This document shows, one piece after another, positions 1-64,000 of a DNA stretch of 64,000 nt (positions within the stretch are counted from its first letter, which is position 1; every line of letters starts with the position of its first letter). The translations under genes were made by a program, and so were the position numbers. The stretch comes from Paramoeba atlantica (lineage: Eukaryota; Protista; Discosea). Under the pieces are notes generated by a model that was not told the DNA's origin, did no database searches, and saw nothing but the letters and a program-made list of their open reading frames with translations. Location: contig CDRNVI010000140.1 in the NCBI GenBank assembly GCA_977017575.1, positions 372,001-436,000 of the forward strand, in the 5' to 3' direction.

Positions 1-3000
1 AGTTCGAAAAGCTGTCACCTATTTTTAAATGTTATCTTAAAAAAGAAAAAAATGAAATTTTTTTGTCTTGGTGAAGTTTTGAACTTTTCCATTGTGAAAG
101 AGTTTCTCTTTTCTTGAGAAAAATAATTTAAAAAAATATTGAGAAAAATAGACCAGTTCGAGGACAATGACGGAAGTTGGAAGAGAAAGAAGTTGAGAAA
201 CAGTTTGTGGTGCTGCTAATAAAACATCTGTCACTTTATACAAATCGATGATTCCAGTTGGTTTGGCTTGCTATTTTAAAACAAAATGAATAAAGAAATA
301 ATTTTTTAAAAAACAATAAAACAACAAAAAACAACAAATTTCAGAGAACAAAAACAAAAACAAAAACCGATTGAGACTTCGAATACTCAACACAAGGACT
401 CCTCAAAACAAACCACCTCCAATTCCAATTCTTCTTCTTTCCAGGAGAGATTTTTCCACCCACTTCAAACAACAACAAAAAAAAAACAACAAAAATAACA
501 ATAACAATAACAAAAACAAAAACAAAAACAAACAAACAAAAACAAAAACAAAAACAAAAACAAAAACAAAAACAACAAACCGACTGAGACTTCGAATACT
601 CAACACAAGTGCTCCTCAAAACAAACCACCTCCAATTCTAATTCTTCCTCTTTCCAGGAGAGGTTTTTCCACCCACTTCAAACAACAACAACAAAAAAAA
701 CAAAAAACAACAACAACAACAACAACAACAACAAACAACAAACAACAACAACAACAACAACAACAAACCGACTGAGACTTAGAATACTCAACACAAGTAC
801 TCCTCAAAACAAACCACCTCCGATTCCAATTCTTCTTCTTTCCAGGAGAGATTTTACCACCCAATTTTGTTAACCAATCACCATAAATTTCTCCTACAAC
901 AGCTCTTGATCCTGGAGCTCCTCCTGTTGAGAGATCGATTGTGTGTGATGCTGTTCCGCTTGCTATGTTTGCTGAGAGGAGGCTGAAGAGGACCATCTAT
1001 TTTTTTGGGGGGGGAGAGGGGGGAGAGAGATATGGTTTGGAGTTGAGTTTTTGAAAGAATATTGTTTTGATGAAATACAAAGAAAAGAAGATAAAAATTT
1101 AAAATAAAAAAATAAAAAATAAAAAATAAAATAAAATAAAATAATAAATAAAAAATAAATAAAAAATAATAAAAAAAATAAAAAAAAATAAATATCCCAA
1201 AAACCTGATCAAAAGGATCATGAGTATGCAATTTGGCAAACTCTTCAATCGTTGGCGGTGAAGAGAGAGCTGAATATTCTTCTGCTCTCTTCTGTACAAA
1301 GCTATCAAACAATTGTGACCCTATTAAAAGTTCCACCATCTGTTTGTTTTTTTTTGTTATTATTTTTTTTTGTTTTCATTCTTTTTTTTTTTTGTTACTA
1401 TTCTTTTTTGTTATTTTTTTTTTGTTACTTTTTTTTTGTTATTTTTTTTGGTGTTGTTTGAGATGTTTTAAGAGAAAGAGATGCAAAGAGAAGAAAGAGA
1501 AAAAGAAAAGAAAAAGAAAGATTTTAATTCAAAAAAACCTGACGGTCTGCAGGAGGGACATCTGTCAAAAATTCAAGCTTTTGAAAATCGAGTCCTATTT
1601 TATTTTTAATGAGAGAATGAAAAGAGGAGAGACTAAAAAAATTAGAAGTTAACAGAAAGAGAGAAAGGAAGAAAAGAGAAAGAAAGAAGAAGAAAAAGAA
1701 AAGGAGATAGACAAAGAAAAGATAAAAGATAAAAGATAAAAGATAAAAGAAAAGGAAAAAGAAAAGAGAGAAAAACCATCAATAAAATCAGGATATCTTA
1801 AAATTAAGCGAACAATATATAACAAAAATGGGTTTGATAATGATGATTTTTCGTTTTTTGTTAATGATCTTTTTCCTCTATTGTCTGTAAAGAGAGAAAG
1901 AGAAAGAAAATCGGTCAGTCGCAAAAAAGAAAAAGAAAATAATATAAAATAAAAATAAGAATAATAATAAAAATATAAAATAAAAAACAAAACCAAAACA
2001 TCAACTTGAACAGGATCAATTAAAACAAAATATCATTTTATAAATTATTATTATATTTTATAATTAAATCTTATTTATGATATACTTTGCTTTATTTCTT
2101 TTTCATCAATTAAAATTTGAAATAAAATAAAATAAAATAAAATAATAAAATAATAAACAAACCATCCAATCCCTTAACCAAAACATCAACTTGAACAGGA
2201 TCCATCAAAACAATATCATTTTATAAATTATTAATTATATTTTATAATTAAATATTATTTATGATATATTTTACTTTATTTCTTTTTCATAATTAAAATT
2301 TGAAATAAAATAGAATAAGAATAATAATAATAAAAATAAAAATAAAATAATAAATAATAAACAAACCATCCAATCCCTTAACCAAAACATCAACTTGAAC
2401 AGGATCCATCAAAACAATATCATTTTCAGGTTCCATTTCTTCTTCTTCTATTGCATTTGAATTTAAACGCCGAACAACTTTTTTGTGGTCGATATCCGCG
2501 AATACAGCTGTTTTTTGTTTTTTAGTTTTTGTTTGTTTTTTTTTTGTTTTTTTTGGATCAGTTTTGGATAAAAATTAAAAAGAAAAAGAAAAACTTTTTT
2601 TATTTTATTTTATATCATTAATAATAATATGATCAAAATAAAAAAAATAATAATAATAACACTAAATAAACAAATAAATAAAAATAAATAAATAAAACCT
2701 GATTCCATAGGAAGATCCAAAACTTCTTCCAAAGAAGAACGAAGAATGCCAACAACAAATGGCATTGGCGCACAACAAAATGTCAACAAAGATGGAGGCA
2801 ACACTGGCACAAATATATGTTGCCATGTGAATGGATACAGTAATGCCATCATTGCTGAAATAGAGTGTTGGAAAAGGAGAAGAAGAAGGGGAGAGAAGGA
2901 AAGGAGAGATAAGAGAGGAAGGAGAAAGAGAAAGAAAAAGAAAGAAAGAAAGAAAGAAAAGAAAGAAGAGAAGAAAGAAGAGAAGGAAAAGCAGACAAAA

Positions 3001-5282
3001 TAGTCAAAAACAAAAATCGAAAAAAATCAAAGAAAAAAGAGAGAAGAAGAGAAGAAGAGAAGAAGAGAAGAAGAAGAAAGGGAGAGAAAAAGAACCATTA
3101 ATAACAGCAGTAAGATCGGCAAGGTGACTCGCAACAAAAACAATTCTTCTCTCTATTAAAAGAGAAGAGAATAATTGAACAATTAAACGTGATTCCATTA
3201 ATTTTAATAATGTCTCAAAATCCACCTGAAAAAAGAAAAGAAAGAGAAAAAAAATAAATTGAGAAGGGAGAATAATAAAAAATAAAAAATAAAAAATAAA
3301 AAATAAAAAATAAAAAATAAAAAATAAAAAATAAAAAATAAAAAATAAAAAATAAAAAATAAAAAATAAAAAATAAAAAAATAAAAAACAAAAAACAAAA
3401 AACAAAAACAAAAAACAAAAAACAAAACAAAAAAAAAACACAAACAAAATCAAGAAGAGAGTCAAGTCCAGTAGGACGACGAAGAACAAACTCATCAATT
3501 GCCCCCGGTTTGCTCCACGAACACACCCCCACCATAATTGATTGTCTTTTGGAAAAGAAAAAGAAAAAGAAAAAGAAAAAGATTAGAAAGAAAGGAGAAG
3601 AGGAGAGAGAGAGAGAAGAGAGAGAATAAAAAAGAGAGAGGAAGAGAAGAGGGAAAGGGGGGGAAAGAAGAAAGAAAGAAAAGAGAGGAAAGGGATGATG
3701 TGGGGAAATTAATAACTGGCACAAGAGAAAGAAGACAAAAAAGAGAAAACGGAAAGAAAGAGAAAAAAAGAAAAGAAAGAGAAAAAAGAAAGAGAGAGAG
3801 AAGAAAAGAGAAGAAAGAAAAGAGAGAGAGAGAGAGAAAGAGAAGAAAAGAGAAAGGAAAAGAGAAAGGAAAAGAACCCTGGCTCAGGGAATGGTTCATC
3901 AAGTACAGCATCAATAAAAATCTCGACTGGTTTAAATTGTTCATACGAACTTCGAACTTCAACTTCTCCCAATACCTGTTTGAAAAAGGAGAGGGAGAGA
4001 GAGAGAGAAAGAGAAAGGAGAAAGAGAATGGAGAAAGGAGAGAAAGAGAGAAAAATTGTTTCAAAAAGAGAGAAAAAAGAAAAGATCTCTTCTAATTTTC
4101 GTTTCTTTTGTTTTCTTTTTCATGTAAAAATCATTTAATTGTTTTTCTTAATGAAAATAAATAGTTTGTTGAAAAGATTTCTTTTTTGGTTGCTTTTTGA
4201 ATTGGTTTTTTGTTGTCATTGAATTGATTTGATTATTATCGAATTGGTTTTTTGGTTGTTAGAGAATTGGTTTGGTCTTGGTTGTCATTGAATTGGTTTG
4301 ATCGTTACAGAGTTGATTTGGTTGTTAAAGAATTAGTGTGATTGTGATCGAATTGGTTTTGATTGCTCGAGAATTGGTTTGATTGTTATCGAATTGGTTT
4401 TGGTTGCTCGAGAATTAATTTGATTGTTATTGAATTGGTTTGCTTGGAGTGGTTAAGGAAGTTTGTTGGATTGGGTTGATTGAAGAACATTGTTTTGTTC
4501 AGAAAAACTGTTTGTTTGTTTGGTGTATTGAGTGGGATTTTGGTTAAGGAGTTTCTTGGATGGTGTGATTGGTTGGTTCAAATGTTGTTTGTCATATCTT
4601 TTGTTTGTTGGAGACGCAACTGATCAAAGAGATGGTTGTTTGTTATTGATTTGAAGTTTGTTGTAGCGAGTGATATTTGACTCTTTTTTTTGTTGGTTGG
4701 CTTTGTCGGTGAATTTGAAAAAAAGAAAGACTCACTTGATGAAAAATAGAATAACAAGCATGGAAGGAGAGAATCACGAACGCCCTTGGCCATCTCTTTC
4801 CTTTCTGAAGAAGACGACGACAATACCCAAATTGTCTGTTTCCGCTTGTATCCGTCAACACAAACGAAAACGTCTCGCTGTTACATGACATTAAGAATTT
4901 CTCAAAGAAAAAGAAAGAGAGACAATGAGAAAAACCTCTTCATTTTCGATTTGGGGAATTCGCCTGGATCAGGAAAACAGAACTGGCTCACCTACAAAGA
5001 AAAAAAGATGAGGAAAGAGATAAAGAGAAAAAAAGACGAGGAAAGAAAGAGATTAATAGAAAAAAAAAGAAAAAACCTGTTGAAAAAGGGGATCATCGAC
5101 ACTCTTTGTCCTTGGAAATGCTTTCACAACTTTTGGGGTTGGTGGATCTTTTGGACCACACTTCAGAAAAGAAAGAAACGAGAAAAAGAAAAGAAAAGGA
5201 ACAAAAAAAAAGAAAACAAACCCCCAGGAAGAAGATCAACAACCGCAACACAGTCAAAAAGAAGTTTGTTAACGTTTGCCAT
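1..5282 (-). CDS. DENN-domain Rab GEF (DENND2/ST5-like) with C-terminal PH domain; multi-exon, 3' end beyond left edge
   Basis: Manually spliced exons give MANVNKLLFDCVAVVDL, VSQFCFPDP (uDENN), ETFSFVLTDTSGNRQFGYCRRL, VDFETLL..LFSSLLIERRIVFV, ALLYPFTWQHIFVPVLPPSLLTFCCAPMPFVVGI (cDENN) and SQLFDSFVQKR (dDENN). These are followed by GDWLTKLGGK..KNWNRRWFVLR..KPTGIIDL..VTAFRT (PH). ATG at 5282. Confidence 0.88.
366..870 (-). repeat. Three tandem copies (~190-210 bp unit) of the 3' part of a PH-domain exon plus its donor site
   Basis: gagactt(c/a)gaatactcaacacaag..ccaggagag..ccaccca recurs at ~368, ~580 and ~768. The copy at ~768 is the real exon; the ~580 copy has an in-frame TAG (KN*NW). Confidence 0.9.
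1990..2430 (-). repeat. Three tandem copies (~190-205 bp unit) of a DENN exon tail plus downstream intron
   Basis: aaccaaaacatcaacttgaacaggatc..aaaacaa(a)tatcatttt occurs at ~1990, ~2177 and ~2380. Only the ~2380 copy is contiguous with upstream coding sequence (EEEEMEPENDIVLMDPVQVDVLVKGLD). Confidence 0.88.
4195..4445. repeat. Degenerate ~21-bp intronic minisatellite (consensus gaattggttttgattgttatc)
   Basis: About 11 imperfect units. They lie inside the intron separating SIFHQ from VLGEVEVR, which join in frame. Confidence 0.75.
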
Positions 5283-5991
5283 CGCCCCCTTTCCTTCCTT
5301 TCTCTCTCTCCTCCACCTTTTTTGACCTTTCTTCTTCTTTTGAGAAAGAAAGAAAAACTTTTTTCAAAAAAACAGAAAAAAATTGCGAACGAAACAAAAA
5401 AAACAAAAACGCTTCCTTTTTTTTGTTCTCTCGAGAAAACAAAAATAGAGAAGGATCAAAAAAACGGTCCAAAAAGAAGAAAAACCTCCTTAAAACAACA
5501 CACCAAACCACCTCTCTCCTTCTTTTCTTCTTTCTTCTTCTCTCTTTTCTTCTCTTCCTCTGCGAAAGAACTTTTTCAAAAAAAAGAATTTGATTTGAGG
5601 AGGAAAAGGTCGATCTTTTTTTGACATGAAATTCCACTCAATTTTCTGTCAAAAGCGGATCTGTATTGTATCAGGTATTTTCGCGATTTTGGTCCAAATC
5701 CAAAGATAAAAATGTTTTCAGATTTCTTTGCTTTCTTAGAAACAAGAATATTTTCGAAAGATGTCGAAGGAATATTTATTATTTATTTATTCTTGACCAT
5801 CAAACAGAACACGAGACCTTTTTTTTTGAAAGAAAAAGTTTCGCTCAGATTTCTGTTTTAAGCCAAAAAAAAAAACCACTTTCCCTCCAAGAAAAATTCT
5901 ATTTTTAGTTTTTCAAAAACTAAAAAAGAAACCAAAAAATTGCAAAGGAAAAACTCTCACTCCAATTGGAAAAAAGAAACCCAAAAAATTC

Positions 5992-6048
5992 AAATTCAAA
6001 GAAAGACGCAAAATTCAAAGAAAGACGCAAAATTCAAAGAAAGACGCA
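5992..6048. repeat. Perfect 19-bp direct repeat x3 (aaattcaaagaaagacgca) in the divergent DENN/TPP1 intergenic region
   Basis: Three abutting identical units with no spacers, ~175 bp upstream of the TPP1-A ATG. Confidence 0.9.
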
Positions 6049-6223
6049 AAAAAATTGGTCCACCCACAAAAGGTCCCCACTGAATTACCCACAAAATTTA
6101 GACAACAAAAAAATATTTCACTCCAAACCACACACAAAATAAAATTATTCCCCGAAAATAGGTACCATTTGAAATTTCCGAGAAGGTATTTCTTTTTTTC
6201 TTTTTTGTGCTTTGTCCAAGAAG

Positions 6224-9203
6224 ATGCGTTTTGTCATCGGTTTGGTATCTTTGTTGGTGGGGTTTGCCCTCGCCCAAAGTACAAATTATGAAGTTATTCA
6301 TAGGAGGTTAAAGATCATTTTGTTTTTTGGGACTTTGTTTTCTTTCTTTTAGTTACTGATTTGTTTTTCTTTCAGGGAATTTATTCCTTCCTATTACCGT
6401 CAAGTCCCCTTCAAGCGCAACGCGGGTTTGAAACTCGTTTTTCTTTTCGAAAAAGATCCCTTTTCCACTTTCTTTTTTGAATTGATTCCTTTCCACTTTT
6501 CGAAAAAGATTCTTTTTCCGCTCTCTTCTTTTCTGATCTTGAATTTTTTTTTAGTCTGGGAAGAGTCCCCTGTGACTTTCCATATCACTTTGAAGCAACG
6601 AAACCTTGATGTTTTGGATGATTTGTTCTGGAGAATCTCCAACCCTAAGGATTCCATGTACGGAAAACACAAGACCGCTAAGGTAAAACCACTCTCTCTT
6701 TTCTCTCGAGGTGTTTGAGGATTTTTTGAAGAATTTTTTTTTCTTGTTTTGTTTTGGGTTCTTTCTTCTAACAAAAGAAAAAATAGGAAATTAGAGATCT
6801 TGTTTCCCCTCCAGAAGGTGATCGTGAATCTGTTCTCAACTGGGTTCAATCTGTTTACAAACAAGTTAGCCAAGGAGAAGATCTCTTCCAACTTGAAGAT
6901 CGTGGAGATTCTTTCAAGATCACAACAAGTGTTCGAGTCACTGAATCTCTTTTCCGAACCAATTTGGCTCCTTTCCAAAGAACTCGGGGGCCAAACCAAA
7001 AGCTCTTTTGGATTAAGTTTACTGACACTTTGTCAATCCCAAAAGAACTTGGTATTTTTACTTGCCTTTTCCCCCCCCCCCTTTCTTTTCTTTTCAGTTC
7101 AGAACTAATTTTTCTTTTTCTTCAAAGTGCCTATTGTGGATATTATCACAGGAATCGTTAAATTCAACCCCATTCCCCAGGTTTTTTTCCATTTTAAACC
7201 AAAAAATTTTACGCTCTTGTTTAATTCCCTGTTTTTTTTTGTTTTTTTTCATCAGGGTGTTCGTGTTACTCCTATTGAGGTTGCTCAAGCAAGCGAAGGA
7301 AGTTGCAATATTCCTTACACCATGAAGAGAATGTACAGTGTTGATTCGATTTTGAATGCCACCCTCCAACAAGGTGCTTCTCAAGCTCCCTATTCTGAAC
7401 AAGGAATCAAGAAAGAAGGGTTTGGAGCTGATGATTTGAAGCAATTCCAAAGTGAAAATAATTTGATCAATGATCCAATCACTAATATTATTGGAAATGA
7501 TGTTGTCAACTATGTTGAGAAGGTTTTTTTTTTGTTATAATTCTCTTTTTTTGATTGAATTTTTTATTGAATTTTGTCCCCTCCCCAAAAAAAGGATACC
7601 GATCTCGAGGCTGCATTGGATGTGCAAATGTTGACCGGTATGGGAAATGGAGCAAACACCAGTTTCTGGGTCATGAACGAGTGGATGTACGAATTTGCTG
7701 CCCAAATTTTGAACACTGATGTTCCTCCTCTTGTCAACTCTATGAGCTACGGGTTTGGCTTATTTTTTCTCTCATTCTCTTTCTTTCTTTCTTTCTCTCT
7801 TTCTCTTTTTTTTTCTTAAAAGTTCATTTGTTTTTAGATGGTATGAAGATCAACAATGCCGAATTGATGGCATGTGCTCCAAAGGTGAAACTGATCAACA
7901 ATATGTTGAAAGAACCGACACTGAATTCCAAAAATTGGGAACCATGGTTTTTTATTCTTTTGCAAATTATTTTTTTTTTCAAATTTCTTTTTTAACTCTT
8001 TATTTTACAATAAAAAGGGAATCACCATGTTGGCTGCTTCTGGTGATGATGGTACCGAGGTTTTGCAAAAATTCTTCTCTATTTTTTTGTGGTTGATCTT
8101 TTTATTGATTCGACAAAATGTTTTTTTTTAGCCTGACAGCAAATGTGATGAAATGAGACCTGACTACCCCGCAAGTTCTGTCTATGTTCTTTCCGTCGGA
8201 GCCACTGCTGTTGTTTCCAACGGAACAACGTTTGTCTTTTTTTTTTCTTGCTTTCTTTTTATCATTTTTATGATAACAAACAATCTAGTTTCCCAATTGG
8301 ATCCGATGCTCCTCCTACATGTAACTTGAGAAACTGTGAATGCTCAACCAGTGAATATGAAGAAGCTGGTTTGTCTTTTGAACAACGAAGTAGTATTCTA
8401 AAAATCTGACCTGTTTTCTTTATTTTAGCAATGAAATCAAACAATGCCTTTTTTGATACTGGTGGCGGTTTCTCTAGCTATCTCCCTCAACCCAGCTACC
8501 AAAAGGATGCAGTTTCTGCTTATTTGAACAGTGTATGATTTTTGTTTTGTTTTGTATTTTATTTATTTATTTGTACATTCGTTTCATTTGACCATATTTC
8601 GCAAACAGGGAGTGTCCCTTCCCAACCAGGAATACTGGAACCCCGCTAACCGTGGATATCCTGATGTCGCTGCTGTTGGTGCTGAATGTTTGATTGTCCA
8701 GAACGGAGGTTCCGTCATACTTTTTCTTTTTTCTTTTAACAAACATGTTTGATCTCACCACTTTTTTTTTATTTAGATTACGTTAAAGTCGGAGGAACCT
8801 CTGCTTCCACTCCTATTTGGGGAGGTTTGATCTCATTGTTGAATGCTGATCGTTTGAATGCTGGAAAATCCCCTCTTGGATTTATCAACCCTCTGTTGTA
8901 CCAACTTTATTCTGATGTTCTTTTTTTCCTCTTTTTTTTTTTTTCAAAATGGGAGCTGATTTTTCTTCCCGTAGAACCCCGGAGCATTCCGTGATATCAC
9001 TGTTGGAAAGAACGGTGGTGGATGCAATAATCTTGCTTTCCAAGCCACTACAGGATGGGTTTGTTTCTCTTCCTTGTTTCTTTTTTTAACACAACAATTT
9101 TGCCAAAATTTGTTGGAACTCACAATTGTAATAGGATCCTTTGTCCGGAATGGGATCTCCCAACTTTGATCAAATTCGTTCTTATGTTGCCAATTTGCCT
9201 TAA
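6224..9203 (+). CDS. Tripeptidyl-peptidase I / sedolisin (S53) family secreted serine peptidase, paralogue A; multi-exon
   Basis: Signal peptide MRFVIGLVSLLVGFALA; pro-domain LKQRNLDVLDD..ISNPKDSMYGKH; catalytic EAALDVQ, SGDDG and VGGTSASTP; NRGYPDVAA; Ca-site FRDITVGKNG..GWDPLSGMGSPNF; TAA at 9201-9203. Confidence 0.92.
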
Positions 9204-9392
9204 GGTGTTTGTCATCGTCTTTCGTTGCAATAAAGATCATTAGCACGCATCTCTTGCCATCTTTTCTTTTTTCTTACTTTTCTTTCTTTTTTTGAATAAT
9301 TTATTTGTGTTGTTTGATAGTAACATCATCATTCAAACAAAACTCAAAACTTGGCAAGGCACTTGGTTCCTCGATGAGGTTGATGACTCGAG

Positions 9393-9580
9393 TTATTTAA
9401 AAAGATTTCCAAAGAAACTCAAAGGAGACGGTTCGAAGGTTCTGTGATAAGATTCCTTCCCATCTGAGAATTTGTGATGATTTGATTCTCGCGCCGATAC
9501 CGATAATATCGCAGTCGATCAGGCTCACAACGAGAGTGAAGAGTACAATAAAGGGGAGGAAAACAAAGCAGTTTCGTCGA
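9393..9580 (-). pseudogene. Collapsed relic of a sixth GT90-array gene (N-terminal stub fused to C-terminal stub)
   Basis: The minus strand reads acgaaactgctt..ttgtactcttcactctcg..cctgatcgactgcgatat (TKLL..LYSSLS..PDRLRY, as in the array N-termini). It continues directly into ttctcagatgggaaggaa..gaaccgtctcct..tttctttggaaatctttttaaataa (FSDGKE..EPSP..FF..*, as in the C-termini). About 1.2 kb is missing, frames are broken and there is no ATG. Confidence 0.75.
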
Positions 9581-9594
9581 TCTGTCTTGTGGAA

Positions 9595-11004
9595 CTACTT
9601 CTGATTCTGAGATGGTTCAAGCTTCTGACACAATTCTCGACCATCTGATGTTTTGAGATGACTTGATTCTGGAAAACGATCTGGATTCTCGATTTTCACC
9701 CATTTTTGTTTTAAACACAGTTCTTTGAGAATTTGTTTCATTTCTTTAGTTTGACTGTGATCTGGGTTGTTGAGGAGAGTTGAAAAAGCAGACACACTTT
9801 GCTGAACTCTCGTTAAAGCAGTCACAACATATTCGACTTGACAGTGCGCACACAAGAAGTGATTCGCAACCCCTCGAGCATTTGTCACTAAATGTTTACG
9901 CTCTTCAGAGTTATTCAACACATGAAGAACAACAGATTTCGCTGTTTCTCTGTTGATTATTCTGTGTGTATGTTTATCCTTTAAAGCAGGAAAATACCAT
10001 TGTTCTGCTCCTTCTTTTCCCATCATAGGTCCAGTCCAAATAAATACAACACCACCCATCAACCACAGATGGTTCAGGTTTCGAGAATAACTCCCTTGAG
10101 ATCCTCCAGGAAGATCAAGAAACATCGAAAATCTTGGGAAATACTCATGTCTGATTTCCCTCCCGATTAGACGAGGACATTGGCGCATCGCTTTGATTTC
10201 ATCGAGAGTGTAGTTGTAAATCTGAGAACAATATGTAGAGTCCCACTTCATGATACATTCTGTAGCCTTGATATCAAACAATTTTGGGTTGGCGATTGAT
10301 AGTACCGAAGCTGATAACCTTGCGAAGTTTCCTGAGGCAACATCACAGGAGGTGGATGTGCCATGTGCGGTTAACTGTCCACGCCAAAAAACTCGATGGT
10401 TTCTCGTTTCCCACTTTCTTTTGTCTGCAATCTTTAACAAACTCGACATCTCTTCTTTCCAAACAGATAAGTCGTTGAAATAAGGGTTTGGAAACAAAAT
10501 TCCACATTCTTTGGGGTGCTTTTTGGCAATCACGAAAGTTGGAACGATCATATCACAATCCGAAGGAAGATCTCCTGTGGATCTTGTTGAAAGTGAATAT
10601 GCTATTTTCATCGTTTTCAATTTTTGGAGATCTTTGGCAACTTGATTGTCCAAACGCCAATCTTTCTTCGTTAAAACTGACCACATGAATCGTAAATGCA
10701 GACGATTCTTTATCGCTTCAAGGAATTGTTTTTGGACGTATAATTTCCCATCAACGATCCAAACTGTCTGTGAAGACGGTTGGAGGTGTTCTCTCAAGAA
10801 ATCAAAAGCTGAATGGTTTCTTTTGTTGTTCAGTTTGGTGTGGAAGTCGATTGATTGGTCGAGAGCTTGATACATTCTCGATTTCGCGGAATCCCAATCA
10901 TATTGTAAACGAGCAGGACCACTAATTAGCCACGAGAATGAAGAGGAGAAAAAGAGGAGAAAAAAGAGGAGTTTCGTCCCACCCCAACAACATCTGATTC
11001 GCAT
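9595..11004 (-). CDS. Glycosyltransferase family 90 (CAP10/POGLUT-like) protein, array copy 1; intronless
   Basis: MRIRCCWGGTKLLFFLLFF signal/anchor; PNPYF..WETRNHRVFWRG; R..LS..NPKLFD; FLDLPGG..GSYSRNLNHL..GGVVFIW; EQWYFPALK..H, matching the GT90 FWRG / G..yS.RL / EWfy..LKP..HY pattern. Confidence 0.72.
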   Translation of the reverse strand: MRIRCCWGGTKLLFFLLFFSSSFSWLISGPARLQYDWDSAKSRMYQALDQSIDFHTKLNNKRNHSAFDFLREHLQPSSQTVWIVDGKLYVQKQFLEAIKNRLHLRFMWSVLTKKDWRLDNQVAKDLQKLKTMKIAYSLSTRSTGDLPSDCDMIVPTFVIAKKHPKECGILFPNPYFNDLSVWKEEMSSLLKIADKRKWETRNHRVFWRGQLTAHGTSTSCDVASGNFARLSASVLSIANPKLFDIKATECIMKWDSTYCSQIYNYTLDEIKAMRQCPRLIGREIRHEYFPRFSMFLDLPGGSQGSYSRNLNHLWLMGGVVFIWTGPMMGKEGAEQWYFPALKDKHTHRIINRETAKSVVLHVLNNSEERKHLVTNARGVANHFLCAHCQVEYVVTALTRVQQSVSAFSTLLNNPDHSQTKEMKQILKELCLKQKWVKIENPDRFPESSHLKTSDGRELCQKLEPSQNQK

Positions 11005-11196
11005 GAAAACTGCCAACCCCACCAACCAACCAACCAAAAACAACAAACAACAAAAACAACAACAAGAACGAGAGGCCAAAACAGTAAAAGGCTCTGAAGA
11101 AGAACGAGAAAAAGGGTCTTTTAATTTTTTCGTCAGTTCGAAAAACATCAACAACAATTTTTTTCCTCTCTGTCTTTATTTGAAACTCGAATTGTT

Positions 11197-12606
11197 CTAA
11201 GATGGCTCAAGTTTCTTACACAATTTCTTTCCATCTGAATATATGATATGCTTTGTCCCCTTCTCATCCATACCCTCAATTTTCACCCATTCCTGCTTGA
11301 AACACAGTTCTTTGAGAATTTGTTTCATTTCTTCAGTTTGACTGTGATCTGGGTTGTTGAGGAGAGCCGAGAAAGCAGACATACTTTGCCGCACTCTTGT
11401 TAAAGCAGTCACAACATATTCAACAAGACAACGAGCACACAAGAAGTGATCTGCAACCCATCGAGCATTTGCCACTAAATGTTTACGTTCTTCAGAGTTA
11501 TTCAACACATGAAGAACAACAGATTTCGCTGTTTCTCTGTTGATCACTCTGTGTGTGTGCTTGTTTTTTAAAGCAGGAAAATACCATTGCTCTGCTCCTT
11601 CTTCACTTATCATAGGTCCAGTCCAAATAAATACAACACCACCCATCAACCATAAATGGTTCAGGTTTCGAGAGTAACTTCCTCGAGTTGATCCAGGAAG
11701 ATCAAGAAACATCGAATAATTCGAAAAAGAATTGTGTTTAACAGAGTTCCCTTTCAGAGGAGAACAATGGCGCATCACTTTGATTTCATCACGAGTGTAG
11801 TTGAAAATATGAGAACAAAACGTGGAGTTCCACTCCATGGCACAAGTCGTGGCCTTGATGTCAAACAATTTTGGGTTTTTGGTTGACAACGTTAAAGCTG
11901 ATAACCTTGCGAAGTTTCCTGAGGCAACATCACAGGATTGGTTCATGTTCCTTGCAGTTAACTTCCCACGCCAAAAAAGTTTATGGTTTCTCGTTTCCCA
12001 CTTTCTTTTGTCTGCAATCTTTAACAAATTCGACATCTCTTTTTTCCAAACAGATAAGTCGTTGAAATAAGGGTTGGGGAACAAAATTCCACATTGTTTG
12101 TGGCGCTTTTTGGCAATCACGAAAGTTGGAACGATCGAACCACAACCCGGCGAAGGAAGCTCTCCTGTAGACCCAATCAAAAATGAATATGCTATTTTCT
12201 TCGTTTTCAATTTTTGGAGATCTTTGGCAACTTGACTGTCCAAACGCCAATCTTTCTTTGTTAAAACTGACCACATGAATCGTAAATGCAGACGATTCTT
12301 CATCTCTTCAAGGAATTGTTTTTGGACGTATAATTTCCCATCAACGATCCAAACTCCCAGTGAAGGCGATTGGAGATGTTCTCTCAAGAAATCAAAAGCT
12401 GAGTGATTTCTCTTGTTGTTCAGTTTGGTGTGGAAGTCGACTGATTGATCGAGAACTTTATACACCCTCGCTTTCGTCGCTTTCGTGGCATCCCAATCAT
12501 ATTGCAATCGATCAGGGTCATCAACTGGCAACGGGAGCGAAGAGTACAAAAAGAGGATGAGAAAAAAGAGGAGTTTTGGTCCGCCCCAAAAACATCTCGC
12601 TTTCAT
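11197..12606 (-). CDS. GT90/CAP10-like glycosyltransferase, array copy 2; intronless
   Basis: 469-aa ORF with the same motifs as copy 1; the most divergent N-terminus (MKARCFWGGPKLL). Confidence 0.72.
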   Translation of the reverse strand: MKARCFWGGPKLLFFLILFLYSSLPLPVDDPDRLQYDWDATKATKARVYKVLDQSVDFHTKLNNKRNHSAFDFLREHLQSPSLGVWIVDGKLYVQKQFLEEMKNRLHLRFMWSVLTKKDWRLDSQVAKDLQKLKTKKIAYSFLIGSTGELPSPGCGSIVPTFVIAKKRHKQCGILFPNPYFNDLSVWKKEMSNLLKIADKRKWETRNHKLFWRGKLTARNMNQSCDVASGNFARLSALTLSTKNPKLFDIKATTCAMEWNSTFCSHIFNYTRDEIKVMRHCSPLKGNSVKHNSFSNYSMFLDLPGSTRGSYSRNLNHLWLMGGVVFIWTGPMISEEGAEQWYFPALKNKHTHRVINRETAKSVVLHVLNNSEERKHLVANARWVADHFLCARCLVEYVVTALTRVRQSMSAFSALLNNPDHSQTEEMKQILKELCFKQEWVKIEGMDEKGTKHIIYSDGKKLCKKLEPS

Positions 12607-12929
12607 GAAAACCTAACCAACCAACCAACCAACCAACCAGCCAACCAACCAGCCAACAACACGTTCCAGCCGCACAAATAAAAAGAAAAGAAAAAAAATG
12701 GCTTTTTCAAAAGGAGCTTTTTCCCAAAGGAGGTTGTTCGGAAGGTCGGAAAAACACAAGACCTTTTGCATTCAAAAATGAAAGTCAAGTTTTTTAATTT
12801 GGTCTGCAAAAAAATAATTGATCTGTGTTGTGTTTTGTCCCTCCATTAAGTGAAGGAGAAATTGTTCCTGAAAGAACTTTGAATGTAATTGAGGTTTTCT
12901 TCAATTTCCCTCGTGTGCAATATGTTTAA

Positions 12930-14363
12930 CTATTCAAAAAAATATTCAAAGAAATTGAAATTATCCTGATTCGGAGATGGTTTGAGCTTCTGACACAATT
13001 CTTTCCCATTTGAGAATATGATATGTTTTGGTGGGTCCTCCTCGTCCAGACCCTCAATTTTCACCCATTTTTGTTGTAAACACAGTTCTTTGAGAATTTG
13101 TTTCATTTCTTTAGTTTGACTGTGATCTGGGTTGTTGAGGAGGGTTGAAAAAGCAGACATACTTTGCTGAACTCTTGTTAAAGCAGTCACAACATATTCG
13201 ACTTGACAATGCGCGCACAAGAAGTGATTCGCAACCCCTCGAGCATTTGCCACTAAATGTTTACGCTCTTCAGAGTTATTCAACACATGAAAAACAACAG
13301 ATTTCGCTGTTTCTCTGTTGATTATTCTGTGTGTATGTTTATCCTTTAAAGCAGGAAAATACCATTGTTCTGCTCCTTCTTTTTCCATCATAGGTCCAGT
13401 CCAAATAAATACAACACCACCCATCAACCATAAATGGTTCAGGTTTCGAGAGTAACTTCCTCGAGATCCTCCAGGAAGATCAAGAAACATCGAAAATCTC
13501 GAAAATTTTTCGTGTACATATTCCTTCCCAATTAGACGAGAACAATGACGCATTGCTTCGATTTCATCACGAGTGTAGTTGTAAATATGAGAACAATATG
13601 TGGAGTTCCACTCCATGGTACATTCTATGGCCTTGATATCAAAAAAGTTTGGGTTGGTGCTTGATAGCGTTAAAGCTGATAACCTTGCAAACTTTCCTGA
13701 GGCACCATCACAGGAGGTGGGTGTACCTTGCGCAGTTAACTGTCCACGCCAAAAAAGTTTGTGGGTTCTCAATTCCCAATGTCTCTGGTCTGCAATCTTT
13801 AACAATTCCGACATCTCTTCTTTCCACACAGATAAGTCGTTGAAATAAGGGTTTGGGAACAAAATTCCACATTCTTTGGGGTGCTTTTTGGCAATCACGA
13901 AAGTTGTGATCATATCACAATCCAAAGAAAGATCTCCTGTAGAACCCATCGAAAATGAATATGCTATTTTCTTCGTTTTCAATTTTTGGAGATCTTTGGT
14001 TCTTTGACTGTCCAAACGCCAATCTTCCTTCGTTAAAACCGACCACATGAATCGCAAATGCAGACGATTCTTCACCTCTTCAAGGAATCTTTTGTGGACG
14101 TATAATTTCCCATCAACGATCCAAACTGCTTGCAAGTTTTTCAGGTGTTTTCTCAAGAAATCAAAAGCTGAATGGTTTCTTTTGTTGTTCAGTTTGGTGT
14201 GGAAGTCGATTGATTGGTCGAGAACTTGGTACACTTTCGATTTCGCGGAATCCCAATCATATCGTAATCGACCGGGGCCACCAATTAGCCACGAGAATGA
14301 AGAGTACAAAAAGAGAAGAAAAAAGAGGAGTTTCGTCCCACCCCAACAACATCTGACTCGCAT
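12930..14363 (-). CDS. GT90/CAP10-like glycosyltransferase, array copy 3; intronless
   Basis: ATG of MRVRCCWGG at 14363; same motifs as copy 1. Confidence 0.72.
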   Translation of the reverse strand: MRVRCCWGGTKLLFFLLFLYSSFSWLIGGPGRLRYDWDSAKSKVYQVLDQSIDFHTKLNNKRNHSAFDFLRKHLKNLQAVWIVDGKLYVHKRFLEEVKNRLHLRFMWSVLTKEDWRLDSQRTKDLQKLKTKKIAYSFSMGSTGDLSLDCDMITTFVIAKKHPKECGILFPNPYFNDLSVWKEEMSELLKIADQRHWELRTHKLFWRGQLTAQGTPTSCDGASGKFARLSALTLSSTNPNFFDIKAIECTMEWNSTYCSHIYNYTRDEIEAMRHCSRLIGKEYVHEKFSRFSMFLDLPGGSRGSYSRNLNHLWLMGGVVFIWTGPMMEKEGAEQWYFPALKDKHTHRIINRETAKSVVFHVLNNSEERKHLVANARGVANHFLCAHCQVEYVVTALTRVQQSMSAFSTLLNNPDHSQTKEMKQILKELCLQQKWVKIEGLDEEDPPKHIIFSNGKELCQKLKPSPNQDNFNFFEYFFE

Positions 14364-14600
14364 GAAAACTGCCAACCCCAACCAAAAAACGAACAACAAA
14401 AACAAAAACAAAAAAAAACTCCAAAAAGGGCCAACCTTTCCCAAAATTAGATAAAAGAGGTTTGTTTCCTTCTTCTGCCCCATTTTTTGATTTGCTCAAA
14501 AAATTGTGCCAAAAAATTGATCTGTGTTGTGTTTTATGAAAGAGAGAGTCGAAAAAGGTTTTGAATGTAATTGAGGTTCGCTTCAAACAAACCCTTTTCT

Positions 14601-16070
14601 TTAGGTCACAGTGCTCAATATGTTTAACTCTTTTTTTAAAAAATTTTCAAAGAAATTCGATTTGTCCTGTGTCTGATTCTGAAATGGTTTAAGCTTCTGA
14701 CACAATTCTTTCCCATTTGAGAATATGAGATGTTTTGAATCCTCCTTGTCCAGACCTTCGATTTTCACCCACTTTTGGTTTAAACACAGTTCTTTGAGAA
14801 TTTGTTTCATTTTTTCGGTTTGACTGTGATCTGGGTTGTTGAGGAGAGTTGAAAAAGCAGACATACTTTGCTGAACTCTTGTTAAAGCAGTCACAACATA
14901 TTCAACAAGACAACGAGCACACAAGAAGTGATCTGCAACCCATCGAGCATTTGCCACTAAATGTTTACGTTCTTCAGAGTTATTCAACACATGAAAAACA
15001 ACAGATTTCGCTGTTTCTCTGTTGATCACTCTGTGTGTATGTTTATCCTTTAAAGCAGGAAAATACCATTGTTCTGCTCCTTCTTTTTCCATCATAGGTC
15101 CAGTCCAAATAAATACAACACCACCCATCAACCACAGATGGTTCAGGTTTCGAGAGTAACTCCCTCGAGATCCTCCAGGAAGATCAAGAAACAATGCAAA
15201 TCTCGGAAATTTGTGGTGTCTGAATTCCTTCCCAATTAGACGATGGCAATGCTGCATCGCTTTGATTTCATCGAGAGTGTAGTTGTAAATATGAGAACAA
15301 AACGTGGAGTTCCACTCCATGGTACATTCTGTGGCCTTGATATCAAACATTTTTGAGTTGGTGCTTGATAGCGTTAAAGCTGATAACCTTGCAAACTTTC
15401 CTGAGGCACCATCACAGGAGGTGGGCGTACCTTGCGCAGTTAACTGTCCACGCCAAAAAAGTTTATGGTTTCTCGTTTCCCACTTTCTTTTGTCTGCAAT
15501 CTTTAACAAATTCGACATCTCTTCTTTCCAAACAGATAAGTCGTTGAAATAAGGGTTGGGGAACAAAATTCCACATTCTTTGGGGTGCTTTTTGGCAATC
15601 ACGAAAGTTGGAACGATCATATCACAATCCGAAGGAAGCTCTCCTGTAGACCCCATCGAAAAGGAGTACGCTATTTTCTTCGTTTTCAATTTTTGGAGAT
15701 CTTTGGCAACTCGATTGTCCAAACGCCAATCTTCCTTCGTTAAAACTGACCACATGAATCGCAAATGCAGACGATTCTTCACCTCTTCAAGGAATCTTTT
15801 GTGGACGTATAATTTCCCATCAACGATCCAAATTGCTTCCAAGTTTTTCAGGTGTTTTCTCAAGAAATCAAAAGCTGAATGGTTTCTTTTGTTGTTCAGT
15901 TTGGTGTGGAAGTTGGCTGATTGGTCGAGAACTTGGTACATTCTCGATTTCGCGGAATCCCAATCATATCGTAATCGATCAGGGCCACCAATTAGCCACG
16001 AGAATGAAGAGTACAAAAGGATGAGAAAAAAGAGGAGTTTCGTCCCACCCCAACAACATCTGACTCGCAT
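14601..16070 (-). CDS. GT90/CAP10-like glycosyltransferase, array copy 4; intronless
   Basis: ATG of MRVRCCWGG at 16070; same motifs as copy 1. Confidence 0.72.
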   Translation of the reverse strand: MRVRCCWGGTKLLFFLILLYSSFSWLIGGPDRLRYDWDSAKSRMYQVLDQSANFHTKLNNKRNHSAFDFLRKHLKNLEAIWIVDGKLYVHKRFLEEVKNRLHLRFMWSVLTKEDWRLDNRVAKDLQKLKTKKIAYSFSMGSTGELPSDCDMIVPTFVIAKKHPKECGILFPNPYFNDLSVWKEEMSNLLKIADKRKWETRNHKLFWRGQLTAQGTPTSCDGASGKFARLSALTLSSTNSKMFDIKATECTMEWNSTFCSHIYNYTLDEIKAMQHCHRLIGKEFRHHKFPRFALFLDLPGGSRGSYSRNLNHLWLMGGVVFIWTGPMMEKEGAEQWYFPALKDKHTHRVINRETAKSVVFHVLNNSEERKHLVANARWVADHFLCARCLVEYVVTALTRVQQSMSAFSTLLNNPDHSQTEKMKQILKELCLNQKWVKIEGLDKEDSKHLIFSNGKELCQKLKPFQNQTQDKSNFFENFLKKELNILSTVT

Positions 16071-16276
16071 GAAAACTGCCAACCCCAACCAACCAACCAA
16101 CCAAAAAACGAAAACAAAAAAAACTCAAAAAGGGCCAACCTTTCCCAAAATTAGATAAAAGAGGTTTGTTTCCTTCTTCAAAAAAATTGTTTTGTGAAAG
16201 AGAGATTGATCCGAAAAAGGTTTTGAATGTAATTGAGGTTCGCTTCAAACAAACCCTTTTCTTTAGGTCACAGTGT

Positions 16277-17740
16277 TCAATATGTTTCACTCTTTTTAAA
16301 AAAAAATTCAAAGAAATTCGATTTGTCCTGTGTCTCATTCTGAAATGGTTTAAGCTTCTGACACAATTTCTTTCCATCTGAAAATATGATATGCTTTGTC
16401 CCCTCCTCATCCAGACCCTCAATTTTTACCCATTTTTGTTGTAAACACAGTTCTTTGAGAATTTGTTTCATTTCTTTAGTTTGACTGTGATCTGGGTTGT
16501 TGAGGAGGGTTGAAAAAGCAGACATACTTTGCTGAACTCTTGTTAAAGCAGTCACAGCATATTCAACAAGACAATCAGCACACAAGAGGTGATTCGCAAC
16601 CCCTCGAGCATTTGCCACTAAATGTTTACGTTCTTTTGAGTTATTCAACACATGAAGAACAACAGATTTCGCTGTTTCTCTGTTGATCACTCTGTGTGTC
16701 TGTTTATCCTTTAAAGCAGGAAAATACCATTGTTCTGCTCCTTCTTTTCCCATCATAGGTCCAGTCCAAATAAATACAACACCACCCATCAACCACAGAT
16801 GGTTCAGGTTTCGAGAGTAACTTCCTCGAGATCCTCCAGGAAGATCAAGAAACATCGAATAATTCGAAAAAGAATTGTGTTTAACAGAGTTCCCTTTCAG
16901 AGGAGAACAATGGCGCATCGCTTTGATTTCATCACGAGTGTAGTTGTAAATCTGAGAACAATATGTAGAGTCCCACTTCATGGTACATTCTGTGGCCTTG
17001 ATGTCAAACAATTTTGGGTTGGTGCTTGACAACGTTAAAGCTGATAACCTTGCAAACTTTCCTGAGGCACCATCACAGGAGGTGGGCGTACCCTGCAGGG
17101 TGGATGTGCCATGGGCAGTTAACTGTCCACGCCAAAAAAGTTTATGGATTCTCGATTCCCAATCTCTCTCGTCTGCAATCTTTAACAAACTCGACATCTC
17201 TTCTTTCCAAACAGATAAGTCGTTGAAATAAGGGTTGGGGAACAAAATTCCACATTCTTTGGGGTGCTTTTTGGCAATCACGAAAGTTGGAACGATCATA
17301 TCACAATCCGAAGGAAGATCTCCTGTGGATCCTGTCGAAAATGAATATGCTATTTTCATCGTTTTCAATTTTTGGAGATCTTTGGCAACTTGATTGTCCA
17401 AACGCCAATCTTTCTTCGTTAAAACTGACCACATGAATCGTAAATGCAGACGATTCTTTAGCGCTTCGAGGAATCGTTTTGGGACGTATAATTTCCCATC
17501 AACGATCCAAACTGTCTGTGAAGACGGTTGGAGGTGTTCTCTCAAGAAATCAAAAGCTGAATGGTTTCTTTTGTTGTTCAGTTTGGTGTGGTAGTCGATT
17601 GATTGGTTGAGAGCTTGATACATTCTCGATTTCGCGGATTTCCAATCATAGTGTAATCGATCAAGGTCATCAATTAGCCACGAGAATGAAGAGGAGAAAA
17701 AGAGGAGAAAAAAGAGGAGTTTCGTCCCACCCAACAACAT
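16277..17740 (-). CDS. GT90/CAP10-like glycosyltransferase, array copy 5; homologous ATG (17751) is out of frame, alternative ATG at 17740
   Basis: One G is missing in tgg(g)gtggg, so the downstream ATG (MLLGGTKLLFFLL) is the in-frame one. It carries a 7-aa insertion (AHGTSTLQGTPTSCD). Confidence 0.65.
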   Translation of the reverse strand: MLLGGTKLLFFLLFFSSSFSWLIDDLDRLHYDWKSAKSRMYQALNQSIDYHTKLNNKRNHSAFDFLREHLQPSSQTVWIVDGKLYVPKRFLEALKNRLHLRFMWSVLTKKDWRLDNQVAKDLQKLKTMKIAYSFSTGSTGDLPSDCDMIVPTFVIAKKHPKECGILFPNPYFNDLSVWKEEMSSLLKIADERDWESRIHKLFWRGQLTAHGTSTLQGTPTSCDGASGKFARLSALTLSSTNPKLFDIKATECTMKWDSTYCSQIYNYTRDEIKAMRHCSPLKGNSVKHNSFSNYSMFLDLPGGSRGSYSRNLNHLWLMGGVVFIWTGPMMGKEGAEQWYFPALKDKQTHRVINRETAKSVVLHVLNNSKERKHLVANARGVANHLLCADCLVEYAVTALTRVQQSMSAFSTLLNNPDHSQTKEMKQILKELCLQQKWVKIEGLDEEGTKHIIFSDGKKLCQKLKPFQNETQDKSNFFEFFFKKSETY

Positions 17741-18114
17741 CTGATTCGCATGAAAACTGCCAACCCCACCTAACAACAAACAACAAACAACAAACAACAA
17801 AAACAACAACAACAAAAACGAGGAGCCAAAACAGCCAACCGACCAACCTTTCTCGACCACAAAAAGAACAAAAAGAACGGCTAAAAAATAGAAACCTATT
17901 TTTAACGATGATTTTTAATTATAGGTTCCTAATTGTATTGAAAATTAAATTGGACCCGTTGAAATAGAAAAGAATCGAAAAAAAGAACAATTTAATAGTA
18001 TTCTCCTCGATTTTCTCTTTTTGGAAAAATGAGGAGTTTTCCAAACTTTTTTCTTTTTTCGTCCTCTCTTTTTTGTCCTTTTCTTTGTTTCTTGTCAAAG
18101 AAAGAGAGTGAGAG

Positions 18115-21100
18115 ATGCGTTTGGTGTTTTTGGTTTGTTTGTTGGTGGGGTTTACCCTCGCTAATGATTATCAAGTTATTCATCATAGGTTTTTCTTTTT
18201 TGTTTTCTTTTTTTGGAATAATTTTGAACATTTGATTTTTCAGAGGCCGAATCCCTTCTTACTATGAAGAAGTCCCTGTGACTCGTAATTCTGGTTTCTT
18301 TTTTCTTTTCTTTTTTCTTTTCTTTCTTTTTTTTTTAAACAATTTTGCTTTTAGAATGGGAAACCACCCCTGTGACTTTCCATATCACTTTGAAGCAACG
18401 AAACCTTGATGTTTTGGATGATTTGTTCTGGAGAATCTCCAACCCTAAGGATTCCATGTACGGAAAACACAAGACCGCTAAGGTAAAACCACTCTCTCTT
18501 TTCTCTCGAGGTGTTTGAGGACTTTTGTTTTGAAGAATTTTTTTTTCTTGTTTTGTTTTGGGTTCTTTCTTCTAACAAAAAGAAAAAATAGGAAATTAGA
18601 GATCTTGTTTCCCCTCCAGAAAGTGACCGCGAGGCTGTTCTCACCTGGGTTCAATCTGTTTACAAACAAGTTAGCCAAGGAGAAGATATCTTCCAACTTG
18701 AAGATCGTGGAGATTCTCTCAAGATCACAACAAGTGTTCGAGTCACTGAATCTCTTTTCCGAACAACTTTGTCCTCTTTCCGAAGAACCAAGGGCCCCAA
18801 CCAGAAGCATTTGTGGATTAAGTTTATTGACACTTTGTCAATCCCAACAGAACTTGGTATTTTTTTCTTTTCAGATTTTACTCTTAATTTTTCTTTTCTA
18901 ATTTTTTATTAATTTATTCTTTTTTTTTTTTCAAAGTGTCTATTGTGGATATTATCACAGGAATTGTTAAATTCAACCCCATTCCTCAGGTTTTTTCTCT
19001 TTTTCAGATTTTTCTTGCCTTTTCTTGCATATCACTCAAATCTTTTGTGTTCATCTTTAGGGTGTTCGTGTTTCAGAAGCTGATGAGGGAAGTTGCAATG
19101 TCCCATACACTATGAAGTTGATGTACAGTGTTGATTTGACTTTGAATGCCACCAACCAACAAGGTGCTTCTCAAGCTCCCTATTCTGAACAAGGAATCAA
19201 GAAAGAAGGGTTTGGAGCTGATGATGTTCTTCAATTCCAAAGTGAAAATAATTTGATCAATGATCCAATCACTAATATCATTGGAAATGATGTTGTCAAC
19301 TATATTGAGTCGGTTCATTTTTGTTTTTGACTTTTATTTTCTTTTTGTTTTTTGACTTTTTCGAAAGCCTAACATTTTTTTTTTTGTAAAATTAAAAAAA
19401 GGACACTGACACAGAGGCTGCATTGGATACACAAATGTTGACTGGATTCGGAAATGGAGCAAACACCAGTTTCTGGGTCATGAACGAGTGGATGTACGAA
19501 TTTGCTGCCGAAATTTTGAACACTGAAGACCCTCCTCTTGTCAACTCTATGAGCTACGGGTTTGGCTTATTTTTTTTTTCTCATTCTCTTTCTTTCTCTC
19601 TTTCTCTTTTTTTCTTAAAAGTTCATTTGTTTTTAGATGGTATGAAGATCAACAATGCAGTGTTGATGGAATGTGCTCCAAGGGTGAAACTGATGAAGAT
19701 TACGTTGATAGAACTAACACTGAATTCCAAAAGTTGGGAACCATGGTTTGTTCTTTGCCTTTTTTTTTCGGTTTCTTTTTCTTTTCTTTTTTAATGGGAA
19801 AAAAAATTAATAGGGAATTACAATGATTGCTTCTTCTGGTGATGATGGTACTGAGGTGACTTTTTCTTTGAATTTTTCTTTCTTTTCTTTCATTTTGGTT
19901 GAACAATTTTCGTTTTTTGTTTTTAGCCTGACAGAGGTTGTGATGAGATGAGACCTGACTTCCCAGCAAGTTCTGTCTATGTTCTTTCAGTCGGAGCCAC
20001 TGCTGTTGTCAACAACGGAACCACGTTTGTTTTTTCCTTTTTTTTGAAATGATTTTTTATGTGAAATTTGTTGACAAAAATTAAATAGTTACCCACTTGG
20101 ATCAAATGCTCCTCCCTCATGCTCTGACAGAAGTTGTGATTGCTCAACAAGCCGATACGAAGAAACTGGTTTGTTCTTTGATTAACAAAAACAATTGTTT
20201 GACCGATTTATCGTTTTTGAGTTCTTGAATTACTCACTTTGTTGTTTTCAGCAATGAAAACAAACAATGCTCATTTTGATACTGGTGGTGGTTTCTCTCA
20301 ATATCTCCCTCAACCAAGCTACCAAACAGATGTTGTTGAAGCTTATTTGAACAGTGTATGATTTTTTTCTGATTCTTTTTTTTTTTTTTTTACTTTTTGA
20401 TAATCATCAGATTTATTGAGAGTTGAATTGGTATTGTTTTTGTAATTTATTTTTTCGCCAACAGGGAGTTGCCCTTCCCAGCACACAATATTGGAATCCC
20501 AAGAACCGTGGATACCCTGATGTCACCGCTGTCGGTGCTGAAGTTTTGATTATTAAGAATGGAAGTTTTGTCATTTTTCTTTTTCTTTTTAGTATATTCT
20601 CTTTTAAAATGCTCTGAAATGACCACTAAAGATTTCACTTCCTTTTTTTTTTGTCATAATTAGGTCCCATTAAAGTTGGAGGAACCTCTGCTTCATGTCC
20701 TATTTGGGGAGGTTTGATCTCATTGTTGAATGCTGATCGTTTGAACGCTGGAAAATCCCCTCTTGGATTTGTCAACCCAATGTTTTACCAACTTTATGCT
20801 GAGGTTTGTTTCTCTCTTTTATATTACCATTCTTTCAAAATACAACCTTTTTTATTCTGTTTGACTCATCTCATTTTTAATTTTTATTTCACAAAAATAT
20901 AGCAACCACAAGCCTTCCGTGATATCACCGTCGGAACCAATGGTGGTGGATGCGATAATCTTGCTTTCCAAGCAACTACTGGCTGGGTTTGTTTCTCTTT
21001 CAATCCACAAAAGACAAAATTATTATTTGAATTTTGTAAAACAAAAACTATAAAAATGACACTTTTAAATCACAGGATCCTTTGTCTGGATTGGGATCTC

Positions 21101-21144
21101 CTAACTTTGATAAAATTCGTGCGTATGTTGCCACCTTGCCTTGA
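18115..21144 (+). CDS. Tripeptidyl-peptidase I / sedolisin (S53) family peptidase, paralogue B; multi-exon
   Basis: MRLVFLVCLLVGFTLA signal; LKQRNLD, EAALDTQ, ASGDDG, NRGYPDV, VGGTSASCP and GWDPLSGLGSPNF; near-identical exon structure to paralogue A. Confidence 0.92.
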
Positions 21145-21332
21145 GAGGAGAGAGTGTTGGCTTCTTTTACCCGATTTCAAAATTCATAAAAAGGCTTATG
21201 TTTTGAAAGATCTAAACAGACATTTTTTCTTTTCTTTCTCTTTCAATTTTTTTTGGAGGTGATATGATCATCCACACACACACACTTTGTTTGTTCAGAA
21301 AAAAAAAGAAATTATTTCATTTTGATGAATGA

Positions 21333-22541
21333 TTACAATTTTGAAAGTTCAGGGATTGGTTGATCATCCAAGAAACAGGAAACAATTTGATTGAATTGGG
21401 GAGCATATCGCAAATGAATGTTATGTTTTCCTTCTGGGAATTCAATCAAACGTGAATTGGAAATATGTTTGAGGAAATAGTGTGGGTGTTCTGGGGCGAC
21501 CATTGGGTCTTTCTTTCCGTGGAGGATGAGTGTGGGACATTCCACAGATTCGCATTCCTTTTTTTTGAAATGAATTTTTTTTATAATAATTAATATTATT
21601 AATTTTCTTTTGAAAATTGTATAAAAAGAGAGAAAAGAATTGAAGAGCATGTCCTTCATCACACATCACACAGACAAATAAAAATAAAAAGAGTGGAGAA
21701 CCTTTCGACAGACCTCTCCTTCTTTTTCAGTGACAAATTCTTTGACAACATCACAATATTGAGACCACATTTGTTGAAGAACTTCAGTTCCATAAACTTT
21801 TTCTAATGGTTCTCTCATTCGGGCACTCCAGTTTTTGATATCTCGAGTATTGTTGATTAATTCCGTATCTATGAAGTTCCTTGAATTTAGAAAGAGAAAG
21901 AGAAAAAAGAAAGAAAAAGAAAAACCTTGTGGAGTAAAATAAGCATTCCCACCAAACAAAACCAACTTTCTAACAGAAGAAGGAAACAAAGAAGCCAAGA
22001 GAACAGCAGAATTTGCACCATCACTCCAACCCATAACATCAAATCTTTCATTTTCATATCCCAAACATTTCATGATTTGGAAAGCATCTTTTGCATCTTG
22101 AGAGTAGAAAGAGAGAGAGAAAGAGCGGTTGGGAGGGCGAGAGAGGCCGTATCCTCTTGGATCGAATGAGATGGTTGGGCGAGAGAGAGAGAGAGAAGAG
22201 AGTTGGGGGAGGAAGTCTGATTTGGCTGTTCCTAACGCTCCTGGGAGGCAGATGATTGGTGTTTGTTTGTTTTTGTGTTCTTTTCCTTTCTCTATTATGT
22301 GGAAGGGGATGGTTATTTCTCTTTCTTTTCCTTCTTCTTCTTCTTTGGAATGGATGTGGATTGTTTGGGAATCTTCTTCGGTGATTGGGTTGTCCATGTT
22401 TGTTGTTTGTTGTTTTGGGAAATGGGTTTTTGAAAAATATTTGTTTGTTGTTATTGTTGTTTGAATTCGAGAAAGATGAAATAAAGAGAGAGGGGAGGAG
22501 ACGAAAGAATACAAAGAACGGTTGGTCAAACAAGGCAACAT
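21333..22541 (-). CDS. BPHL: Valacyclovir hydrolase / biphenyl-hydrolase-like alpha/beta hydrolase
   Basis: LPGALGTAKSDF, DPRGYGLSRPPNR, nucleophile GWSDGA, LVLFGGNAY, PTLILHGKKD (Asp), GKHNIHL (His); the N-terminus resembles a mitochondrial presequence. Confidence 0.85.
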
Positions 22542-22758
22542 TAGACGAGCGAGAAAGAGAGTGAAATAAGAGAGGGAAATTTTTGTGTGTCGAAGATAAC
22601 TTTTTCAGGGTGTTTTGTCCGTTCGGTATCTCTTTCTCCTTTCTCTCTCTTCTCTCTCGAACGAATTTACGTGTCGTCCAAAAAAAAATCTTTGACCATC
22701 TATCTTAAGAAAAGAAAAAGAAAAAGAAAAGAAAAATTGTCCCAAAAAAACAAAAGAA

Positions 22759-23925
22759 ATGGAAGAAGAGACAACAACAAACTCCTCTCTCTTTGTGGCG
22801 ATCTACGCTCTTTTAAGTGGGGTCGCTCCTCTCTGTTCCGCTCTCTTTCCCCTTCTTCTCTCTTCTAGAGGGGGGAGTGGGTTCTCTCCTCGAACCACTT
22901 ATATTCTTTTGGGGTTTTCTGCTGGTTTGTTGTTTGCGATTGCAACTTTGGATTTGATTCCAACTGCTGTTCAAATGGAATCTTCTTCTTCTTCTTCTTC
23001 TTCTCATCATCATCAAGAAGAAGAAGGGGCCTCTTCGCATGCTCATTTCCACACAAATCAAGATGTTTCAGAGAAGGAGATGAGTGAGGATCATCATCAT
23101 GATCATTCTTCACTTTCGATGGTTCTTTTCTCTCTTTTCTTCTTCTTCTTCTCTTTGTTTTGTAGTTTTTTTTTTCTTTTTTTCTAATTCTCATATCTCT
23201 CTTGGTCGAATTTTTAGGTTGGTGTTGGAGTTGGTTACTTTTGTCTTCTTTTTGTCGAACAACTAATGGCTTCGACCGGCCATGGCCATTCTCACGGGAT
23301 TGTCAAAAAAGATAAAAAGAAAGAAAAAGAAGGTGGTGAAGAAAAAAGAAAGAAATTCCAAAGAACTTCAACATCAACAACAGATTTCAAAGTATCAATT
23401 GTCCCAGGATCATATGAAGACGACGAAAAAATGACCATTGATGAAATGTCGCTCGACGAGGGGACATCTCCCCCAATCTCTTCTTCTTTATCTCTCATTG
23501 TTCCTGTTGGGTTGGGGATTCATTCAATTGTTGATGGTTTGATTGTTGCTGGAGCCATGAGCGCATCAGATGAGATTGGAATGAAGGTTATATTCGCAAT
23601 CATTCTCCATAAAATCCCAGATGGAATCGTTCTCTCTTCAGTTTTGATTCACCAGTTGGAGAAAAGAACGCTCATCATCATTGTTCTTGTGTCTTGTATG
23701 ACTCCTTTTGGAATCTTTTTAGGCACATATCTCTTTAGTGGATTAGAAATATCTCATCTTGCAATTGTTTTGGGTTTTGGGAGTGGCACATTCATCTACA
23801 TTAGCGCGACTGGTATTGTTCCTGAACTGACTGCACACAGAATCTTTGCTCTCCCCGCTTTGATCGCCTTTGTAATTGCTTACTTATCCATTCTTATGAT
23901 GGAATCTCTTCTCCACGCTCATTGA
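22759..23925 (+). CDS. ZIP-family (ZupT-like) metal transporter; one intron
   Basis: LLGFSAGLLFAIATLDLIP, His-rich loops (HHHQ, HHHDH, GHGHSHG), GLGIHSIVDG (TM4) and AIILHKIPDG (TM5). Confidence 0.9.
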
Positions 23926-24373
23926 GATCATCCTCCACACAACCAACAAAAAGAAAGTTTTACCAACACGTTTTTGTATATTATGGTGTAGGGGTAGTGG
24001 GTGGTGGGGTGTGTAAAAGAGGGTTGTTTTCCTGTTGTGTGGAACTTCGGAGAGGATTTTTTCCAAAAATGAGGTGGAAATATTCCCCAAAACCAACCAA
24101 CCATCCTCCACAATGTGTGAATCGTTTTTTTATTTAATGTTTTTGACTTTTTGAATGTGTTGTGCCAATCACGGACAAACACAAAATTGAGAAGGGAACA
24201 TCTCCGCCCCACGGATCGTTCCGTTCCATAAAATCTTCTCTTTCTTCTCTTTCTTCTCTTTCCTCTTTTCTTTTCCTCTCGCATTATTCTTTTGTGTTGC
24301 CACGCACAAAAAAATAACAATAAAAAACCGAGATATATACAAAGAACCACGCTTCAAAATATCCTCCTCTCTT

Positions 24374-24751
24374 TTACCCAACGTGAGTATGAGAATGGGA
24401 ATCTTTCTCCAAAATACTCTTACAATAACCACAACGGACCTCTCCCAAATCGGAATGGGCCATCCCAATTTTTGCATGGTCTGTTTGCTTTCGGTGAGAT
24501 TCGATACCATCAAATCGTTTGACCATAAAACCACAATCGAAACATCGATAACTCATTGGCATGATAGCAGAAACTAAGAGCTCTTCATCACTGATTGGAT
24601 AACGTGTCTTGCCGCAGAGAGTGCAGGTGGAAGATGCTGTAAAGAATGGAGTGGAGGGTTTGGGAGGAAGAGGAGGAGCGTCTTGAGGTTTGCTCGGGTA
24701 ATCAGGTAAGCCAGCAATTGATTTAATAGAAGCTCGAGGGTTTGATGCCAT
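24374..24751 (-). CDS. Small single-exon zinc-finger protein, degenerate ZnF-UBP-like
   Basis: Pro-rich N-terminus, then CTLC..YRCFDCGF..HRKQTDH..SDLGEVRCGYC, spaced like ZnF-UBP (C..C, CL.CG, H...TgH, dl.vwCy.C) but lacking one Cys. Confidence 0.5.
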   Translation of the reverse strand: MASNPRASIKSIAGLPDYPSKPQDAPPLPPKPSTPFFTASSTCTLCGKTRYPISDEELLVSAIMPMSYRCFDCGFMVKRFDGIESHRKQTDHAKIGMAHSDLGEVRCGYCKSILEKDSHSHTHVG

Positions 24752-25322
24752 ATTTTGTGGAGGGGGGAGGTGGATGTGGTGGGAGAAGGTGTTGTTTCTG
24801 AGACCACACTCGTAACGGAAAGAAAGAAGAAGAAGAGCGTGCTCCAAAAGACCCAAAACCCAAAAACAAAAAAAAAACAAAAAAAAAAAGTGATACCTCA
24901 AAATTTTATGGATGGTATTTTTAAAATTTATTTTATGCTTGATTACCATAAATAATAAAAATAAAAAATCAGTCAATTTTTCGGGGATTGGTTTTTCCAT
25001 TTTGAATGTAAAAAAAGATAAAAAAAGAATTTAAGAACCGTCATAAAAATAATTAAAAAATCCACCCAAAAACCCTTTTTGCACGTTGCAACAACAAACA
25101 ACAAACAACAAAACAACACTTTTTGTTGTTTCTTTTTCTGTCATTTTTCTTTCTTCTTTTTTTCTTTCCACTTTTTTCTCCCCGGGTTCACAAAACCAAC
25201 CCACCACAAACTCTTTCCTTCCCCTTGAAATTTCCACCCGTTTGTTGTTGTTTGTGCCCTTCTCTTGACCTTTTTGTCCCTTTTCGAAGAAGCTCCTTCA
25301 TCTCCCCGAATATCAAATAATA

Positions 25323-26266
25323 ATGGCTGACAAAGAAGAAGAAACCAGCGAAGACAGATCAACCGATGATACTTATTCATCCGAGACCGATTCCTCTGAC
25401 TATTCAAGCGATTCTGATGATTCTGATGAAGGAGATGAGTCTGATGATTCTTCCGATGATGAAAGTTTTGGAGCGTCTCCATCTCAAACAAAGGATAAAC
25501 TCAAGTTGGTCCTCCCAACCCGAGAGGTGATCGAAGATGAGAGTTTAGGTTTTTTTTTCTTTTGATATTTTATTTTAATTTTAAAAGAAAATACCACAAT
25601 CACCCAACGAAGACAAACACAAGGAAAGAATTTCCCCCCCAAAGTTCCAAAAAAAGGAAAATGATTCGGAAGAAAGAACAAAAACTGACTAGATCTAATG
25701 GAAAACATAATATAATAGGGATTGGTGAACTGCGAGAAAATTTAGAAAAATATCGCCGTCGAGTTCGTCAAATGGAATTGTATTCTGAACAACTCAGTTT
25801 TGTTTCTTTTTTTTTTTTTTGGTCTTTATGTTTGTGCTTTGTGTAATGTGAATCTCCTGTTGTTTTTCCATTTAAAATTTGCTTGAATTGAATGCCCTCT
25901 GTTTCTTGATTGAGTTGACTCTTACCCTCCTCCCAAAAAAAAGGATACCAGTTGAATCGAACAGTCGATGCTGTTGTGATCCTCCAACTCCAAAGAGAAC
26001 GGGACCTCGCCTACATCGCAAAACTGAAAGAAACTGTGGAAGAAAGCACCGGAAAGAAAGCTCCTTTGTATTTGGATTTGGATTTGCAGATGGTTCATAG
26101 TTCTCCTCAAGCAGAGTTAATCCCAACCCCCAATGCTCTTGATTTAAAGAAGGTCGAAAAAGCGAAGAAACCCAAGATCTCAAAGAGAACGAGCTCATTT
26201 TTTGGAAAAGTAAGAAAAGGAAAGGCTGACCAGAAGAAGGGAACAGATTCCCCCCTCAAATTTTGA
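25323..26266 (+). CDS. Hypothetical protein: acidic Ser/Asp N-terminus, coiled coil, basic C-terminus; multi-exon
   Basis: Coding-like segments MADKEEE..DESL, GELRENLEKYRRRVRQMELYSEQL and TVDAVVILQLQRERDL..SPLKF*. The exon 1-2 frame join is ambiguous near the C and A homopolymers at ~25635-25655. Confidence 0.55.
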
Positions 26267-26666
26267 GACATTTTTTTCATTTCATTCCGAACGCACCAAT
26301 TCATCTCTGGTATTTATTGTTGGTGGAACGACATTTTTGTGTTGTGAGAAGATAGAAAACCAGGAATGTAAAAATACAAAAAAGAAGAAAAGAAGAAGAC
26401 TGTGAATAGGTTTCTCACTCTCCAAAAGAAGAATTATGTTGTATAATATGAATAAATAATCTCCTCCAAAAAGAAACAAATGACAATCACAACACAAAAC
26501 ATCATTTGGGAGACTCGGAGTTTGTGTGTCTGTTGGGAATTTTCGTTGAATGGTGGTTCTCTTCACCCCATCTTTTTGTTGATTGTGAAAAATTGAAGAA
26601 AGGAATTTCAGTTGAATGAAATCGGCTGAAGGGCTCAAAAAAAATTGACCCCACACCCCCCTCTTT

Positions 26667-27325
26667 TCACATATTTTCTGAGAGTCCATTGTATTCGCGA
26701 ACCATTCTCTTTTGTAAAAAATTCCAATTATCAATCTTTTTCTTTTCATTTTCAAAAACAAAAGGAATTTAAATAAAACCTTCATGTTGTTGACAAACTC
26801 TTCTGAGTCCTCAGGAGAGATGAGGAGATCGCATCCTTCTCTCTCAATCAAAACAACATCATCCAGTGCAGTCGCAAATTTCATTCGACATTTGCATTGG
26901 GGGTTCTATTAAGAAAGAAAAAAACATAATTGAACCAAAAATGAAGAAAAGAAAAAAGAGAAAAACTTGAAAGTTGGAGTTCTACAAACCACTTCACCAA
27001 TCGAAATCGGACGCACATCCAAAACAGAATCAAATCCGAACGAAAACGAAACAGGCCAACCAGCTTGAATAACTAATTTCCCATCTCCCAAGAAGTAATT
27101 TTGGGGCATAATACACCATAAAAAGAGAATTGTGATACACAAACTTAGGATCAAACTCAAACTAACTTCGATTTTCAAATTGACAAACGTGAAGTAAACC
27201 CACAAACCAAAGAGCAAAACGGGTCCAAACCCAATCAATATTTTCGAGATCGGATCATACTTTGGATCATAATTCTTTTCTTCACTTAAACCACCCTCAT
27301 TATCAGTTAATTCCTTTTGGACCAT
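26667..27325 (-). CDS. 2-TM membrane protein with bacterial-PH-like domain, paralogue 1
   Basis: YDPKYDPISKILIGFGPV (TM)..WCIMPQNYFLGDGKLVIQAGWP..FDSVLDVRP..KFATALDDVVLIE..LLISPEDSEEFVNNM, resembling the bPH Y.i.d..L.I..G / ilISP.d.eeF pattern. Confidence 0.6.
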
Positions 27326-27550
27326 CGAAAAAGAATGATTGTCCAAAAAATTGTTCACTTCTCTTCGAAAAGGATTCCGAACAACAAAAAAAAACGAAAA
27401 AACAGAAAAATTAGTATTTTCTTTATTTAGGTAAAAAAGATGTTTGTTAACAACCTTATATGGTAAAGAAATGTTCAAGACAAATTTTTCCACTCTTTTT
27501 CGTTTTCGTTGTGAGAAAAGAGGGAGAAAAGAGAAGAGAGAGAGAGAGAG

Positions 27551-28151
27551 ATGGTCTTTGACGAAGCTTCGAGGCAGAGGCTTGTTTATCCTGCAAAATA
27601 TGATTTGGTAACTTATATTCTGGTTGGGATATCGCCTGCAATACTCTTGGGATTGATGGTATTTTATTTGTGGATTGGGGCGTATCTTGCAACTGGGATT
27701 ATGATAGGAAGTTTTTTGTTTGTTTCTCTTCTTCTTTGGTGTTGTTTGCCTCAGAGCTATCATCTTGATGAAGAGGACTTAGTTATTCGAGTTGGTTGGC
27801 CAGTGCGATACAAATTTGCGTTTGGATCTATTCTGGATGTCCGTTCGAGTGACTATGGTGAAGTATGAAGTTGATTTTCAGTTTTTCATCTTTTTCTCTT
27901 TTTTGACTTTTTTTTTTTTATTCGATACAAGAATGCATGCAAATGTCGAGTGAAATTTGTGACTTCATTTGGTGATGTTGTTTTGATTGAGAGGGATGGT
28001 TGGGATCTCCTTATTTCTCCTCAAGACCCTCAACAGTTTATTGCTGACATGAATGTTTCTTTTTCTTTTTTGTTTCTTGTTTTTGAAAGAAGTTAACATT
28101 TTTTTTTGAATGCAGAGAATGGTGAGGCAATACAATCGAGGGGAGGTGTGA
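27551..28151 (+). CDS. 2-TM membrane protein with bacterial-PH-like domain, paralogue 2
   Basis: YPAKYDLVTYILVGISP..LPQSYHLDEEDLVIRVGWP..FGSILDVR..KFVTSFGDVVLIE..LLISPQDPQQFIADM. Confidence 0.6.
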
Positions 28152-28465
28152 AAAAATGCCACACACACAAAAAGACCATTTAATACTCAAAAAACAAAGA
28201 TGTGTTTCTTTTCTTTCCCCAAACCAAAAGTCAAACAAAAGAATTCTTAGAAATTTTTTATTCATTTTGAAGATGTGTTGGTGTTCTTTTAATCACCAGA
28301 GGCCATATTGGTCAAACAATTTCATCATTCGATTTACAACTCAATCGAAAAGATTTCAGACAATCTCATTTTTCTTCGTTAATTTTTGTTCTCTCTCTCT
28401 TCCGTTTCTTTTTGTGAAAAACCGCTTGGCTTCGATTCTCCTCTCCCCCTCCTCGCCTCTGGAGA

Positions 28466-29489
28466 ATGGCGATGAAGCCAATCACAAGTGGCTCTTGGGA
28501 AACGACAAGACCAACCTTCATGCTCTATTCTGTTCTGATTTTTGTTTTTTTGTTGATTACCATTCTTCTGTTCGACTTTTTGGTCATGTTATCCTTCCTT
28601 CCTGTTTGGGGTTTGGTCATGGCTCTGGCATTCGAGGCTGATCGAAGGAGATCCATGAAGATTCAAAAGAGAATCAACAAGAATGAAGGAGGAGATGAAA
28701 GTATTGTTGCTGTGGCAAAATATGGTGAGGTTGAAGAGCTGTTATCGTTTCTATGGCAAAATATGAATGGGATATCTCACAGCTTTTTTCCTGCAATCCC
28801 AATACTTGTCTTCTGGATGATTATCTTTTCCACATTGGTTGTAACTCAAACAATGAGTTTCTCGTACACTCCCTTCATCTTCCTTTTCATTCTTCTTTTT
28901 TTTATCTCCCGGGAGTCTCATCTTGTCATCGCTTTTCTCCAATTCAATGAGAAGGGTTCAAGACCAGAAGAGAAGGTTGTTCATGCAGCAAACTACGACT
29001 TTCTGATGATCTTGATCATTGGAATTGGGCCTGTAGTTCTTTTGGTCTCAGTTGTGTTCTTTTTATGGAGAGGGGGAAATGATGCTCTCACTTTCACTTA
29101 CATCTTGGTTGGGAGTTTATTTCTTGTTGCCCTTTTTTTTTGGGTTTATTTACCTCAAACATTCGAATTGGAAGAGAAGAACTTTGCAATTTGCTCTGGT
29201 TGGCCAATGAGATACAAATTTGAATTTGATTCTGTTTTGGATGTTCGTCCTGTTGATAAATACGAATGCGAGTGTTATCTCAAACTTGCGACTGCATTCA
29301 ATGATATCATTTTGATCAAAACGAAATATTGCAATATCCTAATTTCTCCTCAAAACTCACATCAGTTTATCGAAGACATGAAGGTTTTTCCCTTTTCTTC
29401 CCTTTGTGAATTTAGAAAGATTGACAAGTTCTTTTTTTCAGAAAAAGATGCAAGTGAAGTTTTTTTACAAAAAGAAAGAGAGCATTTGA
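28466..29489 (+). CDS. Multi-TM membrane protein with bacterial-PH-like domain, paralogue 3 (extra N-terminal TMs)
   Basis: Four additional hydrophobic segments, then HAANYDFLMILIIGIGP..LPQTFELEEKNFAICSGWP..FDSVLDVRP..KLATAFNDIILIK..ILISPQNSHQFIEDM; the last exon is uncertain. Confidence 0.6.
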
Positions 29490-29603
29490 GAGTAAAGTTT
29501 TTTTTCGGTGGGTTCGCAAAAGTGATTCTTCGTTCCAAAAGATAAAGAAAAAGATATTTGATTTCGTTTTTATTATTTTTTTATGTGTGATATGGGGGAA
29601 GAA

Positions 29604-31599
29604 TTAATCAAAACGAGCTTGCCAGACCACAATATGATAAGGCTGATCAACTCCTTGGGTTGCGAGAATAGAGCCATAAACACCAATCTTAACCTCAGCA
29701 GATTCGTCAACATGCGCAACAATTCGGTGGATGTTTGTGTTCGTTTCGGTTTCGGAAAGATCGAATGTTGAGAGGGTGGGGTGGTCACCTTGGGATTGGA
29801 AGAGCCAGACGTTTCCAATTGAAATATCCTCTCTGTAAAAGAAAAGTTTTTTTGAGTTTGACGATTTTTAATTGTCTTGTACACATTGAAAGGGTGGGGA
29901 GAAAAAGAGGAAAGATAATAAAAAAAAAGGGTGAAAAAAGAAAAAGTAAAAAAGAATCACTTACTTGAGGGCGATGGTAATACGAGTTCCAGGGACTGCC
30001 TGAAAACGATAGTAATTCCATTGACCATTTTGAACCACACCAGAGTGTTCTACCCCATTCTCCATGACCACACTCTTTAAACTACAGTCTTCACTAGTCC
30101 AGTCATCTTTACAAAGGCAGTGTCCAGCAATACAGGTTCCATGATTCTCATCAGTACAGTCATTCGGACATCTGAGGGTAATGCTCCCGCTCAGTTCGTA
30201 CGAACAATCTTTGTATCCAAAAATACCAACGTGCCTGACATAATCATTTTGAGAAAAAAGAGAAAAAAGCTTTCAAAAGAAGAAATAAAGGGGAAGAAAG
30301 AGAAAAAGAAAAAGAAAAAGAAAAAGGAAATAAAAGAGAAAAGGAAGATTTTAAAATTATAAAAAACAGAAACACAAACCATTGAGCCAACCCAGGATTT
30401 TGGATGGTAAGACTAATATTATCACGAAAACTAATATCTCGATAATCGAATCTCGATTTAGTAGGTTCCTCATCGCCTTGTCGAACATACAAATCACAAT
30501 CGGCTTGATCGTTCAACTGACGAAGACTGAGTTCGATATTATTGGTTGTATAAGTTCCAAACGCAAAAAAGTTCCAAATATTGCCACCCACATATCCAGA
30601 GTATTTTGTTCCATCAAGGGCGATTTCAGCCACTCGTCGTTCGCAAATCTCGCCACTGTAACCAGGTTGACAGACACAATCAAAAGTATCACTACAAGCA
30701 CCATGCGCCTCTCCAGAACATTGATTGGGACACTCAGAATGTGCTTCAAAAGAAATTGAATAATCAGCTGAGTCAGTAAACCCAAACACACCAATATAAT
30801 AAGTTCCAACAATTGCTCCAGAAAGTCTCAAAGTGGAGTGAGAAGATGTGGTGGTATCTCTGGCATCGAAATTTGTCATAGAAGGAATAGACCCAAACTT
30901 GACGTAAAGATCAGCATCTTGGTCTTCCCCCTCTGTGTCCAGCGTGATATTGACTGTGTTTTCGGAGTTTTCAAAAGAATAGTACTTCCATTTTCTCTTA
31001 CCAACATGACCATTCACTGGATTATTTGGTGTGAGAGAAATAACAGCTTGACTACAATCTTCTCCGACAAATCCTGTTCGACAAGTACACACTCCATCGA
31101 AACTACAGCTCCCATGTCCAGAACAATCATTGGGACAAGCGGTTTTCAAAGTGGCCATCACTGTGAAATCAGAACCCAAAAACCCATAGACTCCCACATA
31201 ATAAACTCCTTCAGGTGATTGAATCTCAAATTTCATTCTCTTACTTGTTGAAATATCTCTCATATCGTATTCTTGTCGACTGGGGTACTTGTCCAAACGA
31301 ACATAGGCATCGATATCTCCTCCAGATCCAGTTTGGTTCACTTCAAATTCAATACTCGATTGTTGAGATCGACCAAAGAAATGAAAGAATTTCCATTGAC
31401 GAGTTTCAACTCGAGAGTCGACAGGAACATGGTTGGCCAACCCAATATCTGAAATCGAACAATCATCTCCAGACCATCCCGCCATACACTGACAAACGTC
31501 AGCAGGAGAACAGTCTCCGTTTGGTGGGGAACAATTGTTTGGGCAGTAAGCATTGATTGAAGCAATTGCCACAATCAAAAAAAGAATTAAACTCTTCAT
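29604..31599 (-). CDS. Secreted protein with four alternating EGF(tenascin-type)/PPC-like modules
   Basis: Signal MKSLILFLIVAIASINA; CPNxCS..G.C....C.C..GW.G.DCS x4, each followed by WK(Y/F)(Y/F).F..D.D.YV....P....D..D..YY(V/I)GV(Y/F)G (pre-peptidase C-terminal-like). No catalytic domain or TM anchor was seen. Confidence 0.72.
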
Positions 31600-32044
31600 C
31601 TTTTCTCTCTCTCTCTCTCTTTGTTGGAGCACCAAAAAGAAAAAAAAAAAAAGAGGGGAGAGAAGACAAAGAAAAGAGACAGAAAAAGCGTTCGACACGC
31701 AACTAAATTAGATCCCCAAATTTAGAGTTGTGTTTCTATTTTTTAGACTCTTTTTTTGATTCAACGAAGCATTTGAAAACGTGTCAAAAACAATCTCAAA
31801 TAATTGACTTTCAAATCTAAATGAAGTACTTTTATAATTTTTTAATTTGTATTTTACTGTATCAATAATTACAAAAAGGATCATGTTACTTTACGTTTTT
31901 GATTTGTTGTTTTTCTGTGAACCAATCCCGCTCATGGAAACTTCGGTGAACTTGTTTTGGTTTTCTTTTTTTTTGTTTTTGTTGTTTGTTGTTTGTTTTT
32001 TGCAGAAACAAGTTTGTTGACAGTAATATCTGAAGGGTTGAACA

Positions 32045-35000
32045 ATGGCACATACAGCACATACTGATCCAGAGAGAATGAAGGAGCGTTATGATGATGA
32101 AGTGGTACCGAATTTTTTTTAACAAAAAACCAAAAGAGAAAAAAACTTCTAAACACACAAAAAAAAACCTTCTTCTCTTTCAGAAACTATCCAAAAAGTT
32201 AGACAAACTTGCATCACTTGTCAAATCATCCAAACACATGGTAATTTTCACAGGAGCCGGGATTTCTACAGACGCTGGGATCCCAGATTTTCGAGGTCCT
32301 GATGGTGTTTGGACTTTGAGAGCGCAAGGAAAACAAAGAAAGGGCAGAACTGTTGATACTTTGTGTGCGATTCCTACTGCTACTCATATGTAATGAGTTT
32401 TTCTTTTTTTCTTTTTTCTTTTTTTTTTTTTTGGTTTGTTGTGGGGATGTGGTGCTTGTTTTGAACTTTAGATCGCTGTGGAGCTGGATGGGACAAAGAA
32501 GAAATATTATTTATTAGATTTTTTTTTTCTAAATTCATGATTTATTTTAGGTCGATTGTCTCACTTCAAAGGGCTGGAGTTTGTAAATATTTGATTTCAC
32601 AAAACTGCGATGGTCTTCATCGTCGTTCGGGAATTCTTCCTCATCAGGTTTTGTTTTCTCTTTTTTTGTAGAGAAAGAGAACCATTTTTTGAAAGAAGAT
32701 CGAATAAAAATCAAAGTTCATTCTAAAAAATGAAAGGATCTTTCACTAATCTCCAAAAAAACCAAACACAAAAAAACCAAAACACAAAAAAAAACCAAAA
32801 CAAAAAAAAAAAAACCAAAACACAGATCAGTGAATTGCATGGAAATGGAAACATCGAATATTGCGAGGATTGTGGATATGAGTATCTTCGTGATTACCAT
32901 TGTTATCGTTTGGTTCGTGGTTCTCGTGATCATTATACTGGTCGTCATTGTGTTGTTCCTCGTCCTGATGGGGTATTCTTTTTTTCTTTTTCTTTTTCTT
33001 TTTCTTTTTCTTTTTCTTTTTTTTTTTTCTTTTCTTTTCTTTTAACATGCTCAAAATGAACTTTTTGTTTTTCTTTATGACTTTATGACTTTATATCTCA
33101 TATCTTTTTCTCTCCCTTTCAGAAAACATGTAATGGTCGATTGTTAAACTCAACAATCGATTTTGGACAAAATTTACCTGAACGACCTCTTGATTTAGCT
33201 TATGAAAACTCTCAGAAAGCTGATCTTCATATTGTTCTTGGCAGTTCTTTAACAGGTTAGTTTTTTTTTTTCCTCTCCTTTTCCTTTTTCTTTCCCTTTT
33301 TCTTTTCCTTTTTCTTTTTCTTTTAGTTGGCATTTTTTTTTTTGGAATTCTTGTTTTATTCACAATTTCGATTTGCAGTTTCTCCTGCTTGTGATATGCC
33401 AAGGACTACTGCTCGAACTCAAGGAAAATTGGTTATTTGTAACTTACAAACAACTCCTTTGGAAGATGATTGTTATCTTCATTTGTATGCTCGTTGTGAT
33501 ATTGTGATGAAGGGGTTGATGGAGAGACTGGGATTGATTATTCCTCCTTTTACTTTGAATCGAACGATTTCGATGGCTATCTCTCATAAAAAAAGGTTTT
33601 TTTTTCTTTTTTTTTAGTTTTTTCTGTGTTTCTTTTTTCATTCTTCATTTACACTTTTATGAAATAGGGATGAAGTTCAAGTAACTCTCAAAGGAATCGA
33701 GAGAGGAACAAAAGGGCAACAAATCCCAGCCTCCATTTTACAAAAAGTGGAAATGGTTGTCCCAGTTCCAGGGCAACAAAACAAAAGAGAAGGATTCGTG
33801 AAAACTTCAGACCCTGCTATTTTCAGTCTTCCTTCAAAAGGTGTAAAGGAAGCGAAATTTCGTTTTTATTTTATGGGACATTATTGTGAACCAACGATCG
33901 ATTTGAAAGTCAATTTAGAGAAAGATGTTTCGACATATTTTTGGCTTTCTTTGAATCCAAAAGAAGGAAAATGGAATGTTCCTTCAATTTTGAGTGATTC
34001 TGAATCTTCTTCTCAAAATACTCGAAAGATTTTGACCACTTTTCAGAGAGGATTGGAGTGTTCGCAAGGTGCAAAACCGAGGAAGGAAGAGAGGAAAGAA
34101 GAAGAAGAGGATGGTGTTATTTTTCCGGTGAAGAATGAGGATATTTTTGGGGAAGAATGTTACAAGGAATCAGAATTTGGTTCTCTTTTTGGGGTTCCTG
34201 TTCCTCGAGTGTCTCCAGTTTTCACTTCTTCTTCCTCTTCTCCTTCCTCTTCCTCTTCCTCTTCTTCTTCTTCTTCCTCTTCCTCTTCCTCTTCCTCTTC
34301 CTCTTCTTCTGCTCGAGCGAGGGCGAGTTGCCACTCGTTGGGAAAAGCGGGTGGTGAATTGAATATTTTTGAACCAAACCGCGTTTGTTGTTTTGATCTT
34401 CTGTCTTGTCTTTGGAGTTCTCATGGTAATTAATTGGATATTTTTTAATTTTTTTTTAAAAATCTTTTTGTGTTTTTCTTTTCTTTTTTTTCTTGATAAT
34501 CTCTCTAACCAAATTCAGAATAGAACTCGGAAAATCCATTGCAGAACACCCAACCTCTTTCGCATTCCCAAACGATCTCAGTGGTTCAATCTACCTCTTT
34601 GGAGGAATCCAAGAAAACAAAATGACAAATACCCTCCAACATTACGATCCCATGTCGAAGAAATTATCTCGTGTTGCAGTGACAGGGGATATTCCTTCTC
34701 CACGAATTGGACATTCTTGTACTCCAATTAATGACAAATTGATGGTTTTGTTTGGGGGTTTGGGTGTTGATGATCGTGGGGGTTCTTATCTTTTGAATGA
34801 TTTGTATTGTTTTAATAAGGAGAAGTTTCTTTGGAAGAAGATTTCGCTCCAAACCAGTGGTTTTTTCTCTCTCTCTCTCTCTCTTTTCGTTGTTTTATTT
34901 CTTCTTTAACTAACGAATCATATTTTCAAAAAGGAATTGCCCCTTCACCTCGGACCCAACATGGTGCCTTCAAAGTTGATCACAGAACCTTGTGTATTAT

Positions 35001-35505
35001 TGGAGGTTACAATGGAGAGAAATGGCTTTCTGATGTTCGTCTTTTTGATCTTACTGACATGAAATGGCGAGATGACTCCCAACCTGATTTCTCTCCTCCC
35101 TGTTCTCCCTGTTCTCTTACCTTTCCTTCTTCTTCTTCTCTGGTTGATGTTCTTTTGCCTGAACAAGAAAGAGGATATATGTTTGTATTGAAGCCGAAAG
35201 TATGTGGAGAGGGAGGTTATGGAAAGGGGAGTGTTCACAATGCTCCTCATCTTGTTATGGTTGAGAAAATGAAAAAAGAAAGTGGGGAAGAAGAAGAAGA
35301 AGAAGGAGAGAAGAAGAAGAAAGGGAGCAGTGTTGTTTGGGGTTTGAATTTGAAGGAATGGTCTTGGATTAAGTTGGGGGATGTTGAGGGTCTTTCTTTG
35401 ATTCGAGAGTGTGTTGGAGTTGGAGAGAGTAGTTTTGCTTTGGTTGGAGGTGAAGATGAGATTTGTTTGTTGGAGTTACAGATTCAGATTTCTCGAGAAA
35501 AATAA
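32045..35505 (+). CDS. Class IV (SIRT6/7-like) NAD-dependent deacylase with C-terminal Kelch repeats; multi-exon
   Basis: [67 protein letters not shown]. Downstream: [29 protein letters not shown] and [22 protein letters not shown] (Kelch). Confidence 0.85.
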
Positions 35506-35864
35506 AATTATCTTTTTCTTCATTTGTTCAAAAGGATTTTTCTGGCTGAAGCCTTCCAAAAAGTTAAAAAAGAAAGAAACAAAGAAATTTTGATAAGAAT
35601 AACTTATTCATTAAAATTCCACAAATCAACAACGTATCATTTTGTTTCACAAAAGAAAAGAGAATTCAAAAAAAAATAAAGAAGCAGACATTCTTTTTTC
35701 TCTCTCTCTCCCAAAAAAGAGATCGAGAAAGAACACCACACGAAAATACTGTTTTTTGGTCCGCGCACCTCCCCTCCCCTCCCCAAAAGAAAAACAAAAC
35801 GAAAAGAAAAAGAAAAACTCTCCTCCTCCTCCTCCCCCCCCTTTCTCCCAACAACGATATAAAA

Positions 35865-36752
35865 TTATCCTTGTGTCAACGCTTGTTTTCCAGCATAAGA
35901 AGGAACATGTTTCGGAACATTCATCATACTTGTCCCTTGTTGAATAAGATGGTATCGAGATTGGTCGGTCGGTTTTTGCCAAGTTGATTTGCAATATTCA
36001 TTACAAGTATGTTCAGCAAAAAATGTAGAAATTCCTTTGGGCCCCAAATCAGTTACCCCAAAACGTCCTTGTTGTCGAGAAAGAATAACAGGATCAGTTA
36101 AAACAACTCCATTTGAATAAATACCCCCTTGTAAATCACAAAGAACAAGTTGACCACCACTGACATGGAAAGAAAAGTGGCTGAGAGCTTGCATAACTCG
36201 AGGCCAAGGAGTACTTTCATCCGCCCAACCAGTATTTGAATTGAACTTTTGATAATTTCCAATGTACGGTTCGAGTAATGTCAATGAATGCGCTCGGTCT
36301 CTGGAACTCTCTGGAGTGAATTGCCAAACTTCTGGGATGTTTAATCGAATTGGCTTATTCACAAATTGACTACGATTCCATTGTTCGATAATTCCAAGAG
36401 CTTCTCTCATCGCTTTGATGTCCACATCGTAAAAAGTCGATTCGTAGACAAATCCAGATTTAAACCATTTACACACACAACCTTCCCCTCGCCTTGATCC
36501 CTCTGTGTACATTCCTTTTGCGACATAACGAAACCCACCTTCAGCAAAAGGATTTCGAAGACTCTCACTTGAAAAATTGGCTCTTGTGGCATCATTTTTT
36601 CTTTCGGTTGGTCCATGATCTCTTTTCATCGAGCGTTGATTTTGATCCACACACGAAATGCAAGTCGAATTTTCCACAGATTTGCCCCACTGAGCTCGAG
36701 AGAAAGAGGTCGAGTCTAAGAACCGGGAACAAGCAGCACACCTTCTCTTCAT
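35865..36752 (-). CDS. Alpha-kinase (eEF2K/MHCK family) with N-terminal C2-C2 zinc finger; intronless
   Basis: PFAEGGFRYVAKG, VCKWFK, LEPYIGNYQKFNSNTGW, QALSHFSFHVSGGQLVLCDLQG, LTDP and GVTDLG..GI..FF..HTCNEYC; N-terminal CAAC..FSRAQW..CISC. Confidence 0.9.
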   Translation of the reverse strand: MKRRCAACSRFLDSTSFSRAQWGKSVENSTCISCVDQNQRSMKRDHGPTERKNDATRANFSSESLRNPFAEGGFRYVAKGMYTEGSRRGEGCVCKWFKSGFVYESTFYDVDIKAMREALGIIEQWNRSQFVNKPIRLNIPEVWQFTPESSRDRAHSLTLLEPYIGNYQKFNSNTGWADESTPWPRVMQALSHFSFHVSGGQLVLCDLQGGIYSNGVVLTDPVILSRQQGRFGVTDLGPKGISTFFAEHTCNEYCKSTWQKPTDQSRYHLIQQGTSMMNVPKHVPSYAGKQALTQG

Positions 36753-37011
36753 ATTGGAGCGGAGAACCAAAGAAGAAAAAAGGGGGAAGAAGAAGACGAA
36801 GGTGGTTGGTTGGTTGGTTGGGGGAGGTTTGTTGTTGTGAGCGAACGCAAAACAAAAAAGTGAAAAAAAAAAGGGCGTTTTTTGAAAAACGCTAAAAAAG
36901 AAGTCCGTTTGACATCCACGCTAAAAAAAAAGCCGCGCTAAAAAAAAGCCGCTCCCTCTTGCTTTGTTTTTGTGCTTGTTTGGAACAAAATTTTTTGTGC
37001 TTGAAAACTGG

Positions 37012-37378
37012 AGCCAAGTGAAAGAGGAAAACAATGACCGGCGAACTTTTGTGCCACTTGATATTGTGCGCGCCTCTCTGAGCGTCTTTGTAAAGAGTGA
37101 CATCGATATATCCTGGCTGTGCAGGGACAAAAGCTGTGCTACATTGAGTCAAGACACACTCCCATCAAACGGAAAGTCGGGGTTTTTTTCGAACATAACA
37201 CCAGAAGAAGGAATTTGAGAACAATTCAAATCGTTGGGAGGAGTTGCGGTTGAAACCAATATAGTCGCCACTGCAGTCTTCATTCAGGTAGAAAAATAAT
37301 TCATCAGGGGTCTTGCTGAGAAAGAGAGATAAAGGCGAGAGCTCCCAAAAGGAAACCAAGAAAAAGGTGCCATTGGAT
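37012..37378 (-). pseudogene. Decayed copy A of the secreted Cys-rich family
   Basis: Homologous to 37728-38303 but with ATG changed to ATC, several small deletions causing frameshifts, and the 3' third missing. The upstream flank (37380-37480) matches that of copy B (38310-38410). Confidence 0.85.
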
Positions 37379-37727
37379 TGTTGTGATTGTTGTTGGGTTT
37401 GAGTGACGACGAGAAAAGAATACTTTGGTTCCTCGGAAAGAACGGGAAACGCGCGGATTTTGGATGCGTTCCACCCAAAAATCTGCAGATAATTTTTGTT
37501 CACAGAAAATTCCTGAGAATTCACCAATGAAAGGGTTGTTGTTGTTGATTGAACACAAAAAACAAAGAAGGGGCGTTTATTTGAGCGTCTTTTTCTCTGA
37601 TTTCCTCTTTCTTTGTTTTTGCAATTGTTTTTTTGAGGGTTGAAGTGAAATTTCATTTTGAGAAACCAATTCAAAGAAAAATTTTACATGATTTTCTTTC
37701 TTAATCGTTTTTGGTTTCCCAAATATT

Positions 37728-38303
37728 TTATTCTTTGACACAGCCAGTCACAGAGGCATATCCGAGCCCTTCAATTTTTTCACAAATAAGAGGTTCAACA
37801 GACCACTCATACTGCAACGCACAATATTTGCAGGTTTTGTTGCACACAATATTCAGAGCCACGCTCGTGTTTGTCGAACCACAAGACAGAGACCAATAAA
37901 CACCATAACCAAGTGAAAGAGGAAAACAATGACTGGCGAACTTTTGTGCCACTTGATATTCTGCGCGCCTCTCTGAGCACTGAGCGTCTTTGTAAAGAGT
38001 GACATCGATATATCCTGGCTGTGCAGGGACAAAAGCTGTGCTACATTGAGTCAAGACACTCCCATCAAACGGAAAGTTGGGGTTTTGGTTTTCGGAACAG
38101 ACACCAGAAGAAGGAATTTGAGAGCAATTCACTGAGTCCAAATCGTTGTAAGGAGTCGCAGTAAAACCAATATAGTCGCCACTGCAGTCTTCATTCAGAT
38201 AGACATACTCATAGTAAAACAATTCATCAGCAGGGGCTTGCTGAGAAAGAGAGATAAAGGCAAGAACTCCCAAAAGGAAACCAAGAAAAAGGTGCGATTG
38301 CAT
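37728..38303 (-). CDS. Secreted cysteine-rich protein of unknown family, copy B; intronless
   Basis: 191 aa; signal MQSHLFLGFLLGVLAFISLS; about 12 Cys; paralogue conserved at 38982-39542. Confidence 0.8.
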   Translation of the reverse strand: MQSHLFLGFLLGVLAFISLSQQAPADELFYYEYVYLNEDCSGDYIGFTATPYNDLDSVNCSQIPSSGVCSENQNPNFPFDGSVLTQCSTAFVPAQPGYIDVTLYKDAQCSERRAEYQVAQKFASHCFPLSLGYGVYWSLSCGSTNTSVALNIVCNKTCKYCALQYEWSVEPLICEKIEGLGYASVTGCVKE

Positions 38304-38981
38304 TGTTGTGATTGTTGTTGGGTTTGAGTGACGACGAGAAAAGAATAATTTGGTTCCTCGGAAAGAACGGGAAACGCGGATTTTGGATGCGTTCCACCCA
38401 AAAAAACGCGGATATGTTCACAGAATATTCCTTTGACAAACAATGCACTTTTCTGAATCTTACAAATTTTTCCGAGAAAATTCTCCTTCGCCGATCTCAT
38501 TCTCTTTTTTTCTTTTTTCCCATTTCATTTGGTTTCGAGGAAGGATATTCAATGAGAATGTGGAACCTGATGTTGTACTTGCTGACGTATAAAATTGGAA
38601 TGAAATCTGTGTTCACGTTCCATGAAACTCGAGCTGTGTGCAAGGGTGTTGGAAGAAAAGATGCAATGAAAAATAGTGAACACAAAAAAGAGCAACGCTT
38701 TAAAAAAAATGACGTCCTTTTGACATCCGTGCTAAAAAAAAGCAGCGCTCCCTCTTGCTTTGTTTGTGATTGTTTGGAACTTTTTTTTGGCCGTGAAGAG
38801 AGAAATTTCAGAAACAAATTCTTTTTCCTCAATTTTCCTTCAATTGTTCCCCCCTATCAAGTGTCTCTTTTTGTCATATGTCCGACTGGCAAAATGGCTC
38901 CATTCTTCCTCCAACTCTCTCTTGGAAGAAAAATTTTACAAGACTTTCTGTCTCTTTTCATTGTTTGGTTTGCCAAATATT

Positions 38982-39542
38982 TTATTCTTTGACACAGCCA
39001 GTTGCAGAGGCATATCCGAACCCTTCAATTTCTTGACAAACATTAGGTTCGTCAAACTTGAAACGTTTCGCACAAACTTTGCAGTGATTATCGCACAAAA
39101 CATGAAGAACCGCGCTCGTGTTTGTCTTACCACAAGACACATAGCCATAAACGCCAATGAAGGGGCTGTAACAAATATCGGCGAACTTTTGCACCACTTG
39201 GACTTCTGCGAGACCCTCTGAGCACTGAGCGTCTTTGTAAAAAGCGACATCGACAAATCCTGGCTGCGCAGGGACAAAAGCTGTGCTACATTGAGTCAAG
39301 ACACTCCCATCAAACGGAAAGTTGGGGTTTTGATTTTTGGAACAGACACCAGAAGAAGGAATTTGAGAGCAATTCACTGGGTACGAATCGTTGTAAGGAG
39401 TCGCGGTGAAACCAATATAGTCGCCACTGCAGTCTTCATTCAGGTAGACGTACTCATAGTAAAATAATTCAGGGGCTTGCTGAGAAAGAGAGATAAAGGC
39501 AAGAACTCCCAAAAGGAAACCAAGAAAAAGGTGCGATTGCAT
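38982..39542 (-). CDS. Secreted cysteine-rich protein of unknown family, copy C; intronless
   Basis: 186 aa; N-terminal half nearly identical to copy B, C-terminal half divergent with Cys positions kept. Confidence 0.8.
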   Translation of the reverse strand: MQSHLFLGFLLGVLAFISLSQQAPELFYYEYVYLNEDCSGDYIGFTATPYNDSYPVNCSQIPSSGVCSKNQNPNFPFDGSVLTQCSTAFVPAQPGFVDVAFYKDAQCSEGLAEVQVVQKFADICYSPFIGVYGYVSCGKTNTSAVLHVLCDNHCKVCAKRFKFDEPNVCQEIEGFGYASATGCVKE

Positions 39543-39851
39543 TGTTGTGATTGTTGTTGTTGTTGGGGAGTGACGCTGAAAAAGAAAATTTGCTCACCCG
39601 GAAAATTCCAAATCAAATCAAATAAAGGAAAAAATTGGTTCAAATTAAATTCCTTTTTTGTGCAAAACAAGTTTTGTTTATTTGTCGGAGTTTTGGGGCT
39701 CTTTGAGATGGTTCGCTCTTCCCTTTTCTTCTTTGAGTTACTTTGTTGGTATTATTTGGGAGAATCTGAATATCTTGAACTTGGTTGGTAACGATGTTTC
39801 AATTGAGAATCAATTTTCTTTTCTTTTTTTCTTCTTTCTTGGAAAAAAAAT

Positions 39852-42248
39852 TCATTGGATAAACAGACTTGCTTGAAACTCTTTCTCCTGAATAAGTTCT
39901 TGAATCTCCTTTGAAGGTTGAGTTAAACTTTCGAGAGTGACACCATAAATCTCTCCAGTAAATATATAAAGATGAGGATAGTTTCCAACCGGAGAACCAC
40001 AATCCCTTCCAACATCAAAAGTCTCTCCACTCATCGAGAAGACCACTGGGATGGTGTGGTTTTTGTGAACAAACCCAACAGGTTTTTGATCGATCGAAAC
40101 GACAGCATCTCCTCCTTTTCCCATCCCCCCCTCATACACAAAATCGACAGAGATAGTATGTCTTCCTTCTTCAATTGGTTTTTCTGAAGTTGCGATATAA
40201 TGTTCATGTCCGACCCAATTATAATGATACACAACATACCGATTCTTATTGATATAGAGAGACCATCCTGCCATTACACCTCCTTGACAGACAATCACAC
40301 CCTCACATCCACCCTCTGGGATTCCGACATCAGCCTTAATCGAAAAAGAACAATTCTTCAAATTTACAACACTCTTTTCGGGCATCCGGTAGTGCTCTTT
40401 AGTATATGTCATCTTTCGAATCGATCCGAGTGCAGAAAGGACTCTTAGAATTGGGACACGGCGACGATCAGGACCGTTATGTAAAGGATAAATTTTGTTT
40501 CGATGGGCTTCAACTTCGAAAATTTCAAGTAATTGAGCGAGTTTCTCTGGGAGCTCCTTGGCGAGATCTTTTCCTTGAGAGAAATCATCACGTACATTGT
40601 ACAATTCCCATTTTTCTTGAGGACCATCAAAAGGTAGTACCAAGGCAGAGCTCCGAATCCACGGAGGTCGTCCATGAAAGCAACTTGCAATCCATCCATC
40701 GTGGAAAATCGCTCGATTCCCAAGCATTTCAAAGTATTGAGTGAGGTGAGTTTCTTTTGCTAATTCACTTGCAAAGGAGGGGATCATCGATACGCCATTC
40801 AGTTCTTGTTGGGGGATTCCATTGACATGGCTTGGGGGAGAGATTCCAGCTGCTTCAAGGATCGTTGGGAAAATGTCAACAACGTGATGAAATTGTGTGC
40901 GGAGACCTCCTTTATCAAGGATGTGTTTTGGCCATTGAACAGCAAGAGCATTACGGGTTCCTCCAAAATGCGATGCAACCTGTTTCATCCATTGGAAGGG
41001 AGTATCAAGTGCCCACCCCCATCCTGCATTATAGTGATTCTCACATCGAGCTGACCCAAAATCTTCCATATGTTCGAGGAGCCATTCGGGATCTTCTGGC
41101 ATTGCATTTTGAAAAGAAGGGCAGCTCCAAGCTCCATGGATGGTCCCTTCAGCTGAAGCACCATTGTCCCCTGTAATATATAAAAAGAGAGTATTTTCTG
41201 TTTCCCCCATCGTATCTAAAGCGTCCAACAATTTCCCAACCTGCTCATCAGTATGAGCCATCATCCCAGCGAATACTTCCATCAGGCGAGAGGCAACTGG
41301 TTTGTATCGATCTGGATACTCTTCCCAGCTTGGTATTCCATCAGGTCTTGAAGTAAGAGTGGTTCCCTCAGGGATTACCCCTAATTCTAATTGTCTCTTG
41401 TAGATTTCCTCACGAAGAATATCCCAACCTTGGTCGAACTTTCCTTTAAATCGCTCGATGTATTCAGGCCAAACATGGTGAGGACAGTGCATTGCACCCA
41501 TCGAAAGATAACTAAAAAAGGGACGGTTTGGATTTGTTGCTCTTTGCAATTTTAACCACGAAATCATCTTTTCTGTGATATCTTCGCTCACATGATAATC
41601 ATCACGACCGAGATAAGGATTCACAGGAGTTGTTTGATCGAGCATCGGAGGTTCATAACTCGAGACTTCAGCTTGAAGAAATCCATAAAATTTTTCGAAT
41701 CCAAGCCCAACTGGCCAATGATCAAATGGCCCTGTCAATGTTTGTTCGTGGATTGGGGCGAGATGCCACTTTCCAAAAATACTTGTCGAATATCCGTACT
41801 GCTTTAAAACCTCAGCGACAGAAGCTGCTTCCTTTGGAATGATACAATCATATCCAGGGATGTTTCCTGCCACTTCTGTTATGGTTCCCATATGAACAGC
41901 ATGATGGTTCCTCCCTGTCAGTAACGAAGCTCGAGTTGGAGAACAAAGTGCGGTGGTATGAAATTGGTTGAACTTGAGTCCGTTCTGTGCAACACGATCA
42001 AGGGCTGGTGTCGGAACAGGTCCTCCAAAAGTGCTGGCGGTCCCAAATCCAACATCATCTAATAATACAATAACGATATTCGGAGATTGTTGGGTCGGAA
42101 ACCCTGGGGAAAAGGGCTCTTTGGGGAAGACCGTTGAATTGAGTCGTGATCCAATTTCACCTGAATATGCTGGGGTTGGTTTTGGGATCGATGGGCCGGT
42201 TGGTTTCCAATATGATGGATCGAAACAATCACTTTCGGAAGCAGCCAT
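39852..42248 (-). CDS. Bacterial-type arylsulfatase (Cys/formylglycine type); intronless
   Basis: PNIVIVLLDDVGFG, TPALD, TALCSPTRASLLTGRNHH, GKWHL, GFEKFYGF, DNGAS, HFGGTRN, HVVDIFPTILE, QYFEMLGNRAI, WELYN..DFSQ, plus a C-terminal beta-sandwich extension; no signal peptide. Confidence 0.93.
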   Translation of the reverse strand: MAASESDCFDPSYWKPTGPSIPKPTPAYSGEIGSRLNSTVFPKEPFSPGFPTQQSPNIVIVLLDDVGFGTASTFGGPVPTPALDRVAQNGLKFNQFHTTALCSPTRASLLTGRNHHAVHMGTITEVAGNIPGYDCIIPKEAASVAEVLKQYGYSTSIFGKWHLAPIHEQTLTGPFDHWPVGLGFEKFYGFLQAEVSSYEPPMLDQTTPVNPYLGRDDYHVSEDITEKMISWLKLQRATNPNRPFFSYLSMGAMHCPHHVWPEYIERFKGKFDQGWDILREEIYKRQLELGVIPEGTTLTSRPDGIPSWEEYPDRYKPVASRLMEVFAGMMAHTDEQVGKLLDALDTMGETENTLFLYITGDNGASAEGTIHGAWSCPSFQNAMPEDPEWLLEHMEDFGSARCENHYNAGWGWALDTPFQWMKQVASHFGGTRNALAVQWPKHILDKGGLRTQFHHVVDIFPTILEAAGISPPSHVNGIPQQELNGVSMIPSFASELAKETHLTQYFEMLGNRAIFHDGWIASCFHGRPPWIRSSALVLPFDGPQEKWELYNVRDDFSQGKDLAKELPEKLAQLLEIFEVEAHRNKIYPLHNGPDRRRVPILRVLSALGSIRKMTYTKEHYRMPEKSVVNLKNCSFSIKADVGIPEGGCEGVIVCQGGVMAGWSLYINKNRYVVYHYNWVGHEHYIATSEKPIEEGRHTISVDFVYEGGMGKGGDAVVSIDQKPVGFVHKNHTIPVVFSMSGETFDVGRDCGSPVGNYPHLYIFTGEIYGVTLESLTQPSKEIQELIQEKEFQASLFIQ

Positions 42249-42480
42249 CGTGGAGAGAGGTTACCACTCCAAAAGAGAAAAACAAGATCCAGAAGAAGAG
42301 AAAAACAAAAACCAGAAAAGAGAGGCAAATCGGAAAAAACGGAAAAAACCAAAATTCCAACTTATTTTTACTTTAAAAGGAATCTTTACTTTAAATAGAA
42401 ATATTTTGGTTTTTTGTCGAATTTCTTCGAAATCGTTCAACAGTCGCGAGAAGTGAAGAGAAAGAGAAAGAGAGAAGATA

Positions 42481-43965
42481 ATGATTCGTCGAGGGTTTTC
42501 TCTCTCGCTCTCTCCTTCTATTCAGAATTCATTCTCAAAGAATGGGTTTCTTTTTTTTTTCTTTCTTCCTCTCTTTTTCTTTTTGTTTATTTTTTTTCTG
42601 CAGTTTCCGAAGCAAACAATTTCTCAACTCTTCTCTCTTTTCTTCTTCTTCTCCCTCTTCTTCTCTCCTTTCTTCTCACCACCTTCGCTCTTCTTCCTTC
42701 ATGCAACAAAGATTTTCTTCCCAATTAACCAGAAATATTGCGATTATTGCACATGTCGATCATGGAAAAAGTTTGTCTTTCACATCTCTCTCTCTTCTCC
42801 TTTCCTTTCCTTTTCTTCTCTTATTCTGAAAATGATTTCTCATGATAAACTCCTGCACATTTTATTCTCATTTTAAATCAAAATTCTTTTTTCGCAGCTT
42901 CTCTTGTCGACAAACTTCTCAAATGCAGTGATGATGGTCTCCATGACGAAATAGACGACAGGTTTTTCTTTTTGATTGATTTAAATTAATTGATTTCTTT
43001 TTTTCATTTTCAAATTTTCAAAACTCTCAACTTCTTTTCTCTTTTTCTTTTGGTCAGAGTTATGGACCACAATGATCTTGAAAAAGAGAGAGGGATCACA
43101 ATTATGGCAAAAAGAACCAGTCTTTCATGGACGGATCCTGAATCTGGTGAAGAGGCAAAGGTTTTTTTTTTTAAAATTGTTTTCAAAACAATTCATTTGA
43201 ACAATTCAAATGTCGAATATTTTTTGGGATGAAACAATGGAAGAAAGAGAAATGGGACACCATTCAATTGGGACACCATTATTTTGTTTGTGGGAAGAAT
43301 AAGAAAAGAGGAAAGAAAAGGAAGAGAAGAGAAGAAGAAAGAAAAAGAGAAAAGAGAGAGAAAAAATGATATAATTGCTGGAGAAGAAAGAGAAATGAAA
43401 AGAAGAAAATGATTGATCGTAATTTTCTTTCTTTTTTCTTTTTTCTTTTCTCTCTTCCTTTTTCTTTTTCTTTCTCTTTTCTTTTCTCTTTCTCTTTTTC
43501 TTCTTTTCTTTTCTTTTTAAAAGATCAATGTACTCGATACACCCGGACATGGAGATTTTGGAGGTGAAGTTGAGAGGATTTTGAATATGGTTGATGGTGT
43601 TGTTTTGGTTGTTGATGCTTCTCATGGTCCTGGAGGTATTTTATTTTATTTTATTTTATTTTATTTTTATTTTATTTTTATTTTATTTATTTTTTATTTT
43701 TATTAAAAATATTTGATGATTTTATTCTTTCTTTAATATCTATTTATTCGATCTATTTCTTCGATTTCTCTTTCTCTCATTCCACTCTTTTTGAAATTTA
43801 ATATTTTATCAAGATTTCTAATCTTCTTTTTCTTTTTTTCCTTCTCTTTTTTTTATTAGTACAAACAAAATTTGTTCTTTCAAAAGCGCTCCAAAAGAAA
43901 TTAAAACCTCTTATTGTTTTAAATAAAATGGATCGCCCTTCTCGACAAGTTTTCTCTTTCTCTCT

Positions 43966-43997
<32 letters not shown>

Positions 43998-46900
43998 TTC
44001 TCTTTCTTTCTCTTGCTTTCTCTTTTTTTCTGATAATTAATTTGAATATCTTTAGGTGGATGCAACAGAAGGAAAGATCTTTGATTTGTTTTGTCAACTT
44101 GGAGCTGATGACGAGTTTCTTTCTTTTCTTTTCTCAAATTTAATTCTTTCAAAGATGCTTTTGAATGCTCTTTTAAAATCAATTTAAGATATGATATTTA
44201 AAATTATTGGATTCACTTTTAATTCACAAACAAAATTAAAATTATAAACAAGGCCTATTGCACTCCCTTTTCCATCCAGATAATATTGATATAATAACAA
44301 TGAAAATAAAATGAATTTTTCTAATAAAGTAACTATTCTGTCTACTATTAATAATAATATTATTAATTTTTTAATTATTAATATTAATATCCAAAAGACA
44401 AATGGATTATTGCACTCTTTACGCATCAGCAAAAGAAGATTGGGCAAACACAATCCCAGAAAGGGGAGGATCGAGAATGCACCCTCTTTTTAAAGGAATT
44501 GTTGATCATTTGCCTCCTCCTCCTGTTGATACAGGTTTTTTTCTTGTTTTTTATTTTTTTTATTTATTTTTTATTTTATTTCATTTTTATTTTATTTTAT
44601 TTTATATTTTTTTTCGAATTTTTCAACTGTTTGGAGTTGTAAAGGAATTATTATTTATTTTTTCCCCCCCCCAAATTACATTTTTAATAACTCTTATTGC
44701 TATTTTTATAGTCTAATTTCATTCTCTCTTTCTCTCTTTCTTCTCTCTCTCTCTTCTCTTTCTCTTCTCTCTTTCTCCCCCCAAAAAGAAAGCAATTTCG
44801 GAATGCTTGTCTCTCTTCTAGAACATGAAGATCATCTTGGGCGAGTTGTTGTTGGTACAATTCGGAGTGGTGAGCTTCAAAGTGGGGATGTTATTGCTGC
44901 GATTGATAGAGAGGGGAGGGTTGTTGAAGAAGGAAAGGTTTTATTATTATTTTTTTATTATTATTTATTTATTTATTATTTATTTATTATTTATTATTTA
45001 TTATTTATTTATTATTTTGATTTTTTAGATTACTTTTCATTCTTTATTTCTTTTTATTTTTCTCTTTTCTTTTTATTCAACAATCTCAAAAAAAAAACAG
45101 GTCACAAAAATCAGTGTCCGAAAAGGATTAAACAGAACATTCGTGACATCAGCCACAGCGGGAGACATTGTTGGAATCGCGGGACTCAGTTCAGCGAATG
45201 TGACAGACACAATTCGAATTGTTCCAAAAGAGAAAGAGAAGAAAGAAAGAAAGGAGGATTGGGCGGTTGTGATCCCTTCTGATCCTTTGGATCCTCCTGT
45301 TTTGTCTATTTCTGTCAGGGTGAATGATAGTCCTTTGTCTGGGAGGGAGTTTTGTGCTTTTTTTTTTTTTTTTTTTGTTTTGTTTTATTTTGTTTTATTT
45401 ATTTCTTTCTTTTGTTTCTTTTATTTTATTTTATTTTATTTTATTTTATTTTATTTTCTTCTAAAAATTATTTTTTTAAAACACAGAGGAAAAAAATGTA
45501 CTTCTCGAAATATCGACGAAAGATTGAAGAAAGAATTGGAAACAAATGTTTCACTTCAAGTAAAGAAAGTTTCAGAGTCTTGTTTTGAGGTTTTTTTTTT
45601 TAAACAAAATTGAATTTCAAATATTTTTATTTTTATTGTTTTCTTTTCTTTTCTTTTCTTTTCTTTTCTTTTCTCTTTTTCCAATCTATTTTATTCAGGT
45701 ATCAGGAAGAGGAGAATTACAATTAGCAATCCTTTTAGAAAACATGAGAAGAGAAGGATACGAAGTTGCCGTGACGCAACCAATGGTAATCATGCGAAGA
45801 GACGAAAATGGCGAATTGATTGAACCGATGGAGGAAGTTACAATTGATGTTCCTGAGGAATATTCTGGTTTTTTTTTCTTTTTCTTTTTCTTTTTCTTTT
45901 ATTATTATTGGCTTGTGGAAAATGGTCCACAAAAAAATAAACTATTTTCCACAAGTCAGCTGTTCTGTTCTGTTATTTTATAATTTTTGAAAGAATGATG
46001 GCAACAATTGTCATGATGGAGCAGTACATTTAGGATTATTTTTGAAATAAATATTGGGAAAACTTACTCATTTAAAAAATAGGTACAATTATTGATCAAA
46101 TGAACAAACGCCTTGCCACTCTCAGTGAAGTTATTCAACAAGAACATGAGATGGTCTCTCTCTTTCTTTTCCATGCCAATATCTTTTTAAAATTCATCTT
46201 GTTTAATAATTTTAAATCTACTTTTCATCTCAATCCTTATCAAAAATCAACAAAAAATCAACAAAAAATTAAATCAAAAAAAAAAGGTGACTCTCAAATT
46301 CAACTGCCCCTCAAGGGGTCTAATTGGGTTCCGGTCTCAAATGACAACATTAACAAGAGGAACTGCCATTTTGAGTAATTTATATTCCCAACATGTTCCA
46401 TATTTAGGTTTCTCTTTTTTTCCTTCTCTCTCTCTTACTTCTTTCTCCCCTTCTCTCCCCTTCTCTCTCCTTTTTCTCACTCTCTTCTTTTCTCTCTCCC
46501 CTTCTCTCCCCTTTCTCTCTCTCCCCCCTTTCTCTTCTCCCCCTCTCCCCCTTCTCTCCCTCTCTTCTCTCTCTCCCCCCCTCTCTTCTCCTTCTCAAAA
46601 AAACAAAAAACAAAAACTAAAAAAACAATTTAACATTTCAGGAGCAATGAGCGGGGTGGAACATGGAAGTTTGATTTCTATGTATGATGGTAAAGCTACT
46701 GCTTATGCTCTTGCTGGATTGGAGTCTCGGGGGGCTTTATTTATTAAACCTCAGGTCATTTGTTTTTGTTTTTTGGGAGAGAGAGAGAGAGGGAGAGAGG
46801 AGAGATGAGAGAGGGAGAGGAGAGATGAGAGAGAGAGGAGAGATGAGAGAGAGAGGAGAGGTTGAGAGAGAGAGAGGGAGAGAGGGAGAGGTTGAGAAAG

Positions 46901-47552
46901 GGAGAGGAGAGATGAGAGAGAGAGGAGAGGTTGAGAAAGGGAGAGGGAGAGAGGAGATATGAGAGGGAGAGGAGAGATGAAAGAGAGGAGAGGTTGAGAA
47001 AGGGAGAGGGAGAGAGGAGAGAGGATAAGAAAGGGAGGGGGTTTTTGACATTTTTTTTTTTTTTTTTGTCTTTTTTAGACGACTGTTTATGCTGGAATGG
47101 TTGTTGGAGAACATTTTAAAACGGGTGAAGATTTGGATGTTAATGTTATCAAGGTTTCTTTCTTTCTTTCTTTATTTTCAATATTTTTTATTTCTTTCTT
47201 TTATTTTTGTTTTTATCTTCTCCTAAAATACTCTTCTTATTTTTGCAGTCAAAACAATTAACAAATATTCGAACTGTTGCGAAAGATGAGAATATTCGAT
47301 TGGCTGCACCGCGTTTGTTGACCCTTGATAATGCTCTTTCTTATGTACAGGTGAAGATTTTTTTTTAAATTCAATAATTATTTATTTTATTTTATTTTAT
47401 TTTAACAAAATATTTTAACTTTCTTTTAGAATGATGAAATGATTGAAATTACACCTTTGAATATTCGATTAAGAAAGAGAGAGCTTCAAATGGGATTGAG
47501 ACGACGTGAGAAAAAACAAGGAAAATCTTATTATCAAATTGAAGGAGAATAA
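42481..47552 (+). CDS. typA: TypA/BipA translational GTPase, organelle-targeted; multi-exon
   Basis: Ser-rich transit peptide; [97 protein letters not shown] and [11 protein letters not shown]. Confidence 0.92.
46775..47030. repeat. Purine-rich intronic minisatellite in the TypA gene
   Basis: Repeated gagaggagagatgagaga and gagaggttgagaaaggga units between the FIKPQ exon and the next exon. Confidence 0.7.
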
Positions 47553-47732
47553 AATCTTAAAATAAAAAAGAAACAAACAGAATGTTTACTCAGAGCGTCA
47601 CAGTTTTTTGAATCAAACTTGTCAAAATTATGGAAAATAAGAGCTCATTTATTAGATTAAAATACAATAATTGTCAAAAACCATAAAATAAAGTTTTTGG
47701 TCATACACAAAAACAAAGGCAATTTCAAAAAC

Positions 47733-50700
47733 TCATGTCAAAAAAACAATTTGAATTCTTTCAACCCATTTTCGACAAAATGGACAATTCGAAACTTGTT
47801 TCATACAACCAGAACAAACCCCCATATGCCCACACGGAATCAATACACAATCCACTTTTGTTTCAAGACAAACTTTGCAAATATGCTGTTCTTCTTCATA
47901 TGATTGTTGTTGTTGTTGTTGTTCTTCTTGGGTCATTGGAGAAGAAGAGAAAGGAGGAGGAACCAAAGAGGAAGAAGAAGGAGAAGGATTAATTTCAGAA
48001 TCATCAAGAGCAATTAACATTTCATTATCTGAGGGAGCAGATGGTGCTGGTTGTCCTAAATTTTTTAAAATTTCATTAATTAATTGATTAGGTATCATTA
48101 ATTTTGATGTATTTAATTCAATAAAATATGTTTTAATGAATGAGAAAAGTAACCTGGGACATTTTGTCGAGATGGGGGATGAGGATGGGACCCCAATTTT
48201 CGATTTACCATTGACGGGGAAGAAGAAGAATCAGAAGAACAAGATGGAGTACAAGAAGAAGAATATGAAGGAGGAGGAGGATTTGAAGATTTCCTCTTTT
48301 TCTTTCCAAATAATCTCCCAAAGAAAGATGTATCCTCTTCTTTCGGTAACCCTTTCTCTTCTCTCTCTCTTTCTTGTGCGCGAGATTGGCCACCATCAAG
48401 CGGGACCTCCCAAACCTCGATTATTCTCTCTTTTGGGAAGAGTTTTTCTTTTAATGAGAGTTCAGGACCCGGGCGAGGAGGTTTGTAGTCTTTTGGGATT
48501 GGTGCGGGTGCTGGATATGCACTGGAAAGAGAGGAAGAGAAGAGAGGGAGTGAGGAGGGGAAAGAGAGATGGAATTGAATAAATAAATAAAATAAAATAA
48601 ACCTTGAAGGTGGGAGAGTGTACTCAGCAGTATCAGGATCTAAAAGAAGAGAGGATTTTAGTCAACAAGAGAGAAGCAGTAGAAGATATAAAAAGAATAA
48701 AAGACCAATCAAAGAAGGATGAAGACAACAGTAATGCTGATTTTGGTAAGACAGCGCCCCACTTGTCAAACGGCAATTGACTGTTGCAACAGAACAACCT
48801 AAAGAGAAAGAACAACGAAAAGTGGGAAGAAAGTTTGATGTTATTTGAGATTCAAAATGACTCTTTTTCAATTCAAAATAGAAAAAAATAAACCTTTTCC
48901 AACAAAAATCTGATCACATAAGCTCCTCGAGCACCTCTTTAAAGAAGAGAGAAGATAAGAGACAAGATAACTTGGAAGAGAGAGAAGAAAACAATTTTCA
49001 TTTGAACAATGAGAAGAATGAAAAGAGAGAAATTTTTCTCGAGAATACGCTGGGCCACTGATAGAAGAAGAGAAAGAATATGAAGGGGAAGTGTAAGAGT
49101 ATGAAGAAGAAGAGGAAGGATATGCATAAGAAGAAGAGGAAGAGGAGGAGGAAGAGGAAGAGGAAGAAGAGGAAGAAGAATATGCAGAAGAGGAATAAGA
49201 AGAAGAAAAAGGATTTTTTGAAGGAAAAGAAGGCGTTTGATAAATATCAGAGAGAGAAGAAAGAAGAGGGAGACAAAATAAATTTAATAAATCAGTGTCC
49301 AAATATCCTCCTTCATGTAAATGCTTTGTTATCCATTCTAAAAAGGAACATGGAAATCTTTTCATCAAAAAATTTATACAAATTTCCACTGCAAAGAACA
49401 TGAAATTAGAGAAAGAAATGAGAAGAGAGAAAGAAATGAGAAGAGAGAAAGAAAGGTTTTTGGAGAATCATAACACAGAAAAATAACAAGAAAAATAACA
49501 AGAAAATTTACAAAAAAATGAAAAATAAGAAAATAAAAAAATAAGAATACAAAAGAAATAAATAATAGAGACAAAAAAAGAGACAAACCCAATGAATTCA
49601 TTTGATATCTCTCATCAAGAGGACCAGGAGGAGGAATGGTATGAACAGTATACTTCCCCGACTCAGGAGAATCATAAGAAAACTCAGAAATCTTTTCGAT
49701 AGCTCTCTCAAAAAAGATGGAAAAACTTCTGAGAGGATTCGAAGAAATGATCAAATTTCTGAGACTTAAAAGATGGAAATTGACACAGGTCGTCACGATT
49801 TGGTTCACTGAGACGTCCAGTGTTTCTGAAAGGGAAAATTTTAAAAAAATAATTTCATTCTTTTATTTTTCTCTTTTCCTTTTCTCTTTTTTCTTTTTTC
49901 TCTTTTCTTCTTTCCTTTCTCTTCTAATCTTCTTTCTCAAAAGGAAAATAAAAACTCATACCAAGTTTTCGAAGCATCAAAAATTGACTAGGAAGATGAG
50001 AAAGAGAATTGTTTGACAAATTTAATTTGGTTAAATTTTGGCAGAAAAAGAGAGAACGAGGAAGAGATGTAAGATAGTTGGAAGAGGCATCAAGATGATT
50101 GAGCTTGAAAGAGAAGAGAGAGAGAGATAGAGAGAAAAGTTAGACAAGAAGAAGAGAGAAGAAGGAGAAGAAAAGAGGAAAGAGAGAAGAGAGAGAAGAG
50201 AAATACCTGAGATAAAAGCCCAATGGAAGAGGGAAAAAATTGAAGTTGACAATCTTTTAAGTTTAAATGTCTCAATTTTGACAAATTTCCAATATTTCTG
50301 TTTTTTTTTTTGAAATGAATATCAAAAAGAGAAAAGAAAAAGAAAAGGAAAAGGAAAAAAGTAAATACGTTGGAAGTTCTTTTAAAGGGTTATTTTCAAG
50401 ATCCAAATGGACCAAATCTATTCAAAATAATAAATCACAAGATATCAAAAAGAGAGAGGGAAAGAAATTGAATGTCATTTCCGGCATTTCCAGACAAAGA
50501 CAAAACAAAAAAATAAAAATTAAAAAAAAATGAAAAAAAATGAAAAAAAAATGAAAAAAACAAAAAAACAAAAAAACAAAACTGTGCAAATCGCCAATAG
50601 AAAGGGGAAGAAATTGAATGTTATTTCCAGACAAGGACAAAACAGTCAATTTCTTCAAATTTCCAATTTCTTTTGGGAGAAATGGGATTTTGTTTGATTG

Positions 50701-52068
50701 GAGAAGAAGGGACATGAGAGAGGAGAGAGAGAGACATGTTTCTGGGAAGGAGGAGAGGAGGTTGAGGGCGAGATTGACGTGTGTGAGAGAGGGGGGGAGG
50801 ACTGAGAGAGGGAGAGAGAGATGGGAAGGGAAGAAGGCGAATTAGATTTGGAAAGAACTGAAACATTTAAATTTTATAAAAAAATTGTCTTTTTTGTTAT
50901 TTCTAAAAGAAAAATTGAATAAAAAATAAATAGAGAATAAATAAAAAAAATAAATAATAAGTAAATAATGAACCAAAATCAGAAGGAATTTCTTCAATTT
51001 TGTTTCGAGACATGACCAATTTTTTGAGATTTTTCTGAGGAATTCCTCCAAAATTTGGAAGATCTATTTTTAATTTCTCAGAAAAGAGTAGAGAGAAAGA
51101 GAAGGGACAAGAAGAGGAAAGGACCCAAAATCCAAAAGAGAAGAGAAGAGAAGAGAAGAAGAGAAGAGAAGAGAGAAAGAAAAGAGAAGAGAAGAGAAGA
51201 GGAGGAAAGAAAGAAAAGAGAGAGATTGATCTTGTCAAATGATTGTCATTTTTGTCGAATTGGAACTCTCAATCCCATTTGATTGAATCGAAATTCGAAA
51301 TTGAAGATATTGGAGAAAAAGAAGAAGACAAGAGAAGAGAGAAAGAAAAGAGAAGAGAAAAGAGATTAATTAACCTTGTAAATGATTATCATTCAAATTC
51401 AAACTTGTCAAATTAGACAAACTCGACCATTCCAAATCACCATAACTCTCAATCCCATTTGATTGAATCGAATTTTCATTCAAAGAAAAAGGAAAATATT
51501 GGAGAAAAGAGACAATCGAGAAGAGAAGAGAGAGAGAAAGAGAAGAAAGAAAGAGAAAGAGAAAGAGAAGAAAGAAAGAGAAAGAGAAAGAAAAGAGAAA
51601 GAGAAAGAGAAGAAACCTTGCAAATGATTATCATTTAGATTCAAACTTGTCAAATTAGACAAACTCGACCATTCCAAATCACCATAACTCTCAATCCCAT
51701 TTGATTGAATCGAAATTTGAGTCAAAGAAAAAGGAAAATCAGAAGAAAGAGAAGAAATTTTGTTGAAATTGAGCTCGAGAGAGAGAAGAGAAGAGAGAGA
51801 GGAGAGAGAAGAGAGAGGAGGGAGAGAGGTGAAGGCGTTGCGAGAGAGGGAGAGAGAGGAGATTTTTTGTTTGGCTTCTTGGATCTGTGATTTTTTTGGT
51901 TTTTTTTTTTGTGAATTTTAGTTTTTTTTTTTCTTTCTTTTCTTTTTCTTTTGTTTCTATTTCTATTTCTTTTTTTCCTTCTTTATTTTTCACAACACTC
52001 CTCAAAAGGAATCAAACCTCAGGAGGAATCTCCGAAAGTCCTTTGGAATTGAAATCCACTGAAGCCAT
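47733..52068 (-). CDS. Leucine-rich-repeat protein with C-terminal C3HC4 RING (probable E3 ligase); multi-exon
   Basis: MASVDFNSKGLSEIP; LRRs (ISSLSLSRNAFTSLP, LTSLNLNDNHL, LKKLVMSRNKIEEIP, IGNLKKLTVLSLSGNNIQFLP, LRHLNLKDCQLQFFP); terminal CKVCLETKVDCVLIPCGHMGVCSGC..CPFCR. Confidence 0.85.
51230..51735 (-). repeat. Three tandem copies of an LRR exon tail with progressive decay
   Basis: ttcgattcaatcaaatgggattgagagtt occurs three times. The copy at 51617-51735 is coding; the 51375-51500 copy is nearly intact and keeps its GT donor; the 51230-51310 copy is internally deleted and has lost its donor. Confidence 0.88.
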
Positions 52069-52407
52069 CTCAAACAAGAAAGAGAAAAAAGGGAGAAAAG
52101 GGAAAACAAAAAAAAGAGAGAGAGAGAGGAAAGAAGAAGAAGAGGGGAAAAAGAGAACAACAAAAAAAAAAAGAGAATAACAAAAAAGATAACAACAACA
52201 AAAAAAGAGCAACAAAAAAAGAAAGTTCAAGAAATTTTCTGTGAGAGAAACATTATTTGTCCAAATTTGGTAAATGACAATTCCTTTTATAGTAAATTTT
52301 TGTTTTAGGTTTTTTTTTTGATTTTTCGTTTGATTTTTCCTTTCTCTTCTTTCTCTCCTTTCTTTCGCTTTTCTTCTTTCTTTTTCTTCTTTCTTTTTCT
52401 TTTCAAG

Positions 52408-55400
52408 ATGACAGAACTATATGATGGGACGGAGGAGACAATGGAAGATTGGTTGGAGTATCTTCGGCCTGTTGAAGTTCCGACTCTCCCCCAGGTTTTT
52501 CCCCCGCTCTTCTCTCTTTTCTCTTTTTCTCATTTCCCTTCATCTCTTCTCCTCTTCTCTCTCCTCTCTCTCAGGAAGAAGAAGAACCGCAAAGAGAGAG
52601 AGTCTTCTCTCCCCCTCCTACAAAGACAATCGTCGCCTCTTTCTCTTCTTCTGATTTCATTGTTGATTTCTCTTCTTCTTCTTCTCCTCCTCTCTCTCCC
52701 TCTCCAGAGAGCCCCTCTCTCTCTTCTCCTCTCTCTTCTCCTCTCTCTCAAAACGGAGAGGTTGTTGACCAAATTGTTGGGGAAGAGAGAGAGAGGAGAG
52801 AAGAAGAAGAAAGAGAAGAGGCCCCTCCTTCTTCTCCTCTTGATTTGAGACCTTCTCCAAAAGGAAAGAGAGAGGCCCTCTCTCCCTCTCGCTATTCTGC
52901 GAGTATGTTTGAAATTTCTGAGAAAGAGATGGAAGAGAGAGAGAAGAGAGAAGAGGGAGAGAGAAAGGGGAGAGAAGAGTTTGTTGTTATGACAGCGCCT
53001 GTTCCGATCTCTTCTTCTTCTCTTTCTCCTTCTTCTTCTTCTTCTTCTTCTTCTATTAAAAAGAGATCAATTTCTCTTCCTCCAATTGAAGGGAAAGAGA
53101 GAATAGAGACCAATTCTTCTTCTTCTTCTCGTGTTTCTTCTCCTCTCTCTCAATATGAACAATATTTGAAGCCAATTGAGAATCGTGTTCAGATTCTTCA
53201 GGTTTCCTATTCTTTCTTTTCTCTCTATCTCTTTTTTACTCTTTTTCTTCAATCAAGTCAAAATTTTGAACCTCTCTTCCTCTTCTTCTTCCTCTCCTTC
53301 TATCCCTCTTCTATCCCACTTCTATTTCCCTCTTCTCTATTGTCTCTCTCTTCTCTATCTCTCTTCTCTATCTCTCTTCTCTATCTCTCTTCTCTTTCTC
53401 TCTTCTCTTTCTCTCTTCTCTTTCTCTCTTCTCTTTCTCTCTTCTCTTTCTCTCTAGGAATGGGTACCAAAAACACACGAAGGATATGTAAATGTTGTAG
53501 AATTATTACATTCTCATGTTTCAAGCAAGTTTATGTTTTTACTTGAGAGGGGAAAGAGAGCTTGTAATTATATTAATAATGTTGTTTATCATTTGAGAGC
53601 TAGGTTCTTTTCTCTCTTCTTTCTCTCTCTTCTCTTTCTCTTCTTTCTCTTCTCTCTTCTCTCTTCTCTCTCTTCTCTTTCTCTTCTCTCTCTCTTCTTT
53701 TCTGTTCTTGTTGTTGTTTTTAATTGTTGTTTACCATTTGAGAGCCAGGCTCTTTTCTCTTCCCTCTCTTCCCTCTCTTCTCCCCTTCTCTCTCTCTTCT
53801 TTTCTTTTCTTTTCTTTTTTTCCCTTCTCTTCTCTGCTCTAATTTATTAAAATTCTCTCTCCCTTCTCTCTCTTTCCTTTCTACAGAGCAACTGTTTGTG
53901 CTGAAACAGCAGAAAAATTGGGAAATTTGCCAAAAATAAAAGAAGAGGAGAGTGATCTCCCTTGGCTCACTTCTTCTGATTTTCAAGATACTGTTACTTC
54001 TTATCAGGTTCTTTCTCTTTTCTTTCTCTTTCTCTCTTTTCTCTTTCTTCTCCTCTCAATCTTCTCTTTATTTTGGCTCTCTACTCCTGATTTTCGGGAT
54101 ACTTATCTCGTTTCTCTTTTCTTCTCTTTTATTTATCTTTCTTTTCTTTCAACAGGCTTGTTTAAGAAGTGAAAGTGTACAATCATTTCAATTTGCACAA
54201 ACTTTAAATACAAAAGCGGACAATTTGGAGGGTGAAGGAAAGAAAATGAAAGGAATTTTTCAGGGTTGTTTGGCAAAGAGAATTGGTTTTGAGGAAAGAT
54301 ATAAAAAGGCATCTCAAAGGTATTTTTTTTATTTATTTTTTATTTTAATTTATTTTTTTGTTTTATTTTATTTTTTTATTTGAGAGAGAAAGAGATTTGA
54401 AAAGAAAATGAAAATTGCTGGAAAAATTAATAGATATTAAATAGACTCAAAGCTTCTTTTCAAGAGTATGAAAAAGTTGTCAGTGAAACTGCTGCTCAAG
54501 TTCTTTTTTTTTTCCTTTCTTTTTATGTTTTGAGAAAAAGAGAATATTTTTTATTTTATTTTAATACATTTCTCTCTTTTGAATTATAAAAAAATACCTT
54601 CAAAATACTTTTATTCATTTATTTAAAATATCTTATTTATTGTTTTCTTTTTTTAATATCTTTCTTTTCTATTTTCTTCTCTCCCCCCCCCAAAAAAAAA
54701 CAAAAAAAAAGGTTCAAACTGCAAAACAAACAGAAGACACAATCGGCGTTCTTTCTGACCCTTTTGTTGCTCATCTTGATTATGTTGCTTCAAGAGCGAA
54801 AATGAATGCAAGGTTTTTTATTATTTTTTTTATTATTTTTTTATTTATTTTTTTATTTATTTTTTATTTTTTTATTTATTTGTATTTATTTTTGTTTTTT
54901 ACTTTTTTTTTGTTTTTTTAAAATTATATTTATTTCTTTTTTTTTTTTTCTATTTCTTTTTTTGTTCTCTCCCTCTCTCTTTTTCACTCTCTCTCTCTTT
55001 TCTCTCTCTCTTCCCCAAAAGGATAATGGAAATCCCGGAAATCCTCACAATCTGCTACGACTCAATCCGCCAAGTCGAAGAAATGAGAATTTCATGTGTA
55101 AAAGACACTTTGGAAAAGACAGAGAAAGATCACTCTCAAGTTTGTAGGAGATTGTTGGAGGGGTTGGAGAGAGAGAGAGAGGATATTCTTCCTTTGCAGA
55201 TTTGGGTTTGTGTTTTTTTATTTTTTTTGTTGTTTGTTTTGTTGTATTCTTTTTTTTTTGTGTTTGTTTTCTTTCTTTGTTTTGGAAAGAAACGTGGTTT
55301 AAATTTTTCTTTTCTTTATTTTTCTTTTCTCTGTTAAAATCTTTTTCTTTTCTCTTTTATTCAGAGGAAATTTTTGATTGAAAAGAAAATCCTGGAGCCA

Positions 55401-56907
55401 TTTCAAGAATTTTGTCCTGAGGATAAAAATTGGAGAGAGACTCAAGAGTCTGAGGTTTTTTTTCTTCAATGACATTGCCTTTTTTCTCCATCAACTCCTT
55501 TTATTGAATCCTTTTTTTCTCTTCTTTCTCTTTCTCTCTTTCTCTCTTCTCTTCTTTCTCTTTCAATTTCCAGCTAAGGCAAAGAACTATCTCTTCATTT
55601 CCAGGACTCCAAAAATTCCCTGAACTTTGTGAAAGTACAGAAGAAGGATCTTTTATTACATTACCAAACAATACAAATGGAATGAAATTGATTGATGAAA
55701 GGTTTGTACATGAAAAAGAGGAGAAAGAGAAGAGAAGAGAAGAGAAGAGAAGAGAAAGAAAGAAAGAAAGAAAGAGAAAAAAATATCATGAGAAAAATAG
55801 AGACTAAAATGGGATTTCTTTTTAGAATTTCTTTTCCTTTTATTGTTGGGAGGGTGACTGCTTCAAAGTTGTTTGATGGTGAATTAAATCAAGATCAACA
55901 ATTTCTTTCAAAAAATTCTGGTTAATTTTTGTTTTTTGAATGAGAGAGAGAGAAAGAAGGTGAGAAAGAAAAGAGAGAGGGGATGGGAAGAACAAAATTA
56001 TTTGTGTTGTGTTTAATTGATCTTTTTTTCTTCTTTCTTTTACAATTTCTTTCACATGAATCGAAATTGATTTTCATTTTCCATTGTAGAAAATCGAAAA
56101 TCTTTATCTCTTTCAATGGAAGGGGGGCTTCAGTATCGTTGTGAATATATTATTGCAATTGGTCGTGTTTTTGTTGAAGGGTATAATCAATTTTCGATTT
56201 GTTTCTCTCTCTTCTCTCTCTTCGGAATTCTCTTTCTTGTCTTGGATCTTTTGAATTTGTCATCACATACATACATTCATTCAATTAACAATTGATTTTT
56301 CTTTTTCTCTTTTCTGGATTTAGAGTCTTTTCTTGGGCGGAACGTTTCTTTGTTCTGACAGTCTTTGGTGTCTTACATTTTTACGAAAAAGATCACTCTC
56401 TTGATCTGATTGACTTCGACGAGAAAATCCACTCTCTTTCATCTTCCTCTCCTCTATCTTCATCTTCTTCTTTGGAACTCCAAAACCCTTCTTCTTCTTC
56501 TTCTCCCTCTACTTCTCCCTCTACTTCTCCCTCTTCTTCTCCAAGATCTCAGAATCCTTCTCTTCTTCTTCCTTCAGATCCTTCTTCAACAAGAGAGAAA
56601 AAGATGATTCCTCGAATTGCACAAGCCGCTCCTCTTGAAAGTATTCCATTAGGTTTTTATTAAGATTTTTTTTTCCTTTCTCTTTCACTTTCTTTTTATT
56701 TCATTTCTTTTTGTTTACTTTCTTTCAAAATTTAAATTAGGTCAATCATTTGTCAAAGCGACAAATCCGGCTCAAAAAATATTTCATATTATTTACAAAA
56801 CAAAAAAATTGTTTGAGAGAAACAAGACTTACAAAATTCAATGCAAGACTGAGGACCAAATGTCGAATCTCCTTGCTGTGCTGAGGAGGTATTTGGCAAA
56901 AGCATGA
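52408..56907 (+). CDS. Coiled-coil (F-BAR-like) protein with C-terminal PH domain; multi-exon, start uncertain
   Basis: Helical exons (LRSESVQSFQFAQTLN.., EILTICYDSIRQVEEMRISCVKDTL); PH-like SWAERFFVLTVFGVLHFYEKD..FHIYKTKKLFERNKTYKIQCKTEDQMSNLLAVL. Confidence 0.5.
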
Positions 56908-57067
56908 GAATAAGAAATATGAAAATGAAAAATGTGTTTCATGTTTGGGGTGAGGAATGTGAGAAAGGAAAAGGGGGAATGTGTGGATAAAAAAAATAAA
57001 AGAAAAACGATTCAATTTCAAAAAAAAATTAATTGAAAACTCATCATCCAATTTAAAAAAATAATAT

Positions 57068-59416
57068 TTAATAAGACAATTCACCAAAAGCAATATGTGT
57101 TGGTTTCAAACAAACTTGAAGAGTAAGATGAGGAAGAGGATGAACATAATAATACTCTAACAACGCTTCCAAACTTGGAAATTGGCCATGATATCTTCCA
57201 TTTGAAACAAGACTAAAAACTTCATTCAAATTTTTCAAGAGAAATTTAGAGAACATATCTGCTGGATCGCCACCCTTCTTCATTTTGACAACAAGAGCAT
57301 ATGATATTGTGTCAGATTTGGAGAAACGAATCAAGAAAGAGCCAGCATCTTTTTGAAGAAGTTCTCTTTGAATGTACCCATCTTCACTCCACCCACAAAA
57401 CCATCTTTTTTTTTTTTTGGAAGAAAAAAAAAGTGAGAAGTTTCAAAACAAAAAATTTGGGAATCAATTTGAAAAAGTGAAGGAAGATGAATTAAAATGA
57501 ATCCAAACTTGTGTGCAAACATCGTCTTTGTTGCAATCATCTTCAATCCCTCAGATGTTAAGTCTCCAAGTTTTTTCAAATTAACAAAAATAGAACTGAA
57601 ATTATGAATATCTACTCCTTGCTCAATATTTAAAGCAGTATTACCACCTGGAAGAAAGGAAATCATCAAAATCATCATTCTCTCTCTTTCTCCTATCCAT
57701 CTTTTGCTTTTTTGAAAAAAAGAAAAGGTATTATACCAATACAGTGTCTCAAAAAATCAATATCCATCTTCTCATTAATCTTAAAATATTCCTTGACAGC
57801 TTTCAAGAAATCATGCCAGGCAACCTTTTGTAAAACTCGCCACCCAGCACTCTCCCAAAGAGCTCTCCCTTCTTCTGTTGTCACAAATGTGTGAATCCTC
57901 TCTCTCTTTCTCTCAAGATGAGAAGTTTCTTTCTTTGGTTGGTTAGAATCAGTTTGTTGTGGGGGTGGAGGAGGAGTTGAAGAAGGTGGAGTATTGGAAG
58001 GAGGAGGGGGAGAAGGAGAAGGGGATGGGTTTGTTGTTGTTGAAGGATAAGGGCTATATCTGTTTCGCCAGCTTGTTGTTGAAATGACTTCAATTTCTGG
58101 TGTTAATATTTTTCTACAACCATAAACTTTTTAGTTCAACAAAAATTAAAAATAAGAGGGTTGAAAGAGAAGAAAGAGAAGAACATAATCGAGGCTTCAT
58201 CAAAAGGCTCAATACATGGATGAGCTTCAAAGGCCAGTACCAGATTTGGTTGACGATAAGTTGTATCTATAAAAGTTAAGTTTGTTAGGCAAAAAAAAAG
58301 AAAGCTTTCTTTTTTTATTTTGCAGCATTAGAAAGCTTTGATAGAGAAGATTCAAAAATATTCAAACCAACAAATTTAATTTCCAAACACATTTGGACTC
58401 CAGGAGGGAGAGCTCCACAATCAACTAATTCAGTCTTTTGGTCTATCAAAAATTGTTCAATCAGAGAATCTCAAAAAATTGAATAGTTTTTCCTCTTTCA
58501 ATCTTTTCTCAATTTTCAATTCAAAAAAAAAAGTCAAACCAAGCTGTAATTTTCCGATTGAAACCCGAGATTTTCCTTGAATCAATCGACAAAAGAGCTT
58601 ATAAGTGGGTAAAGAAGGCATCAGTGAAACTAAAGTGATTGGAATCAACAACATTTTATCAGCTGTAGCGACAATTTTCGGTTGAGGGACTTCTTCTTGC
58701 TTCACCCATTTTTGAGAGGAATTCTAAAGAAGAAAGGGGGGGGGATTAAAAGAGAATAATAAAAGGAGAAGACTTTTTCAAAGAGAGATATTACCGAACG
58801 GCAATGAAAGTGGCCAACATTCAAAGTTGCAGCAGCAGTTCTTTTTCCAGAAGATTCTGTTGCTTGTTGTGGTTGTGGTTGTCGTTGTTGCGGTGCCTGA
58901 ACGGGAGCTGGGATCTGAGATGTTGGTTGTTCTGGATGATCAAAATATTGTGTTGGTGTTTGTCGGTATTGAGGTTGATTTCCTCCAGTTGAGATTTGAT
59001 TTTGAAGAGGGAGTTGAGGGAATGGAAAGGGGGATTGTTGGTCAGGAAACTGCTCGGGAGTGGAGAGCAAAATATCCCTGAAAAAATAGAACTTTTTTTT
59101 GAGCGAGAGAAACGCATTTTTTTCCCACAAAAAAAAAGAAAGAAAAAACTAACTTGGGAAAATAGGTTGGAGGAAGAGAAGCAGATTCACTTAAAGGGAA
59201 CTCACTTACAGGTAAAATATCAGATTCTTGGGAAAGAGTTAACTGCCCAAAGAGACCAGAATTTTCCTTGAAATGTTCAAATCCTCGGCCACCCGGTGAT
59301 GCGACCGAAAAGTCAGGAAATATCTGAGAGAAACGAAGTTGTGGATCTCCTTCGTTTCCCCCATTCTCAAGGGTATTGTCTCGTTTGGCTCTCTTTTGGG
59401 GTGGTGGGCCTTCCAT
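57068..59416 (-). CDS. SH2-domain protein with N-terminal NLS and Q/P-rich region; STAT-like architecture; multi-exon
   Basis: C-terminal SH2: WFCGW..ELLQKDAGSFLIRFSKS..YALVV..FPSLEALLEYY. It is preceded by a helical linker (ALWESAGW..VAWHDFLKAVKEYF) and a beta-rich central region. N-terminal PPPQKRAKR. Confidence 0.65.
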
Positions 59417-59729
59417 CTTTTCAAAAAAAAAAAAAGAAAAACAAAGAAAAAACACAGAATTCTCAAGAAAAAAGGTGAAAACAAAAACTGAAAAAAAATA
59501 TTTAGCGATCAAAAAAAGAGTTAGATATCTAAAATATTAGCCATTACCTTTTATTTTGGTTCTCTATTTTTAAAAATTAGCCGTTAGTTTTTCTTTTTCT
59601 GACTTCGTCATTTCTGCACGCAGTTTCTCTTGTTTCACTCGAAACTCACGACCTTTCGTTCTTCTCTCTTTCTTGGAAACAACTTAATTTCTCGTTTGTT
59701 TTTTTGGGTTGATTTTCAAATTTTTGTTC

Positions 59730-60986
59730 ATGTTGAGAAACCTTTTTTGCTCCGCCGTTTCGTTTCGTCGATGGGCGAGTTCTTGTCGTCCAATTCTCCT
59801 CCAAAGTGCCCTGGATCAGGGTGATTCGGTGAAAATCGAATTTGTTGGTGATGATGGTGAACCGCCATCACCGACATCTTCTTTTCCTTATCTCTGGCTT
59901 TTTGATCATCACCCAGCTTCGCTTCACCCAACTTCAAAACAACGAACCTTGATGCCACCCGGTTCGACAAACTCTCCTTTTTCTCTTGAAACACGACCCA
60001 CAAAAGTGTATGTCGAAAAAGATAAGTTGCATCTGGAGTGGGTTGATGTTGCTGGAAACCCCCAGAAAAATGTGTATGATGGAGATTGGCTCTACAAACG
60101 AAGATTCAGTTCGAATACTCGTTCTTCGATTGATGATGTTTTTGAAAGTGAGGAGACTTGGGAAACAAAAGATTTCGAGAATGAGAAGATCCCATCCATA
60201 TCTTCTTCCGAATTTTGTGGATCTGAGATGGGACGAAAGAAAGGACTCTTGCAATTGGCAAAATTTGGTGTCTTTCGAATTCAAGGGTTTCATTTTGATG
60301 AAGAAAACCCAATGCCAGCTGTGGAAGATCTTTGCACACGAGTTGGATTACCAAGAGAAACTTTTTATGGTCGAATGTGGGACACGAAACCCAAAGCAAA
60401 GGAAAAAGTCAATGACACAGCATTCACAAAAATGGAGCTTCCTGTTCATACTGACACCTGTTATTTGGAAAATTCACCTGGTGTTCAAATTTTTGCTTGT
60501 GTGGAACAATCTTTACAAGAGAATCCAGATTTTCCTTACGATGGTAGCACGCGTTTAGTGGATGGATTTCGAATTATCGATTATTTACGTGATCATCATT
60601 TGGAGACTTATCAATTCTTTAAAGAAACACCATTAATTTGGTATGCAAAGGAAGAAGGTGTCTATGCTCGAGCAAAAGGTTCTGTGATTGAAGAAACACC
60701 TTATCGGAGGTTTCGGTACAACCCCTTGGATTTGGATGAACTGACTTATTTGAATTCATCAAAAATATATGATTATTACCACCACAATGCTGTTCTGAAT
60801 CGTGTATTGCATGAAGAGAGATTTATGCTCCGAATAAAACTCCAGGTGGGCGATGCGATTGTTGTGAATAACCACCGTGTGTTGCATGGTCGAGAAGCAT
60901 TTGTTGGATCGAGAAACATGATGGGATGCTATGTTGGTGTGGATGAGTGGAAAAACTCATTAAGGGTCTTGCTAGATGAAGACTGA
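59730..60986 (+). CDS. Trimethyllysine dioxygenase / gamma-butyrobetaine hydroxylase family (Fe/2OG) enzyme; intronless
   Basis: Mitochondrial-type presequence; YLWLFDH..KQR N-domain; LPVHTDTCY..PGVQIFAC (HxD); LVDGF; GDAIVVNNHRVLHGREAF..R.MMGCY. Confidence 0.88.
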   Translation: MLRNLFCSAVSFRRWASSCRPILLQSALDQGDSVKIEFVGDDGEPPSPTSSFPYLWLFDHHPASLHPTSKQRTLMPPGSTNSPFSLETRPTKVYVEKDKLHLEWVDVAGNPQKNVYDGDWLYKRRFSSNTRSSIDDVFESEETWETKDFENEKIPSISSSEFCGSEMGRKKGLLQLAKFGVFRIQGFHFDEENPMPAVEDLCTRVGLPRETFYGRMWDTKPKAKEKVNDTAFTKMELPVHTDTCYLENSPGVQIFACVEQSLQENPDFPYDGSTRLVDGFRIIDYLRDHHLETYQFFKETPLIWYAKEEGVYARAKGSVIEETPYRRFRYNPLDLDELTYLNSSKIYDYYHHNAVLNRVLHEERFMLRIKLQVGDAIVVNNHRVLHGREAFVGSRNMMGCYVGVDEWKNSLRVLLDED

Positions 60987-61338
60987 AAGACTCTTGAGGA
61001 TATTGTATAAAAAAAAAATCAAAAACTGAACTTTGGTGAAATCTGATTGTTGTATGAATAAATTTGTAAAATTATTTTTTTGCTGGTTATCACAATATTG
61101 TCATTCACGGATAAAATGAGCCAAAAATCAGGAGGTTGGTGTTTTTCTCTTTCTTTTTTTCACCTTTTTTTCTCTTGAAGAGGACATCAATCTCTCCCCC
61201 TTTCTTCTCCTCTCTTCTTTCTCCTCTCTCACAAACAAAAGAAAAAAAGGAGATTGAAATATTGAATTTTTCTCTCAACAAACTCAAAGTGTTCAGTTTT
61301 CATTTGTTTTTTGAACTCACTGGTTTGAAAATTTTGCC

Positions 61339-62612
61339 CTACACAAACCCTAAAAATGAAAATGCAAAAACAAAAAATGACCAAATTAAAAAAAAATTGA
61401 AAAAATAAAAAAGAGAAAAAGAAAAAAGAAATCAAAACCCTTTCTTGAAATGTGGTGATCAGTTGAAAGATTCTTTCGTGTTTTGCAATATCTAAGACTG
61501 TTTTCCCACCCTAACAAAAAAAAGAAAGTTTCAAAAAAAGAACCACCCCACAAATCCCTTTCCCCAAAAAATAAAATAACAATCAACAATTTTGTTATTT
61601 TGCTCAAAAAAAAGGAAAATCAAAACATTGGTTTGAAGATGAACATTGGCTCCATGTTCAAGAAGAATCATCACAGTTTCTTCAAAACCGTTCTCAGCAG
61701 CACAGTGAAGAGCAGTCATTCCAGACTAACACAAAAAGGAGTCAAAAAAGAGAACAAATAACATAAATCACATACATGAACAACCATTAACAAACAACAA
61801 TAAAATATGAGAAAACAAATAAAAAAAGAAAATCAAAACACTGGTTTGAAGGTGAATATTGGATCCATGTTTAAGAAGAATCTTCACAAGTTCTTCAAAA
61901 CCATTTTGTGAAGAGCAGTATCTCCATCCTTACCAAAAAGAAATTATTAAAAGAACAATAAACAAAAACAAAAACAAATATCACACACAACACACCAGAA
62001 CCAACATGAACAACCAAAGAATGAACCACAAACAAATAAAAATGAGAAAACAAAGAAAAAGAAAATAGAAAATCAAAACTTGGGTTTGAAGATCAACATT
62101 ACATCGATGGTCAATCAGATTCTTTATAATTTCTTTAGAACATTTGTAAGCAGCAAAGTGTGGAGCCAAACTAAACAAAAAGCTCAAAATTAACCAAGAA
62201 TTAACCACAAATAAAAAAAAGAAAACAAACAAACAACAAAGAAAATGAGAAAGGCAAAAACAAAATCAAAACTTCATTTTGTTGATCAACATTGGATCCA
62301 TGTTCAATAAGCATCTTCACAATTTCTTTAAATCCTTTGTAAGCAGCGATGTGAAGAGCAACCATTCCATGCTGAACAATTTTTAAAAAAACAAAGAAAG
62401 AGAGAGCTCCTTGACAAAAGAAGTTTTAAAAAGAAAAAACAAAGAGAGAGAGAGAGGAAAAAGAAAACCATGTTTTTGAATTGGCAGTTGAGATCAATTT
62501 TGAATTGTTTGCTTTCTTTTCTAAGAAGAAGAACTTTGACAAGTAATTCATCGCCGACCACAATAGCATCAAAGAGTGTTTTTGTTTCTTCATTTGGAGT
62601 TTTTTCTGCCAT
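61339..62612 (-). CDS. Small ankyrin-repeat protein, one repeat per exon; two middle exons frameshifted
   Basis: Phase-0 99-nt exons HGMVALHIAAYKGFKEIVKMLIEHGSNV (62273-62371) and SGMTALHCAAENGFEETVMILLEHGANV (61627-61725), then GKTVLDIA; the 3' end is approximate. Confidence 0.75.
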
Positions 62613-62997
62613 CTTCTTTGCTGTGTGTTTTTCTGTGGTGAGAGAGAAGAAAAAGAAGAGAGGAGAGAAGAGAGAAGAAGGTTGATCTTTTTTGAAAGAC
62701 CAAACTTGTTCAAGAGAGAGAGAGAAGGGGGAGAGAAAAAAGGAGATCCTTCCGAAAGGAAAAGAGAGAGAGAGAGAAAAAGTACCTTCCGAAAGGGAAA
62801 AACAAGGAGCGAGACAAAAAACGAAAACGAAAAAAGAAGCGTTTTCGAAACAGAAAAAAAACCTGTTTTTCGTTTTTTCTCTCTTTCTCTCTCCTTTCAA
62901 GGGAATTTATCCTCAACTTTTTAGCAGACAGGACTGAGATGTAACTTGTTCTGATTTTCACACTTCTTCAAAAGCTCTTCACTCCAATCAAATCACT

Positions 62998-63333
62998 CTA
63001 CAGCACCAGAAAAATTTTCCATAATATTGAAAAACTGGGATTTGAACTTGCCTCCCTGGGGTTGGACATAGTCAAATTTATGACTAAACTACGGGTGCCA
63101 ACCCCAACTGACTCCGCTTCCTTGAAGATTAATTTACACACCACACAACCTCGACAGACTGTAATTACCATCCTTCTCATTGATGGCCAGTAGTAGCTTG
63201 CACGAAATAGTTTCTGAACTGTTCCTGAAACACCAGCATGACTTTTGAACACGTCTACTTTGGTACAGACTAAAGAAGGCGTGTCAGAAATATGTTGAAT
63301 GGACAACTGAAGAGCGGTCCTCAGAAGTCTCAC
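62998..63333 (-). mobile_element. Retrotransposon integrase zinc-binding (H2C2) fragment, degenerate
   Basis: HAGVSGTVQKLFRASYYWPSMRRMVITVCRGCVVC matches Ty3/Gypsy H.G...T....YYWP.M...V...C..C. No DDE core follows and there is no ATG. Confidence 0.75.
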
Positions 63334-63467
63334 GAAAAAGCGAGAAACTTCCTGATGACATCATCAATGGTGTTCTTTATTTAGATTCACAGAAGGTCGA
63401 CTTGGAGGAGACCAAGGGTCGACTTGAAGGAGATTGGGAATTGACTTGGAGAAGATCAAGAGTCGGA

Positions 63468-64000
63468 TCAAACGAATAGAGCAGAGAGCCAAGTGTCTTC
63501 AGAGTAGCGCACATTGCTCGTGTGCACTCTCCCCGCCCGAGAGGTCCTTCGTTTAGGAGAAACAGAGGTGCTCGAAGAAGAGCTCGAGGAGCTTGAAGAG
63601 CTTGAGGACTTGGAAGAGGAAGAAGACTTCTTGGTCGATTTAGAGGTTGAAGATTTGGAGGTTTTCGATAATTTAGAGGAAGAGGAAGAGGAAGAAGACT
63701 TCTTGGGTGACTTGGAAGTCGATGATTTGGAGGATGATGACTTAGAAGAAGATGATTTAGAAGGAGGTGAATTCAGAGGGTGTTTCTGATGATACCTTTC
63801 GATTTGTTCTGAAGCATCAATTTGTGAAACATGGATCCATTCAGCATCGGCCTTTCGGTAGTGTTTGAAATGCACTCGATAATAAAGTTCTCCATTCGAA
63901 TACTTATGCTTAAGGATTTCCTTCACTTCAAAATCATAACCATCATCATCTTCAACAATCTCTTCAGGTGCTGGCTCTGAATTAACAATAGATATTTCAT
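63468..64000 (-). CDS. Chromodomain with Ser/Lys-rich tail (chromovirus pol C-terminus or HP1-like gene); 5' end beyond right edge
   Basis: EDDDGYDFEVKEILKHK..YYRVHFKHY..AEWI..IDASEQIERY, then SSKSSTSKS repeats. The frame is open to the window edge. Confidence 0.75.
   Translation of the reverse strand, partial: EISIVNSEPAPEEIVEDDDGYDFEVKEILKHKYSNGELYYRVHFKHYRKADAEWIHVSQIDASEQIERYHQKHPLNSPPSKSSSSKSSSSKSSTSKSPKKSSSSSSSSKLSKTSKSSTSKSTKKSSSSSKSSSSSSSSSSSSSTSVSPKRRTSRAGRVHTSNVRYSEDTWLSALFV

Follow-up and report, generated by a model that had tools for sequence, protein, structure and literature searches.

A head-to-tail array of intron-free, GT90-like genes with a collapsed relic in Paramoeba atlantica

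The closest described systems to the genes reported here are the animal protein O-glucosyltransferases POGLUT1, Rumi, and POGLUT2 (CAZy GT90) and the fungal CAP10 proteins, such as Cap10 and the xylosyltransferase Cxt1 of Cryptococcus. The fungal CAP10 family is multi-copy and is thought to build surface glycans. We know of no head-to-tail array of fungal CAP10 paralogues. Tandem glycosyltransferase expansions and concerted evolution are common. Paramoeba-like amoebae include fish-gill pathogens, and the chemistry of their coat is therefore of practical interest.

The window analyzed here is a 64,000-nucleotide stretch of Paramoeba atlantica (contig CDRNVI010000140.1, positions 372,001 to 436,000). 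It contains five long minus-strand ORFs that are head to tail, intron-free, and 469-489 aa in length, together with one relic. The array lies between two many-exon sedolisin/TPP1-like paralogues. The reading that we consider well favored is a lineage-specific array, five copies plus the relic, of divergent GT90 (POGLUT/CAP10-like) enzymes of GT-B fold in the secretory pathway, which would have grown by crossover from a founder probably acquired through ancient horizontal transfer. As an example of a gene family that expands and is reshuffled in situ, the array is tidy but ordinary.

Layout of the array and its flanks

Copies c1 (9598-11004) and c2 (11200-12606) are each 469 aa in length, c3 (12933-14363) is 477 aa, c4 (14604-16070) is 489 aa, and c5 (16280-17740) is 487 aa. 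All five are intact and on the minus strand, with coding spans counted from the conserved start Met; c5 has a divergent start Met (MLLGG...). Pairwise identity among the copies is 76.7-88.4% at the amino acid level and 84.6-92.6% at the nucleotide level. The most divergent of the five is c2, and the overall nearest copy to c4 is c3 (88% aa). Amino acid variation falls mainly within the loop that follows the WRG motif (~218-224 in c2 numbering), a stretch ahead of the LPG strand (~280-297), and the C-terminal tail.

The spacers between c1 and c5 are 195, 326, 240, and 209 bp in length (11005-11199 on the minus strand between c2 and c1, then 12607-12932, 14364-14603, and 16071-16279). All four close with a (GGTT)n/(GTT)n run and then GGCAGTTTTC immediately before the ATG. 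Repeat families with five copies recur at a period of 1587-1778 bp, and the array DNA is approximately 40% GC.

The sixth unit (9393-9578, minus strand) is a genuine, collapsed relic of 186 bp that joins the 5’ end of the gene to its 3’ end. It begins 20 nt past the c1 stop. Positions 9578-9497 correspond to CDS nt 27-117 and positions 9489-9393 to CDS nt ~1330-1440, with colinearity, order, and strand all preserved. The relic has lost approximately 1.2 kb of the gene interior, and it also lacks the start codon and the spacer upstream. The two pieces match at E 2e-9 to 1e-6, while 0 of 200 shuffles of this stretch match at E ≤ 1e-3. An earlier note, made from the sequence alone, had described five intronless head-to-tail paralogues of ~470 aa with a collapsed relic, and this description holds.

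The same note placed the array between TPP1 paralogues, and this too is confirmed. The left copy (6542-9204, plus strand) has at least 11 coding segments in ~2.6 kb, and the right copy (18341-21145, plus strand) shares 81-89% nucleotide identity with it. Sedolisin/TPP1 (MEROPS S53) identity was tested one exon at a time. The left exon at 6787-7158 matches Pro-kuma_activ (PF09286) at 25 bits, E 2.5e-5 (cut-off 23.5), and the exon at 8740-8991, the catalytic-serine segment with GGTSASTP, matches human TPP1 (3EDY) at 4.4e-11. Both S53 features tested for the flanking genes, the activation domain and the catalytic-serine segment, were found. The contrast between intron-dense neighbors and uninterrupted array genes was also described correctly; the left TPP1 copy is split into its many segments, whereas the array ORFs run for 1.4 kb without a break. 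No glycosyltransferase remnant was found beyond either TPP1 copy.

The window also contains other long uninterrupted ORFs, for example 39852-42248 (798 aa) and 30244-31698 (484 aa), so intronlessness is not unique to the array.

GT90 assignment and predicted function

The proteins had been called GT90/CAP10-like. In Pfam, PF05686 (Glyco_transf_90) aligned with c2 over residues 184-220 only, at 14.5 bits and E 0.017 (gathering cut-off 24 bits), and gave no match to c1, c3, c4, or c5. Pfam and NCBIfam scans of single window proteins returned nothing usable, and a single-sequence PDB search with an array protein returned only noise. Among the relatives, 14 of 34 carry PF05686 (best 1.3e-8), and all 30 ESM Atlas neighbors are PF05686 clusters.

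A 97-sequence family profile (A3) matched POGLUT1 at 2.6e-13 and 53 bits (profile positions 72-380, chain 59-341), Rumi at 1.7e-8, and POGLUT2 at 3.8e-8. A narrower 34-sequence profile reached POGLUT1 at E 0.07 only. The AlphaFold model of c2 has a pLDDT of 88.1 and a pTM of 0.87. Its four best Foldseek matches are POGLUT1, Rumi, and POGLUT2 structures (5L0R, 5L0T, 5F84, and 9W47), with E values of 1.2e-11 to 1.5e-9; the next match is at 2.5e-3. VIA-align placed the model against all four solved GT90 structures with Z values of 27.2, 27.1, 26.6, and 25.2 (rmsd 3.4 Å, 316-325 residues), and the next-best fold, EXT1, has a Z of 14.2. The GT90/CAP10-like label is supported by predicted fold and by profile, though not by the Pfam threshold, and the array enzyme is a distant cousin of the Notch-glucosylating POGLUT1. 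The catalytic Asp expected under this label is not conserved in the alignment.

The roles of the POGLUT1 and POGLUT2 residues (diphosphate-binding Arg and catalytic Asp) are taken from PMC5543122 and PMC13084666. Arg218 of POGLUT1 (Arg316 of POGLUT2) aligns with R234, which is invariant in the five copies and kept in 96 of 97 family sequences. The second diphosphate-binding Arg, Arg279 (POGLUT2 Arg376), aligns with N314, with a 3-residue indel just before it and a register uncertain by one. The adjacent R313 does not vary among the five copies, and 85 of 97 family sequences have R at this position. The position of the catalytic base Asp133 (POGLUT2 Asp238), where the alignment is a loop with indels, is occupied by S146, and the family column contains A (46), S (37), and T (12). 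No conserved acidic residue is present in the N-terminal domain across the 97-sequence alignment.

All array proteins carry a hydrophobic signal or anchor at the N-terminus, contain eight conserved cysteines, and lack a KDEL-type end, features that point to the Golgi or ER lumen as the most likely location. There, judging from fold and motifs, they would use a nucleotide sugar as donor to glycosylate a protein or glycan. No close match to the array copies was found among MMETSP transcripts.

Recombination, selection, and origin

The array copies are mosaic. The nearest paralogue switches along the gene, and in maximum chi-square segment tests of four triplets 0 of 300 shuffles reached the observed value. 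Copy c5 combines c1-like tracts with c2-like ones. Through an 18-nt insertion in c5 (17096-17113, minus strand), the variable loop is present there twice in tandem, first in its c1-type and immediately afterwards in its c3/c4-type form, which marks a recombination junction. In the proteins of a second assembly, which appears to carry four copies instead of five, 16 of 21 amino acid differences match another paralogue at the same column. Birth-and-death, the process named in the earlier note, accounts for the relic (a death) and the five diverged copies (births). Because the copies are also so strongly mosaic, unequal crossover and gene conversion, amounting to partly concerted evolution, act alongside birth-and-death and weigh at least as much.

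The genome has six family members in total, the five in the array and one older paralogue on another contig (C148). The C148 paralogue is also intron-free, its homology to the array is limited to the coding sequence, and no TPP1 gene was found near it. Within the array, dN/dS is 0.42-0.58, against 0.23-0.28 in comparisons with the C148 copy, and dS between the two loci exceeds 1.1. A sliding analysis found no 30-codon window with dN/dS above 1 and no sign of positive selection. The proposal that the array diversifies surface glycans was not borne out by this result, and a surface-glycan role for the array is purely conjectural.

The family comprises 820 representative clusters, most of them anonymous metagenome proteins. 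All seven clusters with an organism name, drawn from clades across the tree, belong to Pelagophyceae, and other well-sequenced eukaryote groups contribute no named protein to them. The amoeba sequences form a single clade (SH-aLRT 100) inside a clade (100) that also includes the Pelagomonas group, while the pelagophytes occupy many clades. The tree is midpoint-rooted without an outgroup, since a profile word search yielded no canonical GT90 proteins to root with, and the direction of transfer rests on this tree and on few named relatives. No relatives were found in IMG/VR viral contigs or in 185,579 prokaryote genomes, which disfavors a viral or bacterial origin as far as those collections reach. 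Relatives on metagenome contigs are encoded as single uninterrupted stretches, and the contigs are 60-75% GC overall. Among relatives, no head-to-tail array is present in any contig of at least 5 kb (22 listed) among 80 marine metagenome loci. Of those 22, 21 have one copy and one (L061) has two on opposite strands. No paper on a GT90-like family in amoebae or pelagophytes was found in the literature.

The founder had been described as either retroposed or horizontally acquired. Because all named relatives are pelagophyte and the amoeba clade is nested among them, an ancient alga-to-amoeba horizontal transfer is favored and is likely, but unproven. Vertical descent of a family ancient in eukaryotes, with the pelagophyte-only names reflecting uneven sampling and loss elsewhere, is the less probable account but one to be taken seriously. 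It fits the anonymity of most of the 820 representatives and the missing outgroup. It also fits the array GC3 of 0.38-0.42, which comes near the 0.30-0.40 of host genes and is unlike the GC-rich contigs of the relatives, leaving no compositional trace of a transfer. The named clusters speak against it, as does the contrast between one amoeba clade and many pelagophyte clades. So does the result of a six-frame search (weak for intron-rich genes), which detected no canonical PF05686 gene elsewhere in the genome. Retroposition of a C148 mRNA, which would account for the missing introns, is the least probable of the alternatives weighed. Both loci are intron-free and share only coding homology, but a dS of this size would erase flanking similarity anyway. 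No poly(A) tract, target-site duplication, or other mark of retroposition was found at any unit. Since the C148 copy is uninterrupted too, as are the metagenome relatives, the family was already intron-free and retroposition is not needed.

Two further alternatives concern what the copies do. One is that they are redundant, with the array serving dosage and concerted evolution keeping the copies alike without glycan diversification. This is somewhat improbable, yet the most credible of the alternatives. It is in keeping with the strong mosaicism, with the near identity of the catalytic half among copies (c2 residues 300-440, dN/dS 0.14-0.4), and with the absence of any window above 1. Against it, the copies differ at 12-23% of residues, with the differences concentrated in the tail and in two loops that border the donor/acceptor region, and the array dN/dS is roughly double the value obtained against the outparalogue. 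The other, which we regard as quite unlikely, is that the GT90 fold is kept in something other than a POGLUT-type transferase, either a sugar- or nucleotide-binding pseudoenzyme or an enzyme with a different catalytic base and chemistry. The family-wide Ser/Ala/Thr at the Asp133 position would be explained in this way, along with the lack of an invariant acidic residue in the N-terminal domain, the sub-threshold Pfam score, and a sugar-binding turn three residues longer. However, all copies are under purifying selection, and approximately 60 positions are strongly conserved across the 97 sequences, including WRG, R234, D249, LPG, GSYSRNLN, and T351-H352. These cluster in the donor-binding half, with the start of the SYSRNLN helix among them. 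His acts as the base in other GT-B families, and H107, present in 75 of 97 family sequences, could be the catalytic base here; the Asp133 alignment itself lies in an indel-bearing loop.

Under the favored reading, the founder came from the family whose named members are all pelagophyte and probably entered the amoeba lineage as an intron-free gene by ancient horizontal transfer. One older paralogue would have stayed on another contig, while the array may have grown through unequal crossing-over between units. Gene conversion and unequal exchange would still reshuffle it, while purifying selection preserves the catalytic core and keeps each of the five reading frames open.

Through the pelagophyte link, the locus offers a clean candidate case of one marine protist passing a gene to another, with local amplification afterwards. 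Provided that the copies are active, the amoeba has six enzymes, all closely related, with a possible part in shaping the cell coat. A more speculative and rather unlikely extension is that a pelagophyte-type GT90 with a replaced Asp base and a larger sugar pocket carries out new donor/acceptor chemistry, passed from alga to Paramoeba, and that the recombining array varies the coat between strains.

Comparison with described GT90 enzymes

The earlier note had regarded the locus as a candidate for an undescribed system. It is instead a local expansion of a known enzyme family, and current ideas are not overturned by it. The family is large and almost wholly uncharacterized, and its active-site signature is unlike that of the studied GT90 enzymes.

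The array proteins share with POGLUT1, Rumi, and POGLUT2 (PDB 5L0R, 5F84, and 9W47) the same predicted GT-B fold over ~320 residues (Z 25-27), a W/F-R-G motif, the diphosphate-binding Arg (Arg218 = R234), the secretory pathway, and disulfides. They are only 13-16% identical to these enzymes, and the Asp133 base position is non-acidic. The glucose-holding turn of POGLUT1 (272-276, RGVAA) is replaced by PGSTxGSY, which is three residues longer. Between WRG and R234 the array proteins also have 12 inserted residues, among them a conserved Cys and Gly-Asn. Unlike the POGLUTs, the array proteins have neither a KDEL-type end nor a filamin domain.

As for fungal CAP10 (PF05686, SMART CAP10), UniRef names the array relatives “Glycosyl transferase CAP10 domain-containing protein”, and both families are multi-copy in a genome, but the array proteins score under the PF05686 threshold.

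The GT90-like expansion of the pelagophytes Pelagomonas calceolata, Aureococcus anophagefferens, Chrysophaeum taylorii, and Pelagophyceae sp. CCMP2097 belongs to the same subfamily as the array, with 27-41% identity over most of the length and the common motifs IAKK, PNPYF, FWRG, LPG, and GSYSRNLNHLW. Pelagophyte-type genes on metagenome contigs are single and 60-75% GC, whereas the amoeba genes form a five-plus-one array at 40% GC.

Array structure and flanking genes

Between 9.4 and 17.8 kb, five long ORFs occupy the minus strand, with no other sizeable ORF on that strand there. Counted from the conserved start, copies c1 to c5 span positions 9598–11004 (469 aa), 11200–12606 (469 aa), 12933–14363 (477 aa), 14604–16070 (489 aa), and 16280–17740 (487 aa). 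The start motif MR[IV]RCCWGG is common to the array copies, with the exception of c5, which has MLLGG. The spacers are 195, 326, 240, and 209 bp long, and a repeat finder returned five-copy repeat families with periods of 1587–1778 bp. Because the copies share 76.7–88.4% pairwise identity in protein and 84.6–92.6% in DNA, they are genuine genes that have diverged, as opposed to a product of misassembly.

The relic (9393–9578, minus strand) begins 20 bases past the c1 stop codon. Its 5’ piece (9578–9497) matches nucleotides 27–117 of the coding sequence, and its 3’ piece (9489–9393) matches nucleotides about 1330–1440. Both pieces are in the correct order and strand, and the roughly 1.2 kb of interior sequence between them is absent. 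None of 200 shuffles of the stretch reached a match of E ≤ 1e-3.

A (GGTT)n or (GTT)n run, which varies in length by unit and terminates in GGGGTTGGCAGTTTTC, stands before every ATG. These runs lie on the minus strand at 11005–11060, 12607–12690, 14364–14420, 16071–16120, and 17741–17830, just upstream of each unit's ATG. The run and GGGGTTGGCAGTTTTC could be a common promoter or leader element, or a hot spot for slippage and exchange.

The array is flanked by duplicate genes (6542–9204 and 18341–21145, both plus strand), which are 81–89% identical and encode sedolisin/TPP1-like proteases when read one exon at a time. The pro-kumamolisin activation domain is matched above cut-off by one exon, and the exon bearing GGTSASTP matches human TPP1 at 4.4e-11. 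The earlier note's description of the array was borne out in every particular, including its coordinates and the label of a collapsed relic.

The intron contrast drawn in that note is real, in that uninterrupted 1.4-kb genes adjoin a left TPP1-like copy with at least 11 coding segments within about 2.6 kb, but the array is not alone in lacking introns. Other long uninterrupted ORFs are present at 39852–42248 (minus, 798 aa), 30244–31698 (minus, 484 aa), 28466–29545 (plus, 359 aa), and 59709–60986 (plus, 425 aa). The remaining window around these four is otherwise intron-dense. Genes without introns, some possibly acquired, may thus be more widespread in this genome.

Selection and exchange between copies

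Pairwise within the array, dS is 0.14–0.31 and dN/dS is 0.42–0.58; against the older paralogue on another contig (C148), dS exceeds 1.1 and dN/dS is 0.23–0.28. No 30-codon sliding window had a dN/dS above 1, and the windows with the highest values cover the signal peptide and c2 residues 285–314.

The closest copy to a given copy switches along the gene. In codon-alignment nucleotide coordinates, c5 is 97–98% identical to c1 over 151–450, rising to 525, and 91–96% identical to c2 over 751–900, with c2 nearest again at the 3’ end. Copy c1 is 96–99% identical to c3 over 976–1275, and c2 is 96–97% identical to c4 over 1051–1275. Maximum chi-square was applied to four triplets, and the observed value was reached by none of 300 shuffles in each. 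An 18-nucleotide insertion in c5 (17096–17113) places a c1-type loop immediately ahead of a c3/c4-type loop and is a visible exchange junction. The locus keeps a neat record of unequal exchange. Birth-and-death, as proposed earlier, accounts for the births and for one death (the relic), but is too simple alone, given the frequent exchange seen in the mosaics, the chi-square results, and the c5 junction.

A second public assembly carries near-identical versions of c2, c4, c1, and c3 (proteins P0001–P0004, respectively; 97.2–99.8%) on one 108,566-bp contig. No c5 counterpart appeared among its proteins, which may reflect a difference in copy number or copies collapsed during assembly. Of the 21 residue differences, 16 match the residue of another paralogue at the same column. 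Together with the lack of a c5 counterpart, this suggests that strains or haplotypes may differ in copy number and that conversion may be ongoing between them.

Relatives and origin

Besides the five array copies, the 45.7-Mb genome contains a single further family member, a lone intron-free paralogue (C148:247150–248511), which brings the total to six. This paralogue is 57–59% identical in amino acids to the array copies and is identical to the public protein P0005. Its closest relatives, the anonymous proteins P0006 and P0007 (64–67%), are absent from this genome and are probably from a sister species. Homology between the window and the C148 locus is limited to coding sequence, and TPP1 was not found near the C148 paralogue.

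When 1.84 billion representatives were scanned in full with HMMER, 820 relatives passed E ≤ 1e-3, of which 222 also passed E ≤ 1e-30. Thirty clusters were looked up and seven carried an organism name, all seven being Pelagophyceae drawn from different clades (Pelagomonas calceolata, Aureococcus anophagefferens, Chrysophaeum taylorii, and strain CCMP2097). Searches of IMG/VR and of 185,579 prokaryote genomes found no relatives. The subfamily is abundant in ocean metagenomes, where 80 marine loci carry relatives on contigs with an overall GC of 60–75%. A head-to-tail array is absent from all 22 listed contigs of at least 5 kb; 21 have a single uninterrupted copy and one (L061) has two on opposite strands. 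The abundance in ocean metagenomes and the named matches suggest that the subfamily has undergone a very large expansion in pelagophytes, amounting to 820 representative clusters and so far uncharacterised.

In a tree of 84 rows, the sequences from the amoeba group in a single clade (SH-aLRT 100) composed of the array (99) and the C148 copy with P0006 and P0007 (96). This clade is nested in a 22-row clade (100) that also contains the Pelagomonas group. Array GC3 is 0.38–0.42, near that of host genes. The earlier note had proposed a retroposed or horizontally acquired gene. Neither a poly(A) tail nor a target duplication was found at the array units, and retroposition is not required to explain the missing introns. 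An algal origin is plausible from the nesting and the seven named relatives. The reading that is modestly favoured is an old transfer from alga to amoeba of a gene that already lacked introns, after which it was copied to a second locus and amplified locally; it is put no higher because the tree has no outgroup root and most relatives are unnamed.

GT90 fold and active site

By Pfam, c1, c3, c4, and c5 have no match, and c2 scores 14.5 bits against PF05686, below the cut-off of 24; 14 of 34 relatives do match PF05686. The GT90 case is made by these relatives together with structural and profile evidence. With the family alignment as input, AlphaFold2 gave a confident model of c2 (pLDDT 88.1, pTM 0.87). 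Compared with the PDB by Foldseek, this model has as its best four hits all four solved structures of GT90 enzymes (two entries for human POGLUT1, plus Drosophila Rumi and POGLUT2). Their E-values lie between 1.2e-11 and 1.5e-9, whereas the next fold reaches 2.5e-3. VIA-align gave Z values of 27.2, 27.1, 26.6, and 25.2 for these structures and 14.2 for the next family, with an rmsd of 3.4 Å over 316–325 residues. The 97-member family profile matched POGLUT1 (2.6e-13), Rumi (1.7e-8), and POGLUT2 (3.8e-8), and each of the 30 neighbours in the ESM Atlas is a PF05686 cluster. The GT90 identity in the earlier note holds at the fold and superfamily level, with the copies being outliers by Pfam threshold and at the catalytic base. 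Its suggestion of an undescribed system is not supported; the locus shows an already known enzyme family that has expanded locally. A six-frame search, weak for intron-split genes, found no canonical PF05686 gene elsewhere in the genome, and the amoeba may have no genes of the GT90 fold other than these six divergent copies.

The array proteins have a hydrophobic stretch at the N terminus and eight conserved cysteines, and they do not end in a KDEL-type motif. These features suggest that they are luminal or secreted.

Residues shown to be important in POGLUT1 (PMC5543122, PMC13084666) were compared by HMM alignment in chain numbering, where POGLUT1 numbering is the chain index plus 28; with this offset, Asp133, Arg218, and Phe278-Arg279 each land on the correct letter. 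Arg218 and Arg279 bind the diphosphate, residues 272–276 (RGVAA) form the glucose-holding turn, and Asp133 is the catalytic base (PMC5543122, PMC13084666). Arg218 aligns to R234, which is invariant in c1–c5 and present in 96 of 97 family sequences. Arg279 aligns to N314, adjoining R313 (85 of 97), with the register uncertain by one because of a three-residue indel just before. Asp133 aligns to S146, in a column that is A, S, or T across the whole family. No conserved acidic residue was found in the N-terminal domain of the family alignment, where the best-conserved polar residues are K103, H107, K166, and N178. In place of the RGVAA turn, the array family has PGSTxGSY, which is longer by three residues. 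Judged from the alignment and the predicted model, the fold and donor-phosphate site resemble those of GT90, while the putative base and sugar pocket differ from those of POGLUT1.
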